IMG/VR virus record: IMGVR_UViG_3300038856_000076
Location: 1 to 57,842 of that record
Length of the DNA: 57,842 bases
DNA from: a virus
Direction: 5' to 3' (one strand)
Shown here: positions 1-57,842 of the stretch, in pieces
Position numbering within the stretch: position 1 is the stretch's first letter
Layout of the letters: every line of letters starts with the position of its first letter
The notes under the pieces: model-generated
Database searches by the model: none
Told to the model about the DNA's origin: nothing
Seen by the model: the letters and a program-made list of their open reading frames with translations, nothing else
Program-made: the position numbers and the translations under genes

Positions 1-60
1 GGATATGATAAAAGGAGAAAAGGAAAAAGAAAAGTAAAATATAATAGTAGGGTAATAGAG
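1..60 (+). repeat. polypurine (A/G-only) tract at left window end
   Basis: Bases 1-60 are almost exclusively A/G on the + strand (aaaaggagaaaaggaaaaagaaaag...). A similar tract closes the window at 57760-57842. Confidence 0.5.
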
Positions 61-242
61 ACACCCACGGTTTTGTCCTTGCTTGCCAGAACTTGTTGCA
101 AGATATGGAGTTACAAAAGAAGACATGTCCTTTGTGGTCCTTGATTTTGACATTTCTGAGAAAATTGGGGTGGTCAATGATGCTTTGTCTTGTTATATTG
201 GATGAAATGGATCAAGATACTTGTTACAGTTAGGACAATCAA

Positions 243-3083
243 ATGCAAAACGTACCAGTACGTGAACAGATTCGCAGATTTCTCAATGCCGCCGCAGTTG
301 GCGATTTGCCAGCAGACTATAATTACCCAAATGGACCAAAGAGTGCCCCAGCAAACAATGCCGACATCTTACAGATGTACTCTCCCGATATGGAAGTACA
401 AGTCAACGTAGCAACTGGTCGAGGCACACCCGTCGAAGGCCGAAAGAATACTTGGGAGCAAGACGGACAAGAGTATTGGCACATTCGCTGTCCTAAAGGT
501 GCTATGGATAATCCGAATTGGCAGGATTATACATTACGATGGTCATTGGTTGAACATGCAGAAGCAATTGGCATGACAGGATGGGACTGGGCTAATCGTC
601 GCTCTCGTTGGGTTGCTTTTGACTTTGATGCTATTACCGGGCATGCACCGGGGGTTGGTGTGACTGATGAACGATTACAAGCAATTCGTGAAGCAGCCTT
701 CAACCTACCTTACGTTCAAGTGCGTAAATCAACACGCGGTGGTGGGTATCACTTATATGTATATTTTTGTGATTGGCAACAAGATGATGATGGCGGATAT
801 TGGCTAGGTGATGGTGTTGAGTGTCCAAATCATACTTTGCATCAAGCATTGGCTCGATGTATTTTATCCCGCATGTCACAAGAAGCAAATTTCTGTTTTG
901 CTTCTGCTATTGATGCGTGTGGTGGTAATATGTGGATTTGGCATCGTGATGCTAATAAAACCAATGAAGGTTTTACTATTGTCAAAGACAACACTTCTTT
1001 GTTCACTGCTGAACAACTCCCAACCAATTGGCAAGATCACGTTGACGTTGTGACTCGCCGTCGTACTAAGATCAAAATCCGTGGAGTCCCTGACTCAGAA
1101 GACGAAGATTTTGATACTTTGGCCAGTGGTCGAAATGTTATACCATTGGATGAGGTTCACAATCAAATAATTGAACGTTTAGGTGAAGCTGGATTCTCAA
1201 CAATTTGGGTGCCTGAATACAATCTGTTGCAGACACATACTTGTGCGTTTGCTCGATTGATGGAAGAGTATCCTGGCGAATATGTTGGCTTCTTTGATAC
1301 ACTTTCCGTAGGTGACAATCCAGGTGAACCAAACTGCTTTGCATTCCCATTATCAAATGGTGGGTGGAGAGTCACACGATTCTCAAAAGGTATCAGAGAA
1401 CATGATACATGGGAACAAGACGGTAAGTCATGGACTGGTTGCTACTTCAATACACGCCCTGATCTCGAAACAGCGGCACTTGCACAGGGTGGTGCAGAAA
1501 TTTCTAGTAACGGCGGATATCAATTCGATACTTTAGCATCCGCCAAGCGTACCGCAATGGCATTAGGTGCTGATCTTGGTTTACCTGATTCATGGGATGG
1601 GCGTTCAACGCGACTAAAGCGAAACAGTAATGGTCGGTTAGTTGTGATGGTTGAAAAATACAAAGGTGAAAAATCCCCTGGGAAAGGCTGGATTGAAAAG
1701 CGAGATTGGTGGGAGAAAGTATTCAAAGTCGAAACCGATCCTCGTGATATTCAAAATTCAGAGTACCCTGAATTTGATAATTTTGTTCGTGCTCTTGTCA
1801 CCCCTGGTGGTGAACATGCTGGTTGGGCTGTGAAAAAGTCAAACAAAGATGGATGGGATTTACAACCAACTGGCAACGTCAAGTTGATGCTCATGGGGCA
1901 CCCATTTAATGTTCCCAAGACAGAAGCTGAAGTCGTCATGGGTGGCGTCTTGAATCGACGCTGGGATTTGGTCAACATGCCTTTTCAACCAGAATTCCCT
2001 GGTGATCGACAATGGAATTTTCGTGCTCCCCAACTTCGCTATGTACCACAAAAGTTGGGCGACGATGAAGTTCCAAATCATCCATTCTGGGATCGTGTGT
2101 TAGATCATATTGGTTATGATCTCAATGAAGCCCTCGAAGATCATAAGTGGTCTACACGATATGGTATCAAGACCGGTCGGCAGTATCTACAACTCTGGAT
2201 CGCTTGTATGATCCGGGAGCCATTCGAGCCCTTGCCCTACCTGTTCCTTCACGGGCCAGAGAATAGCGGTAAGTCGATTCTGCACGAAGCTATCGGCAAG
2301 TTGATTACGGGCGGCATCGTCTACGCCGACAAGGCGTTGATGACAACGAGTGACTTCAATGGTGAATTATCAAATGCAGTTTTGGCAGTTGTGGAGGAAA
2401 CTGATGTAGCACAAGCAGGCGACAGGGCTCGTAATCGAATGAAAGATTGGGTCACCAGTGAGTTTCTATCAATTCGACGTATGCGCACCGATGCATATCT
2501 ACAAAAAAACACTCTCCATTTTATTCAAGCATCTAATTCTGAAGAGGCGTGTTTAGTCCAGTATGGTGATACTCGTACAACCATGTTACATGTTCGGGCA
2601 CTGCTTGGTGACGAAATCCCTAAGACAGTCTTGAAAAAGAATCTTGAAAAAGAGGCACCTGCTTTTATGACAACCATAATGGAAATGGATATCCCTCCTG
2701 TAGAAGGACGCTTACGAATCCCTTATATCACTACTGCCAGTAAAGCGAACATGGAGCACCAAAGCTTGAATTCTTTGATGCGTTTCATTGAAGAAAATAC
2801 TTACAACATCAATGGTGCGATGATTAAATTTGCTGATTTTTTCAAACGATTTCAAGATTGGTTGTCAGAAGATGAGCGAGGTTACTGGACAAATCGACGT
2901 GTGACTCGTTCATTACCAACTCGTATATATCCGACTGGTCAAGCTACTGGATCGGGTGAGACGCATGTAGGCAACATTGCTTGGGATACAAACGAAGAGG
3001 AAAGTGAACAATTAGTTTTGTCAGGTCGCAGATTACGAACTAAATCTGAAGCCCGTGAACGCGAAAGTAACAAAAAGGATTAA
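243..3083 (+). CDS. DNA primase-polymerase (AEP prim-pol domain) fused to D5-like SF3 helicase
   Basis: 946-aa ORF. The N-terminal half has AEP motifs (WVAFDFDAITGH, i.e. Asp-x-Asp; GGGYHLYVYF). The C-terminal half has a P-loop (LHGPENSGKS, Walker A) and a Walker B-like motif (AVLAVVEETD). An AGGA RBS lies ~9 nt upstream of the ATG. Confidence 0.8.
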   Translation: MQNVPVREQIRRFLNAAAVGDLPADYNYPNGPKSAPANNADILQMYSPDMEVQVNVATGRGTPVEGRKNTWEQDGQEYWHIRCPKGAMDNPNWQDYTLRWSLVEHAEAIGMTGWDWANRRSRWVAFDFDAITGHAPGVGVTDERLQAIREAAFNLPYVQVRKSTRGGGYHLYVYFCDWQQDDDGGYWLGDGVECPNHTLHQALARCILSRMSQEANFCFASAIDACGGNMWIWHRDANKTNEGFTIVKDNTSLFTAEQLPTNWQDHVDVVTRRRTKIKIRGVPDSEDEDFDTLASGRNVIPLDEVHNQIIERLGEAGFSTIWVPEYNLLQTHTCAFARLMEEYPGEYVGFFDTLSVGDNPGEPNCFAFPLSNGGWRVTRFSKGIREHDTWEQDGKSWTGCYFNTRPDLETAALAQGGAEISSNGGYQFDTLASAKRTAMALGADLGLPDSWDGRSTRLKRNSNGRLVVMVEKYKGEKSPGKGWIEKRDWWEKVFKVETDPRDIQNSEYPEFDNFVRALVTPGGEHAGWAVKKSNKDGWDLQPTGNVKLMLMGHPFNVPKTEAEVVMGGVLNRRWDLVNMPFQPEFPGDRQWNFRAPQLRYVPQKLGDDEVPNHPFWDRVLDHIGYDLNEALEDHKWSTRYGIKTGRQYLQLWIACMIREPFEPLPYLFLHGPENSGKSILHEAIGKLITGGIVYADKALMTTSDFNGELSNAVLAVVEETDVAQAGDRARNRMKDWVTSEFLSIRRMRTDAYLQKNTLHFIQASNSEEACLVQYGDTRTTMLHVRALLGDEIPKTVLKKNLEKEAPAFMTTIMEMDIPPVEGRLRIPYITTASKANMEHQSLNSLMRFIEENTYNINGAMIKFADFFKRFQDWLSEDERGYWTNRRVTRSLPTRIYPTGQATGSGETHVGNIAWDTNEEESEQLVLSGRRLRTKSEARERESNKKD

Positions 3084-3087
3084 ACCT

Positions 3088-3243
3088 ATGAATGAAGAAA
3101 GCTTCGATGATCGTTTGAGTAGGGGTTTTGCGATCATGTCGGGACGTAATCAAGATTTACGACCTGACATGGAATACCTCGATGAAGAGGAATCCAATGG
3201 CAGTGATTATGGTTTAGATGGAGGATATCTTGATGAAGAATGA
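3088..3243 (+). CDS. small acidic hypothetical protein
   Basis: ATG at 3088 lies 5 nt after the primase stop and follows AGGAT. The 51-aa product is D/E-rich. This is shorter than the track ORF at 3055, whose start overlaps the upstream gene. Confidence 0.3.
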   Translation: MNEESFDDRLSRGFAIMSGRNQDLRPDMEYLDEEESNGSDYGLDGGYLDEE

Positions 3244-3907
3244 TGTAGCCGAAGGCAACTTGGCTAGCACAGAGAAAGGTTCTGGCGCAAGACGGAATAG
3301 TGGAAAAGTCGATTTTTCACTTGTACCCTTCCATCTGCTGTCTGGTGTTGCCCGTGTCTTGATGAGTGGTGAGTTGAAGTACAATACTCACAATTGGGCC
3401 AAAGGTATGAAATTTTCATCAAGCTTTAGTTGCTTGATGCGTCATTTAATCAAGTGGTTCTATTGCAAGGAAGACCTTGATGCTGAGACTGGCGAGCATC
3501 ACTTGGATCATGCTATGTGTAATCTTTTATTCTTGAAGCACTACACACGCACCTATTCAGAGGGTGACGACCGGCCACAAGAGTTTACGGACTTCGCGGA
3601 TTGGCTTTCTGACATCAATACTCCATTTGATGCAGACGCATTTGTACATCGTAATCCATTTGTTCTTGGCGAAACCTGGAAACCTCTTCCAAACTTCGAT
3701 GGAATCTACGAAGTATCTGACAAAGGCCGTGTTCGGTCTATAGATCACCAAGGTATGTATGATGTGATTCAAGGACGTATCTTTACCACTGTGACTAATA
3801 GCAGCGGTCAAGAGTTGGTTGCATTATATACCGAGGCAGATGGTTTTGAATCTTTCATAGTTACTGACCTTGTAAAATTGGCTTTTGGAAATGAACAATC
3901 AACCTAG
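3218..3907 (+). CDS. dATP/dGTP-diphosphohydrolase-N-like (DUF5664-like) domain fused to a NUMOD4-like C-terminal module
   Basis: The N-terminal segment (VDFSLVPFHLLSGVARVLMSGELKYNTHNWAKGMKF...EHHLDHAMCNLLFLKHY) resembles the phage dGTP_diPhyd_N family. The C-terminus (WKPLPNFDGIYEVSDKGRVRSI) is a NUMOD4-type motif. An alternative start lies at 3233. Confidence 0.5.
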   Translation: MEDILMKNDVAEGNLASTEKGSGARRNSGKVDFSLVPFHLLSGVARVLMSGELKYNTHNWAKGMKFSSSFSCLMRHLIKWFYCKEDLDAETGEHHLDHAMCNLLFLKHYTRTYSEGDDRPQEFTDFADWLSDINTPFDADAFVHRNPFVLGETWKPLPNFDGIYEVSDKGRVRSIDHQGMYDVIQGRIFTTVTNSSGQELVALYTEADGFESFIVTDLVKLAFGNEQST

Positions 3908-4139
3908 TCCTATCGAGTCAGAAGCTACGGTTCGTCTTGTATCAGGTGCAGTTTGGAATTTTGTCAATCATCTGGCAAGTCGTGGACAACCTTTGATCGT
4001 TGGTGCTGCATATTCTCGTGAGAGGTTAGAAGCTGAATTTCAAAATTGGGCTGCCGAGCATAAATTAAGACTCGATAATGTCGATGTCAAACTCTGGTTA
4101 AATCTCTCAGACACAGGAGCACTCGACTATGCCACATAG
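3885..4139 (+). CDS. hypothetical protein
   Basis: 84-aa ORF in the operon frame pattern. It overlaps both the upstream and downstream genes. Confidence 0.3.
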   Translation: MEMNNQPSPIESEATVRLVSGAVWNFVNHLASRGQPLIVGAAYSRERLEAEFQNWAAEHKLRLDNVDVKLWLNLSDTGALDYAT

Positions 4140-4743
4140 CGGCTTTGTTCATTTGAATGGAAATATTTTAGCGGCCGTCGATGTCGAGACAACTGGCCGT
4201 ATTCCTGGTTTCCATGAGATTATTCAGATTGGTATTCAACCATTAGATTCCGATTTGAATCCATCAAAGGAAGCATCCTCTTTTGATTATATGATCAAAC
4301 CAGAACACCCAGAGCGTGTTGAGAAAAAAGCAACATCTGTTCATCGGTTAAATATCGATCATTTATTGTTGCACGCTCCCGATAAATGGAAAGTGGCTGA
4401 TCTATTAGATGAATGGTGGAGTCGGTTAGATTTACCTTTTCAAAAGACGCTTGTTCCTCTGGCTCAAAATTGGCAATATGAGGCAGGCTTCCTAAAGGCG
4501 TGGTTGGGTCTGGAATCTTTTAGTCAATTCTTCCACCCCTTTGCCCGAGACACGATGCTGACGGCATTATTCATCAATGATCGAGCTTACAAGCAGGGTA
4601 TGACAATGCCATTTAATCAAGTCAGTCTGCCTTATTTGTGTCATGTTTTTAATATTGTAAATGACAATCCGCACAATGCGTTGGCGGACGCACGTGCGGA
4701 AGCGGCTGTTTACAAAGCAATGTTAAATATGCACATCGAATAA
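4129..4743 (+). CDS. DnaQ-like DEDDh 3'-5' exonuclease
   Basis: Exo I motif AAVDVETTG near the N-terminus and Exo III motif HNALADARA near the C-terminus. Length is 204 aa. Confidence 0.65.
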   Translation: MPHSGFVHLNGNILAAVDVETTGRIPGFHEIIQIGIQPLDSDLNPSKEASSFDYMIKPEHPERVEKKATSVHRLNIDHLLLHAPDKWKVADLLDEWWSRLDLPFQKTLVPLAQNWQYEAGFLKAWLGLESFSQFFHPFARDTMLTALFINDRAYKQGMTMPFNQVSLPYLCHVFNIVNDNPHNALADARAEAAVYKAMLNMHIE

Positions 4744-5289
4744 TTACTCAGATCGTTTGACCGGGCAGTCTTCACACATCTTCAAGACTACAAGCTGACC
4801 ATTAAACTCACTATCTTTTGATGTGCAGAGTGAGTTGATCTGAATGCAGCCACAATTTTCAACTGTGTTGATCATCTTTCGGTCTAAGCACTTTGGCCAT
4901 TTTGGTATGAAGACCCATGCATTTGGATCACGTGGATTGGCACTCTTTGGCTCATAACCATCAGGACATTTAGGCGGCTCCCAACCAGTCTTGGGATAGA
5001 TCATGGTACCATCCCGTAGAATCTTTGGCTGCTGAAAATCGCGTCTGGCTACCATCCGCTCGTTATTACTGATTGATCGAAAATCCTGTTCAATCCTTAA
5101 TGGACATTCGGCACAATCTTCAGGCGATACATCTTGACCATGCTGAGAACATGATAAATGGGCACAACGATGAATCTCACCTTTGCTCCCATCTTTATTG
5201 TACAGATCAATGGTCCGACGTTTGATACATGGTAGCCAATCCATATCAATCCTCCAAGGAAGCCCCATAGCCAATGGCACTACCACCAA
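4744..5289 (-). CDS. Cys-rich hypothetical protein (late operon, distal end)
   Basis: 181-aa ORF with many Cys pairs (CAECP, CPDGYEP, CGC, CEDCP). It is convergent with the exonuclease gene with no spacer. Alternative starts at 5268 or 5244 would remove the overlap with the upstream gene. Confidence 0.4.
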   Translation of the reverse strand: MVVVPLAMGLPWRIDMDWLPCIKRRTIDLYNKDGSKGEIHRCAHLSCSQHGQDVSPEDCAECPLRIEQDFRSISNNERMVARRDFQQPKILRDGTMIYPKTGWEPPKCPDGYEPKSANPRDPNAWVFIPKWPKCLDRKMINTVENCGCIQINSLCTSKDSEFNGQLVVLKMCEDCPVKRSE

Positions 5290-5806
5290 TATTCTTTAGT
5301 ATGAATGCAGTGGAGAAATCTGTCAAGGCTGTTTTGTAAACTTTGACGCCATAGCGACGTAATTGTTTCCCTGTCACTTGTGTTAGTTTCTTCTGAACTT
5401 CGTCACTCACATTTGTTTGTATGTACTCTAAGTCATGAGATGTAATAATCTCCGTGATTGCTACCATTGTGATATCATTGATGGTATCATTAACATCCCA
5501 GTTTCGACTGAGAGTAGCGACGATATCCTTGATAGCATAAATAACAACACCACCCACCACCACCTGATGTCCGTCCTTTGTCAACAGTGATTGTGATGGT
5601 AGGTTGTGTGTTTGTCTTGCGACAGGGATGATTTCGACTTCCGTGACGATAGGCCAGAATATATGAACGCCGGGACGCATTGCCACAGCGGTTTTCCCAT
5701 GTCTAAATCGAACACCCGCATGGGTAGATCGAACAATTCGGACACGCGGAACAAAACTAGCCAACCATTCCATAAGTTGGCTGACCCAAGCAAATGCACT
5801 TTCCAT
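5246..5806 (-). CDS. hypothetical structural protein
   Basis: 186-aa ORF immediately downstream of the 994-aa fibre-like gene. Confidence 0.4.
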   Translation of the reverse strand: MESAFAWVSQLMEWLASFVPRVRIVRSTHAGVRFRHGKTAVAMRPGVHIFWPIVTEVEIIPVARQTHNLPSQSLLTKDGHQVVVGGVVIYAIKDIVATLSRNWDVNDTINDITMVAITEIITSHDLEYIQTNVSDEVQKKLTQVTGKQLRRYGVKVYKTALTDFSTAFILKNIGGSAIGYGASLED

Positions 5807-5818
5807 TAAGTTTCCTTG

Positions 5819-8803
5819 TCAGGGGGTGAACGCAGGATCAGGATTCGTTGGGGCGTCTCCTGAATAAGCTGTCATCTCTTGTTCTTCTGTTGGGACGGTG
5901 ACACACGCTAATCCTGTTTCAGAGTCAATCTGAGTTATACTTGAAGGATTCACGGTACTAGCAACATATGGGTATTCATTACCAACTACAGCTTGTTTCG
6001 CACTACTAATATCAAGGGTTAATTGAACCATTGCATCTCTGAATTCTCTTGCTGCCGCATGAGCATTAAAGGTATAAAACTCTTTTACGGTTTCATTGAA
6101 ACCAATAATTTGTCCAACTTCTGGGCTTGCACCACCTGTAACATTGGTCACAACAATCCATTGTAATTCGGCCACCCATTCACAATTTCCAGGCTCGCCG
6201 CCATTGTCAGGTAACTCTTCTTTTGCGTTAGATACATCGTCGTCTCGGTCATCATTTAGACCACCAGCATCACCAGCAGAAGCTGCTTGGCTACGCGCTT
6301 GTTGGGCTTCTTGAAACGCCTGATCGGCTCTATTTAGTGCCTCTCGGGCTTGGGCACAACAATCACTTGGGTACCCAAAGGTGTCACCAATCGGGTCTAC
6401 ACCACCACTGATTTCACCTGCTTGATCTGTTGAAGCATCTGGTACTGGCTTTTGATCATTGATGTCCGATGGGCGTAAATCACCAAAATCAGGGCGACAG
6501 GTTGGAAAGCTTTCATTTGACAAAAAGTCGAAATTTGTGCATCCATTGAATTGAAAACCCTGAATTAAGTTCGGATTTACGTTTGAAAGTGGGTGTGCAT
6601 CGGGCGCAATTGTGCTGAAATTTGGACCAGTACCCCCGCCTGCAAAACCAGCCGCACGTTCGTCTAATGTCGGGAAGAAAGTCTCTTGTGCGATCCCCGC
6701 AGGATATGCGAAGATATACGGTATCTTTTCACCTGATCGAACAGGAGTCCATAGCTCAAAGACCATGTTGTGGTCATTAGAATCATAGTCACCCTTTTCA
6801 ACAATCGCTTGGATTGTGCCTGCGGCTACATCAGGCAGCGTCAAATCGACTGTGTCAAATACTTCTAATTTCAACTTGGTAATTGGTGTATTGAATCTGA
6901 CTTTACGCCATGTATTAGATTTACGGATCAACCAAAATGTGGCCGACTTCCGCACCAACTCAAGGATATTGTAGATGTAGAAGTTGTAGGTTTCTTCTTG
7001 AGTACCATACTTCGACACATTGTGTCGTAGAATCAATCGATTCGGGTCATCAATCGCATAGTCTTTTTTCCATTCCGCAGTATACTTTGTTACCAACTCT
7101 TCTGTTGATGTGTGAGTCACTTGCATCGTGTTTTGAAGAACATCAGACTCTCCGATAGTATCAGTGGCGGTCGCTGTAGCGGGTAGGTATTTCAGGTAGA
7201 AGACATCATCACTCAACCAAATAGCACATCGTGATTGGAACGCGATTTCTTGCAAGACATCAATGATGTTCTTACGTACCAGTAGCGGGAAGTGTGATGG
7301 ATAGGGTTCAATCTGTGTCTTCACAGCATCAAAGGATGTCGAATCCACAGTTAAATCAGTGTAAATATCAATGAACCATTCAAGGATATCGACAGTATTT
7401 GGCCCTACGGTACTGGTCAGAGTTACATAGATATCGTCCTCCCACCCCTGTTCACGTGTGCTTAAAGGCTCCTCAAAGACGATCTCCATTACTTGATAAC
7501 TGTTGTAATCTGTCTGTCGAACAGTATAGAATGACTCTGGCACCGTCAATAATTTACGGCCACTATCAACATTACGAAATGCAGCTACACGCAGGATCGT
7601 CGAAGGTAGGATATTGGCGATGTAAATGATTTCTTGGTCATCATCAAGTGTCACAGTGGCACCTGGATTCGCCCAGAAGAACCCAGCCGGTTCGATTGCA
7701 TTGTAAATATCCCATGTCCGCTTGGAATCTAATGCAAATAATGTTTGACTTGAACCAAATGCACCATTTGTCAATCCACCTGTTAGATCATTATCGGTAC
7801 CACATTCACTCTCAACAGTCTGCACAGGGGGTGGAATGATCAGTTTACCGTTACTTCCAAGTTTTGGATGTTGTCGGCTTGTGACTGTGAAAATTTCTCC
7901 TGCAAAGGACCCGGTAAATTTTCCACCATCAATGTCTAATGTGATTTCGACACCTTGCGGAAATTGATCACCACCAAAGACTTTGAAGGTTGAAAATTCA
8001 AAATCACTTTGCTCATCAATCTGTAATTCAGCAGTTTCGATTGCTTCACAACGAGATTTCTGACAATTAGCATCTATGGCATAACTAGGTTTGATAGATA
8101 CTTGACCGGCTCCCCAGCCAAGGGTACCGCTGGTCTGGGTCACTTTGAAACCAACAAAATTTAGAGGGCACACAATATTTTGGGCGGCTGTAAGTTGCTT
8201 TGAGAGTTGAAAGTCTTTGATACCTACACCGGTTGCCAATGTACCTTGCCGTACAGACTTAGCTTGAAGGGCAGGCACATTGATACAAGTGCCAAAGCAG
8301 AGTGGCCACGGCTTACCTAGTAGATTTTCAGGTGGGTTTGGGAAGTCACCCTCTTCAATTGAGAAACCAACTTCGGTATCTTCTAGTTTGTTGATCACAT
8401 CAAACGTGATTGTGCGCGCACCTTCATCCCACGTGATTGGACTACTGATTTGGCCCTTAAAGATCAGGAATTTTTCACTAACATCAATACCATCGAACCA
8501 CTGGTAGACCCAACAAGGACGCTTATGGATGTCGTAACAGTCCATCGTTTCTTTGATTGTGCCATCAGTATCATCGAGGGTGATGGTGATTTGTTGAGAT
8601 TGTGACCCACCTAAGATGTTGATCACATTATCGAGACCGCTTACATCCAGAACCTTACCTTTGATTCCTGGTTCGATGTCGCGGTCGGAGTAAGAAACAC
8701 GTTGCCCATTTGGCACCCATTGAACTTCAATGATGTTGATGGGCTCAGTGCCATATTGTGTGGCCAGCTTTGCTAATGAAGCAGCCGAGATGTTTCGTGC
8801 CAT
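5819..8803 (-). CDS. large tail fibre / host-specificity-like structural protein
   Basis: 994-aa ORF at the distal end of the tail gene block, with a G/T/S/N-rich beta-rich composition. The role is assigned from position and composition only. Confidence 0.5.
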   Translation of the reverse strand: MARNISAASLAKLATQYGTEPINIIEVQWVPNGQRVSYSDRDIEPGIKGKVLDVSGLDNVINILGGSQSQQITITLDDTDGTIKETMDCYDIHKRPCWVYQWFDGIDVSEKFLIFKGQISSPITWDEGARTITFDVINKLEDTEVGFSIEEGDFPNPPENLLGKPWPLCFGTCINVPALQAKSVRQGTLATGVGIKDFQLSKQLTAAQNIVCPLNFVGFKVTQTSGTLGWGAGQVSIKPSYAIDANCQKSRCEAIETAELQIDEQSDFEFSTFKVFGGDQFPQGVEITLDIDGGKFTGSFAGEIFTVTSRQHPKLGSNGKLIIPPPVQTVESECGTDNDLTGGLTNGAFGSSQTLFALDSKRTWDIYNAIEPAGFFWANPGATVTLDDDQEIIYIANILPSTILRVAAFRNVDSGRKLLTVPESFYTVRQTDYNSYQVMEIVFEEPLSTREQGWEDDIYVTLTSTVGPNTVDILEWFIDIYTDLTVDSTSFDAVKTQIEPYPSHFPLLVRKNIIDVLQEIAFQSRCAIWLSDDVFYLKYLPATATATDTIGESDVLQNTMQVTHTSTEELVTKYTAEWKKDYAIDDPNRLILRHNVSKYGTQEETYNFYIYNILELVRKSATFWLIRKSNTWRKVRFNTPITKLKLEVFDTVDLTLPDVAAGTIQAIVEKGDYDSNDHNMVFELWTPVRSGEKIPYIFAYPAGIAQETFFPTLDERAAGFAGGGTGPNFSTIAPDAHPLSNVNPNLIQGFQFNGCTNFDFLSNESFPTCRPDFGDLRPSDINDQKPVPDASTDQAGEISGGVDPIGDTFGYPSDCCAQAREALNRADQAFQEAQQARSQAASAGDAGGLNDDRDDDVSNAKEELPDNGGEPGNCEWVAELQWIVVTNVTGGASPEVGQIIGFNETVKEFYTFNAHAAAREFRDAMVQLTLDISSAKQAVVGNEYPYVASTVNPSSITQIDSETGLACVTVPTEEQEMTAYSGDAPTNPDPAFTP

Positions 8804-8810
8804 TTTTCAC

Positions 8811-9221
8811 CTAGCATGTTGTGGACGGTCCAGCACTTTCAAGTGTGCCTTCGAGTTCAAGTGTAATCTCCTGGTATTCATTACCTGGACTATTCTTAGC
8901 TCGTCCCAACCCAGAGAATTCAAATGGGTTGCTGACAAACTTCATTCTCCAAACCTCTCCCTTGTGGTTTGTCACGAGAATTGTGGCCCGGTAATAGGCA
9001 TAGATGAAGGCTCTCAATTCAAGAGCCTTTAAGCGTGTCAATCGGAATAAATACTGTAGCTTTCGTCGTTGGTTTTTCTTAACATACGAGTATTTTGTCC
9101 CATCAATAGCTCGTTGAATTTCAACAGTGCTGCGTGGGGATTCTTGGTCAGAGAATTTGGGACTGGGAAGTATAGTGGTAGTTTCAATCAACGGATGGGG
9201 CGCTTGTAAAATTACGTTCAT
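8811..9221 (-). CDS. hypothetical tail-associated protein
   Basis: 136-aa ORF. Its stop overlaps the start of the upstream gene (9218-9221). Confidence 0.35.
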   Translation of the reverse strand: MNVILQAPHPLIETTTILPSPKFSDQESPRSTVEIQRAIDGTKYSYVKKNQRRKLQYLFRLTRLKALELRAFIYAYYRATILVTNHKGEVWRMKFVSNPFEFSGLGRAKNSPGNEYQEITLELEGTLESAGPSTTC

Positions 9222-10480
9222 ACCAATTCCCCTTCAAATTCAATGACCACACTGCGTGCATTGCGTGCTGAATGAACAATATCAGTTTCTGGATTGGTAA
9301 TGATACCTCGCCACTGTCGGTTTTCCCAGTCAAGCAAACCAATTTCTTGCCCTAACGAATCTTGAAGAAATGTCAGAATGTTTAGTGCCTGTTGTGAACT
9401 TAATGCATCAATTTCCAATGTGAGTTGCTGAATCTTAGGCCACTTCGTGTCAGCAAATACAATCAGAGTGCCACCACGTGTTTCTCGATTGACACGATTG
9501 AAGGTCAATCGATCTTTGTTGGCAAAATTTGGGTTACGTAGAACCAAGGTTGTAGTTGGCGTCACATACGGGTAGGTTAGAGTCAATGTCTGGCTTGCCA
9601 GTGTCGGTACAATAACACTGGGTGGAGTATACTCGCCAGACCCTGATCCAACAAAAGGTGTATACAAACGCTCGGTACAGTCATTCAACAAAACATATGA
9701 GAGACCTTGTTGAATATTTAGTACATTAGCCCCTGACCGCTGGTAGATACCATTTGCATGCACTAACAGGGTCAAGTCTAATATGTCTAACGCACTATTG
9801 CCTTTACCAGCAACAACTGTTTGGACAAGAGCAAGTGTGTTCTCTGCGACAATTTTACGGACAGCTTCATCTGTCATAGTCAGTGTATCAGACACTGACA
9901 ATTCGATGATCAAACCAGCGGAGTCAACAATAACAAGTGCATCATTGACCGACTTGTTAATAATTGCAAGGTGACCCTCTGCCACATCAATAATCGACAT
10001 GTTGGCAGCGACAGCAAGATTTTTAGGCCCAGCAAACGTAACTGTTTGTTGGATACCAAGAGGATCATTGACACTTTCTTGTTTGATATTATTTGTGACA
10101 TCTTGTACAAGCAACAAAACATCAGTAACGTCTTGTTGAGCAAGTTCATGTAACACAGCAGCATCGTCAACGATAGCCAGTGTGTCAGTAATATTATGAA
10201 ACAGGTCTGCTGTTGCTGTGTCAATGATGACCAGCGTATCTGAACCTATACCTGTGATCTCCGTATCTAATGTCCCAGTCGCCACGTCTACAATGGCTAG
10301 TGTCTGTATAACACTAACATCGAATGCCGGCGTCAGCACTTCAACGTACTGACGTGTCAATCTAACTTTACCGTCACCGCCAGACGCCAATACTTCGCCA
10401 TATTGGCGCGTAAGACGGGTAGTACCGTTCCCACCAGAGGTAAGAACGTCCGAGTATTGGCGTGTTAAGCGAACAGACAT
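9218..10480 (-). CDS. tail fibre-like protein with N-terminal triplicated 16-aa repeat and beta-helix-like periodicity
   Basis: The N-terminus reads RLTRQYSDVLTSGGNGTT / RLTRQYGEVLASGGDGKV / RLTRQYVEVLTPAFD. It is followed by periodic (V/I)xDxAxGxL segments. Length is 420 aa. Confidence 0.5.
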   Translation of the reverse strand: MSVRLTRQYSDVLTSGGNGTTRLTRQYGEVLASGGDGKVRLTRQYVEVLTPAFDVSVIQTLAIVDVATGTLDTEITGIGSDTLVIIDTATADLFHNITDTLAIVDDAAVLHELAQQDVTDVLLLVQDVTNNIKQESVNDPLGIQQTVTFAGPKNLAVAANMSIIDVAEGHLAIINKSVNDALVIVDSAGLIIELSVSDTLTMTDEAVRKIVAENTLALVQTVVAGKGNSALDILDLTLLVHANGIYQRSGANVLNIQQGLSYVLLNDCTERLYTPFVGSGSGEYTPPSVIVPTLASQTLTLTYPYVTPTTTLVLRNPNFANKDRLTFNRVNRETRGGTLIVFADTKWPKIQQLTLEIDALSSQQALNILTFLQDSLGQEIGLLDWENRQWRGIITNPETDIVHSARNARSVVIEFEGELV

Positions 10481-10484
10481 TTGA

Positions 10485-11516
10485 TTATTCGATCTTTACA
10501 CCAAATTCAGCAGCATTGACTCCTGACTCTGTCCAAGCGGATGCAGTATCAGGGTCGGTCTCAATAATTCGCCGCTGATCGATGTAGTTTGTGGTACCTA
10601 TAGGTTGGGCTGAACCATCACTCTCAGTAGTATTTGAACGAGCAACTGTAAAGAGTGAAAACGGACTTGCATCAGTTTCACGTACCGTTGAATTTACTTG
10701 CACACCTAATATTGTTCCGACGTTACCCGGAATAGAGTCATAGGTATACAAGTCTTTATCAGCCGAGACGCTAGCCTCAACATAAGTGGAATCACCGTCT
10801 ATGGTAGTTTCATCCACCATCGCAGAATTATCACTTCCTGCACTTGGCGTCCAATCATTGGTATTTCCTTCGCCATCAGGGAAGATTGCTGCGACTTTTA
10901 CGTTACCAAGAAAGTCATCATTCACCCCACCTGATGTATCGGCTATGTACCAATCATCCCACCAGACAGTCAACGCACTGCTGCTTTTGCGAAGTGTGAT
11001 GCTTGTAACTTGAGCCGAACCACCATTTTGTGTGTCTTGACTGGTCAGATTAAGTACGGTTGCTTCACCAACACGTAGTTCAACAGCCCCGGCTGAGTTG
11101 TCAATTGTTACTTTTAATCCAATATGGTACCAATTATTTGCCAACAGATTTAGACCGGTAGTTGTTCCCAACAATGTTGTGTTTCGGTAAATGCCTAACT
11201 CACCATCCGATTGCAATCGCATAACGATGTGTGTCGTAGCACCATCCCGTAGCTCTAGTAAAAGCAAATTGTTGACAATAGAATCAACCTTGAGGGCAAA
11301 TCCAGTAACAATTGTCGCTGACGTACCTAGAGAAAATGAAGTTACTTCAATCGTACCACCATTGGTAGAACGGAGTGATTTTGATTCAGAAAATCGACCA
11401 TCATCAATTTCTAATAGAGTCTGATTTCCAGAAATAGTATAACGATTAGTTAGACCAACTGCGTCAGCATCATTTGTACGACCGTAGCCTTCAAATCCTT
11501 CGATAAGTAAAAGCAT
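10485..11516 (-). CDS. tail structural protein (hypothetical)
   Basis: 343-aa ORF with a T/S/G/N-rich beta-type composition, tightly packed in the tail block. Confidence 0.45.
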   Translation of the reverse strand: MLLLIEGFEGYGRTNDADAVGLTNRYTISGNQTLLEIDDGRFSESKSLRSTNGGTIEVTSFSLGTSATIVTGFALKVDSIVNNLLLLELRDGATTHIVMRLQSDGELGIYRNTTLLGTTTGLNLLANNWYHIGLKVTIDNSAGAVELRVGEATVLNLTSQDTQNGGSAQVTSITLRKSSSALTVWWDDWYIADTSGGVNDDFLGNVKVAAIFPDGEGNTNDWTPSAGSDNSAMVDETTIDGDSTYVEASVSADKDLYTYDSIPGNVGTILGVQVNSTVRETDASPFSLFTVARSNTTESDGSAQPIGTTNYIDQRRIIETDPDTASAWTESGVNAAEFGVKIE

Positions 11517-11534
11517 GAGTTTCTAACTCCGTGA

Positions 11535-12086
11535 TTAGCCACTGACCGTGTAGGTGACCTTCAACACATCATCGTCAACAACGGAAACGTTGCTGCTGAA
11601 TGCTGCTGTAGACCATAATGTACCAGTCGCACCACCCTTGGTGTTTTCACTGATAATGAAGATACCGTGGATCGTGTTAGTTGCGTTCATAGTGAAATCA
11701 ACAGACGTACCATTGGTAATGGCACGTCCAGATGCTGTGCCTTCAGTCCATTCAGGACGTGTTGCTTCATCATAGGCAGTATTTTCCGACCACCCACCAT
11801 GACTTGCAGATGTATCCCCCGCAGCAAACATGCTGAAGCCAGCATTATCCACTAACGCAATATACCAAGTTGTGATCTGAGAGGAAGCATGGAACATGAT
11901 GTCTAGTAGGGCATTCATGCCAACATCTGTGATACCATTCGGCACTTCAAACTTTTGAAGTACCTTACCTTTTCGGATATGCTCAATGATGAATTTGCCA
12001 CAAAGCTTTGTCTTATCGGCAATTTGAGCGCCACCACGGCGTTCAACAGAGCATCCGGCGTTTTGACGAATGTTCAGGGGGTCCAT
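11535..12086 (-). CDS. small tail protein, paralog A
   Basis: 183-aa protein that aligns along its full length with the adjacent 12206-12751 product. Shared segments include LLDIMFHASSQITTWY vs LLEIMFNAGTQITSWY and TRPEW...KVTYTVSG vs TRPEW...RVTYTVSA. Confidence 0.5.
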   Translation of the reverse strand: MDPLNIRQNAGCSVERRGGAQIADKTKLCGKFIIEHIRKGKVLQKFEVPNGITDVGMNALLDIMFHASSQITTWYIALVDNAGFSMFAAGDTSASHGGWSENTAYDEATRPEWTEGTASGRAITNGTSVDFTMNATNTIHGIFIISENTKGGATGTLWSTAAFSSNVSVVDDDVLKVTYTVSG

Positions 12087-12205
12087 TGTAGTTTGTACCT
12101 TTTGTCCCCGAGGTTTGATTTACACCTTGACATACGGGGTTATGTCGAGATGCTAATGTAAATGGAAGAGGAGCGACCGTGCTGCCTCTTCCGTGGCGAG
12201 GGAGA

Positions 12206-12751
12206 TTACGCACTCACCGTATATGTCACTCGTAATTGATCTCCGTTATTGACAGTAACATTCCCGCTACTGAAAAGGGCTGTTGCCCAAAGTATTGATC
12301 CGGCTTGATGGTCATCTTTCAATTCGGGGGCCGCGCCACCACCCACAGCAAACAACCCTCGAATAACACCTGATGCTGTGACATCGTAAACAGCGACAGT
12401 GGTATTCAAAATGACTTGTGAGGCTGCGGTATCCGGCCCCCACTCAGGGCGTGTGGTTGCATCATCCGCATTGTTACCATCAGTGTAATCAATGAATTCA
12501 TCCCAGCCGTTTCCGGCTTGATTGATGTCATCATATGTATCAGTGTCTGCTAAGGCAGTGAATCCGCTATTTGAAATCAGACCTAAATACCAACTAGTGA
12601 TCTGTGTTCCTGCATTGAACATAATTTCAAGTAGACTATTCTTGCCTTCATTGACAATACCATTGTTGAAATGGTATTCATTGATGCATCGACCATCACG
12701 AAAATGTTGGACGACCATCTTTCCTTTTAGATTCAAATTTGAAACAACCAT
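12206..12751 (-). CDS. small tail protein, paralog B
   Basis: The start is moved to Met39 of the track ORF (ATG at 12751). A GGAGAA RBS sits 7 nt upstream, immediately after the TMP stop at 12765. The product is then 181 aa, matching paralog A. Confidence 0.5.
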   Translation of the reverse strand: MVVSNLNLKGKMVVQHFRDGRCINEYHFNNGIVNEGKNSLLEIMFNAGTQITSWYLGLISNSGFTALADTDTYDDINQAGNGWDEFIDYTDGNNADDATTRPEWGPDTAASQVILNTTVAVYDVTASGVIRGLFAVGGGAAPELKDDHQAGSILWATALFSSGNVTVNNGDQLRVTYTVSA

Positions 12752-12764
12752 GATGGTTCTCCAT

Positions 12765-15700
12765 TTATAAGCGTGAGGTTCCACGTCGTAATTCACGACG
12801 AATCGCAACAGCAATTTCTCGACCCATATTGGACGTATTACCACCACGACGCGAGTCTGGAACATTCACATTGATATCACCGAAGTTAGTCACAGGACCA
12901 CCTTCTTGGCGATAGACAGGTTGAATACCAGCATTCAAAGCTTGTAGCTGTGAATAGAAACGGCGTGTCGAACGTGCATTGACGACAAATTCACCCGGTG
13001 ACAACATCGCTGGGATTGTATCAGTACCACGTGGAGCAAAACCACCATTGGCGAAATAATTAACTCGGCCACCTTGTGCAAAACGCGAGATACGACCTCC
13101 CAATGCAGCGTTTGCCACACTACCAGGGGTATTTAGATTCGTGTTGATCTGCGCTGATAAGGCAACAGCACGCTCAAGGTTTTGTGTGAATGAGGCTGAT
13201 GCATTTGGTATCGCTTGTAATTGTTGATTTATACCTTCAGCGTCTTGTAATGCCTTTGGCAAACCTTGCTGGTTTGCTGCACGTAGTCGGTTAATCAAAC
13301 CATCAATTTGTGCTCGTAATGCAGAAGTATTCAGGCGATCTCCAACATCGGATTCATCCAATAATGTTGTCAAGCGTTGTTGAATGTCATTCAATTGCGT
13401 CTCAACATCACCGAAACTCAAATTCTCTAGGTTATTACCAAGACCAATTGCATCTTGAGCTAATTCAATAAGGTTGTTTCTGAATTTTGTAGTTTGCTCA
13501 TTAGCTCCTCTGAACAAGAAAGATGTCACAGCATCGATTTCATTGAAATCAGAAGCTGCACCTTTAATTGCAGCTTGTCCCGCAATGTCTCTTGCACGTT
13601 GGTTATCTCGGTTCTGCAAACTAAATGTTAGATCATCTTTTGCAATCTGAGAAGCTTCAACTAATTGGTTAATAACTTGTTGTAGCTGCTCAGAACCAAT
13701 CAAAGACAAATCAATCTCAGCATTGAATTTTAGACCTTGAGCATTGAGTGTATTTTGAGCTAATTGTACGCCAGTGATAATTGCAGCCGCTGATTCAGTT
13801 ACAAATCTCTCATTAAGAGCATCAAGTTTTGCACCACCTAGTAGTTCACCGAGGGTGTTACTTAAATTGGCACTCTGTAACTCATCTTGAAGACTTTCTG
13901 TGAAGGAACTAAAATCAATTAATTGTCGGAAATCTAATCCACCACCAGCCTGAAGTGCATTTCGACCAAATGCTAATTCCGGCGTGATGTCCGAAATTTC
14001 TTCACGAGCCCGGCGTAATGCTTCAATTCGATCAGCAGGGTTATCAGCTTGTTGAAATACACGGATAGCTTCTTTTGCTTCGTCAACCTGACGATTCAAT
14101 TCAGCGACACGTGCTTTTTCAACTTTCAAAACAGCTTCGGCGTCAGTTTGAATCTGACGCTGTGTAGCTGCGAATTGTTGCTCAGAGCGTAATGTCTGTT
14201 GTGACAAACGTTGACGAGTCTGGAAGATTTTATTTTGGAGTGACAAGTTTCCTGTAGATTCAGCAATTGCTTCTGCTTCTTGTAGAAAGCTGTCAGCACG
14301 TTGTAACTGACCAATAGCAGATTGTGCCCCTTGGTCATCTTGTGCTTCAGCCAGCGCACGATTAGCTTGCGCGGCGATTTGAGCACCACGTGCTTCGAGT
14401 GCAAACACCTTTTGTTGCTCACCGGCTCGTTTGATACTCTGTTGAAAAGCACGATCAGAGATCGTATCTCTTAGACTTGTCTGTCGTTCAATCGACGAAG
14501 TTTGCGCTTTTTCAGCCGAGTCACGTTGATCTTCAAGACTGTTGAGTAAATCACGATTTGCTTTGACTAACGCATCAAACAGTCTTTCAGTGTCGGTTAA
14601 TATGGCATCATTCGTATCAATGAAGATTCTTTCACGTTCAGTCTCTTGTCGTCTAAGTTGATTCAAAGATTCTTGTTGTGCTTTTGTGATCTTACGAATG
14701 TTGTTCAACGAATTTTGTGTGTTTCGTCGATCAATATCTGCATCTTGACCAATACTACCATCAATTAATTGCTTTGAAAGTGTCTTCGCAGCTTGGTCAC
14801 CAGCCTCTTTTGCCTTTTTATTCAAAGAATCAATTAAGCCTTCACCAATTTGAAAACCGGCGGTAAAGCCCACTGCAATCAATGTTGCTGCATTCAATAA
14901 CAACAAGGATTTTCGAGCAAACGCAGCATTCAGCCCTAATATACGCAACGAACGATAGGCAGTTATGGTTGCTTTTGATAGAGTTGCAGTTGAAAATGTG
15001 CTAAGCTTTGCAGCAGCAGCGTAACCCACCAGAGCCAATGCGGCCGCACCACCAGCCGTAGCTATAGTAATTAAAGCTGGTCCTAATACAGTAACAGCCG
15101 TTCCAAATGAACTAGCAGCATCAACTGCGTTCAAGAAATTATTGATTGTAGCAAGAATTGCTTGACCAAGATCGACAGTCAAGGTGTTGCTGATTCTATT
15201 CAATTGTGATTCAACTTGTTCCGCATTTGTTTCCAAACGGATATCAAGTTTTTCACGTAACAAATCACTAGAAGATTGACGCAACACATCAACAGTATCA
15301 TTTAATGTTTTACCATCCTTACGAGCCAAGACCAAAGCACCAGACAAACCACGAACACGAGGAATAAGTTTAGCCAATTCCGTAGTATTACCGCCTGTTG
15401 CCTTTTGCAACAGGCCCATAGCACCGGCTAATCCCAAAGTCTGAATTGCTTGCTCGCCGGTTTCAAAACCAGCTTCACGTAATACTTCAGTCATCGCAGC
15501 AGTTGGCTTGATGAAGCCGTTAATAATACCACGCAATTGAGTGGCAGCTTTTGCTGCATCTAAACCATTGATTGTAATTGTTGCAAATGCCGCAGCAGCT
15601 TCTTCAAATTCAATACCCGCCTCTCCAGCAAGAGTAGCAACAGTACCGAAACTTGTAGCTAAATCAGAAACAGTAACACGTCCTAAACGAACAGTTTCAA

Positions 15701-16523
15701 AGAATACTGCCGCAATTCGGTTAGCATCGGCAGCATCTAATTGAAATGCATTGATTGTACCTGTCATCAAATCGACGGTATCAGATAACTTAGCAACACC
15801 AACCTTAGCTAAATTAGCAGAAGTTTCAAGAACTTGGATTTGATTTGCAGCACCTTGAATTTGATTAGAGATGATTTGATACAAACCTTCTTGTACTTCG
15901 CCCAAAGGTTGATTGAAAGCATCTGAAATACGACGAACAGAGGCTGCTACTTCATCAAATGTTTCAAATGAGCCATTGGCGATGGACTGAATTTCTGCAA
16001 CTCGTTTCTGAAATTCAATTGCACCCGCTGTAGCATCTTTTAGCCCTTGTAAGAAACCAGCAAACAACCGAACAGTCAATTGAGTCGTGATAATTCGACC
16101 TAAAGTAGCAAACCCAACAGTCAACTTAGCTACTTGAGGGCGCGCAGCACCAGCCGCAGCCCCAACTCCACGAGTTGATGACGCGGCACGTGTATTTGCA
16201 GCATTAGTGTTTACAGCTTGACTAGCTTGTTTGTTTAGAGAGTTACCAAATTGATCAACGAGACCCGTTGTTCGTTGAACATTAGCAACTGCTTGTTGAG
16301 GGATCAAACCTCCACGTAGAGACCCTTGTAGATTACCGGCTGCGCCGGCGATTCTGTTTAGAGTTGATTCAACACCAGAAGCATTACGGTTGAAAGAACT
16401 TAATGAACGACCAAATGCCTCAAGGGATGTACGTGATGACTCTAATGATTTATCGAGTCTACCTAACTCATTGATAGCATTAGATGCATCAAATGTCAGT
16501 TGTTGTCTGATTTCATCAGCCAT
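12765..16523 (-). CDS. tail tape measure protein
   Basis: 1252 aa and Q/A/L-rich with long predicted coiled coils. It has a central hydrophobic glycine-zipper/TM stretch (…GPALITIATAGGAAALALVGYAAAA…). It sits between chaperone-like genes and the distal tail genes. Confidence 0.75.
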   Translation of the reverse strand: MADEIRQQLTFDASNAINELGRLDKSLESSRTSLEAFGRSLSSFNRNASGVESTLNRIAGAAGNLQGSLRGGLIPQQAVANVQRTTGLVDQFGNSLNKQASQAVNTNAANTRAASSTRGVGAAAGAARPQVAKLTVGFATLGRIITTQLTVRLFAGFLQGLKDATAGAIEFQKRVAEIQSIANGSFETFDEVAASVRRISDAFNQPLGEVQEGLYQIISNQIQGAANQIQVLETSANLAKVGVAKLSDTVDLMTGTINAFQLDAADANRIAAVFFETVRLGRVTVSDLATSFGTVATLAGEAGIEFEEAAAAFATITINGLDAAKAATQLRGIINGFIKPTAAMTEVLREAGFETGEQAIQTLGLAGAMGLLQKATGGNTTELAKLIPRVRGLSGALVLARKDGKTLNDTVDVLRQSSSDLLREKLDIRLETNAEQVESQLNRISNTLTVDLGQAILATINNFLNAVDAASSFGTAVTVLGPALITIATAGGAAALALVGYAAAAKLSTFSTATLSKATITAYRSLRILGLNAAFARKSLLLLNAATLIAVGFTAGFQIGEGLIDSLNKKAKEAGDQAAKTLSKQLIDGSIGQDADIDRRNTQNSLNNIRKITKAQQESLNQLRRQETERERIFIDTNDAILTDTERLFDALVKANRDLLNSLEDQRDSAEKAQTSSIERQTSLRDTISDRAFQQSIKRAGEQQKVFALEARGAQIAAQANRALAEAQDDQGAQSAIGQLQRADSFLQEAEAIAESTGNLSLQNKIFQTRQRLSQQTLRSEQQFAATQRQIQTDAEAVLKVEKARVAELNRQVDEAKEAIRVFQQADNPADRIEALRRAREEISDITPELAFGRNALQAGGGLDFRQLIDFSSFTESLQDELQSANLSNTLGELLGGAKLDALNERFVTESAAAIITGVQLAQNTLNAQGLKFNAEIDLSLIGSEQLQQVINQLVEASQIAKDDLTFSLQNRDNQRARDIAGQAAIKGAASDFNEIDAVTSFLFRGANEQTTKFRNNLIELAQDAIGLGNNLENLSFGDVETQLNDIQQRLTTLLDESDVGDRLNTSALRAQIDGLINRLRAANQQGLPKALQDAEGINQQLQAIPNASASFTQNLERAVALSAQINTNLNTPGSVANAALGGRISRFAQGGRVNYFANGGFAPRGTDTIPAMLSPGEFVVNARSTRRFYSQLQALNAGIQPVYRQEGGPVTNFGDINVNVPDSRRGGNTSNMGREIAVAIRRELRRGTSRL

Positions 16524-16998
16524 ACGTGCGGCCCTTTATGGTAATTTTCAAGTCAGTCAGTGAAGCATTTTGTGCAACTTGCCGCCATGCCTCTAATGCT
16601 GCTTGTCGAAAATTGTAGGGAGTCGGTGTCTTTAGATTCGGATTATCTGATACGGTTGTCTCATTTTCAATTAGGTGCTCTAAAGTGGTCGTATAAGTAA
16701 AGCTATAGAATCCCTTTTTTGGATCAATTTCAAGATCACCTGTGCCGGTCGAGCGTCCTAAGCCTCTGCGGTCAGGAGCATGTGGCACAGGTGAAATTGA
16801 AATTGCAAAATTCACTCGTGACGCTAAGTCTTGGAATGTACTGCGAGCCGCACCAGACCATACTGGTACTTTGCTTGTTCCAGCTTGCAACCATACCTTT
16901 GCTGATTCAACCAACAAATCTCGCAATTGTATATCTAGCTTTTGCTTGAATTGTTGAAGGTTGAGTGAGGGTAATTGAAATTTCCCTTTGAACTTCAT
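16516..16998 (-). CDS. tail assembly protein (hypothetical)
   Basis: 160-aa ORF directly upstream of the TMP, overlapping it by 8 nt. Confidence 0.4.
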   Translation of the reverse strand: MKFKGKFQLPSLNLQQFKQKLDIQLRDLLVESAKVWLQAGTSKVPVWSGAARSTFQDLASRVNFAISISPVPHAPDRRGLGRSTGTGDLEIDPKKGFYSFTYTTTLEHLIENETTVSDNPNLKTPTPYNFRQAALEAWRQVAQNASLTDLKITIKGRTYG

Positions 16999-17163
16999 TG
17001 GTCAGAAACACCTATCCAGTCATTCGTTTGGTCAATTTAATACCAGCAAATGCTGCCTCTTTTTCATTTGAGTCATGCGACACAATCTGATCATAAGCCA
17101 GCAACTGAGCCTGTTGGATAGCTGTTAAGCCATCCCAAATATTTTCTGTAATACCTGGGGGCT

Positions 17164-17718
17164 TTATTCCGAATCGTTCACAGGCTCGCCAGATGGCATA
17201 TTGCTCTGTTCGGAATTTTGGGAAGAGAGTTCTTTTGCTACCTGCTCCTGACCATGTACAAAAAGCGATCTCGCTTGTTCAAGCTTAGCTTCATCAAGCT
17301 GGTTCACTTCAAAGCACAAATGTAGAATCAAGTTGCATTCATGTTGGGTAAAACCAGCATTTTTGAAGTCTTGCTCCCATTTCAACCATGTTGCAGGTAA
17401 ATCGGGATTGACAGTGGACCATTCGATTTCTTGTAAAGAAGCGACAACGAAATAAGCCACACGAAGCTTTGAATAACGCTCCATGTCTTTGACAAAAGTT
17501 GGGTCTTCCAAGTCGGTGACCCATCCTTTGCCCTTATGGAAGTTCTTCTTTGGCTTTGGGGCAGGGACACGGGTATTGAAATCCTCCATATCAGAGATAG
17601 CCCGTGCTGTAAGTACAATGTGTGTTTTACGGCGAGGTAGAACCAATACATCCTCATTCGGTTCAGATAGTTCACCAGTAATTGCGACACCACCAATTTT
17701 CATATTGTAATCTCCCAA
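17164..17718 (-). CDS. tail assembly chaperone-like protein
   Basis: 184 aa, with an acidic C-terminal tail typical of gpG-like chaperones. It lies between the major tail protein and the TMP. A GGAG RBS is present upstream. Confidence 0.4.
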   Translation of the reverse strand: MGDYNMKIGGVAITGELSEPNEDVLVLPRRKTHIVLTARAISDMEDFNTRVPAPKPKKNFHKGKGWVTDLEDPTFVKDMERYSKLRVAYFVVASLQEIEWSTVNPDLPATWLKWEQDFKNAGFTQHECNLILHLCFEVNQLDEAKLEQARSLFVHGQEQVAKELSSQNSEQSNMPSGEPVNDSE

Positions 17719-17721
17719 GAG

Positions 17722-17760
17722 TAAAAAGAAAGGCGGGCCGGGCCTTAACCCGGCCCGCCT
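17722..17760 (-). terminator. intrinsic terminator after the major tail protein gene
   Basis: A perfect 12-bp GC-rich inverted repeat aggcgggccggg / cccggcccgcct (17731-17742, 17749-17760) with a 6-nt loop. On the - transcript it is followed by UUCUUUUU. Confidence 0.6.
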
Positions 17761-17780
17761 AAAACGTCAGTTAATCCAAC

Positions 17781-18884
17781 TTAGACAGTCGGACGAGTGA
17801 TCGCTGGTTCTGTTGCATTGCAACGGCCAGTCGAAGAAATCGTCGCTTCATCCAAATCAAATTCCAAACTGTCATATCGGAAGTCTGGGAATACAGTAAG
17901 TTCCCGCTTCAATAGACAAGATGGGTTGTTGTCAAGTTCGATGTCAACGGCATACGGTTCACACAAGTCCGAAGATGTTGAAGTGAATTCAGCCGCACCG
18001 CCCGTGCCCTTCAATGCATCCACAGGGGTAATAGCTTCGCCAGTACCAGTGGTCACAAAGTCATACACAAAGTCAAGAGTGACTTCCATTGGTTGATCAT
18101 CACCCTGACGCACTGTGTCAAGAACACCACGATCTAATTCGTATTCGTATTCTTTGTTCTCAGTGTACGTCAAGTTACCATCACCAATGGTTACTTCGAC
18201 TTCAATTGGAGCCCAAGTAATGGTGTCATCATCAGCAGGGGTAGGAGTACCCCAAGCTGGCGAGAAGGTGATGTTAGTCACTTGATCAACAAACTCACCC
18301 TCAAGTGTTGTGGTGAAAGCTTCACTACCACCACCTGTCAGGCCAGTACCATCTACAGTCATTGCAGGATGATTAGCAGCAGCTACACTGGTGCCATCGA
18401 AAGTGAAGGTCGTTGGATTCATATCAGCGGTACCAGCACCACCAACAGTAATATCACCAGGGGCGTAAGTTGGCAATGTCGCCATTGCAGTGTCCACAAT
18501 AGTTTGAATAGCAGCAGGGGCTGCATCAAACGGAATTGCACCAGTGGTGAAAGGACCGACACCATCAGGATCGGCACTCGCATCGAGTGTAATCGTGACT
18601 GTGAAAGTACCTGCTGATGCACCAGAGGCAGATAGAGATTGAATTTCATCCACGCCGGCACTCAATACACGAGCCGTAACTGTGTATTCAGTTGTATTTC
18701 CGGCAGTCGAGACAGTGAAACGAGCACCAACAGGTACCTTCACTGAATTCGGACGATTTGTTACAATTGTATCGATGTCTACATCGGTATCACTTGCACC
18801 AGGAACCGACTCGTTGATTAGAGCCGTACCTGACAAACCATCCTTAATGGTGATCGTTGCGTTACGCAAGTCGATACGTGCCAT
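17781..18884 (-). CDS. major tail protein (with T/A/G-rich Ig-like extension)
   Basis: 367-aa ORF upstream of the chaperone-like genes and the TMP. It is followed by a strong terminator, consistent with a highly expressed structural gene. Confidence 0.55.
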   Translation of the reverse strand: MARIDLRNATITIKDGLSGTALINESVPGASDTDVDIDTIVTNRPNSVKVPVGARFTVSTAGNTTEYTVTARVLSAGVDEIQSLSASGASAGTFTVTITLDASADPDGVGPFTTGAIPFDAAPAAIQTIVDTAMATLPTYAPGDITVGGAGTADMNPTTFTFDGTSVAAANHPAMTVDGTGLTGGGSEAFTTTLEGEFVDQVTNITFSPAWGTPTPADDDTITWAPIEVEVTIGDGNLTYTENKEYEYELDRGVLDTVRQGDDQPMEVTLDFVYDFVTTGTGEAITPVDALKGTGGAAEFTSTSSDLCEPYAVDIELDNNPSCLLKRELTVFPDFRYDSLEFDLDEATISSTGRCNATEPAITRPTV

Positions 18885-18907
18885 ATTAGGTTTCTCCCGA
18901 GTAAGGG

Positions 18908-19408
18908 TTAGTCACGGAGATACATGACGTATCTTGCATCTACCTGTGATTGTTTTATACGATCAGTTGGGTTGATTTGGCCAAAATGAAGTGTTCGTAC
19001 ACTATCAAGTCGGCCCGACCTCGGTCTAAGCACTCCGAGTAGGCTTCCATCATCTTCAACATCAATGTTACCATACCGATAAACATTGATACACGTGTCG
19101 GCAAACTGATGAAATTTACCGGTGTTAATTTCAAGGGCAAAACGATTCTTAATCGTTCCATCCATGTTTGACGTTATGAGAATATTTGTATCCATCCAAA
19201 TACGCCAGTACCCCCTACTTAATTCGCGCGTGAATGGTCCGTTCATTCGTAGCTCGGCTCTATCAGGAGCACTTTCAAATGAATCTTTGCGATCATCCAG
19301 TCCCTCGACCAAAAATGGGAGTGATGCTGGTGTCGTTACGTTGACCTTAAAATGATCGGCTAATGATGAGATGATCCATCTGGTCCAATGCGGATTAGGT
19401 TGCGACAT
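18908..19408 (-). CDS. tail terminator / head-tail joining protein (hypothetical)
   Basis: 166-aa ORF immediately upstream of the major tail protein. The role is assigned from position only. Confidence 0.4.
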   Translation of the reverse strand: MSQPNPHWTRWIISSLADHFKVNVTTPASLPFLVEGLDDRKDSFESAPDRAELRMNGPFTRELSRGYWRIWMDTNILITSNMDGTIKNRFALEINTGKFHQFADTCINVYRYGNIDVEDDGSLLGVLRPRSGRLDSVRTLHFGQINPTDRIKQSQVDARYVMYLRD

Positions 19409-19420
19409 GTGATAGCTCCA

Positions 19421-19930
19421 TTATATTGTCGAACCTTGACTCATTCTGATAAAGTTGTCTGCTTTCAGGAGAAATATCTGTTCAGGGACATCTCCTATGA
19501 CAGCTTGTGCTGTAATGGCCCAAGCTGCATCAAATTCGATTAACTCAAAGTTTTTGATTTCATACTTAATTCCGTTGTATACAATCCAATCATCTTCAGT
19601 CAATTGAAATTCTTTCAATGACAATTCAGGGACATTTCTGCGATCTATGATAAACAACCGGGTATTGTTATCATACGTACCACCGATTGTAAATGTCTTA
19701 TTTGCACTGATGACGTTAATTGGACGATCCGATTTGCGAATCACTTTAGCTGTCAAAATAATCGCACGCCGAACGTTGATTACTTCTTTATTGATAGTGA
19801 CTTCGCCAGTCAAGTGGTCAGTTGACCCACCCAAACGTCGATAAATATCGATATCACCGCCATATTCACGCTTGAGCATGTATAAGGCTTGTAAGATTAG
19901 TCGATTCAAATTTTGGTTAGGTCGGGACAT
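19421..19930 (-). CDS. head-tail joining protein (hypothetical)
   Basis: 169-aa ORF in the neck gene cluster. Confidence 0.4.
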   Translation of the reverse strand: MSRPNQNLNRLILQALYMLKREYGGDIDIYRRLGGSTDHLTGEVTINKEVINVRRAIILTAKVIRKSDRPINVISANKTFTIGGTYDNNTRLFIIDRRNVPELSLKEFQLTEDDWIVYNGIKYEIKNFELIEFDAAWAITAQAVIGDVPEQIFLLKADNFIRMSQGSTI

Positions 19931-19932
19931 GA

Positions 19933-20238
19933 TTATTTGTAGTAACTGATGTTCAAAACAGCCGAACCAGTAGTTTCAATAAATCTGATTGCAGCAAGAT
20001 CACCAGTATACAGAATATCTAGCGTAGCTAGAATTTGCATACCTATTGTTGCTGTAGGGTCAACTCCATCATCACGCCACCGGACTGGTTGACCAGTTGG
20101 TTGGATCAATGCTGCACGAGCACCCGGAGGTACCGTTAAACCTTTCACGGTAGATAAACTTGTGATTTGTTGATAACCTAATGGAATCAACTTGGCATCT
20201 ACAGTATAGTGTCGTTGTTCTCCAATTTCAAAAGACAT
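19933..20238 (-). CDS. head-tail adaptor-like protein (hypothetical)
   Basis: 101-aa ORF in the neck gene cluster. Confidence 0.4.
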   Translation of the reverse strand: MSFEIGEQRHYTVDAKLIPLGYQQITSLSTVKGLTVPPGARAALIQPTGQPVRWRDDGVDPTATIGMQILATLDILYTGDLAAIRFIETTGSAVLNISYYK

Positions 20239-20253
20239 CGTTGGTCCTTGTAG

Positions 20254-20781
20254 TTAGGTGTAGTGATAATCCGCCACAATCTGGTCATTCTGTGAAAGTG
20301 ATTTGTTGAAAGTAATAAGACCTGTGATTGCATCTAAAATGAAATCAGAATCACTACCAGGAAACATTCGCATACCATTTTTATATAGGCGAAGTGTATT
20401 AGGTAGCACAGGAAAATATTCCAATTGAATTGTACTTTCACTTGGTGTGACAGTTGGATGCTCATCATAGACAATATTGTCACTAAGCGATTGCCACTTA
20501 GCAATATCTATTGAATGTGTGAGCCACAATGGGCTTGCAGCACTGTGCAAAAGAATATGGAGTGGACCCGCGACATCGATAAGGTTAATCTGATTCGATG
20601 CAGATACACTCCATATTCCAGGAGCACGTTGTTGCATACTAATCACTGACTGGGCAGCCCGTGAATAGATTCTACGAACGTGTGCAACTCCTGAAATATA
20701 AAGTTGAGTGAAAACGGTTGGTGGTCGTTTTCGACCTGAGACTAAAACCTTTCCATTATTTGTTGTCAGAGTCTTAGACAT
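20254..20781 (-). CDS. head completion protein (hypothetical)
   Basis: 175-aa ORF between the capsid and tail blocks. Confidence 0.4.
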   Translation of the reverse strand: MSKTLTTNNGKVLVSGRKRPPTVFTQLYISGVAHVRRIYSRAAQSVISMQQRAPGIWSVSASNQINLIDVAGPLHILLHSAASPLWLTHSIDIAKWQSLSDNIVYDEHPTVTPSESTIQLEYFPVLPNTLRLYKNGMRMFPGSDSDFILDAITGLITFNKSLSQNDQIVADYHYT

Positions 20782-20795
20782 TCAAGTTCTTGATG

Positions 20796-21056
20796 TTAAT
20801 GCCCCATTGCCCTTGCAACATCTGAGAAAAATTCAAACCCATTTTTGACCAACATAGTGATAACTGCCACAAAGCAAACCCAAAACATTTTTGTTTTGAA
20901 TTTGTCTTTTTGTTCAAGTCGATCAGTACGTACTACTAATCCGGGTTTTCCATTTCCCGTTAGGCATTTCTTGATATCAAGACATGTTGTCTCAATGGTT
21001 TTGATTTTTTCCCCTTGTATTGCTTGTTCTTGCAGCATATCACTTAATTCGGACAT
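20796..21056 (-). CDS. hypothetical head protein
   Basis: The start is moved to ATG at 21056 (MSELSDM…, 86 aa). This places the upstream hairpin terminator at 21081-21122 outside the coding region. Confidence 0.4.
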   Translation of the reverse strand: MSELSDMLQEQAIQGEKIKTIETTCLDIKKCLTGNGKPGLVVRTDRLEQKDKFKTKMFWVCFVAVITMLVKNGFEFFSDVARAMGH

Positions 21057-21072
21057 GGTCGCACCCCTAGTA

Positions 21073-21122
21073 TGAAAAGAAGTCGTACCTCCCACTACAC
21101 AAGTGTAGTGGGAGGGTACGAC
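21073..21122 (-). terminator. intrinsic terminator after the major capsid gene
   Basis: A near-perfect ~20-bp inverted repeat agtcgtacctcccactacac / gtgtagtgggagggtacgact (21081-21122) with a 2-nt loop. On the - transcript it is followed by UUCUUUUC. Confidence 0.55.
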
Positions 21123-21137
21123 TTTCAATGTCGGGGA

Positions 21138-22550
21138 TTAGCCAAGCATCACGACACCAAGATCGGTATCGAGAACAGCCACACCACACAACAGGTCAAG
21201 GGTCACTTGAGTACCCTGAGTTGCTAGGTTGTACTGCATCGAAACGCGCATCGAAATGTCATTATGGATGCCTACCTGTGAACGAACACCAAGATCAGTT
21301 GCTGGCATTGCCAACGGACGGTTCACCAAGGCGATTGCCTCACGGTGGAAACCGAAGTTGTAGCTACCGGCTGGACCTGGGAACACGGCCTGATCGTTGA
21401 TCACAGCCAATTCAAGTGGGCGATCCAAAAGGATGCTTTGCTCAGTAGACGAAACTACTTCGCTCTCGATGATGGTGTAAACACGACGGCTTGCACCAGT
21501 ACCGATAGCAACCAACTGGCCAACTTGCGGTGGCTTGCCGGTTGAGAAGGTGTCAACCTGCAATGGCTTATTTTCGCCGGCTGGGTAACCAGGACCATTG
21601 TCAATGGCACATGGCTTGTAGTAAGCTACTACAGCCGCATTGGTTGCAGCAACCAAACCACTGTCCAGAGTGATATCGTCGATATCAGCACCGGTATTAG
21701 TGAATGCAGTGATGTAATGCGGACGATTTTCGCCAGCAATTGTCACCCATTCACCACCGACAGCGTTTTCACCGAGCAGCGTGATGTCAATCAGCGTTGC
21801 ACCAGCAGCATCAGCACCAGCAGTTACGCCGAGAGTCACATCTGCATTCACTTGCTGAGTCGAAGGAACATTCTGGTCCATCCAGAAGTCAAAGCCCAGC
21901 AAACGGCCCAAGCTAGCCTCAGCTAGTGCGGTACCATCATCGCCACGCTCATTGGCCTTCAAGAACAGATCGGTCTGCAACAGTGAAGTTTCGCTTTGTG
22001 GCGAAACAACAATGTGACGACCATTGAAGAATGCCTTGTTCTCGTTCAACTTTTGGCGGGCAGCCAAGATAGTATCGCGGGCATTGCTGCCAGTCAAGGC
22101 TTCAAGACCACCAACGGCATTCACCAAGTAAGCATGCACGCGGCCCAAAATCGCACGGTCAACACCGCGAGCAACGTTCTGCATACCAGGAAGCAAGTGG
22201 GTATCCACCAAATCCTGGAAGGACTTTGTGGCTTCACCATCACGAATGGTGAAGTGAGTGTAAAGATGCTGGTCAAGAGGCACCCGAACATTGTTCGTGA
22301 TGGCATCTTGGCCCTGTACATCATCAGTATCGCCCTTACGACGAATCTTGAACTGGCCTGGACGACGGGTGTTCACCACGTCACCGAACTCAGCTACTTC
22401 ACGAGAGAAGTCACGGTGTACCAAAGCGGCAGCAACCATATTTTCTTCCAAAATAGCCAAGCCCATGTTGGACCAAACTTCAGGGATCAATGCATCGTTG
22501 TCGTTCACGAACAGTGATACGACAGCTTGCGAAAGATAAAGAGGGTTCAT
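21138..22550 (-). CDS. major capsid protein
   Basis: 470 aa. It is preceded by the scaffold gene and followed by a strong terminator. Confidence 0.65.
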   Translation of the reverse strand: MNPLYLSQAVVSLFVNDNDALIPEVWSNMGLAILEENMVAAALVHRDFSREVAEFGDVVNTRRPGQFKIRRKGDTDDVQGQDAITNNVRVPLDQHLYTHFTIRDGEATKSFQDLVDTHLLPGMQNVARGVDRAILGRVHAYLVNAVGGLEALTGSNARDTILAARQKLNENKAFFNGRHIVVSPQSETSLLQTDLFLKANERGDDGTALAEASLGRLLGFDFWMDQNVPSTQQVNADVTLGVTAGADAAGATLIDITLLGENAVGGEWVTIAGENRPHYITAFTNTGADIDDITLDSGLVAATNAAVVAYYKPCAIDNGPGYPAGENKPLQVDTFSTGKPPQVGQLVAIGTGASRRVYTIIESEVVSSTEQSILLDRPLELAVINDQAVFPGPAGSYNFGFHREAIALVNRPLAMPATDLGVRSQVGIHNDISMRVSMQYNLATQGTQVTLDLLCGVAVLDTDLGVVMLG

Positions 22551-22627
22551 CTCTTTTGAGTCTCCATGTGGAGTTAAATTTCAGTTGGAGCAACACACGT
22601 TGCTCGCAATAGTGGATTAGCCCCAAT

Positions 22628-23497
22628 TTAATAACGGCGAGATCGCTTTAGCCCTAACTTAGTTGGGTCTTCCTTGTAAAGCTTCATGAATTGCTCAGTG
22701 GTTAATTCTGAGGCATCAACACGACCGTCCGCGCCTGGCTGGACACCGCCAGTGGTGGAATTGCCACCCACACCTGAAACGACATTTGATTTGAACAGAT
22801 TGGGTTGCAATTCTTTCAACCGTTCAACCGCTTCTTGTGGGTTCCGCTGTGTGATGATTGGTTTACCCGTATCCGCATCAATATCGGGAAGGTCCACCAT
22901 CGGGACCAATCTGCCAGTTGCTTGACCACTCTCATCGGTGGCTTCCACTAGCTTGGTGTGCTTAATAAGCACATCCTGAATCTGCTGTGGCATGAATGCG
23001 TCATGTGACACAGCGGCGTCCATCAGAGATTTCTCGACAACGAACGTCTTGTACTCTTGCTCCCACTTGACAGCACGTGTTTTCCAGTCTTTCAACTCGT
23101 TTTCATGCTGCTCAAGAAGTTGCTTCTTTTCATGCTTGGCTTGTTCTTCCTTGGTACGGTGTTGTTTACGAAGGTCTTCAAGCTGCTGCTCAAGAGCATT
23201 ACGCTCCTCTTCGGACAAGCTTTGATTCCCAAGCAAATCTTGGTAAGACTTTTCGAGATTTTTGTACTTCTCCTCAGTCTTTTTTCGATCCTTAGCCAAG
23301 CGATCTTGTACGATCTTGTTTACTTGTTCCTGGTTGAAACGAGCATTGGGATCACTACTGATCGATGGGTCAGCATCATCGGTTAAATTGTTGTTCCCGC
23401 CTGGATTCAGATCAGCGGGTGGGTCGCCGGCATCATCATCACCTTCATAAAGTGACAGGACCGGAGTTGACAAGTAAAGAAGGTTCAAAAGTTTCAT
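22628..23497 (-). CDS. scaffolding protein
   Basis: 289 aa with an E/K/Q-rich coiled-coil composition (…EEKYKNLEKSYQDLL…EQQLEDLRKQHRTKEEQAKHEKKQLLEQHENELKDWK…). It sits between the portal and capsid genes. Confidence 0.6.
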   Translation of the reverse strand: MKLLNLLYLSTPVLSLYEGDDDAGDPPADLNPGGNNNLTDDADPSISSDPNARFNQEQVNKIVQDRLAKDRKKTEEKYKNLEKSYQDLLGNQSLSEEERNALEQQLEDLRKQHRTKEEQAKHEKKQLLEQHENELKDWKTRAVKWEQEYKTFVVEKSLMDAAVSHDAFMPQQIQDVLIKHTKLVEATDESGQATGRLVPMVDLPDIDADTGKPIITQRNPQEAVERLKELQPNLFKSNVVSGVGGNSTTGGVQPGADGRVDASELTTEQFMKLYKEDPTKLGLKRSRRY

Positions 23498-23598
23498 GGG
23501 TTTCTCCCAACAATAAACCCCACTGTGTTTATTCTGCTATGTACATCGCGGGTCCATATACACAGCCCTGCTGACCAGTGCAGTATTTTAGAGGGTCA

Positions 23599-24156
23599 TT
23601 AACTTATGCGAGTCAAAATAACTGCATCTTCATCACGTAAAAATGGTCGTAACCATCTCCACGCCAAAGCATTTGGAACATAGTTGATCAAATGTTCAAT
23701 TGGCACTTGATTACGATTATATGTTGTTCGTACCGAAGCATAACCATGAGAGATGATGCCGAGGTTTTCAAGTTCAAGTTCTGGGTCTTTACCATCCAGT
23801 AAGGAATGTGCAATTTCAAAGCATGCACATTTAATCGTATCCGGTACCTCACTGTCAGTCCCACGTGGAAATTCCAATGGTTGTGACAGTGAGGCTTGTT
23901 GAATTTGATCTTGCGTTACACAGCAATTCTCATATGCTGTTTGCAAATCAAGGTCACATCCATTTGCAACGAGTTCAGCATGGATTGTGGATTTCTGCCC
24001 TTTGAAATTTAGTGTGTCAATGATCCGTGTGGCATACATTAACGCCTTGGGTCGGTCGAGTACATCAGCATTTGACCATGCAAATTCATGCAAACGATTG
24101 TCGAAGTAGTCTTGTGCTTCTGTGAGCGTTCCATAGTAGGTATAGGTCAAAGACAT
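23599..24156 (-). CDS. hypothetical head morphogenesis protein
   Basis: 185-aa ORF whose start overlaps the portal stop (24156). Confidence 0.4.
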   Translation of the reverse strand: MSLTYTYYGTLTEAQDYFDNRLHEFAWSNADVLDRPKALMYATRIIDTLNFKGQKSTIHAELVANGCDLDLQTAYENCCVTQDQIQQASLSQPLEFPRGTDSEVPDTIKCACFEIAHSLLDGKDPELELENLGIISHGYASVRTTYNRNQVPIEHLINYVPNALAWRWLRPFLRDEDAVILTRIS

Positions 24157-26039
24157 TACTTAGACTCCCCTGTCTTTTGGCGGCGTTTACCACGTCCACG
24201 GACACGTCGTTTTCTATCAGGTTGCAGATCAGGATTTTGTGAATCCTTCTTTTCATCTGCGGCTTTCTTCGGTTCAGGATCAAGATCAGGATTCCCGCGT
24301 GCAGCAGCTTCACCCGGTTTATTTGGTGCAATGTCAGGAGACATTTGTGCTGCTTGTTGACGAGCAATTCGTGCTGCTTGGTCTTTTCGGGCTTTTTCAA
24401 CTTCACCTTCAGCAAAACCGAGTGCCAATGAGGCTGTTTCTTCGCCTGCCAAGCCTGCTTCAACTGCCCGGATCAAAATCTCAGGATCACTTGTAGTAAA
24501 GTTGGCTCTCTCAATTTCCAAATTGATTGCTTCAATCTTATCGACATTAACACGCCCAGATAGAAGAATTGCAATAAGATTCTTCCACATTTCCTTTCGT
24601 GCAATCTTCGATGGTGTGTTTGTGATTAGGTCAGCAAGGTCGCGTGCTTCTTGTACTCGCTGTGCGTCGTCCTTCAAGCTGTAACGGTCTGGGTACTTGA
24701 CAACAGCAACTTTACGCTTACGTGCGTTACTGTTCTCATACGAAGCCCAGAGGTCAGCGATGCGACGTTCAGCACTTTCGAGCACAAGGCCAATGAATGA
24801 CAATCCAGCTTCAAGCCCTTGGTTATCCATCTGCTTTGATTCAGCAGATGCCCGGCTGGCTAGTGTCATTATTGACAAGTTCATAAGCTTCCGAATGTCT
24901 GACTCAAGCTTCTCTTGAAGCTTCATCGACGCTTCAAGTGGCTCTGGCGATGGATGGATGAACTTAGGTCGATCTGCTTTGATATCATAAGCACGTCCTT
25001 GAGTTGGACCGACATTGATATCTCGCAAATGTGAAGGTTGTCCACCAGCTTGAGCACTGCCATCCGGTGCGGTTTGGTGCTTCAAATGGTCACCAACCCC
25101 ACGCATGTCTCGTTGTTCTGTGTAAAATGGGAAATTTGCTTTTAATGCATAACTCACATCACTTGACACAAGATTTAATAGGGCAATCTGGTGCTGGCAT
25201 ACATCTTGTAGTACACTCCCACCAATGTCTGGCATCACAAATGGAATACGTGTCAGATTCAATTGAACTGGCTCTGTAGATGGGTTACCATCTTTTGTCA
25301 CAGGATTGCCATCTCCATCCATAAACTGTAGATTAACAAGACCTGTCTTTTGGTTTATCCACAATAGACGGAAGCGTTCAAAAGTTGTCAGAGGCAACAA
25401 TGTGTCTTGATCAAAATCAACACAAGTATCACGTAACAACAATGATTGAAATTCACTTGGTTCTTCTGGCTTTGAACAACGCCACGACAAGATATCTTCT
25501 ACATGGTAGACATACAAGTAGGGTCGAAATCCATTGACATCTGCTAATGATGGTTCTAAACCGTCTTCACGTGCTACAGATGGACTGTCAACATATAAAC
25601 CAACACGACCCATGATAAGTAATTCAGTCAAAACATCCATGCCCATGAAAGCATTCATGGTGGAGCCACGCCGATCTACACCCAAGTCCAAACCTTGAAC
25701 GGCTCTGTTGTATGTTTCGCTACCATCACGACGAACGATGTCACGCATACGTTGGAAAATACTATTGCGAATATCGTTTACAGCGGATGCTGCGAATGTG
25801 GGAATCGGAGTGATTTGCTTTCTGTTAAGAAAATCTGTGTTGTTTTCTTGCTTACTGAATTTTTTAAGGTACTTACGCAGGAATCGATCTCCACCTTCAT
25901 ACGTTAATCTCCATTTCTGCCAGTCAATTTGACTTGCAAGGAAATTAGGATGACGGGAGTCAATAATACGACGTTGTCGCGTATTTGGATTATGGAGTTT
26001 ATTGCGGTTGAATTGATTTTCAGTCCCGGCCATTACCAA
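24156..26039 (-). CDS. portal protein
   Basis: 627 aa, directly downstream of the large terminase subunit. It has a basic, Lys/Arg-rich C-terminal tail. Confidence 0.6.
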   Translation of the reverse strand: MVMAGTENQFNRNKLHNPNTRQRRIIDSRHPNFLASQIDWQKWRLTYEGGDRFLRKYLKKFSKQENNTDFLNRKQITPIPTFAASAVNDIRNSIFQRMRDIVRRDGSETYNRAVQGLDLGVDRRGSTMNAFMGMDVLTELLIMGRVGLYVDSPSVAREDGLEPSLADVNGFRPYLYVYHVEDILSWRCSKPEEPSEFQSLLLRDTCVDFDQDTLLPLTTFERFRLLWINQKTGLVNLQFMDGDGNPVTKDGNPSTEPVQLNLTRIPFVMPDIGGSVLQDVCQHQIALLNLVSSDVSYALKANFPFYTEQRDMRGVGDHLKHQTAPDGSAQAGGQPSHLRDINVGPTQGRAYDIKADRPKFIHPSPEPLEASMKLQEKLESDIRKLMNLSIMTLASRASAESKQMDNQGLEAGLSFIGLVLESAERRIADLWASYENSNARKRKVAVVKYPDRYSLKDDAQRVQEARDLADLITNTPSKIARKEMWKNLIAILLSGRVNVDKIEAINLEIERANFTTSDPEILIRAVEAGLAGEETASLALGFAEGEVEKARKDQAARIARQQAAQMSPDIAPNKPGEAAARGNPDLDPEPKKAADEKKDSQNPDLQPDRKRRVRGRGKRRQKTGESK

Positions 26040-26048
26040 CTCCGACGA

Positions 26049-27725
26049 TTACAAGAATGATTTGATGTCTACACCACGTACATAGGATGCAGCAATAGGC
26101 AATGCGATTTCGCTGTAAACTTTTGCATGGGCATAGTGATCAGCACCTGTTTTGATATAGGTTGCAATCAAATTACCATGCTCATCTTTTTCATAGCTCC
26201 GAACCAGATTTTTCATGTGCTCTCTGTATTCTAAACTTGTGTCGCGTGGCAATGTGATTCGATTTTCAATATGGAAACGACCTAATCCGCAGTCAATCCA
26301 GTTTGTTCGATCTACAGTTGCCATTGGCACCCGCTCATGATCTTCAGTCAATTGAATTGACTTTTGAGGGACACCACGTCGATAGCGACACAAAGTTACA
26401 TAACCAGGAAAGCGTAATGCAAATCGGCGGGCTTCAAGTGTGTTTGGATCAGCATCAACAACGCAATGCAAAACTTGCCATTCTCGCATTAGTTCATCCA
26501 ACTTTCCCCAACCACCCTCGATTTGTGCGTTAAATTTACCATGAAAGACATTCTTACAAATCGCAATTACATTGATGTCTGGCCCGATTTCAGGAAGGAA
26601 CCATTCGTCAATGTTAAAATGCACCCAGTCACCTTGATCAGTACCCATTGTAATGAATCGTTCACCACCAATTGTGGGCCGATCATCTTCTCGGCTGTAT
26701 GATCGAACACAAGCATCGATTTTTGAATCGGTGACTTGACCACCTTCAGGGATGTAAGGCTGACCAACTTTGGACTTATAAAATTCTGACATAGCCCCTT
26801 CGTCACCCATGCCACGAAAATAAGCCGCAGCTACTTTTGATGGTGTGACAGTGAAACTATAAAGTTGGTTGATATTAAAACCTCGTTCATCCTTAGAAGC
26901 ATTCAAATCTGTTGGTTGCCAAAAACCATCGCCCAGAAAACTAGGCTTATCTTCATGATTTAACTTATTGTTGCACTCTGTGCATTTCAGATGTGACTTA
27001 TGTATATCAGGGTCATTGATGGCTTCACCACACAACTCAAATGATTCGGGCCACATAAGTTCAATCGACTTTGAGCAAGATGGACATTTGAAAAAGAAAT
27101 GCTCTTGAGTTGTCGTTTGATATAGTTTATGGATGCCTCGATTCGGCAAAGTTGGTGTGGAGATTGCCCAAATGTTCTGTGTCTTTTGACCGCTCAGTCG
27201 CTCAAACGCCAACCAAATCTGATCTTGATCCATTTCATCGACTTCGTCGAGAATTAGTTCTGACACAGGGATCGATTTTAGGTTACTATCACCACGACTA
27301 CCACGTATATACAGGGTCTGTGTGCCAGCTTGTTTCAAGTTCACTGTATTGATATCCGTGAACATCGATTTGATGTACGGCGAGTATTTCAATGCAGGAG
27401 CAAATCGAGACCGCGAAAAGTCACTGGCATTTAATGCCGTTGGTAGAACATACAATACATCACGTTGCAAAATGTCGAGAATAAAAAACGCTCTGTTGAT
27501 TCCAATTTCGGTGAAACCCATCTGGGCAGCTTTCATCGAAACATTCAGGCTCGCTTTTGAATCATGTGGGCCTTTTGCCCAAGGGTGGTACTTAAAACCA
27601 AAAGGTCCAGAAAAGTCGCCACCCATGACTCGGCGGGCTTCCGCCCATCGTGAGCAAGACGTTAGGGTCTTCGTCTTGATTCCCGACACCAGGGCTTCCC
27701 GAAGTTCATGAACTAGGTCACTCAT
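26049..27725 (-). CDS. terminase large subunit
   Basis: 558 aa, found in the terS-terL-portal gene order. An ATPase-like N-terminal half is followed by a nuclease-like C-terminal half. An internal Cys4 cluster is present (CPSCSKS…CTECNNK). Confidence 0.65.
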   Translation of the reverse strand: MSDLVHELREALVSGIKTKTLTSCSRWAEARRVMGGDFSGPFGFKYHPWAKGPHDSKASLNVSMKAAQMGFTEIGINRAFFILDILQRDVLYVLPTALNASDFSRSRFAPALKYSPYIKSMFTDINTVNLKQAGTQTLYIRGSRGDSNLKSIPVSELILDEVDEMDQDQIWLAFERLSGQKTQNIWAISTPTLPNRGIHKLYQTTTQEHFFFKCPSCSKSIELMWPESFELCGEAINDPDIHKSHLKCTECNNKLNHEDKPSFLGDGFWQPTDLNASKDERGFNINQLYSFTVTPSKVAAAYFRGMGDEGAMSEFYKSKVGQPYIPEGGQVTDSKIDACVRSYSREDDRPTIGGERFITMGTDQGDWVHFNIDEWFLPEIGPDINVIAICKNVFHGKFNAQIEGGWGKLDELMREWQVLHCVVDADPNTLEARRFALRFPGYVTLCRYRRGVPQKSIQLTEDHERVPMATVDRTNWIDCGLGRFHIENRITLPRDTSLEYREHMKNLVRSYEKDEHGNLIATYIKTGADHYAHAKVYSEIALPIAASYVRGVDIKSFL

Positions 27726-27827
27726 GGTGTCTCTTTGTGTCGAGATCGCAAATCGCGGTCAGCACTCTTAAAAGCGGTAGTGGTTACGGCTCAAACCGGT
27801 GACTTTCAACCGCTGCGATCCCCTATA

Positions 27828-28364
27828 TTAGTAGTTTGTGTGATAAGGATCATCCTCAGCAGCTTCCTCAGCAGCTTCCTCAGCAACGTACTCTTCAGAT
27901 TCGATGCCTTCAGGGGCTTCCTCAGCAGCTTCCTCAGCAGCTTCCTCAGCAGCTTCCTCAGCAGCTTCCTCAGCAACATACTCTTCAGATTCGACGCCTT
28001 CAGGGGCTTCCTCAGTAACCGGAGGCTCTAATAAATCTTCCCGGTAAGGGACGATTCGGCCATCCACGTACACATACCCATTACTTATTGGTTCGGAGCG
28101 ATCATTGCAAGGCATCAGTCGAATAACACAATCCGATTCTTTGGCACCGTCAGGTAACTTGACTTTGGCTTCAGTTGCGCCAGGTTGTACACCACCCCAG
28201 CGCTCCAATTTCCCTTGATAGTAAATCTCGATCCTTGTTGGACAAGAACTTTCTGGGACAGGGATTGTAATACGAGTTTTCATTTTGGTTGCCTTATGAG
28301 TGGTTGTATTCGTTTGACGAGGCACACCGCGTGAACAACCGGAACATTCGCTATTTCTTGCCAT
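27828..28364 (-). CDS. putative terminase small subunit with Cys-rich N-terminus and (EEAA)n acidic repeat tail
   Basis: 178-aa ORF immediately upstream of terL. The C-terminal half is a tandem repeat (EEAPEGVESEEYVAEEAAEEAAEEAAEEAAEEAPEGIESEEYVAEEAAEEAAEDD). The terS call is positional. Confidence 0.4.
   Translation of the reverse strand: MARNSECSGCSRGVPRQTNTTTHKATKMKTRITIPVPESSCPTRIEIYYQGKLERWGGVQPGATEAKVKLPDGAKESDCVIRLMPCNDRSEPISNGYVYVDGRIVPYREDLLEPPVTEEAPEGVESEEYVAEEAAEEAAEEAAEEAAEEAPEGIESEEYVAEEAAEEAAEDDPYHTNY
27857..28015. repeat. tandem 12-bp repeat (cagcagcttcct)n nested in a ~90-bp higher-order duplication
   Basis: It lies inside the coding sequence of the 27828-28364 gene and produces repeat-artifact ORFs on the opposite strand (27735-28031, 27836-28018). 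Confidence 0.8.
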
Positions 28365-28374
28365 CGTCGTGAGT

Positions 28375-28440
28375 TAAAAACCGTTGGGCGACAGAATCAC
28401 CCAACGGCTCTCCGAGGGTGGGTAGGGTTGCTACCCGGAT
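28375..28440 (-). promoter_or_regulatory. two adjacent hairpins in the terS-upstream intergenic region
   Basis: Two inverted repeats: ccgttggg-N11-cccaacgg (28381-28412) and gggtag-ggttg-ctaccc (28421-28437). This is a candidate terminator or regulatory/packaging-associated structure. Confidence 0.35.
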
Positions 28441-28715
28441 GATTCGTTATCTACATCAGCTTTCCAATGCTTATCGGGACAAGCTTCGGTTGGCCACGCC
28501 AGTTTGTTCTTTGTTGTGGAGTCACGTTTCAAGTAACATTCACACTCTGCACATTGACCAGAGTTATCATCTATTTTGATGAATTTCTTCGTAGGGCAAT
28601 TTTCACAAATTGAATACAACTGTTCGATGTATTTATTACTTCGGAATGGTTTACCAGCAGCAACCCACTTTCCCCAAGCAATCGTGTATTTGATCCCTTT
28701 ACGAATTACATTCAT
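28431..28715 (-). CDS. Cys-rich zinc-binding-like small protein
   Basis: 94 aa with CENCP…CAECECY…CPDKHW motifs. Confidence 0.4.
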   Translation of the reverse strand: MNVIRKGIKYTIAWGKWVAAGKPFRSNKYIEQLYSICENCPTKKFIKIDDNSGQCAECECYLKRDSTTKNKLAWPTEACPDKHWKADVDNESSG

Positions 28716-28716
28716 A

Positions 28717-29061
28717 TTAGATGAGGAATGGAATGATGACTAACAACATCTTCACAATCGGAATGATGTTGTCAAGAATCCATTGATAAATTGCCGCCCA
28801 GTCCAACTCGTCAAAGAAGCCACGCACAGTACGTGGATTTTGACGGTAATAAAGACGAGCAACTCGACCACGCCAGATTCGATGCACAGGCACTGGTCGA
28901 GACCAGCCACCACGAGTATCATAACAAACTGGACCAGCATAAACTAGCTTGTCGTACAGTGAAATATCAGCGTTAGGGATCAACCCCTTTTGTTTTGCTT
29001 CAGCATAGGCACGTGTAATCACGTCGCCAAATTGCTTCAAGTTATTGACCTGTGAGATCAT
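28717..29061 (-). CDS. hypothetical protein with C-terminal TM helix
   Basis: 114 aa with a hydrophobic C-terminus (IIPIVKMLLVIIPFLI). Confidence 0.35.
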   Translation of the reverse strand: MISQVNNLKQFGDVITRAYAEAKQKGLIPNADISLYDKLVYAGPVCYDTRGGWSRPVPVHRIWRGRVARLYYRQNPRTVRGFFDELDWAAIYQWILDNIIPIVKMLLVIIPFLI

Positions 29062-29821
29062 AGTTTGTTGAATCCTTCTGCGGTTCGATTATCTTTTCGG
29101 GTTTAGACTCTTGTTCTTTGCGAGTCTTAGTCAAATATTGTTTGATACTATCAATGTATGTCACACCCGTGAAACGGACTTGTTCTTTACCGTTGTCCAT
29201 TACAACAGTCGTGGGCCATACAGACAAGCCAAACTTATCGGCCGTCTTTGGAAATTTATCAGTGTCTAAGTAGATGACGTAATAGCCTTCTCGCCGCAGT
29301 TGTTCAACTACAGGATACATTTGGGGACAATAATGACACCATTTGGCCCCAAATACAATGGCATAATTTTTCAAACAAAAGTCATCTTTGCAAACATATG
29401 GTGGGCATAGACAATCTTTCTCACATTTCTCGCACTTGTCACACTTGTCATCAGTAGAGACTTGCGTTGATTGTGTCCAACCAATTGGATGCTTCATACT
29501 TACTTGATTGCTTTTGATTTCCTTCCAAGTAATCGCTTTAACCACCCTTTCTTCTTGACTAAGGGCACTGTAGGCGTCGGGTCGGAGTTCACTGTAGACG
29601 TTTGGTTCAAGTCCATTGCGTCGTTCGCTATGTCCAAGATTTCGTCGGCTTTTGTTTTCCAATTGACTGGCTTCTTTGTACCAATCGAAATAAGAAGGGA
29701 CCGAAGCCACCGTTTCAGACGTAGCCACAACCCCAGCATTTGTATCTTGCTCATTGGCGAGACTCAGTGTCGGAATAAAAAGAACAAAGGCGATTACCAG
29801 TATACAAATTCGGTTCATCAT
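29042..29821 (-). CDS. secreted thioredoxin-fold protein (signal peptide, WCxxC)
   Basis: The start is set at MMNRICILVIAFVLFIPTLSLA (signal peptide). A Cys-rich linker (CDKCEKCEKDC) precedes a thioredoxin-like segment (FGAKWCHYCPQMYPVVEQL…). Confidence 0.55.
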   Translation of the reverse strand: MMNRICILVIAFVLFIPTLSLANEQDTNAGVVATSETVASVPSYFDWYKEASQLENKSRRNLGHSERRNGLEPNVYSELRPDAYSALSQEERVVKAITWKEIKSNQVSMKHPIGWTQSTQVSTDDKCDKCEKCEKDCLCPPYVCKDDFCLKNYAIVFGAKWCHYCPQMYPVVEQLRREGYYVIYLDTDKFPKTADKFGLSVWPTTVVMDNGKEQVRFTGVTYIDSIKQYLTKTRKEQESKPEKIIEPQKDSTNYDLTGQ

Positions 29822-29965
29822 CGTCTTCCCTCGGAGTGTTGGGTGTGACAATTAAGTTCCGGCTCAATTTAATCAAGCCTACATCGGCTCTACGTGTCCG
29901 ATATTGTTTCTTCCAATCATGTGCAAATGAAACCATCATTACCTCCATTCAAGTTCCCTCGGAGA

Positions 29966-30988
29966 TTAGTACAGGTGGTAATCGAGATGCTGTCGTGGGT
30001 ATCCTATATATGTTGACAAAGCAAATGAATCTTCTTGGGATAACATGTGATCAATGACACTGGCGTCAGCCCAAAATGAACCAGTCGGTTGATCGAAGCG
30101 TGTCGGTCCAGAAATCCAATCTGGCCCCCACGAGTTCATCATCAAACCACCTGATCGACGAATGCTATCATCTACGCCTGCTAACAGCATGCAGTGATAC
30201 CATTTACCATCTCGTTGTGCGAATCCATCCACATCCCGTTCTGATTTGAAGCCAACATTGGAACAGATTGCAACAGGATAACCATTGCACACTGCATCTC
30301 TGGCTTCTTCCCATGTCTTAACAAGTGTAGTCGTTTTGACAGGATGTTCTTTTGCAAATGGCTCAAGTTCATCAGGTACGCCACCACCCCACTCAGTGCA
30401 ACGTCGGCAAATGTGTGCCCACCGACGTGCTTTCGCACCGCTGTAGTTTGTGAAGTCATACTTACCGTCTAAATATGCTTGACGAAGCAAAATGCCCCAT
30501 AGTCTGCACCAATCAGCCGCCCATGTGCCATGCATTCCATCGCCGATAATTTGACCTTTACCGATTTCGACACGACCACCAGCATAGATTGGTTCAGTCG
30601 CACATGTTGTTTTCCACTCTCCGCGACCATGAGCAATTTGTACACAATCTAAGATATCAACACCCAGTCCCCATCCCTGTGAAACACAGTCACCGATACC
30701 CTGATCATGTGGATCAACAGGTTTCTTAGTAACTGCCTCCATGTACTTCCACAAAAAGGCTCGCTTACCAGCACCAGTGCCAGCTAAATGTTTTGCGGCT
30801 TGTCGGAAGTAGGGGACAGGATTAACAGCTTTGAATCGTTTGGTAGATGCTTTATTTGGCAACCACCCAGCATAAATTGGTCTTTTCGTGAGAGATGAAG
30901 CTTTTAGGAGATTCGTGATCCCCATCGACCCAAGTATAAGACTGCCACCAGTGGTTAAAAATTCCCTTCGATCCATTTGTGGCCTCAC
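29966..30988 (-). CDS. Tat-signal papain-like (C1-fold) cysteine peptidase-like protein
   Basis: The N-terminus (MRPQMDRREFLTTGGSLILGSMG) is a twin-arginine signal. QGIGDCVSQGW resembles the papain QGxCGSCW Cys motif. YHCMLLAGVDD resembles the papain His motif, and NSWGPDW resembles the NSWG motif. Confidence 0.5.
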   Translation of the reverse strand: MRPQMDRREFLTTGGSLILGSMGITNLLKASSLTKRPIYAGWLPNKASTKRFKAVNPVPYFRQAAKHLAGTGAGKRAFLWKYMEAVTKKPVDPHDQGIGDCVSQGWGLGVDILDCVQIAHGRGEWKTTCATEPIYAGGRVEIGKGQIIGDGMHGTWAADWCRLWGILLRQAYLDGKYDFTNYSGAKARRWAHICRRCTEWGGGVPDELEPFAKEHPVKTTTLVKTWEEARDAVCNGYPVAICSNVGFKSERDVDGFAQRDGKWYHCMLLAGVDDSIRRSGGLMMNSWGPDWISGPTRFDQPTGSFWADASVIDHMLSQEDSFALSTYIGYPRQHLDYHLY

Positions 30989-31001
30989 TCAGATAGATGA
31001 T

Positions 31002-31760
31002 TTATAGCGAATTGGCATACTCACGTAGTCCTTGGGCAACTTCTCTCCAAACTTGAGCGTGTGACTTGACATCAGAGAGTTGACCGGTTTCGGCCATTGC
31101 TTTCAATTCTTGCATCAACTCATTTAAGACAGGTGTCCAATGTGCGATGTTCCCATTCAAAGCTTCTCGATTCGAGGTAGCGGTGGCTTGAACTAATTCA
31201 GAGGCACTACTAAACGAGTCTTGCTCAATAATGATAGCAACAGAGGCGAATGATTGGGCCAGCTTTAATGCGTCATCGCGTTTTGTGGGTGACTGAACAT
31301 CCTCACACCACTCTTGTACTTTGCCAACGATGTTCTCACCGGGATGTAATGGTGGACCAGTATCGGCACCATAGACTTTGATTTCGTGTGTCTTGATATT
31401 TGAGTCACCAGCCAATGCACATGAGACAATGAACAAGTATGTTACATTCTTGTCGCCAGTACCACAGACGATTGTCTTCCCGTCATTAAAGACGCGAAGT
31501 CCAGGTGGTTCAGGAATGACCTTGTAATCGAACCCTGCTCCGATGCTTTCGGACAGATCAATGACAATCATATCACCAATCTTAACTTTGTCAGGTGCTT
31601 TGATGACAACTTCAGCTTTATCTGTGCGCGGCGTACCGTCATCGGTATCACCAATTACTGCTCGCATGGTTGATGCAGCCGTACCGTTGTTGCTGCAAGC
31701 TACAAAAGCGAGACTTACCATAACCATCAAAACGGCAATGGAATGTACCAATCTTTTCAT
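31002..31760 (-). CDS. lipoprotein (hypothetical)
   Basis: The start is set at MKRLVHSIAVLMVMVSLAFVACS, a signal peptide plus lipobox Cys. Length is 252 aa. Confidence 0.5.
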   Translation of the reverse strand: MKRLVHSIAVLMVMVSLAFVACSNNGTAASTMRAVIGDTDDGTPRTDKAEVVIKAPDKVKIGDMIVIDLSESIGAGFDYKVIPEPPGLRVFNDGKTIVCGTGDKNVTYLFIVSCALAGDSNIKTHEIKVYGADTGPPLHPGENIVGKVQEWCEDVQSPTKRDDALKLAQSFASVAIIIEQDSFSSASELVQATATSNREALNGNIAHWTPVLNELMQELKAMAETGQLSDVKSHAQVWREVAQGLREYANSL

Positions 31761-31932
31761 GTTGATCTCCCTCGTATTGTGTTGTAGACCGGTCAATTAC
31801 TTTGGCAATTCGCGTGGATTACGAGGCAACAATTTTTCATTGACACGTCCTGATCGTTCAGCGGTCGCTCGACCTTGGCTTGCCTGTCGATCCGGGGTCG
31901 GACTCAGACGCTTGCCTTGGTAAGCAGGTTTG

Positions 31933-32130
31933 TTATTTGGCATGTTTGCCATTGTTGTTCCTTTGTAATTTGTTCTGACCAATTGAAACGGCTTTTGTGC
32001 GGGCTGCACTTGCAAGCTTTTTCAGTTGGTCAGAGGGTTGTTGGTTAGCGCATTTTTCCAAGATGGTGGCCCATTGGATTAACGCATCATACTGGCCTTC
32101 CCAGTATTGTCGTGTTGCTCGGGCATTCAT
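31933..32130 (-). CDS. hypothetical small protein
   Basis: 65-aa ORF. It overlaps an alternative ORF at 31797-32015, and only one of the two is likely real. Confidence 0.25.
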   Translation of the reverse strand: MNARATRQYWEGQYDALIQWATILEKCANQQPSDQLKKLASAARTKAVSIGQNKLQRNNNGKHAK

Positions 32131-32133
32131 TTC

Positions 32134-32532
32134 TCACCAGTGTATTACGGCTGCTTGGTCTTTTCCAGACCAACGATGTGCTTTGTCTGCATAACAGTCT
32201 TCACACATACTTCCGTACACTGGCTTAATACTCGCACCACACAAGCAATAACCGTCTCTCAGAATATTTGTGTGAGGCTTTGATTTCTTTGAATCATTCC
32301 GATGAGACGTGCTCTTTCGGAATCGTTTACTGCTCCTGGGTTTTGTGGCCGTCCCGGATTGAATGTTGCTGGAATATCCCGACGAGTGCCGGTGGCGACG
32401 TTTGGTGCTAGGTTTTTGTCTGCTGGAAGTGGCTTGATCACACTCACACCTGTCATCACAAATTGAAGTCTGTTGTATGTCATTCCGTTTCTTTCTTTCG
32501 TCGATGTATTGACGTAAAGTTAATTGGAGCAT
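32134..32532 (-). CDS. Cys-rich hypothetical protein
   Basis: 132 aa with several Cys residues (CDDRCECD…CLCG…CEDCYADKAH). Confidence 0.35.
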   Translation of the reverse strand: MLQLTLRQYIDERKKRNDIQQTSICDDRCECDQATSSRQKPSTKRRHRHSSGYSSNIQSGTATKPRSSKRFRKSTSHRNDSKKSKPHTNILRDGYCLCGASIKPVYGSMCEDCYADKAHRWSGKDQAAVIHW

Positions 32533-32592
32533 CGTCTTGGTTATGTGATGAGGAAAATGCTACCCCTAGATGTCTAGGGGTAGCATCATTGA

Positions 32593-32877
32593 TCAAGGCT
32601 TTATCCGACCGGTATCACTGGTGCTACCGGCTGGTTTGGGTTCTGCTGGTTTGTTGATCTCATTGCGAGCAATAGTTCCTTCAGAAGGATCAGCCTCATT
32701 GCCAACATCACTGTACGTGCCACTCGATCCCTTAGGATTACCGGCTTTGGCAGCATTGATGACTGAGGCATCATGGCTCATTGCTTGATTGAGACCTGAA
32801 GGATTGCTGGGGTAACCCGGCATGTTTGGTCTCCTATTTACGAGGTTAAAGTTCGTGCAGTATCCAAACCTCTGCAC
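32593..32877 (-). CDS. hypothetical protein
   Basis: 94-aa ORF. Confidence 0.3.
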   Translation of the reverse strand: MQRFGYCTNFNLVNRRPNMPGYPSNPSGLNQAMSHDASVINAAKAGNPKGSSGTYSDVGNEADPSEGTIARNEINKPAEPKPAGSTSDTGRIKP

Positions 32878-32894
32878 AGGTTATATGACGCAGG

Positions 32895-33185
32895 CTATTT
32901 CACGGTGACAGGTTGATTGGTCACAAATCGCAGAGCGATATTGACCACACCCATAACAGTTGCAGCAATCGCCGCCCACTGTGGATTTGCCTGAATGAGA
33001 TCACTTCCTGATAGTGCTGCTACAACGCCAGCGATGGCAGTGATCGCGTTTGCCCAGAAAGTCTTCGATTGTAGAATGGGCTTCCCGTTCATGTTGTTCT
33101 CCTGTGGTTGAGGTTCATTAGGTTTCGGTTGAGGATTAACCGAATCACCATCGCCGGGTACAAGGTCATCATACGGATTACTCAT
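32895..33185 (-). CDS. holin-like small membrane protein
   Basis: 96 aa with two predicted TM helices (FWANAITAIAGVVAALSG; WAAIAATVMGVVNIALRFV) after a P/Q-rich N-terminus. Confidence 0.35.
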   Translation of the reverse strand: MSNPYDDLVPGDGDSVNPQPKPNEPQPQENNMNGKPILQSKTFWANAITAIAGVVAALSGSDLIQANPQWAAIAATVMGVVNIALRFVTNQPVTVK

Positions 33186-33775
33186 GGTTTTTCACCCTCT
33201 TCGTTTTTTGTTTCAATGATGATACCGGCAATTCGGTCACTCAGATCAATAAGGTCATCTTCCCAACCTTCATATTTATCTTGGATTACATCACTGACGG
33301 CATTGACGATAGATTGACCCCAGCGGATCAAAGCTGGTCGGGCAAGCAGAAGGCCGGAAGTAACAGAGAGTCTGTGAAGAGTGTTAGTTAAACGCTCGGC
33401 TTGCATCATCAAGTCAGTCATCTTGCCATAGTTGGCAAGCATGGACGCTTCATCTTCCATTTTATTGCGGTGTGCCGCAATGATGGCATTGAGATCGATT
33501 AGGTTGTCACGAAGTAATTTGACTTCTTGACCTTCTGGGCAATCGATTGAAATTCGACGCCGAAACTGTTCAGTCAGGTAATCTTGCATATCATCCCGTG
33601 GGTCATCCTTTGGACCACCATGAGCGACACATCGCTCACTGCCTTCCACGGACACATTTCGACATTGTTCGCCATTGGGTAAGATACCCTTACATCGACG
33701 CTCGTCATCTAGGTCCGTGACTCGTTCAAAGGACATAACCGTCACAATCTGTATAAATGGAAAATCCAATACCAT
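33182..33775 (-). CDS. first gene of - operon; zinc-ribbon protein (possible regulator)
   Basis: CKGILPNGEQCRNVSVEGSERCVAHGG is a CxxC…CxxH ribbon. The gene is divergent from the + strand promoter region. An alternative start lies at 33736 (MSFERV). Confidence 0.4.
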   Translation of the reverse strand: MVLDFPFIQIVTVMSFERVTDLDDERRCKGILPNGEQCRNVSVEGSERCVAHGGPKDDPRDDMQDYLTEQFRRRISIDCPEGQEVKLLRDNLIDLNAIIAAHRNKMEDEASMLANYGKMTDLMMQAERLTNTLHRLSVTSGLLLARPALIRWGQSIVNAVSDVIQDKYEGWEDDLIDLSDRIAGIIIETKNEEGEKP

Positions 33776-33845
33776 CTATACTATACCAGAATAGCGTGCA
33801 TTTTGCCAATGATTTCTTGGATTTTATGAATTTTCCCAGAAATAA

Positions 33846-33896
33846 CCTAATTTTGGGCTCAGATGGGTTGACAAGTCGCCCAAATTAGGTCATACT
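33846..33896 (+). promoter_or_regulatory. sigma70-like promoter embedded in an inverted-repeat operator
   Basis: TTGACA (33868-33873), a 17-nt spacer, then CATACT. It is flanked by the inverted repeat CCTAATTTTGGGC (33846-33858) / GCCCAAATTAGG (33878-33889). A second TTGACA lies at 33904. It sits in the divergent intergenic region ahead of the + strand accessory operon. Confidence 0.45.
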
Positions 33897-33935
33897 AATA
33901 ATTGACAATTCGTTTCTACACGCTAGGATAGTGGT

Positions 33936-34166
33936 ATGCGACAACTGCGAATCATTACGAAGACGCCCGACACTGAACAAGTGATGCTTGAGCCGGGTGT
34001 GCATGGGGCTCTGTACAACATCCCTGAAGTGCGTGAAGCAAGGGACGTAATCGAGAAGAATCCAGCCATTGAAATGCTCGGCATTCGGATTGGTGCCCGT
34101 TACTATTCTCTGGTTGTATCTCATGAAGATACACTGCAACCCCAACATTTTCAGCTAGATGAATGA
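33936..34166 (+). CDS. hypothetical protein (first + strand accessory gene)
   Basis: 76-aa ORF that starts ~40 nt after the promoter. Its stop overlaps the next start. Confidence 0.4.
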   Translation: MRQLRIITKTPDTEQVMLEPGVHGALYNIPEVREARDVIEKNPAIEMLGIRIGARYYSLVVSHEDTLQPQHFQLDE

Positions 34167-34488
34167 AATTGAATGGCGTGATGTGCCAGGGTACCCTGGA
34201 TATGAAGCTTCTACATTTGGGAGTATTGTCGGATTCAAAGGCCAATTGAAACCATGTTTGAATCGTAAGACAGGTTACTTGCAACTCCGTCTTTATCGTC
34301 ATGGTGTTCCCACAACTCTAACTGTACACCAAGTCATTGCAATGACATTCCTCGGACCTTGCCCACCAGGGAAAGAAGTGTTGCACGGTCCACTAGGAAA
34401 GCAATTCAATGGTGTTAAGAATCTGCGATATGGGACTCGATCTGAAAATATGACACAATACTGGGAAGAGAAACATGGCCAATACTGA
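34159..34488 (+). CDS. HNH homing endonuclease (NUMOD4 + HNH_3)
   Basis: The NUMOD4 motif IEWRDVPGYPGYEAS is near the N-terminus. The HNH core is HQVIAMTFLGP…LHGPLGKQFNGVKNLRYGTRSEN. Confidence 0.7.
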   Translation: MNEIEWRDVPGYPGYEASTFGSIVGFKGQLKPCLNRKTGYLQLRLYRHGVPTTLTVHQVIAMTFLGPCPPGKEVLHGPLGKQFNGVKNLRYGTRSENMTQYWEEKHGQY

Positions 34489-34657
34489 TCTTGATGGTTC
34501 TCCTATGTTAATTTTGAGTTACGCCGAAGCGAAAATATTGAATGATGCTCTTGACAGTCTTGGTTTTGACAGCAATAATAGTCGTGTAAAGTATAAGCTT
34601 GAATCTTTTCTGAATGACCCTCGTTGTATAGAATGGGAGAACAAATGTCACACATGA
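34475..34657 (+). CDS. hypothetical small protein
   Basis: 60-aa ORF overlapping its neighbours. Confidence 0.3.
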   Translation: MANTDLDGSPMLILSYAEAKILNDALDSLGFDSNNSRVKYKLESFLNDPRCIEWENKCHT

Positions 34658-34854
34658 TCTATGATGATTACGACGAGTATGAAGAAAATGATCTTGAATG
34701 GGGTGATTATGGCTTCGATGACGATGACGATGACTTCGAGGACGAGGAGGTCTACGACGAGATGTCAGATTGGGAAGGCGATGACTGGGAAGATGATTTC
34801 GATGATGACTACGAGGAAGATTTCAATGATGAGGTTGAAAACGGTTGGCTATAA
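34624..34854 (+). CDS. hyper-acidic D/E-rich small protein (possible DNA mimic)
   Basis: 76 aa, of which more than 50% are D/E with interspersed aromatics (DDYDEYEENDLEWGDYGFDDDDDDFEDEEVYDEMSDWEGDDWEDDFDDDYEEDFNDE). An alternative start lies at 34645. Confidence 0.4.
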   Translation: MYRMGEQMSHMIYDDYDEYEENDLEWGDYGFDDDDDDFEDEEVYDEMSDWEGDDWEDDFDDDYEEDFNDEVENGWL

Positions 34855-35162
34855 AACGCACATTATATGATCAGAATGGGGAGAAACTAAGCCGATTTGG
34901 TAAGGCTGGTGTTCAGCGTGCGTTGATGGCCCCCGTTAAAATTCTCGGCAACGCTAAGTCAGCCGACTATGCAATGGTCAGATGCGAAGAGACTGACACC
35001 TATATCACACGAGACGGGGCCGGTCAGCGATCTTGTACTTTCCATGTCATGTGGTGGGTTGATAACGAAGCCAGGGGTAAAGACTTTGAATTCTCTAAAC
35101 GAGACTCAGCAATCAACCTCTTTCTGAAAAAGTCGAAAGAACCAATTCATGAAGTGGCATGA
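34845..35162 (+). CDS. hypothetical protein
   Basis: 105-aa ORF. Confidence 0.35.
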   Translation: MAIKRTLYDQNGEKLSRFGKAGVQRALMAPVKILGNAKSADYAMVRCEETDTYITRDGAGQRSCTFHVMWWVDNEARGKDFEFSKRDSAINLFLKKSKEPIHEVA

Positions 35163-35445
35163 CTCTAAAACAGGGTACACCAAAATTTTGGAGGTTGAAC
35201 ACAACTTCCCGCACCAAACGGTAATGCGTCCACCCGGTGGTGGTAAAGGTCTCGTGAATGTAGTCGATGGTGTCCCACAGCCACATGCTTGTGTCACTGA
35301 TGTTACCAAATATGATGATGTGTGGCAAGTGACGGTTGGTGATGGGTATTTTATGATCACACTACGTGATCCAAAGCGTTGGTCATACGTTATGGGTGAT
35401 ATCGGATTAGTTATCGCCCGACACATCAATCAGGAGAAAATATAA
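35149..35445 (+). CDS. hypothetical protein
   Basis: 98-aa ORF. Its stop overlaps the next start. Confidence 0.35.
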   Translation: MKWHDSKTGYTKILEVEHNFPHQTVMRPPGGGKGLVNVVDGVPQPHACVTDVTKYDDVWQVTVGDGYFMITLRDPKRWSYVMGDIGLVIARHINQEKI

Positions 35446-35780
35446 TGGGTTGGGCGTCTGGTAGCATGCTTGCAGAAGACGTGTGGGAGATTGTGCGACC
35501 ACATGTCGCATGTGGGCAGCGACGTAAAGTCGCTCGTAAAATTTGGGAAGCATTCGAGTCAATGGACTGTGATACATTAGACGAAGCAGAGCAATTACAA
35601 AAGGATGCTGGCTACGATTACTTTGAATTCTACAAAATGGATGATAACGAAGATGAGTGCAACAAATTTAATTGCCACCAAAAAGCTGAGTATATTGGTA
35701 GTTTAACAGAGAGTCGAACTGTCCAAACATGCTCTAAACACGTTGATGACCTTGAAAACTATGAGGAGATCGGAGAATGA
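35445..35780 (+). CDS. hypothetical protein
   Basis: 111-aa ORF. A GGAG RBS lies upstream and ATGA start/stop coupling is present. Confidence 0.4.
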   Translation: MGWASGSMLAEDVWEIVRPHVACGQRRKVARKIWEAFESMDCDTLDEAEQLQKDAGYDYFEFYKMDDNEDECNKFNCHQKAEYIGSLTESRTVQTCSKHVDDLENYEEIGE

Positions 35781-36469
35781 TCGATCAGATACGCCATAGC
35801 CTATGCATAGGGTTAATACTGCAACTGTGTCTAGCAGCGACTGGGTATACACAAACGATTGCTAAGTCGAGCGTTCGCGTCTATGTCTTCGATGATAGTG
35901 ATAAGTTCTATGACTCAATGGGCTCGGGGACTCTTCTAACGCCCACGCAGGTAATCACAAATTACCATGTCATCAAAGATCGACACAAAGATGATTCAAT
36001 TGAGATTCGATTCTATGATGGCGAACGACGACAAGCTAAAGTTCAAGCCGAAGACAAGGTTTGGGATTTAGCCCTCTTGCAAATTGAGCCTTACCCTAAA
36101 GTCACTCCTCCTCCCATTGGTCGATTACCTAGCAAAGGCGACCATCTGTATATTGCTGGGTTCGGACAGGACTATGAGTACAAAGTCCAAAAGGGTGTAC
36201 TAGAAGGCTATTATGCCCCGAAGACAGGTATGGATGGTGGATGGATGAAGATTGATAATACTGGTGCTCGAAATGGCGACAGTGGTGGCCCAATCAGCAA
36301 CACAGCAGGTCAATGGGTGGGAACATTGTTTGGTTCAATTCAAGAGGGCGATATTCACACCTATGGGACACACGTAAGTCGAATCAAGATTGTCTTTGGT
36401 GACAAGATCAAACTCGGGTCGCCATATGATAATTACATTTTATCGGAGGAGAAACCAGATGGCAAGTGA
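35777..36469 (+). CDS. secreted trypsin-like (S1) serine protease
   Basis: An N-terminal signal peptide is present. The catalytic triad contexts are TNYHVI (His), DLALLQI (Asp) and GDSGGP (Ser). Confidence 0.7.
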   Translation: MIDQIRHSLCIGLILQLCLAATGYTQTIAKSSVRVYVFDDSDKFYDSMGSGTLLTPTQVITNYHVIKDRHKDDSIEIRFYDGERRQAKVQAEDKVWDLALLQIEPYPKVTPPPIGRLPSKGDHLYIAGFGQDYEYKVQKGVLEGYYAPKTGMDGGWMKIDNTGARNGDSGGPISNTAGQWVGTLFGSIQEGDIHTYGTHVSRIKIVFGDKIKLGSPYDNYILSEEKPDGK

Positions 36470-36692
36470 CAGCTACGAAATGATTAAATGGGTACCTTTT
36501 ACGGAGCAGAAACCACCGTTGAACACAACTATTTTGATCTTTGGACCTGGACCCGGTGTGCATTTTGCCAAAGTATTGGATGGACACCTTGATGTTAATG
36601 TGGTTGGCTATTTTTCACATTGGGCTCCTCGACCAATTGGCGTATCAAAGCCGCAAGGTTGGATTGATTGGCTCGTTTCATTCGTGAGGTAA
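36459..36692 (+). CDS. hypothetical protein
   Basis: The start is moved to ATG at 36459 (MASDSYEM…), with GGAGGAG 8 nt upstream. Length is 77 aa. Confidence 0.4.
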   Translation: MASDSYEMIKWVPFTEQKPPLNTTILIFGPGPGVHFAKVLDGHLDVNVVGYFSHWAPRPIGVSKPQGWIDWLVSFVR

Positions 36693-36943
36693 TGATGAAA
36701 TACTATGAGTTACGTGATGGGGTAATCATGCCAATTGTTCGTAAGGTTGAAATCAATTGTGCAGATTACAACGAACAAATGACGACAAAGTATTATACTG
36801 CTTGGTATAATGAAGACGAGAAAAAATCAAAATGGGTCATTGACATCCATCTTGGAACGGGGTATACTGTAGTGTGTGCTCATTTCGGTGAAGTGTTGAT
36901 TGTCTTATCTCTTTTGAACAAAGCATTTCCAAAGAAGCGATAA
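36692..36943 (+). CDS. hypothetical protein
   Basis: The start is ATG at 36692, overlapping the upstream stop (TAATG). Length is 83 aa. Confidence 0.4.
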   Translation: MMKYYELRDGVIMPIVRKVEINCADYNEQMTTKYYTAWYNEDEKKSKWVIDIHLGTGYTVVCAHFGEVLIVLSLLNKAFPKKR

Positions 36944-37428
36944 TGTTACAGCAGTTATACACAGTATCGTTGCTTATAAAACGCGATGATAAACCTGTTT
37001 TTCCGTGGACAGGCTTTTTTGGATATAAGCCTTGGAAAGAGAAAATCTGTGAAGCCCTGAGATCAGAAGGCCATGAATATGCTGCTAGAGTCGTCGAATT
37101 ATGGGATGGCAAGACGGATTCGATTTATTTTGCAAACAATCTCATACTTGGGACAATCAAAATCGAAGAAGGTAAGAAATTGTACGACCAGAGTTATGAT
37201 ATCCATCTGACTCATACCAATCGACAAATTGTCGCACAGTGGCAAGATGATGAAGGCAATATTATCTGTGACACAAACAAATGTCCCACAGGATATGGCG
37301 TCACTGTATTAGAAGCAATTGGCAGCTTAGTATTGGGCACCATCAATACACATTTAATCGAAAATTCCAACGATATTCTGTCGCAACACTTTTCAATTTT
37401 TGTACCAAAATACACGGGGCATGCATGA
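36943..37428 (+). CDS. hypothetical protein
   Basis: 161-aa ORF. Its stop overlaps the next start (ATGA). Confidence 0.45.
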   Translation: MLQQLYTVSLLIKRDDKPVFPWTGFFGYKPWKEKICEALRSEGHEYAARVVELWDGKTDSIYFANNLILGTIKIEEGKKLYDQSYDIHLTHTNRQIVAQWQDDEGNIICDTNKCPTGYGVTVLEAIGSLVLGTINTHLIENSNDILSQHFSIFVPKYTGHA

Positions 37429-37856
37429 AGATTTACATCGCCGGCCCGTTATTTACCCAAGCAGAACGTCAATGGAATGCTAAACTTGCATCCGCACTAC
37501 GTCAACGATGCACGGCTGAAATTGCTTTGCCACAAGACTTTTGTCGGGGGACAACATCTTCTAAGGTAATGTTTTCTCGTTGCCTTTCTGAATTGACTAC
37601 ATCTCAAGCAGTAGTTCTCAATGCTGATGGTGCTGATGTTGATGCAGGAAGTGCATTTGAAGCGGGTGTTGCTCACCAATTAGGGATTCAATTGGTTAGT
37701 TATCGTACAGACCTTCGTCGGGCTGGTGATTCAGAGTTTGATGTGAATCTTATGCTAGCTCATGCAGGTGCATTCTTGAATTGTCATGGCGACACAGTTG
37801 ATACAGTTGCTTCTAAACTTCTAAAAGAAATCAGAACAAATTACATTGGATACTAA
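37425..37856 (+). CDS. nucleoside 2-deoxyribosyltransferase-like (NDT/DNPH1 superfamily) protein
   Basis: The start is set at MKIYIAGPLF, the hallmark N-terminal motif of the family. A DAGSAFEAGVA segment corresponds to the family's DxGTxxExG motif. Length is 143 aa. Confidence 0.6.
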   Translation: MKIYIAGPLFTQAERQWNAKLASALRQRCTAEIALPQDFCRGTTSSKVMFSRCLSELTTSQAVVLNADGADVDAGSAFEAGVAHQLGIQLVSYRTDLRRAGDSEFDVNLMLAHAGAFLNCHGDTVDTVASKLLKEIRTNYIGY

Positions 37857-47361: not shown

Positions 47362-47646
47362 TTGAAGCAACCATTTTCGGTTGCCATACGTCAGATAACC
47401 ACTTTATGCCCCTTCTGGGTCTTGATCTCATTGGCAATGGCAGGTATACTGGTATATAGTGACAAAACAATGAAAAATTGGGTTATTTTACTCGGGATTT
47501 GGATGTTTCAACCATCCTATTATTCTGGTCAAGCACCGGTGCGCCCGCAAGTGGTTGCCGAACAGCGACCTTACTATAATGGAGCGTACAATTGGAATCA
47601 TATCTGGATTGGCGGTAACCATATGTATTTTTTTGAGGGTTGGTAA
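47362..47646 (+). CDS. hypothetical membrane protein
   Basis: 94 aa with two hydrophobic helices (FWVLISLAMAGILVY; WVILLGIWMF). Confidence 0.4.
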   Translation: MKQPFSVAIRQITTLCPFWVLISLAMAGILVYSDKTMKNWVILLGIWMFQPSYYSGQAPVRPQVVAEQRPYYNGAYNWNHIWIGGNHMYFFEGW

Positions 47647-47984
47647 TGACAACTACTATTTCGGCAGAACAAGCATTGGACTTAGCACAATACACATTGG
47701 ATCATATTCGTCAACGTCGTGGAGCGTCATGGCGTAAATTGATCAAAAAGCATCAAGCTAAAAGGGCTCGACTTCGACATTGGTTTGGTTGGTTTGGTTG
47801 GTATGCTCCTCTGACAGACAAAGAGACAAAACGACGAATCATATTAGATACAAACGGAATTACACCTGATTTGCATTATTTCTATCAGTACGAAGAAGCG
47901 AAACGCTTGAAGTTTCTCGCTTTGTATTCCAATTCTCCCGTGACGATTTCAGCAAAATCTTACAGCACCATTTTAGGAGTTTAA
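47640..47984 (+). CDS. hypothetical protein
   Basis: 114-aa ORF. Confidence 0.4.
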   Translation: MVMTTTISAEQALDLAQYTLDHIRQRRGASWRKLIKKHQAKRARLRHWFGWFGWYAPLTDKETKRRIILDTNGITPDLHYFYQYEEAKRLKFLALYSNSPVTISAKSYSTILGV

Positions 47985-47985
47985 G

Positions 47986-48234
47986 ATGTCCGACACCTTC
48001 AGTGATAATTATGATTTAGAGTGGGGAACAGCTTCCGCTCGTCAAGACATTGATGATCGTCTGGGCGTAATATACGAGATAGTTAATGATGTTGTTCTTG
48101 GTAGAAAACCACCAATCTACATTCAAGATTTGGTGTATATGGACAACCTGTCGGAAGAAATCACCGCCACTCTCACTGAACAAGAGTGGCGATTACTTCG
48201 CTTTGCTCTGAAACGGGCGCAGGAGTCATTATGA
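47986..48234 (+). CDS. hypothetical protein
   Basis: 82-aa ORF. A GGAG RBS lies upstream. Confidence 0.45.
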   Translation: MSDTFSDNYDLEWGTASARQDIDDRLGVIYEIVNDVVLGRKPPIYIQDLVYMDNLSEEITATLTEQEWRLLRFALKRAQESL

Positions 48235-48482
48235 CACATCAACTAGTCAAAGTTCGATGGAAAGATAGCGTTCAGTCCCAACCTGAGTGGCAGTATATCG
48301 AAGACCTTAATGAATTAGAACCTGTGGAATACATCTCAGTAGGATGGGTGGTTCAAGAATCGTCGCAGAGTGTCAGTCTAATGCCAAATATTGGTCTCAG
48401 CGAACCATTACAAGGTTCAGGATTGATTACCATTCCAATGGACGCTGTCATTGAGATCGAAAATTTGGGTGAATCAAAATGA
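48231..48482 (+). CDS. hypothetical protein
   Basis: The start is moved to ATG at 48231 (MTHQLVKV…). This gives an ATGA overlap, with AGGAG upstream. Confidence 0.45.
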   Translation: MTHQLVKVRWKDSVQSQPEWQYIEDLNELEPVEYISVGWVVQESSQSVSLMPNIGLSEPLQGSGLITIPMDAVIEIENLGESK

Positions 48483-48685
48483 AAAATTGGTGGTACATAC
48501 TTGTTGAGTTGGGCACATTTGCCTCTGGCTGTGCAACATTTTTAGTCACCTTTGCATGGCTTATTGGGTCGTGGTATGCAGAATATTTCTTAGACTTCTC
48601 GCCAGTAATCGGTATGCTAGCCATGTTTGCTATCTTTGCCACCCTTTTCAAAATAACTGAGTATGTTGCTTCCCGATCCAACTGA
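48479..48685 (+). CDS. small membrane protein
   Basis: 68 aa with two TM helices. Confidence 0.4.
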   Translation: MKNWWYILVELGTFASGCATFLVTFAWLIGSWYAEYFLDFSPVIGMLAMFAIFATLFKITEYVASRSN

Positions 48686-48857
48686 GCGTGGCAGAGATGT
48701 CATCGAACAATGGTGGTTTGACAATGTGAAGGGTGACACCTTTACATGTGATTGCGGGCAATCCTGCAAATTGAATGATGCAATGACACTATCACCTGAC
48801 CCTTATGCAATTCCCGTGTGCTATGATTGTTTCAAAGCCGCGATAATCGATGAGTAG
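48663..48857 (+). CDS. small Cys-containing protein
   Basis: 64 aa with CDCGQSC…CYDC motifs. Confidence 0.4.
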   Translation: MLLPDPTERGRDVIEQWWFDNVKGDTFTCDCGQSCKLNDAMTLSPDPYAIPVCYDCFKAAIIDE

Positions 48858-48983
48858 GGCGAAGATCGATGCGGGAATTCATGTGTTAAAGACAGGTGAT
48901 CTTCGGATTCGATGTGACAACCCGGTGCTTGATGTAAGCTTTCAGATTAAAGTACCTTTGACTCGGTTAATGTAGTAATTCAA

Positions 48984-49244
48984 ATGTTACTTGGAATGGT
49001 AGCCCTAATGCAAAAACTTGATTCTAAAGATTTTGAGAAAGCAGTCGATGCACTTCGACACCTAACCCTTAAAATGCAGGCTCATGGTGATATGGGTATG
49101 GTACAATTACGTAATTCGATGTATCTCTTCTCACAGTCTGTGAATAAGATGCAACGAATCTTAGGAATGCAGGCAGAAAACGATTACAGACAAGCATGTG
49201 GCGACCAAGTCGCCTACACAGAGGAGGATTTTCTTGATGTTTAG
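48984..49244 (+). CDS. hypothetical protein
   Basis: 86-aa ORF that follows a 126-nt intergenic gap. Confidence 0.4.
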   Translation: MLLGMVALMQKLDSKDFEKAVDALRHLTLKMQAHGDMGMVQLRNSMYLFSQSVNKMQRILGMQAENDYRQACGDQVAYTEEDFLDV

Positions 49245-49509
49245 ATTCATCTTGTACCGTTTGTGGTGGCTTGGTCGGCGACCCCGTATCGTGTCGAAGC
49301 ATATAGGACGTTATGTCCGAGTTCAAATGGATCACAATGTGATTGATGGTATCGTTGTTGCTGTATATGGACCAAATAATTTTCTGTTTTATGCCATTGA
49401 TTCAATAGCACACGGAAATCTACATTGTGATCCATCACGACATTATCCGACCCATCTCGGCTACTTTGTGGCACGGGAACGAGGATTACCGCACAGGCGA
49501 TGCCGATGA
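49237..49509 (+). CDS. hypothetical protein
   Basis: The start is moved to ATG at 49237 (MFRFILYRLWW…). AGAGGAGGA lies 9 nt upstream. Confidence 0.4.
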   Translation: MFRFILYRLWWLGRRPRIVSKHIGRYVRVQMDHNVIDGIVVAVYGPNNFLFYAIDSIAHGNLHCDPSRHYPTHLGYFVARERGLPHRRCR

Positions 49510-50330
49510 TTCTTGATCTGGACGATAATCCCGTTGACACAATCATCAAAGGTGAAGAGTACAAAGTCCCTTGCGTAAATGGACTTCCTGTAGTGTTACC
49601 TTCGCATGTGGATGAAGGTACTGATGGAAAGACGGCACGTCACTGGCATGTGGATAGGCGGTGGGGTGATACGATGCGACCCTTGGAGTTGTTTTGTCGT
49701 CGTACTGAGCAGCACGTAGGTGGTCGCCAATCATTACAACATAACCTTGATGTGGCGATTGTCAAGGATCAAGGCGAACCCATTGAGTACAACATTCTAC
49801 GGGCTCAATGCACAAATGTCATTGCCACAGGCCAGTTATTCTCTTCGTTGGCCTATCTGTATTTGAAACATGGTACCGAGACATCTAAAGATGGGTTCTG
49901 TGTCCATCACCGTACTCAATTGCAATTTGATACACATCATTCTTGTATGACATGTCCCGCACATGGTCTACGATACAACCGTGACAGTACACCTTTCTAC
50001 AAAGCTCCGTTCTTTGTAAAATTGGCAATCGATCATGTGCTTATGGAGTCTTGTGAATTAACTTCAATGAAGCTCCGATTCCATATGAGTGAGGACATTG
50101 AAATGACAGACTATACTCTGTATTTGATGGACTCGAATGAAAAGATAATTGCATTTTGCGACAATTCAATGCCCTCTCCAATAACACTATCCAAAGATGA
50201 CCATTTTGTAGTCACATTCGGAGCATGGCCATCGTCTGACTTTTGTCCAAGCTTTGCACACAAGTCCGAAGAATGCGAGCAGCCAGTGGAATTTGAAATT
50301 GACATTGAATACAGCTACTTGCCTAACTGA
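49506..50330 (+). CDS. Rieske [2Fe-2S]-like protein, paralog 2
   Basis: CVHHRTQL…(15 aa)…CPAHGLRY. The blocks VLPSHVDEGTDGKTARHWHVDRRWG and AWPSSDFCPSF are shared with paralogs 1 and 3. The start is ATGA-coupled at 49506. Confidence 0.55.
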   Translation: MILDLDDNPVDTIIKGEEYKVPCVNGLPVVLPSHVDEGTDGKTARHWHVDRRWGDTMRPLELFCRRTEQHVGGRQSLQHNLDVAIVKDQGEPIEYNILRAQCTNVIATGQLFSSLAYLYLKHGTETSKDGFCVHHRTQLQFDTHHSCMTCPAHGLRYNRDSTPFYKAPFFVKLAIDHVLMESCELTSMKLRFHMSEDIEMTDYTLYLMDSNEKIIAFCDNSMPSPITLSKDDHFVVTFGAWPSSDFCPSFAHKSEECEQPVEFEIDIEYSYLPN

Positions 50331-50483
50331 ACGAGTTTGTTCGCTTGATAATGATGCCTTGATAGGGATCGAAGACACTAATCCCGAGGATCGGTTAATG
50401 AACGGTGTATTTGATTTACTATACCGAGACTCATTACGAACAGATGCACGTCGAGGAAGCACACCAGGGACAGCCTGGAAAGA

Positions 50484-50858
50484 GTGCCGGGGATGACTAT
50501 CACGCAGAGATACATGGCTGATGCGGTTGCTAGGAAAATTAAACATACGGGTCGATTTCATTCAGGTCTTGCAGGATTCGCTGAATCACATTCACAGCAC
50601 CAAGCCGATATTGAAAAACAAGGACATCATAATTGGGATACTAGGTTTCGGCAACTGCTTAAAAAATATGGTGTTGCTACCGAAGTATGTGCTGAAAGCT
50701 GGCCCGGTCAGCGATTAAAAGAAGCGTGCGATGAATGTGTTCGTTGTTGGTCTCTTACAAGTCATTGGAATGTAGTTTCTGCGAAACACACTGGGTATGC
50801 TTATGACATCAAACGAGGAGCAAACAAAGTTTGGTATGCTACTGGACTTTTTATTTGA
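50484..50858 (+). CDS. hypothetical protein
   Basis: 124-aa ORF that follows a ~150-nt gap. Confidence 0.4.
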   Translation: MPGMTITQRYMADAVARKIKHTGRFHSGLAGFAESHSQHQADIEKQGHHNWDTRFRQLLKKYGVATEVCAESWPGQRLKEACDECVRCWSLTSHWNVVSAKHTGYAYDIKRGANKVWYATGLFI

Positions 50859-51036
50859 TACACTGAGTTTGTTCGTGCTACTTGGTATTATTATACCATG
50901 TAACATGATCATCATAGTTGCACCTTTCTTAGTGTTTTACGCAATGGGTTGGTCGCTTTGGTGTTCGATTGGTCTGGGAATTGCAGTATATGCAATTAGT
51001 ATTCTTGGCACGTGGCACATGAGGAGATACAAATGA
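50836..51036 (+). CDS. small membrane protein
   Basis: An internal ATG start is chosen to reduce overlap. The product has two hydrophobic helices. Confidence 0.35.
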   Translation: MLLDFLFDTLSLFVLLGIIIPCNMIIIVAPFLVFYAMGWSLWCSIGLGIAVYAISILGTWHMRRYK

Positions 51037-51368
51037 TCCAACGAGGCATATATTGCGGTGAAGAGGAACAATTTCGTGGTCGCATTGCAAATATCTGCAT
51101 CAATGGTGAGTATCTGCGGGCTCAATTTGACAAGGGCAAGTTGTGGGAAACCCACAGTCGGTTGGCTTTTCACACCAATGACTGGAAAGTGATTGAAGAT
51201 GATATTGAAGAGGATGATACTCCTCTTTCTTATCCTGCTAAACGTGAACTTTCTTCCAAAGGACTCTTGTGCTTCTTTGGTTTGTATGCTATATTTGTAG
51301 TAGTGTTGACTTTCGTTATTGGGTTGATGTATCAAAGTTCTGTTGCAGGCTGGCTATTCGGCCAATGA
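51033..51368 (+). CDS. hypothetical protein with C-terminal TM helix
   Basis: The start is moved to ATG at 51033 (MIQRGIYCGEE…). This gives an ATGA overlap, with GAGGAG upstream. Confidence 0.45.
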   Translation: MIQRGIYCGEEEQFRGRIANICINGEYLRAQFDKGKLWETHSRLAFHTNDWKVIEDDIEEDDTPLSYPAKRELSSKGLLCFFGLYAIFVVVLTFVIGLMYQSSVAGWLFGQ

Positions 51369-52108
51369 TCAAAACACTTGAAGGAAAACCGACCGACTGT
51401 GTTCTTGCAGGCTACGATTATTTGGTACCGGCAGTACGAGGAATCCCCGTCGTTGTGCCTTCACATGTTGATGAGGGCAATGATGGTAAAACTTCTCGAC
51501 ATTGGCACGTGGATACACGTTGGGGTAATTCATCAAAGCCTAAGCATTATTGGAATAATGAAACCATTGAAAAATTTCAAGTCCACGATGATCTATGGAC
51601 TTTGATTCTTCGGGACGACGGACAGTCTATTGAGTATGAGCGTTTCACTGCCGAAAAATCCTTCATTTGGCCCACGGGAAGTGCTTGGTCGAGTCTCGTA
51701 TGGCTTTATTATCATTTGGGCGATCTACCTGCCAATAATGGATACTGTGTGCATCACCACACTCGCCTTGACAAATGGGAAGATGAATTGGTCTGCCCGT
51801 CGCACGGCATGCGATTCAAAGCCGATGGGTCACCGCGATTTCAAGGTCCCTTCTTTGTTCAGCTAACTTATGGTGACGCTGTCTCTAAAGTACCGGTCAC
51901 ATTTGATCATGAGTTAGAAATTCCTTTCTCAGTCAAAGTTGAAACACGGGCTCGATTGCAATTGATTGATTCTAATCAGGAAATAGTTGTTGAATCATGT
52001 GATTACATTTTGCTGCCACCTGACGGCGAGTCCTACCTGATTGAAATTATTGCTTGGCCCTCGGATATAAATTGTCCTGCTTTTGCAGAGGAATATTCAA
52101 GACCATGA
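51365..52108 (+). CDS. Rieske [2Fe-2S]-like protein, paralog 3
   Basis: The start is moved to ATG at 51365 (MIKTLEGKP…, ATGA-coupled). CVHHHTRL…(13 aa)…CPSHGMRF. The blocks VVPSHVDEGNDGKTSRHWHVDTRWG and AWPSDINCPAF are shared with paralogs 1 and 2. Confidence 0.55.
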   Translation: MIKTLEGKPTDCVLAGYDYLVPAVRGIPVVVPSHVDEGNDGKTSRHWHVDTRWGNSSKPKHYWNNETIEKFQVHDDLWTLILRDDGQSIEYERFTAEKSFIWPTGSAWSSLVWLYYHLGDLPANNGYCVHHHTRLDKWEDELVCPSHGMRFKADGSPRFQGPFFVQLTYGDAVSKVPVTFDHELEIPFSVKVETRARLQLIDSNQEIVVESCDYILLPPDGESYLIEIIAWPSDINCPAFAEEYSRP

Positions 52109-52527
52109 ACGAAAACCAACTCAAATGGGCTGACGCCCTAGAATCCGGCGAGTTCAAGCAGGGACAAAATGCTCTTTGTACTATTCATCCTACGACGAAG
52201 GTCAAAACGTATTGTTGCCTCGGCGTAGCTTGTGAAATTTATCAACGAGAAGTGGGCGACTTGAGCATCGAAGAACATGACATCAATGACATATACGGTA
52301 TGGCCTATGGCATACACTGTATGATCTATGATGACTCAGTTGGTTTACTGCCTGACAAAGTAGCCGAGTGGCTTGACTGTACATATGAGGGGACGTTGAA
52401 TTCTGGGATCGGAGAATCGTGCCTTGAATGCAACGATGTCAGACGTGAGTCATTTCAGCAAATTGCCAAGCGTATTAGGGACGGTGAATTGCATGTACTA
52501 AGGAAAGCTAAATTGAACGATGCATAA
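52105..52527 (+). CDS. Cys-rich hypothetical protein
   Basis: ATGA-coupled start (MNENQLKW…). Cys pairs are CCLGVACEIY and CLECND. Confidence 0.45.
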   Translation: MNENQLKWADALESGEFKQGQNALCTIHPTTKVKTYCCLGVACEIYQREVGDLSIEEHDINDIYGMAYGIHCMIYDDSVGLLPDKVAEWLDCTYEGTLNSGIGESCLECNDVRRESFQQIAKRIRDGELHVLRKAKLNDA

Positions 52528-53212
52528 GATCATTTTCCTTGATATCGATGGAGTATTGAAGCCACACCTGGATTCAAAGATTGCCCATCAATGCATGTGG
52601 CAATTGAACAATCTACTTGATCTAACACAAGCAAAGCTAGTCATTTCGTCATCGTGGCGGTACATGGTTCTTGGCGGAAGTATGACGATTGAGGGGTTTG
52701 ATAATTTGCTCTGTACTCATGGTTTACAAAGTTGTTGGAATCCGACAGTGCTAGGCACAACATGCTCAGATGAGGATGCGAAATCACGTGAAGAACAAAT
52801 CCTTGGATGGGTGAAATCTTATGAACCCACACACTGGGTGGCTCTGGATGATATGTCATTGAAACTTGAAAATGCGATTCATGTTGATCCAGTTATCGGT
52901 TTGAGTGGGCGAAATGTTGCCGACGCTGTAGCAATACTGACTGATAGTTTGTTTGATTGGAAAAAGTTAGATTCGCGGCTCCGTGTTGCAATGTCTACAT
53001 TTGCATTGAATGAGACGCGGGAAGAGATTGACTCAGCCGTTGCTTTTTTGTTTCTTCCTGATTCATCGTCTGTAGACATCACATGGGACGACGGCTACCA
53101 TATTGATGTTTATGATGCACGTGACCCATTCCTAATGGCGGACCCGGTCACAGAGATCAATGTTGACAGCCCGCAAGCATTATTGATAGCCGTGAAAGGA
53201 TTATTACAATGA
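52520..53212 (+). CDS. HAD_SAK-like HAD-superfamily protein (RNA-repair-associated type)
   Basis: IIFLDIDGVL is motif I. ISSSWR and VALDD are also present. The C-terminal ~70 aa are paralogous to the C-terminus of the 53304-53855 product. Confidence 0.5.
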   Translation: MHKIIFLDIDGVLKPHLDSKIAHQCMWQLNNLLDLTQAKLVISSSWRYMVLGGSMTIEGFDNLLCTHGLQSCWNPTVLGTTCSDEDAKSREEQILGWVKSYEPTHWVALDDMSLKLENAIHVDPVIGLSGRNVADAVAILTDSLFDWKKLDSRLRVAMSTFALNETREEIDSAVAFLFLPDSSSVDITWDDGYHIDVYDARDPFLMADPVTEINVDSPQALLIAVKGLLQ

Positions 53213-53307
53213 TGCAGCACATGAATCCAAAACTCTGGTGGTACTTCATCAATGCATGGTTAATTGTATTTTGCATCCTATGGCTTCTTAATCGGTGGAT
53301 GCGATGA
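53209..53307 (+). CDS. 32-aa hydrophobic peptide
   Basis: MMQHMNPKLWWYFINAWLIVFCILWLLNRWMR. Both ends are ATGA-coupled to the flanking genes. It is not in the ORF track because it is under 60 aa. Confidence 0.35.
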   Translation: MMQHMNPKLWWYFINAWLIVFCILWLLNRWMR

Positions 53308-53855
53308 CTGAGATTAACGATTTTCTACGAGACCCGGATAACTTTCGTATGTTTTCACGCGAGTATTTGAAACTCCAATTATGCGCGACTGTCGAGCAAT
53401 TAAAATGGGATTTGGGGTGGTCTTGGAAGAAACTGACGAAGAAAATGGGACGTAAGAAAAGTGTCAAGAAACGATTTGTTGAGTGCGAAGCATCCCTTAA
53501 TGATATTGCGGATGCGATGGCGGCAATGCGATACGAATTCTTGATCACGGCCAAAAAATATGATGACCTGTTTGATTGGAGGACTTTGGACCCACGGATC
53601 ATCGTCCAATACACTAGCTTTGCGTTGGATGAGATAAGAGACGAAGAACATTTTGAAGTTGCCAATTTGATTTTGCCCGGCCCCTTACAAGTCGATATTC
53701 ATTGGAAAACATCTGAAGACTTGAAAGACTATAGTGACAGTGACAGTGACTGTATTGATAATAGTAATGGTGCCTATGTGATTTGGCCCGGTGACATAGA
53801 CTATGTTTGCTATTCATCACGCGAAGTCATTGATTTTATCAAGAGTTTACTATGA
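53304..53855 (+). CDS. hypothetical protein (C-terminal domain paralogous to 52520-53212 C-terminus)
   Basis: Start at ATG 53304. The shared segment is DDLFDWRTLDPRIIVQYTSFALDEIRDEEHFEVANLILPGPLQVDIHW, compared with DSLFDWKKLDSRLRVAMSTFALNETREEIDSAVAFLFLPDSSSVDITW. Confidence 0.45.
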   Translation: MTEINDFLRDPDNFRMFSREYLKLQLCATVEQLKWDLGWSWKKLTKKMGRKKSVKKRFVECEASLNDIADAMAAMRYEFLITAKKYDDLFDWRTLDPRIIVQYTSFALDEIRDEEHFEVANLILPGPLQVDIHWKTSEDLKDYSDSDSDCIDNSNGAYVIWPGDIDYVCYSSREVIDFIKSLL

Positions 53856-54046
53856 AGAAAATTAAGCCACGATACTCAGGGGGTAAATCAACGAAGTTCT
53901 GGAAGATGGTCAACGCTTTGCCCGATAGTGAACAAAATGAATGTTACTCGCTTGGTTGTGCATTACAAGACTTGGAAAGGCGAGTCTTGAGTGCTGTGAA
54001 TAATGCTCGTGAACAATGCAAGCATGCTACTAAGGTGAAACCATGA
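53852..54046 (+). CDS. hypothetical protein
   Basis: 64-aa ORF, ATGA-coupled. Confidence 0.4.
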   Translation: MKKIKPRYSGGKSTKFWKMVNALPDSEQNECYSLGCALQDLERRVLSAVNNAREQCKHATKVKP

Positions 54047-54189
54047 AACTCAGCACAAGCTTTGGCGACTTTAACGTGTCGCATTTTGAGTACAACAAAT
54101 TAAGGTGTGGACACTTCGTGATTGTCTCGGCTGTGATGGTCTCGGAACTTCTTATTGCTCTGAGACAGGTAGACGTATTCATTGCTTAA
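54043..54189 (+). CDS. small hydrophobic protein
   Basis: 48 aa, ATGA-coupled to the upstream gene. It contains the hydrophobic stretch HFVIVSAVMVSELLIAL. Confidence 0.3.
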   Translation: MKLSTSFGDFNVSHFEYNKLRCGHFVIVSAVMVSELLIALRQVDVFIA

Positions 54190-54213
54190 ACTGCGACAAA
54201 GGTAAGAAACTCC

Positions 54214-54348
54214 ATGCTCAAGAGCAGCGTTATAAAACGTTGGCAAGCTGCCTACAAAAAGATTGATATTCAAGTCCGTGTTTTCATTGCTTTTGTAGCA
54301 TTGTTTGCTGTGGTCCTAGCCCTGTCACTCCTGGTACAGAGCCTGTAA
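54214..54348 (+). CDS. small membrane protein
   Basis: 44 aa, ending in a TM helix (VRVFIAFVALFAVVLALSLLV). Confidence 0.3.
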   Translation: MLKSSVIKRWQAAYKKIDIQVRVFIAFVALFAVVLALSLLVQSL

Positions 54349-54446
54349 TGACGTATCCCGAACCCAAGCAACCCGACTATATTGGCATGTGGCTCGCACT
54401 AGTGTTTGTTTGGGTCTTAGTTATTGCAGGGACAGTGCTCCTATGA
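54348..54446 (+). CDS. small membrane peptide
   Basis: 32 aa (MTYPEPKQPDYIGMWLALVFVWVLVIAGTVLL). Overlapping starts and stops on both sides. Confidence 0.25.
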   Translation: MTYPEPKQPDYIGMWLALVFVWVLVIAGTVLL

Positions 54447-54652
54447 AACACATCTTCGACATTCTGGCTTGCTTGATCGTGACACTGAATGTCATGATAG
54501 GTGCTGGTGCTCTATTCTATGTCATCAGCTTATACGTGGATGTTGTGCTTGTTACAGAAATGTTGGAGCCTAAAATCTTTTCACGGTGTCAAGCTACTTC
54601 GTGGCGGCCTTTGTCTATTTATCCATTGTTTGGTGGTCCTGTAATAGGTTGA
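54443..54652 (+). CDS. small membrane protein
   Basis: Start at MKHIFDILACLIV…, ATGA-coupled. Two hydrophobic helices. Length is 69 aa. Confidence 0.35.
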   Translation: MKHIFDILACLIVTLNVMIGAGALFYVISLYVDVVLVTEMLEPKIFSRCQATSWRPLSIYPLFGGPVIG

Positions 54653-54685
54653 CTCGATGATTACAGCATCACAGATTCGAGAAAA

Positions 54686-55141
54686 ATGGATCAAGGAAGA
54701 AGTACAGGCAAAATTGTTACAGTACGGCTTTTGTTCATCACTAGACGACGATCATTTTATAATTTGGATTTAATGAACGCACACGACGCATACCAGATCA
54801 CGTGTAGGGCTATGAATAAGCGACAAGAAGCACAAGCCGCTGCTGACAGACATAAGGCTGAGAAAGCCCAACGTCGGCGCGAGAAGGAATTGAAGAAATA
54901 CCAGCCCGGTCAGTCAAAATGGCGTAAATTGATGAGACTAATCAGGTCTGCGGCAGCAGATGGTAAAACTGAAATCACTTTGGATTATCTCCTACCAGAA
55001 CCCGTCGAAGGTATGCTTCTGGAAAATTCTTTCACTATCACAACTGGCACAAGATTAAAGAAACAATTTTTAACTGGGTGGGGTATAACAATTGCCCCTT
55101 GGGATTACATTCATTGTACGAGGATTGAATGGAAACTTTAA
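54686..55141 (+). CDS. hypothetical protein, member of a local paralog trio
   Basis: A probable true start is at 54773 (MNAHDAYQITCRAM…). The AYxI…WxKxMxxIxxxA…YxxP pattern is shared with the 55604 and 55924 products. Confidence 0.4.
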   Translation: MDQGRSTGKIVTVRLLFITRRRSFYNLDLMNAHDAYQITCRAMNKRQEAQAAADRHKAEKAQRRREKELKKYQPGQSKWRKLMRLIRSAAADGKTEITLDYLLPEPVEGMLLENSFTITTGTRLKKQFLTGWGITIAPWDYIHCTRIEWKL

Positions 55142-55581
55142 CTTACCCGGTCACTGATAAGATTCGGCAAGACGCTATCACAGCGTGGGAGTTCATTCGT
55201 ATCTCAGATCAAATCGACAAACGCATATTACAAGGTCTCTGCGGATTTGTGACTCATATTTCCAAGAAAGCGAATGAGCAACAGATTATGTTTGCTTTTA
55301 GACAGTTTATAATGAGTTACAACCCTATAGATCGGCGTCTTATTGTCACTTGGGACAATCCAATATTTGCTCTCAAGCAAATAATGCAGGAACAGGGTAT
55401 TCGCTGTAATTACCGCCATCGAAAGTCACGATTGTATTTTCGTCTACGTGGCTCTGGTTCGGATTGGTCGGTACATAATGTACATTTGAAAGCTGTCCAA
55501 AAATTGTATCCGTTGGCTTATATAACAACATGTAAGCACAAGGCGGGTATGTTTGATGTAACTATCTGTGTTGATTGGTGA
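55129..55581 (+). CDS. hypothetical protein
   Basis: 150-aa ORF. Confidence 0.45.
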   Translation: METLTYPVTDKIRQDAITAWEFIRISDQIDKRILQGLCGFVTHISKKANEQQIMFAFRQFIMSYNPIDRRLIVTWDNPIFALKQIMQEQGIRCNYRHRKSRLYFRLRGSGSDWSVHNVHLKAVQKLYPLAYITTCKHKAGMFDVTICVDW

Positions 55582-55603
55582 TTTGTTGTTGGGAAATTGA
55601 TGC

Positions 55604-55955
55604 TATGGATGCTGCAAACGCCTATGAAATTGCGAAGGGGGTCGTAGATCAAAGAAATACTGTGGAGGCAAGGGCTGAAGCAGATCAAGTCAAATCGTTT
55701 TTGCCCGGTGGCGAGCAGTGGCACAAGATCATGGTTGCTATCAAAGATGAGGCTATGTGTGGACGATTCATTACCATACTAAAGTATCCAATCCCTGATG
55801 CAACTCGCAAGATTTTGATTCAGCGTGGTTTCTTTGTCCTCGAACATGACGAAGATGAACCAGGGTTATATGTCACTCATAAAATCAAGACAACGGAAAT
55901 CACTTGGCTCAAATTGAAGGTGTATGATAGCGGAAAAAGTGATGCAAGCAAATGA
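55604..55955 (+). CDS. hypothetical protein, paralog trio member
   Basis: Start at MDAANAYEIAKG…. The pattern …WHKIMVAIKDEA…LKYPIP is shared with the other two trio members. Confidence 0.4.
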
Positions 55956-56190
55956 TATCAATGACTGGGTTGCTTCTTTTATGCCCGGTACAACAAAATG
56001 GAACAATATTGTAGCTGCAATTCAAAATTCAGTATACTATCATCAATACTACACTGCATTACCATATCAAATCCCACACACAGTTGCCAATATTTTGAAG
56101 AAACAGGATTTTAGGGTGGTTGAAATTGAAATCGAAGTGGCTCGACCAATGAAACATATTGTCAAACACACGGTACTTCTATGGACTTAA
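55924..56190 (+). CDS. hypothetical protein, paralog trio member
   Basis: …TKWNNIVAAIQNS…ALPYQIP is shared with the 54773 and 55604 products. Confidence 0.4.
   Translation: MIAEKVMQANDINDWVASFMPGTTKWNNIVAAIQNSVYYHQYYTALPYQIPHTVANILKKQDFRVVEIEIEVARPMKHIVKHTVLLWT

Positions 56191-57842: not shown

What the first reader, a model, noticed from the sequence alone, without database searches (positions are those of the whole stretch)
29042..31760. Secreted/periplasm-directed module inside the late operon: signal-peptide thioredoxin-fold protein, Tat-exported papain-like peptidase and a lipoprotein
Three consecutive - strand genes encode proteins with three different export signals.
- A Sec signal plus a WCHYCP thioredoxin motif preceded by a CxxC-rich linker (29042-29821).
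- A textbook twin-arginine signal (DRREFLTTGG) on a 340-aa protein with papain-like Cys (QGIGDCVSQGW), His (YHCMLLAG) and NSWG motifs (29966-30988).
- A lipobox lipoprotein (LAFVAC, 31002-31760).
No conventional endolysin is recognisable elsewhere, and a holin-like 2-TM protein lies just upstream (32895-33185). A Tat-exported cysteine-peptidase endolysin or envelope-remodelling enzyme, teamed with a periplasmic thiol-disulfide oxidoreductase, would be an unconventional lysis or host-envelope-manipulation system. It also points to a Gram-negative (diderm) host.
Basis: partly seen in the sequence, partly recalled or inferred. Interest (0 to 1): 0.65.

Follow-up and report, generated by a model that had tools for sequence, protein, structure and literature searches.

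The report
Phage exported papain-like protease with thioredoxin
An uncultured phage carries a conserved trio of late genes: a membrane-anchored Ig-like protein, a papain-fold cysteine protease with a twin-arginine export signal, and a secreted thioredoxin; the trio probably attacks the host envelope, but lysis has not been shown.

Summary
The three - strand genes are real. The 336-aa protein (29966-30976) models confidently as a papain (C1) fold, with invariant Gln96, Cys101, His265 and Asn285-Ser-Trp-Gly. Its RRxFL Tat motif is kept in about 91 of 120 relatives. Some relatives carry an intein exactly at the catalytic Cys. The family has no Pfam, PHROG or cultured-phage match, yet it occurs on at least 562 IMG/VR contigs.

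The downstream gene is a true thioredoxin with a Sec signal. It is functionally tied to the protease:
- A thioredoxin lies just downstream in 69 of 97 loci.
- It accompanies 55 of 57 Tat-type proteases but only 7 of 30 leaderless ones.
- A sister clade fuses the two into one 550-580-aa membrane-anchored protein.

The "lipoprotein" is mainly an N-terminal anchor plus an Ig/PKD domain and a helical bundle. Its lipobox is not conserved (4 of 74).

No canonical endolysin is detectable in the window, but 71 kb of the same contig could not be read. A lysis role is plausible from position, the holin-like neighbour and the variety of export signals, but it is unproven. A diderm host is not established.

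Verdict: a new variant of a known kind, a reductase-coupled exported cysteine protease module.

The parts
29966..30976 (-). C1 (papain)-fold cysteine peptidase with an N-terminal twin-arginine signal (MDRREFLTTGGSLILGSMGITNLLKA). Predicted catalytic residues are Q96, C101, H265 and N285, numbered from the GTG at 30988. An alternative upstream GTG start lies at 30988.
   Evidence: AF2 model with pLDDT 89.8. Foldseek against PDB: xylellain 2.7e-11, then cathepsins B/L/S/K, cruzain and Lpg2622. The catalytic columns are invariant. hhalign to papain pairs H265 with H159 and NSWG with NSWG. Inteins sit exactly before C101 in P0022, P0057, P0078 and P0088. The RRx## motif (# = hydrophobic residue) is present in about 91 of 120 relatives.
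29042..29821 (-). Secreted thioredoxin: Sec-type signal peptide, a linker of about 130 aa with a Cys-rich stretch, and a C-terminal Trx domain with WCHYCP.
   Evidence: Pfam PF00085 8.9e-10. TIGR01068 1e-10. PHROG 22. A Trx gene lies downstream of the peptidase in 69 of 97 loci. The two are fused in Schlesneria and at least 36 other proteins.
31002..31760 (-). Partner protein always found directly upstream of the peptidase: N-terminal hydrophobic helix (lipobox-like LAFVAC here only), Ig/PKD-like beta-sandwich (about residues 58-130), and a C-terminal 4-5-helix bundle (about 144-251).
   Evidence: AF2 pLDDT 88.5. Foldseek gives only Ig/PKD-type matches. Adjacent to the peptidase in 60 of 104 loci. 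Analogous secreted proteins occur in the leaderless lineage and in Schlesneria, where it is a PKD protein. The lipobox is present in about 4 of 74 homologues.
32895..33185 (-). Holin-like small membrane protein (96 aa, two hydrophobic segments), 1.1 kb upstream of the module.
   Evidence: Weak hits to Phage_holin_1 (E 0.03) and PHROG 297 holin (E 0.017). Hydropathy. Conserved upstream in 35 loci.
33182..33775 (-). First gene of the - strand late operon (197 aa, function unknown). It is a conserved neighbour of the holin-like gene.
   Evidence: Synteny in 20 loci. A sigma-70-like site at 33809-33780 lies just upstream, but this is a consensus match only and not above chance.
35777..36469 (+). 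Trypsin-like serine protease with an N-terminal signal peptide; a possible accessory of the module.
   Evidence: Pfam Trypsin_2 3.8e-21. A homologue (27% identity, E 3e-8) lies immediately upstream of the partner-peptidase-Trx genes in L074, and similar secreted proteases occur in L051, L068 and L079.
28717..29061 (-). 114-aa protein with a C-terminal transmembrane segment. It overlaps the end of the thioredoxin gene and is conserved only in the closest relatives.

Best explanation
The region is a conserved late-gene module of three proteins that act together outside the cytoplasm.
1. The 336-aa protein is an active papain-fold (C1-like) cysteine peptidase. It folds in the cytoplasm and is exported by the Tat pathway.
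2. The next gene encodes a thioredoxin, secreted by Sec in this phage. In relatives it is leaderless or fused to the peptidase.
3. The gene upstream encodes a membrane-anchored Ig/PKD-plus-helical-bundle protein.

Proposed mechanism:
- The thioredoxin supplies reducing power in an oxidising compartment. It keeps or makes the catalytic thiol (C101) reduced. C242 and C266 are also conserved, and no structural disulfide pair is conserved. It may also open disulfide bonds in the substrate.
- The peptidase then cleaves protein or peptide components of the host envelope late in infection.
- This contributes to lysis or egress, with the holin-like protein upstream.
- The Ig/PKD partner tethers or targets the enzyme.

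Shown: the fold, the catalytic residues, the export signals, and the genetic coupling (synteny and fusion).
Inferred: the direction of the redox chemistry, the substrate, the timing and the lysis role.
For: Fold and active site:
- The AF2 model has pLDDT 89.8.
- Only C1 peptidases top the Foldseek lists against PDB and BFVD.
- Q96, C101, H265 and N285SWG are invariant.
- His and Asn-Ser-Trp-Gly align to papain H159 and N175SWG.
- Sister-clade members pass Pfam Peptidase_C1.
- Inteins are inserted exactly at the catalytic Cys.

Export:
- The RRx## motif (# = hydrophobic residue) is kept in about 91 of 120 relatives.
- TIGR01409 passes its cutoff on P0099.

Coupling to thioredoxin:
- A Trx gene lies within 2.5 kb downstream in 69 of 97 loci.
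- It accompanies 55 of 57 Tat-type peptidases against 7 of 30 leaderless ones.
- Single-chain peptidase-Trx fusions occur in Schlesneria and at least 36 other proteins.
- Only C101, C242 and C266 are conserved cysteines.

Partner protein: it is always directly upstream.

Lysis context:
- The module lies between a holin-like gene and the terminase, at the head of the late operon.
- No canonical lysin was found in the window by Pfam or PHROG.
- The family shows the Tat, leaderless and membrane-anchor diversity typical of endolysins.
- Some C1-like phage proteins in BFVD carry names such as 'Peptidoglycan binding-like' or 'N acetylmuramidase' (names only, not verified).
Against: - No activity data exist.
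- Characterised peptidoglycan-cleaving papain-like enzymes belong to the NlpC/P60, CHAP and amidase cluster, not to C1 (PMC10318531).
- No cell-wall-binding domain was found.
- The holin assignment is weak (E 0.02-0.03).
- 71 kb of the same contig was not readable, so a conventional endolysin may exist there.
- Mucilaginibacter homologues lie in a glycosyltransferase / polysaccharide deacetylase cluster, not in a prophage.
- In at least 10 related phages the Trx has no signal peptide while the peptidase has a Tat signal. A purely periplasmic Trx role therefore cannot be general.
- The CxxC dipeptide is very variable (CHYC, CGPC, CSDC and others), so the redox direction cannot be read from sequence.
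- The association statistics are not corrected for phylogeny.
Confidence: 0.45

Rival explanations
1. The peptidase is a classical endolysin in the narrow sense. It is a peptidoglycan stem-peptide or cross-bridge endopeptidase exported ahead of lysis by Tat, with the thioredoxin acting only as an activator, much as disulfide isomerisation activates the P1 SAR lysozyme.
For: The module occupies the position of a lysis cassette next to the terminase, with a holin-like gene upstream. No other lysin is present in the window. Some BFVD C1-like phage proteins are named peptidoglycan-binding or muramidase, and mycobacteriophage Lysin A appears weakly. Thiol-dependent phage lysins are known (CHAP, PeiW/PeiP; own knowledge).
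Against: The fold is full two-domain C1, not the compact NlpC/P60 or CHAP fold. No PG-binding domain was found. There are no hits to lysin families in Pfam or PHROG. The conserved companions include a secreted trypsin-like protease, which suggests protein substrates.
Confidence: 0.15
2. The module is a non-lytic envelope-remodelling or superinfection-exclusion system. The exported protease, with the thioredoxin, trims or destroys receptors or other envelope proteins during infection, so that progeny or rival phages are not adsorbed.
For: All three proteins are extracytoplasmic. The Tat-exported enzyme would act before holin triggering. Cellular, non-prophage homologues exist. The contig may encode a normal endolysin elsewhere.
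Against: The module sits at the head of the late/structural operon beside a holin-like gene. Leaderless family members (about 24 of 120) would need membrane lesions to reach the envelope, which fits lysis better. Inteins at the catalytic Cys are usually seen in genes under strong selection (inference).
Confidence: 0.2
3. The peptidase is a maturation protease for other secreted phage proteins, such as the Ig/PKD partner or the trypsin-like protease zymogen, and the host envelope is not its direct substrate.
For: The partner is strictly adjacent upstream. A secreted trypsin-like protease co-occurs. C1 enzymes are commonly processing proteases (own knowledge).
Against: No conserved cleavage motif or propeptide was identified in the partner. 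Many loci lack the trypsin-like gene nearby. This reading does not explain the thioredoxin fusion.
Confidence: 0.1
4. The three genes are unrelated neighbours (morons), and the thioredoxin serves nucleotide metabolism or DNA replication as in other phages.
For: PHROG files the Trx domain under nucleotide metabolism. Short leaderless Trx genes exist in relatives.
Against: The three-gene order is conserved across lineages whose TerL is only about 40-76% identical. A Trx gene lies downstream in 69 of 97 loci. Fusion proteins are recurrent. The window Trx has a signal peptide.
Confidence: 0.03

Closest known systems
Bacterial C1A peptidases xylellain (Xylella fastidiosa, PDB 3ois) and Lpg2622 (Legionella, PDB 6a0n/6a0q)
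   Same: They are the best structural matches. They share the two-domain papain fold, the Gln/Cys/His/Asn-Ser-Trp-Gly active site, an N-terminal extension before the catalytic domain, and secretion from the cell.
   Different: Sequence identity is only 11-15%. The window protein has no Pfam PF00112 hit, lacks the conserved papain disulfides, and uses a Tat signal. It is phage-encoded and genetically coupled to a thioredoxin and an Ig-like partner.
Cysteine-dependent phage lysins: CHAP/NlpC-P60 endolysins (LysK, PlyC, D29 LysA N-terminal domain) and the pseudomurein endoisopeptidases PeiW/PeiP
   Same: They are phage-encoded, have a papain-like catalytic core with a Cys-His pair, depend on thiols (PeiW/PeiP and several CHAP lysins need reducing conditions; own knowledge), and function at the end of infection.
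   Different: They belong to other clusters of the papain-like superfamily (PMC10318531; D29 N-terminal domain = C40). They are compact single domains, usually fused to wall-binding domains, and none is known to use Tat or a dedicated thioredoxin.
Exported endolysins: signal-peptide endolysin Lys44 (phage fOg44) and SAR endolysins (P1 Lyz, activated by disulfide isomerisation)
   Same: The lytic enzyme is exported before holin triggering, and thiol-disulfide chemistry serves as an activity switch (P1 Lyz; own knowledge). The sister clade has Gly/Ala-rich N-terminal anchors reminiscent of SAR domains.
   Different: Those enzymes use Sec, are muramidases, and rearrange their own cysteines rather than relying on a separate thioredoxin. 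A search of open-access papers and bioRxiv preprints for papers holding 'endolysin', 'twin-arginine' and 'phage' listed no title describing a Tat-exported phage endolysin; the papers were not read.
GILT (lysosomal thiol reductase) acting with cathepsins; baculovirus V-CATH
   Same: A thioredoxin-fold reductase paired with C1 peptidases, so that disulfide-bonded proteins can be degraded and the active-site Cys stays reduced. V-CATH is a viral C1 peptidase used to break down the host after replication (own knowledge; a V-CATH fragment appears weakly).
   Different: These are eukaryotic systems with no homology beyond the fold. They do not use bacterial export signals. The comparison is a functional analogy only.
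Two-component lysin PlyC (PlyCA catalytic subunit plus PlyCB binding subunit)
   Same: The catalytic and the targeting functions are encoded by separate adjacent genes, which is a possible model for the Ig/PKD partner.
   Different: There is no sequence or fold similarity to PlyCB. The partner here is membrane-anchored, and its binding activity is untested.

Membership tests
Papain-like cysteine peptidase, C1-type fold (clan CA) | Two-domain papain fold (helical L domain carrying the Cys, beta-barrel R domain carrying the His) | tested here: met
   AF2 pLDDT 89.8 and pTM 0.89. The top 50 PDB matches are all C1 peptidases, E from 2.7e-11 to 4.5e-06. BFVD top matches are named Peptidase C1.
Papain-like cysteine peptidase, C1-type fold (clan CA) | Catalytic Cys and His, with Gln (oxyanion hole) and Asn in the order Q...C...H...N-S-W-G | tested here: met
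   Q96, C101, H265 and N285-S286-W287-G288 are invariant in 30 sequences. hhalign pairs H265 with H159 and NSWG with N175SWG of papain. Inteins sit at C101.
Papain-like cysteine peptidase, C1-type fold (clan CA) | Sequence-level membership of Pfam Peptidase_C1 (PF00112) | tested here: not met
   The window protein has no PF00112 hit at E <= 1, only Peptidase_C39_2 at E 0.08. The distant Schlesneria homologue just passes (21.1 bits against 20.7), as do several sister-clade proteins. The window protein therefore belongs to a separate family with a C1-like fold.
Papain-like cysteine peptidase, C1-type fold (clan CA) | Conserved structural disulfides of papain/cathepsins | tested here: not met
   Only C101 (100%), C242 (91%) and C266 (64%) are conserved cysteines.
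Papain-like cysteine peptidase, C1-type fold (clan CA) | Thiol-dependent, E-64-sensitive proteolytic activity | not testable with these tools
   Needs an enzyme assay.
Tat (twin-arginine) substrate | N-terminal S/T-R-R-x-F-L-K motif | tested here: met
   The window protein has M-D-R-R-E-F-L-T. The RRx## motif (# = hydrophobic residue) lies within the first 25 residues in 91 of 120 relatives, most often as DRRDFLK or DRRNFLK.
Tat (twin-arginine) substrate | Weakly hydrophobic h-region, basic residue in the c-region, AxA-type cleavage site | tested here: met
   The h-region TGGSLILGSMGITNLL stays below the 19-residue Kyte-Doolittle hydropathy (KD19) threshold of 1.6, followed by K-A|SS. This rests on inspection; no SignalP or TatP was available.
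Tat (twin-arginine) substrate | Match to the curated Tat-signal HMM (TIGR01409) | tested here: inconclusive
   The window protein has no hit at E <= 1. P0099 scores 21.3 bits against a cutoff of 16.7. P0040 and P0085 are sub-threshold.
Tat (twin-arginine) substrate | Export dependent on TatABC and abolished by RR-to-KK | not testable with these tools
   Needs an experiment.
Bacterial lipoprotein | Lipobox [LVI][ASTVI][GAS]C after a signal peptide, conserved among orthologues | tested here: not met
   The window protein has F-V-A-C (Phe at -3), which passes only the looser PROSITE-like rule. Of 74 homologues, 3 match the strict rule and 2 the loose rule, one of them a fragment (about 4 real cases); 69 have no lipobox (alignment).
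Thioredoxin-fold thiol:disulfide oxidoreductase | Thioredoxin domain with a CxxC active site | tested here: met
   PF00085 at 39 bits (cutoff 23.5), residues 155-231. TIGR01068 at 1e-10. The motif is WCHYCP.
Thioredoxin-fold thiol:disulfide oxidoreductase | DsbA-type architecture (helical insertion domain, DsbA Pfam family) | tested here: not met
   No DsbA-family hit was found; only classical Trx-type families matched, over about 80 residues.
Thioredoxin-fold thiol:disulfide oxidoreductase | Extracytoplasmic location | tested here: inconclusive
   The window protein has a clear Sec-type signal. In at least 10 related loci the adjacent Trx has no room for a signal peptide.
Phage endolysin | Catalytic domain of a family shown to cleave peptidoglycan | tested here: not met
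   There are no hits to lysin families in Pfam or PHROG. No homologue exists in 50,697 GenBank phage records. The C1 cluster is not among the PG-degrading papain-like groups.
Phage endolysin | Location in a lysis cassette with a holin | tested here: inconclusive
   A holin-like 2-TM gene lies 1.1 kb upstream with weak hits (E 0.017-0.03). The synteny is conserved. No spanin pair was found.
Phage endolysin | Lytic activity / requirement for host lysis | not testable with these tools
   Needs expression and knock-out experiments.
Spanin (for the upstream protein) | i-spanin with an N-terminal TMD and coiled coil, paired with a small OM lipoprotein o-spanin; or a u-spanin with a lipobox and a C-terminal TMD | tested here: not met
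   Only one lipobox candidate exists in 27.7-33.9 kb, and there is no embedded or adjacent small lipoprotein. The protein has no C-terminal TMD. It has an Ig/PKD domain and a globular helical bundle rather than a long coiled coil.

The most novel reading that the evidence does not exclude
The module could be a previously unrecognised reductive-proteolytic lysis system. A phage thioredoxin would open the disulfide cross-links of a proteinaceous or cysteine-rich envelope layer. One candidate layer is the Cys-rich YTV cell-wall proteins of Planctomycetia (PMC12673574). Planctomycetota supply 14 of the 21 genomic homologues. A Tat-exported papain-fold protease, helped by a secreted trypsin-like protease, would then digest that layer.

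This reading would also explain why Tat is used. The folded protease could carry a leaderless thioredoxin across the membrane as a hitch-hiker. That fits three observations:
- Leaderless Trx genes lie next to Tat-type proteases.
- Single-chain fusions exist.
- Trx accompanies 55 of 57 Tat-type proteases.
Probability: 0.2. Interest if true: 0.85.

Novelty: new variant of a known kind. Interest (0 to 1): 0.62.

Why it matters
Phage lysis is understood almost entirely from peptidoglycan hydrolases, holins and spanins of cultured phages. This protease family is present on at least 562 uncultured viral contigs. It is absent from Pfam, PHROGs and 50,697 GenBank phage records. It couples a papain-fold protease to a thioredoxin by conserved gene order and by fusion.

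If the module degrades the envelope, three things follow:
- It would be a new enzymatic route for phage egress, and possibly the first Tat-dependent one.
- It would give a handle on hosts such as Planctomycetota, whose envelopes and phages are poorly known.
- It would provide a redox-switchable protease pair of biotechnological interest.

Even if the module is not lytic, the protease-thioredoxin fusion predicts a clear functional partnership that can be tested directly.

Tried and rejected
- Sequence searches with the peptidase found nothing useful. There was no hit in 50,697 phage records, no meaningful PDB sequence hit, and no PHROG hit.
- CHAP or NlpC/P60 membership was rejected, because the structural matches are full C1 enzymes.
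- A spanin reading of the upstream protein was rejected.
- A conserved lipoprotein reading was rejected.
- I tested whether the 129.5-kb contig is a concatemer of the window. It is not; the flanks have no match in the window.
- PHROG lysis hits (phrog_2252 and phrog_5033) fell on gene 3218-3907. They were rejected as an endolysin, because Pfam shows dGTP_diPhyd_N plus NUMOD4 and no amidase.
- Host identification failed. NCBI-derived cluster members carry no organism names. The spacers match none of the fetched loci.
- Rfam found nothing in the window.
- The promoter and terminator scan was not above chance.
- The small CPxCLGFW membrane proteins near the module in some relatives have no Pfam match and no counterpart in the window.

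Full report
**1. The observation**

The window contains a - strand operon. It starts after a divergent intergenic region near 33.8-33.9 kb and runs through a terminase large subunit (26049-27725), a portal, the head genes and the tail genes.

The three genes of the finding lie between a holin-like ORF and the terminase. Each has a GAGG-type ribosome-binding site in front of an ATG. For the middle gene this makes the ATG at 30976 (MDRREFL...) the probable start, not the GTG at 30988. The resulting 336-aa product is identical to a database protein seen on several sediment-metagenome contigs.

The window is a 57.8-kb piece of a 129.5-kb contig and is not a concatemer of itself.

**2. The peptidase**

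A protein search found 430 relatives, none with a Pfam domain apart from inteins. A scan of IMG/VR found at least 562 viral contigs that encode it. A scan of GTDB genomes found 21 loci. Fourteen of these are in Planctomycetota, and others are in Bacteroidota.

There is no hit in 50,697 GenBank phage records, none in PHROGs, and only a sub-threshold Peptidase_C39_2 hit in Pfam.

Structure and active site:
- An AlphaFold2 model built on a 30-sequence alignment is confident (pLDDT 89.8, pTM 0.89).
- Foldseek against the PDB returns only C1 peptidases. Xylellain leads at 2.7e-11, followed by cathepsins B, L, S and K, cruzain and Legionella Lpg2622.
- The invariant columns of the alignment are exactly the C1 catalytic set: Q96, C101, H265 and N285-S-W-G.
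- A profile alignment to papain pairs H265 with H159 and NSWG with N175SWG.
- Four relatives carry inteins inserted as IGD|C...HN|CVSHGW. The catalytic Cys is therefore the +1 residue of the C-extein. This is a typical intein site and independent evidence that this Cys lies in a critical motif.
- A distant homologue and many sister-clade proteins pass Pfam Peptidase_C1.

I therefore take the papain-like fold and active site as established. The protein belongs to a separate family, not to PF00112 itself. The papain disulfides are not conserved; only C101, C242 and C266 are conserved cysteines.

**3. The export signals**

*Peptidase.* The N-terminus has RREFL, a Gly/Ser/Thr-rich and weakly hydrophobic h-region, and a Lys before an A|S site. 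At family level the twin arginine is the telling feature:
- 91 of 120 relatives have RR-x-hydrophobic-hydrophobic within the first 25 residues, most often as DRRDFLK.
- The curated Tat HMM passes its cutoff on one relative but does not reach the window protein.
- About 24 of 120 relatives are leaderless and start 5-15 residues before an invariant GW.
- A sister clade has Gly/Ala-rich N-terminal membrane anchors.

*Thioredoxin.* It has a textbook Sec signal.

*Upstream protein.* It has a strongly hydrophobic N-terminus. The lipobox-like LAFVAC is peculiar to this sequence and a few others, about 4 of 74. Its model shows an N-terminal helix, an Ig/PKD-like sandwich and a C-terminal helical bundle, with only Ig/PKD structural matches.

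**4. The genes form a module**

The order holin-like gene ... partner - peptidase - thioredoxin ... terminase - portal recurs in about 60 fetched loci, whose terminases are 40-76% identical to the window's.

Where tblastn missed a thioredoxin, the ORF right after the peptidase is still a divergent secreted thioredoxin. One of these passes Pfam PF00085 at 26 bits. With a local HMM, 69 of 97 loci that have room carry a thioredoxin within 2.5 kb downstream.

The association tracks the export signal. A thioredoxin accompanies 55 of 57 Tat-type peptidases but only 7 of 30 leaderless ones (Fisher 8e-13, but the loci are not phylogenetically independent).

Most telling is the Schlesneria sp. T3-172 chromosome. 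It encodes a single 573-aa protein made of a membrane anchor, the peptidase and a C-terminal thioredoxin (CGVC). A PKD-domain protein precedes it. Such fusions are common: at least 36 of the 120 best relatives of that protein are fusions of 550-580 aa.

A second viral lineage with a leaderless peptidase keeps the order secreted trypsin-like protease - secreted Ig partner - peptidase - small secreted thioredoxin. The window encodes a homologous secreted trypsin-like protease at 35777-36469.

In at least 10 loci the thioredoxin next to a Tat-type peptidase has no room for a signal peptide.

**5. What it most likely does**

Shown:
- an exported papain-fold cysteine peptidase;
- a thioredoxin genetically welded to it;
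- an anchored Ig/PKD partner.

Inferred:
- The thioredoxin keeps or makes the catalytic thiol reduced in an oxidising compartment, or opens disulfides in the substrate, or both.
- The peptidase cuts envelope proteins or peptides late in infection.

Arguments for a lysis or egress role:
- The position is that of a lysis cassette next to the terminase.
- The holin-like neighbour is conserved, though its holin hits are weak.
- No recognisable lysin is present in the window.
- The family mixes Tat, leaderless and membrane-anchored forms, as endolysins do.
- Some uncultured-phage C1-like proteins in BFVD are named peptidoglycan-binding or muramidase (names only).

Arguments against:
- Characterised peptidoglycan-cleaving papain-like enzymes belong to the NlpC/P60, CHAP and amidase cluster, not to C1 (PMC10318531; D29 LysA N-terminal domain = C40).
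- No wall-binding domain was found.
- Mucilaginibacter homologues sit in a glycosyltransferase / deacetylase cluster.
- 71 kb of the contig is unseen.

My confidence is about 0.8 that this is a functional, exported, thioredoxin-coupled cysteine peptidase. It is about 0.45 for the full model that includes an envelope-degrading, lysis-related role.

**6. Comparison with known systems**

Structurally the enzyme is closest to the secreted bacterial C1A peptidases xylellain and Lpg2622.

Functionally the nearest precedents are:
- thiol-dependent phage lysins (CHAP/NlpC-P60 lysins and PeiW/PeiP);
- exported endolysins (the signal-peptide type and the SAR type, the latter switched by disulfide isomerisation);
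- the two-gene lysin PlyC;
- by analogy, the GILT-cathepsin pair and baculovirus V-CATH.

None of these combines a C1 fold, a Tat signal and a dedicated thioredoxin. A search of open-access papers and bioRxiv preprints for papers holding 'endolysin', 'twin-arginine' and 'phage' returned 38; none of the 15 listed titles describes a Tat-exported phage endolysin, and the papers were not read.

**7.

Sec, Tat and lipoprotein signals do not discriminate diderms from monoderms, so the diderm inference does not follow. Attempts to identify the host failed.

The strong Planctomycetota bias of the genomic homologues and the reported Cys-rich YTV wall proteins of Planctomycetia (PMC12673574) motivate the most novel reading: reductive-proteolytic lysis of a disulfide-bonded proteinaceous layer, with Tat allowing a folded protease-thioredoxin complex to cross the membrane. 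I give this a probability of about 0.2.

**8. Verdict**

The real finding is a widespread, unannotated phage module in which a papain-fold protease is coupled to a thioredoxin and an Ig-like anchor. It is a new variant of known kinds (exported lytic enzymes, C1 peptidases). It is worth experimental follow-up, and its function is not yet proven.

Noticed in passing
window 56572-56869 (+): A CRISPR-like mini-array. The 36-nt repeat GTTGCAGTGGCTGCTCAGTGCCTCATAAACTGAGAC occurs in 5 copies: one degenerate, one truncated to 22 nt, one with a small indel. Spacers are 36-37 nt. No cas genes were seen in the window. One spacer (56681-56716) was not found in the otherwise identical ENA contig copy (L106), which suggests array variation between assemblies.
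   Followed up: partly
window 35777-36469 (+): A secreted trypsin-like serine protease (Pfam Trypsin_2 3.8e-21) encoded among the early genes. Homologues lie directly beside the partner-peptidase-thioredoxin module in another phage lineage (L074, L051, L068, L079).
   Followed up: partly
P0022, P0057, P0078, P0088; loci L008, L037, L054, L067, L072, L079: Inteins (Hint / homing-endonuclease type) are inserted exactly before the catalytic Cys of the peptidase (IGD|C...HN|CVSHGW). An intein in a Tat-exported enzyme implies that splicing occurs before export.
   Followed up: partly
window 42221-44680 (+) and 5246-5806 (-): An 819-aa protein with major-vault-protein shoulder / Vault_3 Pfam hits, and a separate SPFH/Band_7 protein at the end of the tail module. 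Both are unusual phage cargo.
   Followed up: no
window 37856-38404 (+), 37281-37856 (+), 3218-3907 (+): Auxiliary genes: a peptide deformylase, a nucleoside 2-deoxyribosyltransferase, and a dATP/dGTP diphosphohydrolase fused to NUMOD4. The last one draws misleading PHROG 'endolysin; inhibits RNA polymerase' hits.
   Followed up: partly
window 39224-39976, 49500-50330, 51269-52108 (+): Three paralogous proteins of about 250-280 aa with faint Rieske-like hits (shared motif HWHVDRRWG...CVHHRTQL...CPAHG) are scattered through the early region.
   Followed up: no
window 27806-28031: A short tandem coding repeat gives an acidic EEAAEEAAEE tract in the 178-aa protein just upstream of the terminase (possibly the small terminase subunit). 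Overlapping ORFs in other frames are artefacts of the repeat.
   Followed up: no
loci L043 9009-9299, L050 7434-7706, L059 9232-9513, L027 4650-4910, L073 4750-5013: In relatives, a conserved membrane protein of about 90 aa with a CP(I/V)CLGFW motif lies between the thioredoxin and the terminase. It has no Pfam match and no counterpart in the window. It could be a membrane redox partner or a holin.
   Followed up: partly
loci L097, L098, L099, L104 (Pirellulaceae MAG BC1.9): Four copies of the leaderless peptidase with the same neighbours occur in one genome, which suggests a repeated mobile element or multiple prophages.
   Followed up: no
window 57013-57057 and 57247-57602: A 15-nt tandem repeat (TCGAGAGTCACCGTT, 3 copies) and a 23-nt inverted repeat with arms 310 nt apart lie in the non-coding right end of the window. 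This could be an origin or a packaging region.
   Followed up: no

Follow-up and report, generated by a model that had tools for sequence, protein, structure and literature searches.

What is the role of a hyper-acidic gene of an uncultured phage of about 130 kb, and is it an anti-restriction DNA mimic, as the initial annotation proposed? We examined this question in the window, that is, the whole 57,842-nt stretch of DNA analysed here. An open frame on the plus strand at 34624-34854 was present in both the window sequence and the list of open reading frames, and had been described as a hyper-acidic protein of 76 amino acids starting at a TTG. The frame stood but the start did not. Read from the ATG at 34645, the gene (34645-34854, plus strand) encodes 69 amino acids plus a stop (MSHMIYDDYDEYEENDLEWGDYGFDDDDDDFEDEEVYDEMSDWEGDDWEDDFDDDYEEDFNDEVENGWL), according to the list of open reading frames, the sequence and metagenome gene calls, and we refer to it as acid69. 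A Shine-Dalgarno sequence, GGGAG (34635-34639, plus strand), was found 5 nt ahead of this ATG, and GGAGA-type sites also precede its homologue or analogue in two related phages (L005 and L007). The TTG extension (34624-34644, plus strand, 21 nt) has no Shine-Dalgarno sequence upstream and falls within the preceding gene, g60 (34475-34657), so that it is probably not part of acid69. Gene callers on the source contigs gave a protein of 69 amino acids and the N-termini of its relatives line up with its MSHM... start. The start is thus almost certainly the ATG at 34645.

With this start, acid69 is 53.6% D/E (23 D and 14 E, 37 residues in total), with no K or R and a single H; its net charge is near -37. 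Asp and Glu had been said to make up more than half of the residues, which is true of the 69-residue form, while the 76-residue TTG version has exactly 50%. Aromatic residues are indeed interspersed among the acidic ones (14 F/W/Y, 20%), aliphatic residues number only eight and cysteine is absent. The runner-up among 321 six-frame open reading frames of at least 50 amino acids in the window has 28% D/E. acid69 is therefore an extreme outlier and not a product of chance, and it falls among polyanions as we defined them (about 60 residues or more, a D/E content of 50% or higher and next to no basic residues). The identical protein was recovered on five metagenome contigs from different samples.

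acid69 is one of a block of small, promoter-proximal accessory genes of the phage. Two tandem sigma-70-like sites (33868-33929, plus strand; TTGACA-17-CATACT and TTGACA-16-TAGGAT), which are consensus matches only, lie in a divergent intergenic region and form a candidate early promoter, and in both L005 and L007 a consensus scan found like sites ahead of the g76 homologue. Below them follow, on the plus strand, g76 (33936-34166), an HNH homing endonuclease (34159-34488), g60 (34475-34657, 60 amino acids) and acid69, whose start overlaps g60 by 13 nt. This order confirms acid69 as the fourth gene after the promoter, but it does not directly follow the homing endonuclease, as had been stated, since g60 lies in between. 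The first gene, g76, is a conserved locus marker with homologues in L005, L007, L014, L052, L066, L068, L070 and L071. The endonuclease, identified with Pfam and PHROGs (NUMOD4 and HNH_3), is a mobile insertion, missing from L005, L066 and L052 and fused to g76 in L070. Homologues of g60 were found in two related phages, L070 (2066-2251) and L052, and a consensus scan detected a promoter-like site within g60 (34551-34579, plus strand; TTGACA-17-AATAAT, 11/12 matches), 65 nt upstream of acid69. On the downstream side, g105 (34845-35162, plus strand), which has homologues in L052 and L070, shares its first 10 nt with the end of acid69, and the conserved g98 (35149-35445, plus strand) marks the boundary of a variable slot. 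From its position only, we infer that acid69 is an early gene. A role in immunity to the HNH endonuclease was rejected because most loci with an acidic gene have no HNH gene.

The overlaps with g60 and g105 also bear on whether acid69 could be a counter-ion or chaperone, neutralising a basic phage protein in the way of acidic immunity proteins and histone chaperones, or buffering Mg2+, Ca2+ or polyamines, while inhibiting no host enzyme. Translational coupling to its neighbours would suit such a role, as would an Asp-rich protein (23 D) without basic residues, and histone chaperones have acidic disordered regions that work in this manner (PMC10987829). However, none of g60, g105 and g98 is markedly basic (the net charge of g98 homologues ranges from -6 to +2), HNH is missing from most of the acidic-gene loci and g98 occurs without an acidic gene in L052. 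Ion buffering, moreover, has no need of conserved aromatic and glycine positions such as those described below. We consider this role unlikely.

acid69 had no match in Pfam (E <= 0.1), PHROGs or NCBIfam, nor among PDB sequences at E <= 10. A phmmer search of 5.8 billion protein clusters found nothing with acid69, and with the L005 protein as the query it recovered that protein only. Nothing came back from HMMER with 1.84 billion representatives, from tblastn over 50,697 phage records or from megablast with 10 kb of context. A DNA pattern for WEGDDWEDD, run against IMG/VR and the JGI metagenomes, detected only the L005 contig, and profile-derived scans of IMG/VR detected only already known contigs. 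The family profile described below found nothing in GTDB genomes, nor did g105 and g60 as single queries in IMG/VR. Relatives were reached solely through TerL, g76 and g98, by synteny in related uncultured phages. No TerL relatives were found in GTDB genomes, and neither an RNA family (Rfam) nor a tRNA was found in the window. The sole hint of a host was the NCBI label “Planctomycetota MAG” on a g98 homologue from a group of higher GC content.

The relatives reached by synteny include three (L005, L066 and L070) in which a CxxC-x13-CxxC zinc ribbon is followed by an acidic-aromatic tail like that of acid69 (YGF...DWEGDDW). The tail of acid69 fits the family core YGF-x-D-[DE]-D-F ... D-E-x2-D-W-E-G, which takes the form YGF-D(n)-F...DE..DWEGDDWEDD at 34708-34797 (plus strand, residues 22-51). 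The Smith-Waterman alignment of acid69 with the L005 protein had a z of 5.65, a score that none of 2000 shuffles reached. A Group-A profile built without the window protein gave 47.4 bits on acid69 and 18.9 +/- 3.9 bits on shuffled sequences, of which none in 1000 reached the real score; the match is thus far beyond what composition would give. Within DWEGDDWEDD, five of the ten codons differed synonymously and none non-synonymously, and pN in the tail was 0.20-0.26 with synonymous sites saturated. Judged by these codon differences, purifying selection acts on the tail motif. The N-terminal part, with few sites, was almost neutral relative to the relatives (dN/dS of about 0.8-0.9). All genes of the family occupy one slot in the promoter-proximal operon, with g76 upstream and g98 downstream. 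Sequence comparison thereby places acid69 in a very small, phage-specific family.

The same evidence bears on whether the acidic frame is an untranslated by-product of GAT/GAC-rich sequence. A +1 alternative frame is open too (34661-34870), and L007 also has an open alternative frame. However, the Shine-Dalgarno sequence and the start-stop coupling suit the acidic frame alone, it is only in this frame that the changes within the motif are synonymous, and the profile match, reached by 0/1000 shuffles, is at the protein level. Independent gene callers also picked the acidic frame, and an Rfam match was absent. A non-coding origin is therefore barely credible, and on these sequence features acid69 is a real gene, predicted to be translated, conserved and coupled to its neighbours.

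acid69 probably descends from a zinc-ribbon protein. It has lost all four ribbon cysteines along with part of the ribbon itself, and the stretch between the knuckles, EF-SN-L-A-G, remains in acid69 as EYEENDLEWGD. Lacking cysteines, acid69 is thus a degenerate, anchor-less member of the family. Comparison with the relatives showed that the window copy is more acidic and has a longer tail, by way of two repeats found with Tandem Repeats Finder. A hexanucleotide repeat, (CGATGA)x3.2 (34716-34734, plus strand), encodes a run of six Asp where the relatives have DDD or DED only. A 24-nt tandem duplication (34780-34832, plus strand; 2.2 copies, 82% matches) encodes DDWEDDFD / DDYEEDFN and lengthens the C-terminal acidic-aromatic tail; the extension is not found in L005 or L066. 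Growth by repeats suggests selection on charge and length, and not on a fold.

The slot occupied by acid69 is accessory and variable. The higher-GC phages L007, L068 and L071 carry different proteins in it, which are Cys-less, with 54-56% D/E, 17-21% aromatic residues and a motif at the C-terminus that is strongly conserved. The acidic gene of L007 has a stop codon that overlaps the start of g98 (ATGA). In L052, a close relative, g98 is present and the slot has no acidic gene. Homology between acid69 and the higher-GC proteins was not established. Smith-Waterman alignment gave a z of 1.0, and the family profile score was reached by 11 of 1000 shuffles uncorrected and 134 of 1000 with composition correction. 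The “YEEDF” that they share is probably convergent, since it lies within the tandem duplication specific to the window. The presence of independent, Cys-less proteins of about 55% D/E in the slot of three other phages speaks for selection of a stand-alone acidic protein.

A functionless remnant of the zinc ribbon, decaying or neutral and drifting through slippage-prone GAT/GAC repeats, would account for the loss of the four cysteines and the partial deletion of the ribbon. The N-terminal dN/dS of about 0.8-0.9, the internal hexanucleotide and 24-nt repeats and the lack of the acidic gene in L052 point the same way. However, the frame of acid69 is intact, its Shine-Dalgarno sequence and coupling have been kept, the protein is identical on five contigs and selection on the tail motif is purifying. 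The independent Cys-less proteins in the same slot of three other phages, with their conserved C-terminal motif, also speak against decay, and we regard this explanation as improbable.

The tail bears some resemblance to the DDDIPF-type acidic tip at the C-terminus of SSB and to tails of the T7 gp2.5 type, and acid69 might thus titrate SSB-interacting repair and replication proteins. Its DDDF, DDDY and EEDF units are similar to acidic tails with an aromatic end, and the last 26 amino acids of gp2.5, with 58% D/E, terminate in DF. Recognition of the SSB tip, however, requires a C-terminal aromatic residue with a free carboxylate. The C-termini are not conserved here and differ in all seven proteins (...NGWL, ...EWEVS, ...DDEW, ...GNTE and ...EEDE among them), making SSB-tip mimicry very unlikely.

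acid69 is, as far as structure models and its composition indicate, probably intrinsically disordered. Structure prediction, which the initial annotation had suggested as a check for a charge pattern resembling B-DNA, gave no confident fold: in a single-sequence AlphaFold2 run without a deep alignment, acid69 had a pLDDT of 55, a pTM of 0.14 and one helix of eight residues. In the model of the L005 homologue only the zinc-knuckle hairpin was formed and the tail was coil. Both models are of low confidence and drew on one or two sequences, so that they are weak evidence for disorder. A charge-hydropathy plot put acid69 on the disordered side, but folded Ocr falls there too, so that the plot is uninformative. 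Hydrophobic and aromatic residues recur with a period of about four (51 of 5000 shuffles reached the observed power), which also fits an oligomerising amphipathic helix.

These results weigh on the original proposal, that acid69 is a folded mimic of B-form DNA of the Ocr/ArdA type, blocking type I restriction-modification or BREX. The extreme negative charge and the promoter-proximal, “early” place of the gene are in its favour, and Ocr is the first T7 gene expressed and inhibits both EcoKI and BREX (PMC7261183, PMC4872106). Ocr and ArdA are also small, acidic and early, and compete with DNA for type I restriction-modification enzymes, BREX and RNA polymerase. However, both fold into helical dimers with the geometry of B-DNA, the surface carboxylates of Ocr taking the place of the phosphates of bent B-DNA, and acid69 has no sequence or predicted-fold similarity to them. 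It had no Pfam match to either, no PDB sequence match and no match in Pfam, NCBIfam or PHROGs to the ArdA domain (PF07275, about 165 amino acids) or an sArdA fragment, and its Smith-Waterman score against T7 Ocr was at shuffle level (z = 1.2). Its composition, which had been called typical of such proteins, is not: Ocr has 29% D/E and 5% K/R, whereas acid69, at 54% and 0%, is about twice as acidic and has a scant aliphatic core. T7 gp5.9 has 25% D/E and 10% K/R. The relatives of acid69, with a zinc ribbon and a tail, are unlike any Ocr/ArdA protein. A rigid, B-DNA-shaped charge lattice is unlikely given this composition, the lack of an Ocr/ArdA match and the lack of a confident fold, and anti-restriction of the Ocr/ArdA type is accordingly improbable. 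The more general suggestion of a nucleic-acid mimic fits the charge.

Given this charge, nucleic-acid mimicry is the most natural mechanism. We tentatively favour, with slightly less than even confidence, a reading in which acid69 is a disordered polyanionic decoy for a nucleic-acid-binding protein. Its tail would compete with DNA or RNA for a positively charged nucleic-acid-binding channel of the target, with carboxylates taking the place of phosphates, and the conserved Tyr, Phe, Trp and Gly positions could dock in pockets and provide some specificity. The zinc ribbon may serve as the anchor in the relatives, and in the window phage charge and valency would substitute for it. Candidate targets are a defence enzyme directed at DNA or a host protein subject to takeover, such as RNA polymerase, gyrase or a protein of the nucleoid. 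Nothing favoured restriction-modification or BREX over RNA polymerase, gyrase, nucleoid proteins or others.

A bolder version, which we find doubtful, would make acid69 and its slot-mates a new kind of free-standing phage “protein heparin”. Having shed the anchor and being fully disordered, such proteins would block a specific nucleic-acid enzyme of the host or a defence nuclease through a very tight, fuzzy complex, with specificity conferred by the conserved aromatic and glycine positions of YGF/DWEG. Uncultured phages would in that case have in disordered polyanions a general strategy against hosts or their defences, one that is invisible at the sequence level. To our knowledge, almost every phage DNA mimic characterised so far is a folded protein (Ocr, ArdA, gp5.9, Gp46, Ugi and several anti-CRISPRs), and a free-standing, fully disordered polyanion would widen mimicry of shape to mimicry of charge and valency. 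The locus itself records an evolutionary route from an acidic tail anchored by a zinc ribbon through loss of the anchor to repeat expansion. Homology searches are blind to such proteins, so that composition and position could serve to detect others. As a tool or phage-engineering part, an inhibitor with broad action on DNA-binding enzymes would be useful, its value hinging entirely on the target.

Several known systems resemble the polyanionic decoy that we favour. Polyelectrolytes of the DSS1 and prothymosin-alpha type have extreme net charge and can form very tight but fuzzy complexes. Acidic-aromatic activation domains of the p53 TAD2 type are disordered ssDNA mimics in which aromatic residues are needed for filling ssDNA-binding sites (PMC2755895). 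These eukaryotic ssDNA mimics belong to unrelated lineages and cellular contexts, and are analogous in principle only.

YacG is a zinc-ribbon inhibitor of DNA gyrase, in which a tail that lacks structure in the free state carries invariant Trp residues, which dock into pockets and occlude the DNA-binding groove (PMC4083091, PMC2490753). With about 65 amino acids and an N-terminal CxxC...CxxC followed by a tail, it matches the L005 and L066 homologues in layout and length. Its tail, however, is only mildly acidic, and acid69 has no zinc ribbon. Membership of the YacG family was rejected: PF03884, with its invariant Trp40 context, gave no match to the L005, L066 or L070 proteins at E <= 10 (1.6e-24 for the E. 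coli YacG control), and hhalign of YacG with the family gave a probability of 13% over 13 columns.

The delta subunit (RpoE) of Firmicutes RNA polymerase has a disordered C-terminal region of 83 amino acids with a net charge of -47, which rivals nucleic acids for the main channel of the polymerase by steric and electrostatic means and so clears them from the enzyme (PMC7749165). The C-terminal peptide is active by itself when in excess (PMC7749165; Lopez de Saro 1995, cited there). Delta is a polyanion like acid69 and shares the logic of anchor plus tail with the zinc-ribbon relatives. It differs in being a cellular polymerase subunit whose anchor is a folded N-terminal domain akin to sigma region 1.1. 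Unlike its relatives in L005, L066 and L070, acid69 has no predicted folded anchor domain and no cysteine.

Gp44 of phage SPO1 is an early host-takeover protein that inhibits RNA polymerase. Its residues 56-122 were disordered in experiments, have 57% D/E (56.7%) and no basic residues, bind the beta/beta' subunits and have been proposed to mimic ssDNA (PMC8208478). This segment resembles acid69 in length (about 67 residues), D/E fraction and lack of basic residues, and the relatives of acid69 share with Gp44 a small folded N-terminal domain joined to an acidic segment. It is Glu/Val-rich with 4.5% aromatic residues, whereas acid69 is Asp-rich with 20%, and it lies inside a 237-residue protein with a DNA-binding N-terminal domain, whereas acid69 stands alone. 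The likeness is compositional only (z = 2.0 over shuffles). By analogy, acid69 may have a mode of action similar to that of the delta C-terminal region, the middle domain of SPO1 Gp44 and the YacG tail.

An open frame at 34624..34854 on the plus strand was confirmed from the ORF list and the sequence, as the initial annotation had it. The TTG at 34624, taken there as the start, was not upheld: it falls within the gene before it (34475-34657) and lacks a ribosome-binding site. GGGAG stands 5 nt ahead of ATG 34645, which is the start used by gene callers on the five metagenome contigs that carry the gene (the longest of 129,510 bp). The gene, acid69 (34645..34854, +), encodes a 69-aa product, MSHMIYDDYDEYEENDLEWGDYGFDDDDDDFEDEEVYDEMSDWEGDDWEDDFDDDYEEDFNDEVENGWL. 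Its acidic residues, 23 Asp and 14 Glu, make up 53.6% of the protein, which has one His, no Lys or Arg, 14 aromatics (6 Y, 4 W, 4 F) and only eight aliphatics; the net charge is near -37. Among the 321 six-frame window ORFs of at least 50 aa, the runner-up in acidity had 28% D/E. Given this composition and the value of the next ORF, the hyper-acidic ORF is real and lies well beyond what chance would give.

The window belongs to an uncultured tailed phage. Its large terminase was at most ~26% identical to that of any cultured phage, and the 10 kb around acid69 had no nucleotide match in 50,697 phage records. A minus-strand block (~4.7 to 33.8 kb) includes a P22-type coat protein, a tape-measure protein and a GpA-type large terminase, and a plus-strand block starts at 33936. 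The 160 bp divergent intergenic region contains two tandem sigma-70-like matches on the plus strand (33868-33929) and one on the minus strand. Comparable sites were found in two relatives, upstream of the homologous operon's first gene. The gene order, with small genes named by their length in amino acids, is g76 (33936-34166, +), HNH, g60, acid69, g105, g98, g111 and a trypsin-like protease (35777-36469, +), the latter conserved in all related loci. Farther downstream in this promoter-proximal block are a nucleoside 2-deoxyribosyltransferase (37425-37856, +) and a peptide deformylase (37856-38404, +). Start and stop codons overlap throughout the operon, acid69 sharing 13 nt with g60 and 10 nt with g105, and the layout suggests "early" expression. 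Acid69 is a real, coupled and conserved gene; an untranslated frame is a very improbable rival reading. The minus-strand block is headed by a 197-aa gene (33182-33775, -) that is conserved across more than 20 of the related loci, with a sub-threshold HGGxSTG-domain match (22.9 bits, cutoff 29).

The HNH endonuclease gene (NUMOD4 + HNH_3; 34159-34488, +) overlaps the end of g76. The statement that acid69 lies directly after it had to be corrected, because the 60-aa gene g60 separates the two. Outside the window the HNH gene occurred only in the related locus L070; there it forms an in-frame fusion with g76, a 240-aa ORF (1344-2066). Since it is absent from the loci L005, L066 and L052, it is a mobile homing-endonuclease insertion at the g76 3′ end, unrelated to the acidic gene. 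Within g60, 65 nt upstream of acid69, a site at 34551-34579 (+) matched the sigma-70 consensus at 11/12 positions (TTGACA-17-AATAAT) and might drive acid69 independently of this insertion.

Several other genes in the window were recorded. A protein of ~812 aa (42221-44680, +) had MVP_shoulder (1.7e-25) and Vault_3 (4e-11) Pfam matches and is major-vault-like, which is unusual in phage. The gene at 3218-3907 (+) combines a MazZ-like dATP/dGTP diphosphohydrolase N-terminal domain (4e-25) with a C-terminal NUMOD4, and may point to dNTP-pool manipulation or modified DNA. Three paralogues of 250-279 aa (39224-39976, 49500-50330 and 51269-52108, +) each had a weak Rieske [2Fe-2S] domain, and a HAD domain of the "Swiss Army Knife" RNA-repair type (HAD_SAK_2, 1e-18) was found at 52520-53212 (+).

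Acid69 had no match in Pfam, PHROGs or NCBIfam, in PDB sequences at E <= 10, in a tblastn search of all phage records, among 5.8 billion clusters searched by word-indexed phmmer, or among 1.84 billion representatives searched in full with HMMER. Relatives were retrieved via the terminase (47 related IMG/VR loci), more were added through g76 and g98, and these loci were scanned for acidic ORFs and their operons compared. The slot between g76 and g98, in which acid69 lies, varied across related loci and is an accessory slot of the promoter-proximal operon. Scanning IMG/VR, JGI metagenomes and GTDB genomes with motifs and profiles recovered no further family members, and on present data the family is very small.

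Three loci with a GC content of ~45%, like that of the window (L005, L066 and L070, group A), encode proteins of 65-94 aa in which a CxxC-x13-CxxC zinc ribbon at the N-terminus leads into an acidic-aromatic tail; the L005 protein is MVKIDCTVCSKEFDSNELDANGVCEPCSPDDSFMYGFSDDDFRDTPDDEIDDWEGDDWEDDEWEVS. The ribbon was weakly similar to generic zinc ribbons (HypA, E = 0.32; rubredoxin, E = 0.37). In the AlphaFold model of the L005 protein (pLDDT 58.9) it formed a low-confidence beta-hairpin and the tail a coil. Acid69 and group A share the tail core YGF-x-D-D/E-D-F...DE..DWEG. Aligned with L005 by Smith-Waterman, acid69 scored 5.65 sd over shuffles of itself (0/2000 reached it), and an HMM that covered the three relatives without acid69 gave it 47.4 bits, against 18.9 ± 3.9 for 1000 shuffles. 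Judged by these sequence scores, the likeness is one of homology and not of composition.

Acid69 belongs to this family of zinc ribbons with acidic tails as a derived member of group A. In the alignment all four cysteines are lost and the second knuckle is deleted, while the inter-knuckle stretch is retained (EF-SN-L-A-G to EYEENDLEWGD). The tail was lengthened by a (CGATGA)x3 repeat, which encodes the D6 run, and by a 24-nt tandem duplication (34780-34832, 82% matches) that yielded a second DDWEDDFD-like unit, DDYEEDFN. Ribbon loss and repeat expansion thus both took place in the window phage. A decaying remnant is an improbable rival here. The near-neutral N-terminal part (dN/dS ~0.8-0.9 relative to its relatives, over few sites) speaks for it. 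The tail speaks against it: pN is 0.20-0.26 with synonymous sites saturated, and within the ten residues DWEGDDWEDD, identical in the window and L005, five codons differ, all synonymously.

In the GC 57-58% loci L007, L068 and L071 (group B), the slot immediately upstream of g98 holds Cys-less proteins of 64-72 aa, and in L007 the acidic gene's stop overlaps the g98 start. They have 54-56% D/E, no basic residues and 17-21% aromatics, with a strongly conserved C-terminal motif, GF-D/A-DSDF...YYEE-D/E-F/Y-DDAYFDET. Their Smith-Waterman z against acid69 was 1.0, and the score of the group A profile was reached by 11/1000 shuffles uncorrected and by 134/1000 with composition correction. Similarity to acid69 beyond composition is not demonstrable; we regard the proteins as positional analogues, perhaps distantly homologous. 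No acidic gene was found in the slot of L052, although its g76 is 63% identical and it is closely related. In L068 and L071 the g98 homologue is immediately followed by Metallophos and Thg1 (tRNA-His guanylyltransferase-like) genes, with a radical-SAM gene ~3.5 kb further downstream (L068 4327-5644 and 8006-8330; L071 4321-5815 and 7656-8324). The sole host hint found was the NCBI label "MAG: Planctomycetota bacterium" of P0005, a g98 homologue of this higher-GC group. A second protein of the phage clade with an acidic C-terminal tail, unrelated to acid69, is encoded next to the large terminase (27828-28364, -); in its homologues (L003 29-400, L007 9319-9882, L008 9529-9927) there are long stretches of low complexity, for instance (DE)n, (EDEN)n and (PEVE)n.

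Single-sequence AlphaFold2 gave acid69 a pLDDT of 55.0 and a pTM of 0.14, with one short helix at residues 58-65, which is weak evidence for disorder since a deep alignment was lacking. The net charge per residue is -0.54, and sequences of such a charge fraction form the strong-polyelectrolyte, swollen-coil class of the Das-Pappu classification. The composition argues against a conventional core. The charge-hydropathy plot was indecisive, because folded Ocr also falls on the disordered side. Hydrophobic and aromatic residues showed a period of ~4 (observed power reached by 51/5000 shuffles), which arises partly from the 8-residue duplication but leaves scope for an amphipathic helix formed on binding or oligomerisation.

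We tentatively suggest, with a little less than even confidence, that acid69 is a disordered polyanion whose carboxylate-rich tail would compete with DNA or RNA at a target protein's cationic nucleic-acid-binding channel. Less probable rivals are a role as counter-ion or chaperone and an SSB-tail mimic. Under the polyanion reading, the conserved Tyr/Phe/Trp/Gly positions would be docking points on the target and the ribbon would anchor the protein in relatives, while higher charge and more aromatic "stickers" would make up for its loss in the window copy. Candidates for the target, each known to be hit by phage mimics, are RNA polymerase, gyrase, nucleoid proteins, RecBCD- or SMC-type complexes and restriction or BREX enzymes. 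Acidic nucleic-acid mimics, including a disordered polyanionic sub-kind, are a known kind; new here are a family that is unannotated and escapes homology search, a free-standing form of acidic polyanion that lacks an anchor, and a visible evolutionary route from anchored tail to pure polyanion.

The composition had been called typical of Ocr/ArdA. By composition count, acid69 has 54% D/E and 0% K/R, against 29% and 5% in T7 Ocr (each monomer has 34 acidic residues and 6 basic ones; PMC4872106) and 25% and 10% in both T7 gp5.9 and SPO1 Gp46, and is therefore not typical of that group. We consider a specific Ocr-like anti-restriction protein improbable. In composition acid69 matches instead residues 56-122 of SPO1 Gp44 (57% D/E, 0% K/R), a 67-aa segment without basic residues that is disordered by NMR and simulation, binds RNAP beta/beta′ and was proposed to be an ssDNA mimic (PMC8208478). 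The same disordered-polyanion principle is seen in the C-terminal region of the RNAP delta subunit (net charge -47), which is anchored by the N-terminal domain and then competes with nucleic acid in the RNAP main channel; in excess, the free peptide is active by itself (PMC7749165). Acidic-aromatic activation domains likewise occupy ssDNA-binding sites, with charges and hydrophobics both required (PMC2755895). A test of whether group A belongs to the YacG family came out negative. The layout of E. coli YacG nonetheless parallels group A: its zinc ribbon docks on GyrB and its otherwise unstructured tail sets invariant Trp residues into pockets, so that DNA is excluded (PMC4083091).

Follow-up and report, generated by a model that had tools for sequence, protein, structure and literature searches.

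DegS, a serine protease of subfamily S1C, is anchored by its N-terminus and carries an inhibitory PDZ domain, the deletion of which leads to signal-independent cleavage. Among phage-borne enzymes, exfoliative toxin A (ETA) of Staphylococcus aureus combines a chymotrypsin fold with a signal peptide and is placed in S1B, the branch of the glutamyl endopeptidases, and not in S1C; it is a lysogenic-conversion toxin from a Gram-positive host and acts on animal desmoglein-1. Our search of the literature turned up no work on the function of an exported S1C protease encoded by a phage. The viruses of Planctomycetota appear to have been very little studied: the same kind of search returned a single phage, from a cultured deep-sea planctomycete strain (PMC10945688), and a review of the phylum published in 2025 mentions phage genes only once (PMC12673574).

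The window considered here, that is the whole stretch of DNA analysed (57,842 nt), comes from a metagenomic contig of 129.5 kb that belongs to a tailed phage; the contig was itself inspected in part. The window carries a genuine protease gene, which is conserved among related phages. Independent gene calling on the source contig yielded it again (L001 10001-10693), and an identical protein (P0001) is encoded both by the 129.5-kb ENA contig and by a contig from Logan. The features of the locus are the following:

33868..33929, plus strand, two sigma-70-like promoter matches just 5' of the first rightward gene (33936)
35445..35780, plus strand, gene of 111 aa 5' of the protease, the TGA stop of which overlaps the protease ATG (ATGA)
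35763-35768 and 35772-35776, plus strand, Shine-Dalgarno-like GAGGAG and GGAGA before the ATG at 35777, read from the sequence
35777..36469, plus strand, complete protease gene, with an ATG start, 230 codons and a TGA stop
35777..35851, plus strand, predicted export signal, residues 1 to about 21-25 (heuristic analysis; detached helix 2-20 in the AF2 model)
35870..36406, plus strand, S1C (Trypsin_2) protease domain, residues about 32-210 (Pfam, AF2, Foldseek)
35966-35968, plus strand, codon of catalytic His64, within TNYHVI (residues 61-66), matching the active-site His of HtrA2 in the alignment
36065-36067, plus strand, codon of catalytic Asp97, within DLALL (WDLALL; residues 97-101), from the alignment to HtrA2 and DegS
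36281-36283, plus strand, codon of Ser169, within GDSGGP (residues 167-172; ARNGDSGGP, including the oxyanion-hole glycines), from the alignment to HtrA2 and DegS
36407..36466, plus strand, C-terminal tail, residues 211-230 (DKIKLGSPYDNYILSEEKPDGK), of low model confidence (pLDDT 50-60)
36459..36692, plus strand, gene of 77 aa 3' of the protease, starting 11 nt ahead of the protease stop

A sequence-only reading of this DNA had proposed a trypsin-like serine protease with a complete S1 catalytic triad in the motifs TNYHVI, DLALL and GDSGGP. The triad is confirmed by Pfam, by the alignment to HtrA2 and DegS and by the family alignment, in which H64, D97 and S169 are invariant (32/32 members); ARxGDSGGP is nearly invariant among the phage and planctomycetal relatives, and the triad runs His-Asp-Ser along the chain, accompanied by a GDSGG motif, as in family S1. 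Using Pfam, the protein matches Trypsin_2 with 76.8 bits (E 3.8e-21, gathering cut-off 27.6, envelope residues 49-182) and Trypsin with 36.3 bits (E 6.9e-9, cut-off 20.6), and the solved structures that match best by sequence are the protease domains of HtrA2, DegS, MucD and DegQ (E about 3e-7). The AF2 model (pLDDT 90.6, pTM 0.83, with pLDDT above 90 throughout the protease domain) has a strand-rich fold followed by a C-terminal helix (200-210) and is consistent with the two beta-barrels of the matched DegS protease domain. In Foldseek, the top ranks are taken by DegS delta-PDZ (structure 2r3u, E 1.2e-13, TM 0.79), the S1C domain of RsgI9, DegP and HTRA1, with a probability of 1.00 for the DegS, DegP and HTRA1 protease domains, scores that do not separate DegS from DegP/HtrA. 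As the model is closest to the PDZ-deleted DegS protease domain, we assigned the protein to subfamily S1C (HtrA/DegS type); two of its relatives carry the JGI label 'S1-C subfamily serine protease'. The earlier classification thus holds for the chymotrypsin fold and has to be narrowed from trypsin proper to an HtrA/DegS-like S1C enzyme. The agreement of motifs, profile, alignment and fold goes far beyond chance.

The protein stops about 20 residues past the protease domain; no PDZ domain is found in it by Pfam, and no second hydrophobic segment was found in it either. Its C-terminal tail holds an x-Y-x-L motif that is common to several members of the clade in the alignment. The NCBIfam equivalog models gave 30-46 bits against cut-offs of 250-750, the best being MarP with 46.4 (cut-off 250), and DegS reaching 34.3 (cut-off 423).

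The protease gene lies in a rightward, co-directional and tightly packed operon of non-structural genes, overlapped by ATGA upstream and by 11 nt downstream, which bears out its earlier placement in an accessory operon. The overlap of stop and start in ATGA suggests translational coupling with the 111-aa gene, for which a Pfam search gave no match and PHROG a weak one (phrog_11183). The 77-aa gene, in which neither a signal peptide nor a known domain was detected, adjoins the protease in two related contigs also, L003 (51% identity) and L004 (40%). The strand switches between 33775 (minus) and 33936 (plus), and the two matches at 33868..33929 (TTGACA-17-CATACT and TTGACA-16-TAGGAT) might perhaps be the promoter of the protease-containing operon; they are matches to the sigma-70 consensus, which may not follow the rules of planctomycetal promoters. 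The operon also contains a peptide deformylase gene (Pfam), and no integrase, repressor, Peptidase_M50, lysin, spanin or endolysin was recognised within the window. Two other phage proteins encoded near the protease look exported, one a thioredoxin-fold protein with a signal peptide and the other lipoprotein-like, and this suggests that the phage invests in the envelope compartment.

Among deposited phages, no close relative was found by megablast with 12 kb around the gene, and tblastn of the protease gave nothing at E<=1e-5 and only 8 weak matches among 50,697 phage records at E<=1; by these searches, the source phage is one without a close cultured relative. The suggestion that such a gene is rare in tailed phages is in keeping with the result at E<=1e-5, yet comparable genes are known: two PHROG families match the protein (PHROG 9683, 'protease', and PHROG 11383), and proteins of the same fold are listed in BFVD under the names 'HtrA protease' and 'periplasmic serine protease'. 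As an enzyme class it is nothing unusual, and databases already contain annotated phage genes like it.

The same operon position is occupied by the protease in at least six diverged phages (the window, L003, L004, L005, L016 and L017), with 37-44% identity and the triad kept. Two unrelated contigs of phage-like character also encode secreted forms amid their replication genes: L019, which has two protease paralogues and one Peptidase_M50 site-2-type protease, and L007, where the protease is flanked by a ParB-like gene and a DNA polymerase. Two family-wide alignments were too diverse to serve as the query of locus scans in general; one of them did work for viral contigs, and a further alignment worked for genomes. 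Across the phage lineages, no partner or substrate gene travels with the protease, only homing-endonuclease-type genes being common. The divergence of the protease is no greater than that of the other accessory genes of the operon and so gives no specific signal of an arms race.

In a scan of 185,579 species genomes, all of the best 80 matches belong to Planctomycetota (80/80, 31-41% identity), in a scan that was biased by patterns built on an alignment already holding planctomycetal sequences, these being themselves top matches of an unbiased search. An exhaustive HMMER search gave nearest long homologues with ~45% identity over the domain, one of them labelled Thermoguttaceae. The planctomycetal homologues are composed of a signal peptide, the protease domain, a Pro/Ala/Ser linker (~130-200 aa) and a C-terminal transmembrane helix, and their genes are chromosomal, in housekeeping neighbourhoods; the conserved neighbours of the cellular homologue offer no functional clue, being only housekeeping genes and Ser/Thr kinases. 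The cellular sequences form a tight clade, outside which the phage forms lie on long branches. The organism-labelled relatives of the phage deformylase are from Gemmataceae only, and the host of the phage is, on these affinities, probably a planctomycete bacterium.

An N-terminal signal, also proposed by the sequence-only reading, is supported by a hydrophobic core and by the relatives. Hydrophobic N-terminal signals are present in 32 of the 32 aligned relatives, including the syntenic L003, L016 and L017, and clear signal peptides are found too in L004, L005, L007 and both copies of L019, as translated from the contigs (an example from one relative is MKNLLCIVALLFFPTFVVA|QT). In the window protein, the N-terminal segment MIDQIRHSLCIGLILQLCLAATGYTQT has a 10-residue Kyte-Doolittle mean of 2.53 in its core, and a comparable segment is seen, by the same simple measures, in only a handful of the 102 candidate ORFs of the window. 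The n-region MIDQIR contains one R and one D and precedes the h-region SLCIGLILQLCLAA; the candidate small-x-small cleavage sites are CLA|AT, LAA|TG and ATG|YT, and cleavage would fall after A20, A21, G23 or T25. A lipoprotein signal was ruled out, as HSL|C (C10) and LQL|C (C18) form no lipobox. From the family as a whole we strongly infer that the protease is exported.

Our main reading, to which we give a probability of roughly 0.7, is that the gene encodes an exported, host-derived S1C protease that works in the periplasm and that it is a trimmed derivative of a chromosomal Planctomycetota protease from which linker and anchor have been lost. The pre-protein would consist of a Sec-type signal, a single S1C serine endopeptidase domain (His64-Asp97-Ser169) and a short disordered tail. 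It would be transcribed together with the rightward non-structural genes of a ~130-kb uncultured phage and then exported into the periplasm of the host, which is enlarged in planctomycetes, where the mature enzyme, presumably active, freely diffusing and without PDZ gating, would cleave proteins of the host's envelope or periplasm in the course of infection. As to its purpose, we tentatively favour a remodelling of the envelope proteome, either by removal of receptor or surface proteins or by takeover of periplasmic proteolysis; removal of the receptor could lead to superinfection exclusion and could keep the progeny from adsorbing to debris. The sequence-only reading had likewise suggested that the protease might process envelope proteins or receptors or act in superinfection exclusion, proposals that compete with the other roles considered below. 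A broader scenario, which we regard as doubtful, would have Planctomycetota phages repeatedly capturing a tethered periplasmic protease of their hosts and deleting its linker and anchor, so as to produce an early, diffusible envelope effector. Such an effector could be receptor-destroying and serve superinfection exclusion, or could be an ungated DegS-like site-1 protease that forces an envelope-stress/ECF-sigma programme, paired in one lineage with a phage Peptidase_M50 site-2 protease.

The same exported enzyme could instead have a maintenance or auxiliary role and supply periplasmic proteolysis to a shut-down host, either for quality control of envelope proteins that have misfolded, in concert with the phage deformylase and thioredoxin-fold protein, or to break down proteins of the periplasm, or internalised ones, as a source of amino acids for making phage. 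The phage gene comes from a vertically inherited host protease in a housekeeping context, and the peptide deformylase of the operon together with the exported thioredoxin-fold protein makes up a proteostasis theme; a review of planctomycetes describes an enlarged periplasm in which internalised macromolecules are apparently degraded, a compartment that would suit this role (PMC12673574). The loss of anchor and linker, however, argues for a changed function and not for a replacement, and the duplication in L019, the high divergence and the lack of a chaperone-type PDZ domain also speak against maintenance, which we consider rather unlikely.

It is also conceivable, although unlikely, that the N-terminal segment is an uncleaved signal-anchor and that the protease is tethered to the membrane, facing the periplasm with a DegS-like topology. 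The window protein has the least canonical and weakest signal of its family, with a net-neutral n-region (so without a strong positive charge) and a Gln in the h-region, and it has GYT|QT, not a clean A-x-A, at the aligned cleavage site of the family; the cellular parent is membrane-tethered as well, though by its C-terminus. Against a stable transmembrane helix stands the length of the core, only about 14 residues and interrupted by the Gln, and canonical small-residue sites are available at 20/21 (CLA|A, LAA|T), and the close relatives all have textbook cleavable signals.

A protease in that compartment might act as a lysis accessory by cutting envelope tethers, for instance those that link the outer membrane to peptidoglycan. 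The protein is probably periplasmic, the window has no recognised spanin or endolysin, and membrane proteins are encoded nearby (e.g. 32895-33185). In all three phage lineages, however, the neighbours are of the early or replication type and not structural or late, and no lysis gene adjoins the protease; we know of no precedent for such a protease in lysis, and we consider this role improbable.

Equally within the periplasm, the enzyme could hijack signalling as a site-1 protease that clips a host anti-sigma factor or other membrane regulator in its periplasmic domain and so sets off, or short-circuits, regulated intramembrane proteolysis. The structural matches are best to PDZ-deleted DegS, known to be signal-independent, and to the S1C domain of RsgI9, an anti-sigma factor, and L019 encodes a Peptidase_M50 site-2-type protease as well as two such proteases. 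But Foldseek does not distinguish DegS from DegP/HtrA, the NCBIfam score for DegS is far below its cut-off, and M50 accompanies the protease in no more than one contig, with no M50 gene in the window, which makes this role quite improbable.

A lysogenic-conversion exoprotease that a prophage would express to the advantage of its bacterium, e.g. in extracellular protein foraging, has a precedent in ETA, a secreted serine protease borne by a temperate phage (PMC6841975), and the 129.5-kb contig was inspected only in part. This reading is nevertheless very unlikely, since neither an integrase nor a repressor is recognised in the window and the gene sits within an overlapping operon and is no moron with signals of its own. 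In addition, the best 80 loci of the scan of 185,579 genomes are all of the cellular type (31-41% identity, with a C-terminal extension and a chromosomal context wherever examined), with no phage-type prophage copy among them.

The head genes are found at 21138-27725 on the minus strand and the protease at 35777 on the plus strand, in a different operon about 8 kb away. The head module encodes a scaffolding protein and, between portal and scaffold, an adaptor-like ORF; no recognisable prohead protease was found in the module, including between the portal and the major capsid protein. Heads that rely on a scaffold only, such as those of P22 and T7, need no protease. The Pfam and PHROG scans of the window protease returned only trypsin-type families and no similarity to prohead-protease families (HK97-type, ClpP/S49-type), and the distinction from capsid-maturation proteases that had been drawn earlier is upheld by this and by the location outside the head module; since no prohead protease could be recognised among the head genes themselves, the distinction draws on the signal for export and on an ancestry in the periplasm, and not on the presence of a second protease. 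A role in capsid (prohead) maturation, or as another virion-associated protease, could appeal to the missing canonical enzyme between portal and major capsid protein and to one paper that assumed a capsid role for the 'periplasmic serine proteases' carried by satellites of marine phages (PMC9618062), but with an export signal in every relative, a periplasmic ancestry, a gene on the strand opposite to the head genes, no prohead-protease similarity and a scaffold present, it is extremely unlikely.

If the main reading of an exported, host-derived periplasmic protease is true, it would document the export of such an enzyme by a phage into the periplasm during infection and would point to a little-explored class of extracytoplasmic effectors. 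The gene would then be a marker for linking phages to their hosts and an entry to the biology of the enlarged planctomycete periplasm, and the compact (about 185 aa) PDZ-less S1C family would be of use for enzymology.

Compared with known systems, the resemblance to exfoliative toxin A lies in a secreted serine protease being carried by a phage (PMC6841975); ETA did not appear among the best matches of the window protease, either by sequence or by structure. The tailed phages themselves provide similar-sized, stand-alone proteases of the chymotrypsin fold, namely the 'HtrA protease' of Rhizobium phage AF3 (BFVD, 229 aa), a 'trypsin-like peptidase' of a Brevundimonas jumbo-phage, PHROG 9683 and PHROG 11383. 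These annotated phage Trypsin_2 proteins are remote from the one described here, with E about 1e-9 in PHROG, E 0.3-0.8 in tblastn and structural alignments that show 17-22% identity.

DegS and the HtrA proteins (DegP, DegQ and HtrA2; MEROPS S1C) have the same fold and catalytic apparatus as the phage protease, and are targeted to the envelope, as the phage enzyme is predicted to be. By contrast, they possess the PDZ domain that defines regulation and chaperone function in the HtrA family and that the phage protease lacks, and the latter is phage-encoded and much smaller, with a mature domain of ~185 aa. The closest cellular relatives are the tethered Trypsin_2 proteases of Planctomycetota, such as those of Botrimarina hoheduenensis Pla111 (L037) and Lacipirellula limnantheis I41 (L097), in which the homology spans nearly the whole phage protein, signal region included. 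Both groups share ARxGDSGGP and G-x-(L/W)-x-G-x-LFG and neither has a PDZ domain; the planctomycetal proteins, however, extend to about 320-430 aa with their linker and anchor, whereas the phage protein ends at residue 230.

The S1C catalytic domain encoded at 35777-36469 (+; ATG start, 230 codons, TGA stop) is intact and under purifying selection in several phage lineages, with an export signal ahead of it; the same gene was called in the source contig. The triad motifs named in a sequence-only reading are found in this ORF (TNYHVI at residues 61-66, DLALL at 97-101 and GDSGGP at 167-172), and H64, D97 and S169 align with the catalytic residues of the closest solved structures by sequence, the protease domains of HtrA2, DegS, MucD, DegQ and HhoA (E from 3e-7). 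The assignment of that reading to trypsin-like serine proteases agrees with the Pfam matches to Trypsin_2 (E 3.8e-21, 76.8 bits against a cut-off of 27.6) and Trypsin (E 6.9e-9), and with PHROGs phrog_9683 'protease' and phrog_11383 (both about 1e-9). It can be made more exact: the top partial NCBIfam matches were MarP, Do-family, HtrA and DegS, all models being matched far under their curated cut-offs, so that the protein is an S1C-type domain outside those named equivalogs.

An AlphaFold2 model built on a 32-sequence family alignment was confident (pLDDT 90.6, pTM 0.83): residues 2-20 form an N-terminal helix, 32-199 the strand-rich protease core and 200-210 a C-terminal helix, beyond which the tail is modelled with low confidence. 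Using Foldseek against the PDB, PDZ-deleted DegS ranked first (2r3u, E 1.2e-13, target TM 0.79), followed by the S1C domain of the anti-sigma factor RsgI9, DegP, plant Deg1 and HTRA1, with scores that do not separate S1C members from one another. The C-terminal tails (window 36407-36466, and the phage clade of the family-wide alignment) have in common a short motif, x-N-Y-(I/L)-L, and longer members of the clade carry Q-L-R-x-D-P-x-G-x-F, which resembles D-P-F-(Q/L) in the linker of planctomycetal homologues (L021, L049, L089 and the Botrimarina hoheduenensis locus L037); these motifs are possibly a docking or autoregulatory peptide. GSSGGP replaces GDSGGP in the homologue of one related phage contig (L005, 7995-8786), and collagen-like GPxG repeats lie C-terminal of the protease domain in that of a high-GC viral contig (L009, 679-1767; 362 aa).

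Export signals were judged by simple measures: hydrophobic core, n-region charge and small-x-small sites. In the window protein the N-terminal segment is MIDQIRHSLCIGLILQLCLAATGYTQT, with a hydrophobic core averaging 2.53 over 10 residues on the Kyte-Doolittle scale; small-x-small sites follow residues 20, 21 and 23. With a net neutral n-region, this signal is the least canonical of its family. A hydrophobic core is present in 32/32 relatives and K or R in the n-region in 31/32; many have textbook signals (e.g. MKNLLCIVALLFFPTFVVA followed by QT, MKTILILLLLASAAFS by QTP and MKAVFFLLALLVVTPALA by QH), and the segment has diverged in sequence while retaining its character. By the same measures, a comparable segment is seen in only a few of the 102 candidate ORFs in the window. 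Considering the core seen here and the much stronger family-wide signals, the protease is most likely exported, as the N-terminal signal peptide of the sequence-only reading implied; that the signal is cleaved, and not retained as a signal-anchor, is less sure for the window protein in particular.

The window, part of a 129.5-kb ENA metagenome contig (an identical protease gene occurs in a second assembly), comes from a tailed phage, with the following structural genes:

12765-16523 (-), tape measure
21138-26039 (-), head module, including an adaptor-like protein (Ad1-like adaptor/DnaT_2 match)
21138-22550 (-), major capsid protein, 470 aa
22628-23497 (-), scaffold
24156-26039 (-), portal
26049-27725 (-), GpA-type large terminase

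No cultured phage is close to it: TerL identity to cultured phages does not exceed 26% and the 12 kb around the protease gene gave no nucleotide match to deposited phages. Transcription diverges at about 33.8-33.9 kb, with promoter-like matches (consensus matches only) ahead of the first rightward gene. The protease is about the eighth gene of a tightly packed rightward array: the stop codon of the upstream gene overlaps its ATG, and the downstream gene begins 11 nt ahead of the protease stop. The array also encodes a NUMOD4/HNH endonuclease, a nucleoside 2-deoxyribosyltransferase, a peptide deformylase and Rieske proteins; 'accessory, non-structural operon' describes it fairly.

The transferase and deformylase genes (37428-37856 and 37856-38404, +) lie just downstream of the protease, and other Pfam matches in the window include a dATP/dGTP diphosphohydrolase N-terminal domain, SPFH/Band_7, YunG, HAD_SAK_2 and RNase_T; this set of genes could reflect unusual nucleotide metabolism or DNA modification. 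A Rieske [2Fe-2S] domain is present in three paralogous proteins (39224-39976, 49500-50330 and 51269-52108, +), which share 38-52% identity with the single copy of the related contig L003. A protein of about 812-819 aa (42221-44680, +), with no PHROG match, carries major vault protein domains (MVP_shoulder, E 1.7e-25; Vault_3, E 4.4e-11), which is unusual in a phage genome, and an extremely acidic 69-aa protein (34645-34854, +; MSHMIYDDYDEYEENDLEWGDYGFDDDDDDFEDEE...) is reminiscent in composition of DNA-mimic anti-restriction proteins.

Only two close proteins were found among 5.8 billion clustered sequences, and an exhaustive HMMER search gave 5,207 relatives, six at E<1e-30. Every close relative with retrievable context (L003, L004, L005, L016, L017) lies in the same phage architecture: GpA terminase, leftward block, divergent transcription, and a rightward operon with the protease at about 2 kb and the deformylase beyond it. 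Protease identity across these phages is 37-44%, against 51-68% for conserved leftward genes, a divergence similar to that of other rightward accessory genes. Two unrelated phage-like lineages carry secreted forms that are more distant, likewise amid replication genes: in L007 the gene is flanked by a ParB-like gene and a DNA polymerase gene, and L019 has two secreted Trypsin_2 paralogues near DNA polymerase A, ligase and methylase. The same L019 region (10001-10672, 12085-12729, 16067-16735) encodes a Peptidase_M50, a membrane protease of site-2 type, and a protein with an RF-1 domain. Across lineages the only genes that accompany the protease are of the homing-endonuclease type; these cluster around it (window 34159-34488, +, NUMOD4/HNH; L003 7055-7786; L019 11501-12100), with several in L003 and L016. 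Directly beside their protease genes, two otherwise unrelated lineages share an AP2-like gene (56% identity). Such shared genes suggest a route for lateral spread of the region.

The closest long homologues, a Thermoguttaceae protein among them, have about 45% identity over the domain. A genome scan in which each of 185,579 species was represented once confirmed 526 relatives, of which the best 80 were all planctomycetal (80/80 Planctomycetota), with patterns derived from an alignment already containing planctomycetal sequences; they are mostly Pirellulales, Thermoguttaceae and Planctomycetaceae, including cultured Botrimarina and Lacipirellula. In the planctomycetal proteins a signal peptide precedes Trypsin_2, which a Pro/Ala/Ser-rich linker (about 130-200 aa) joins to a C-terminal transmembrane helix; they lack a PDZ domain and have housekeeping neighbours (threonine dehydratase, HemD/CobA, HAD hydrolase, Ser/Thr kinases). 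In a rough neighbour-joining tree they form one tight clade, the short phage forms lying outside on long branches. Among relatives of the phage deformylase, those labelled with an organism are all Gemmataceae (Planctomycetota). We propose a planctomycete host, at moderate confidence, and conclude that the phage gene descends, in trimmed form, from the tethered periplasmic protease of the host lineage.

The protease would be exported via Sec to the host periplasm and would act there as a diffusible enzyme, having neither PDZ domain nor membrane tether. DegS is inhibited by its own PDZ domain and becomes active independently of any signal once that domain is deleted, so a PDZ-less enzyme of this fold need not await an activating signal. 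That the protease gene accompanies early/replication genes in three lineages speaks for a role before lysis. Among its possible purposes, envelope remodelling or receptor removal ranks first. The window also encodes a protein of thioredoxin fold whose signal peptide is classic (MMNRICILVIAFVLFIPTLSLA followed by NE) and a lipoprotein-like protein (MKRLVHSIAVLMVMVSLAFVA followed by C), at 29042-29851 (-) and 31002-31796 (-), the latter kept in the clade at 55-67% identity (L003, L004, L005); the phage thus does place proteins in the envelope. Host maintenance or nutrient supply comes second, because planctomycetes apparently degrade internalised macromolecules in an enlarged periplasm (PMC12673574). 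Lysis assistance and hijack of regulated proteolysis are minor possibilities. Capsid maturation would fit a head module (21138-26039, -) in which no canonical prohead protease is recognisable, but is very unlikely: the export signal is conserved, the ancestry is periplasmic and the gene lies elsewhere, grounds on which the earlier separation from capsid-maturation proteases holds. The sequence-only reading thus describes a real finding and interprets it essentially correctly.

The phage protein would work much as an HtrA/DegS-type protease domain does. It lies outside HtrA proper, lacking a PDZ domain and scoring under the equivalog cut-offs, and outside the planctomycetal tethered form, lacking linker and anchor. 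Phage proteins of the same fold have already been annotated (Rhizobium phage AF3 'HtrA protease', Podoviridae sp. 'periplasmic serine protease', Brevundimonas jumbo phages), and we found no functional study of them in the literature. Exfoliative toxin A has a chymotrypsin fold, of a different subfamily and with a different logic from the phage protease. That toxin is the best-known secreted serine protease borne by a phage (PMC6841975). The phage protein is a known kind of enzyme whose carrier is unusual and whose evolutionary history is informative.
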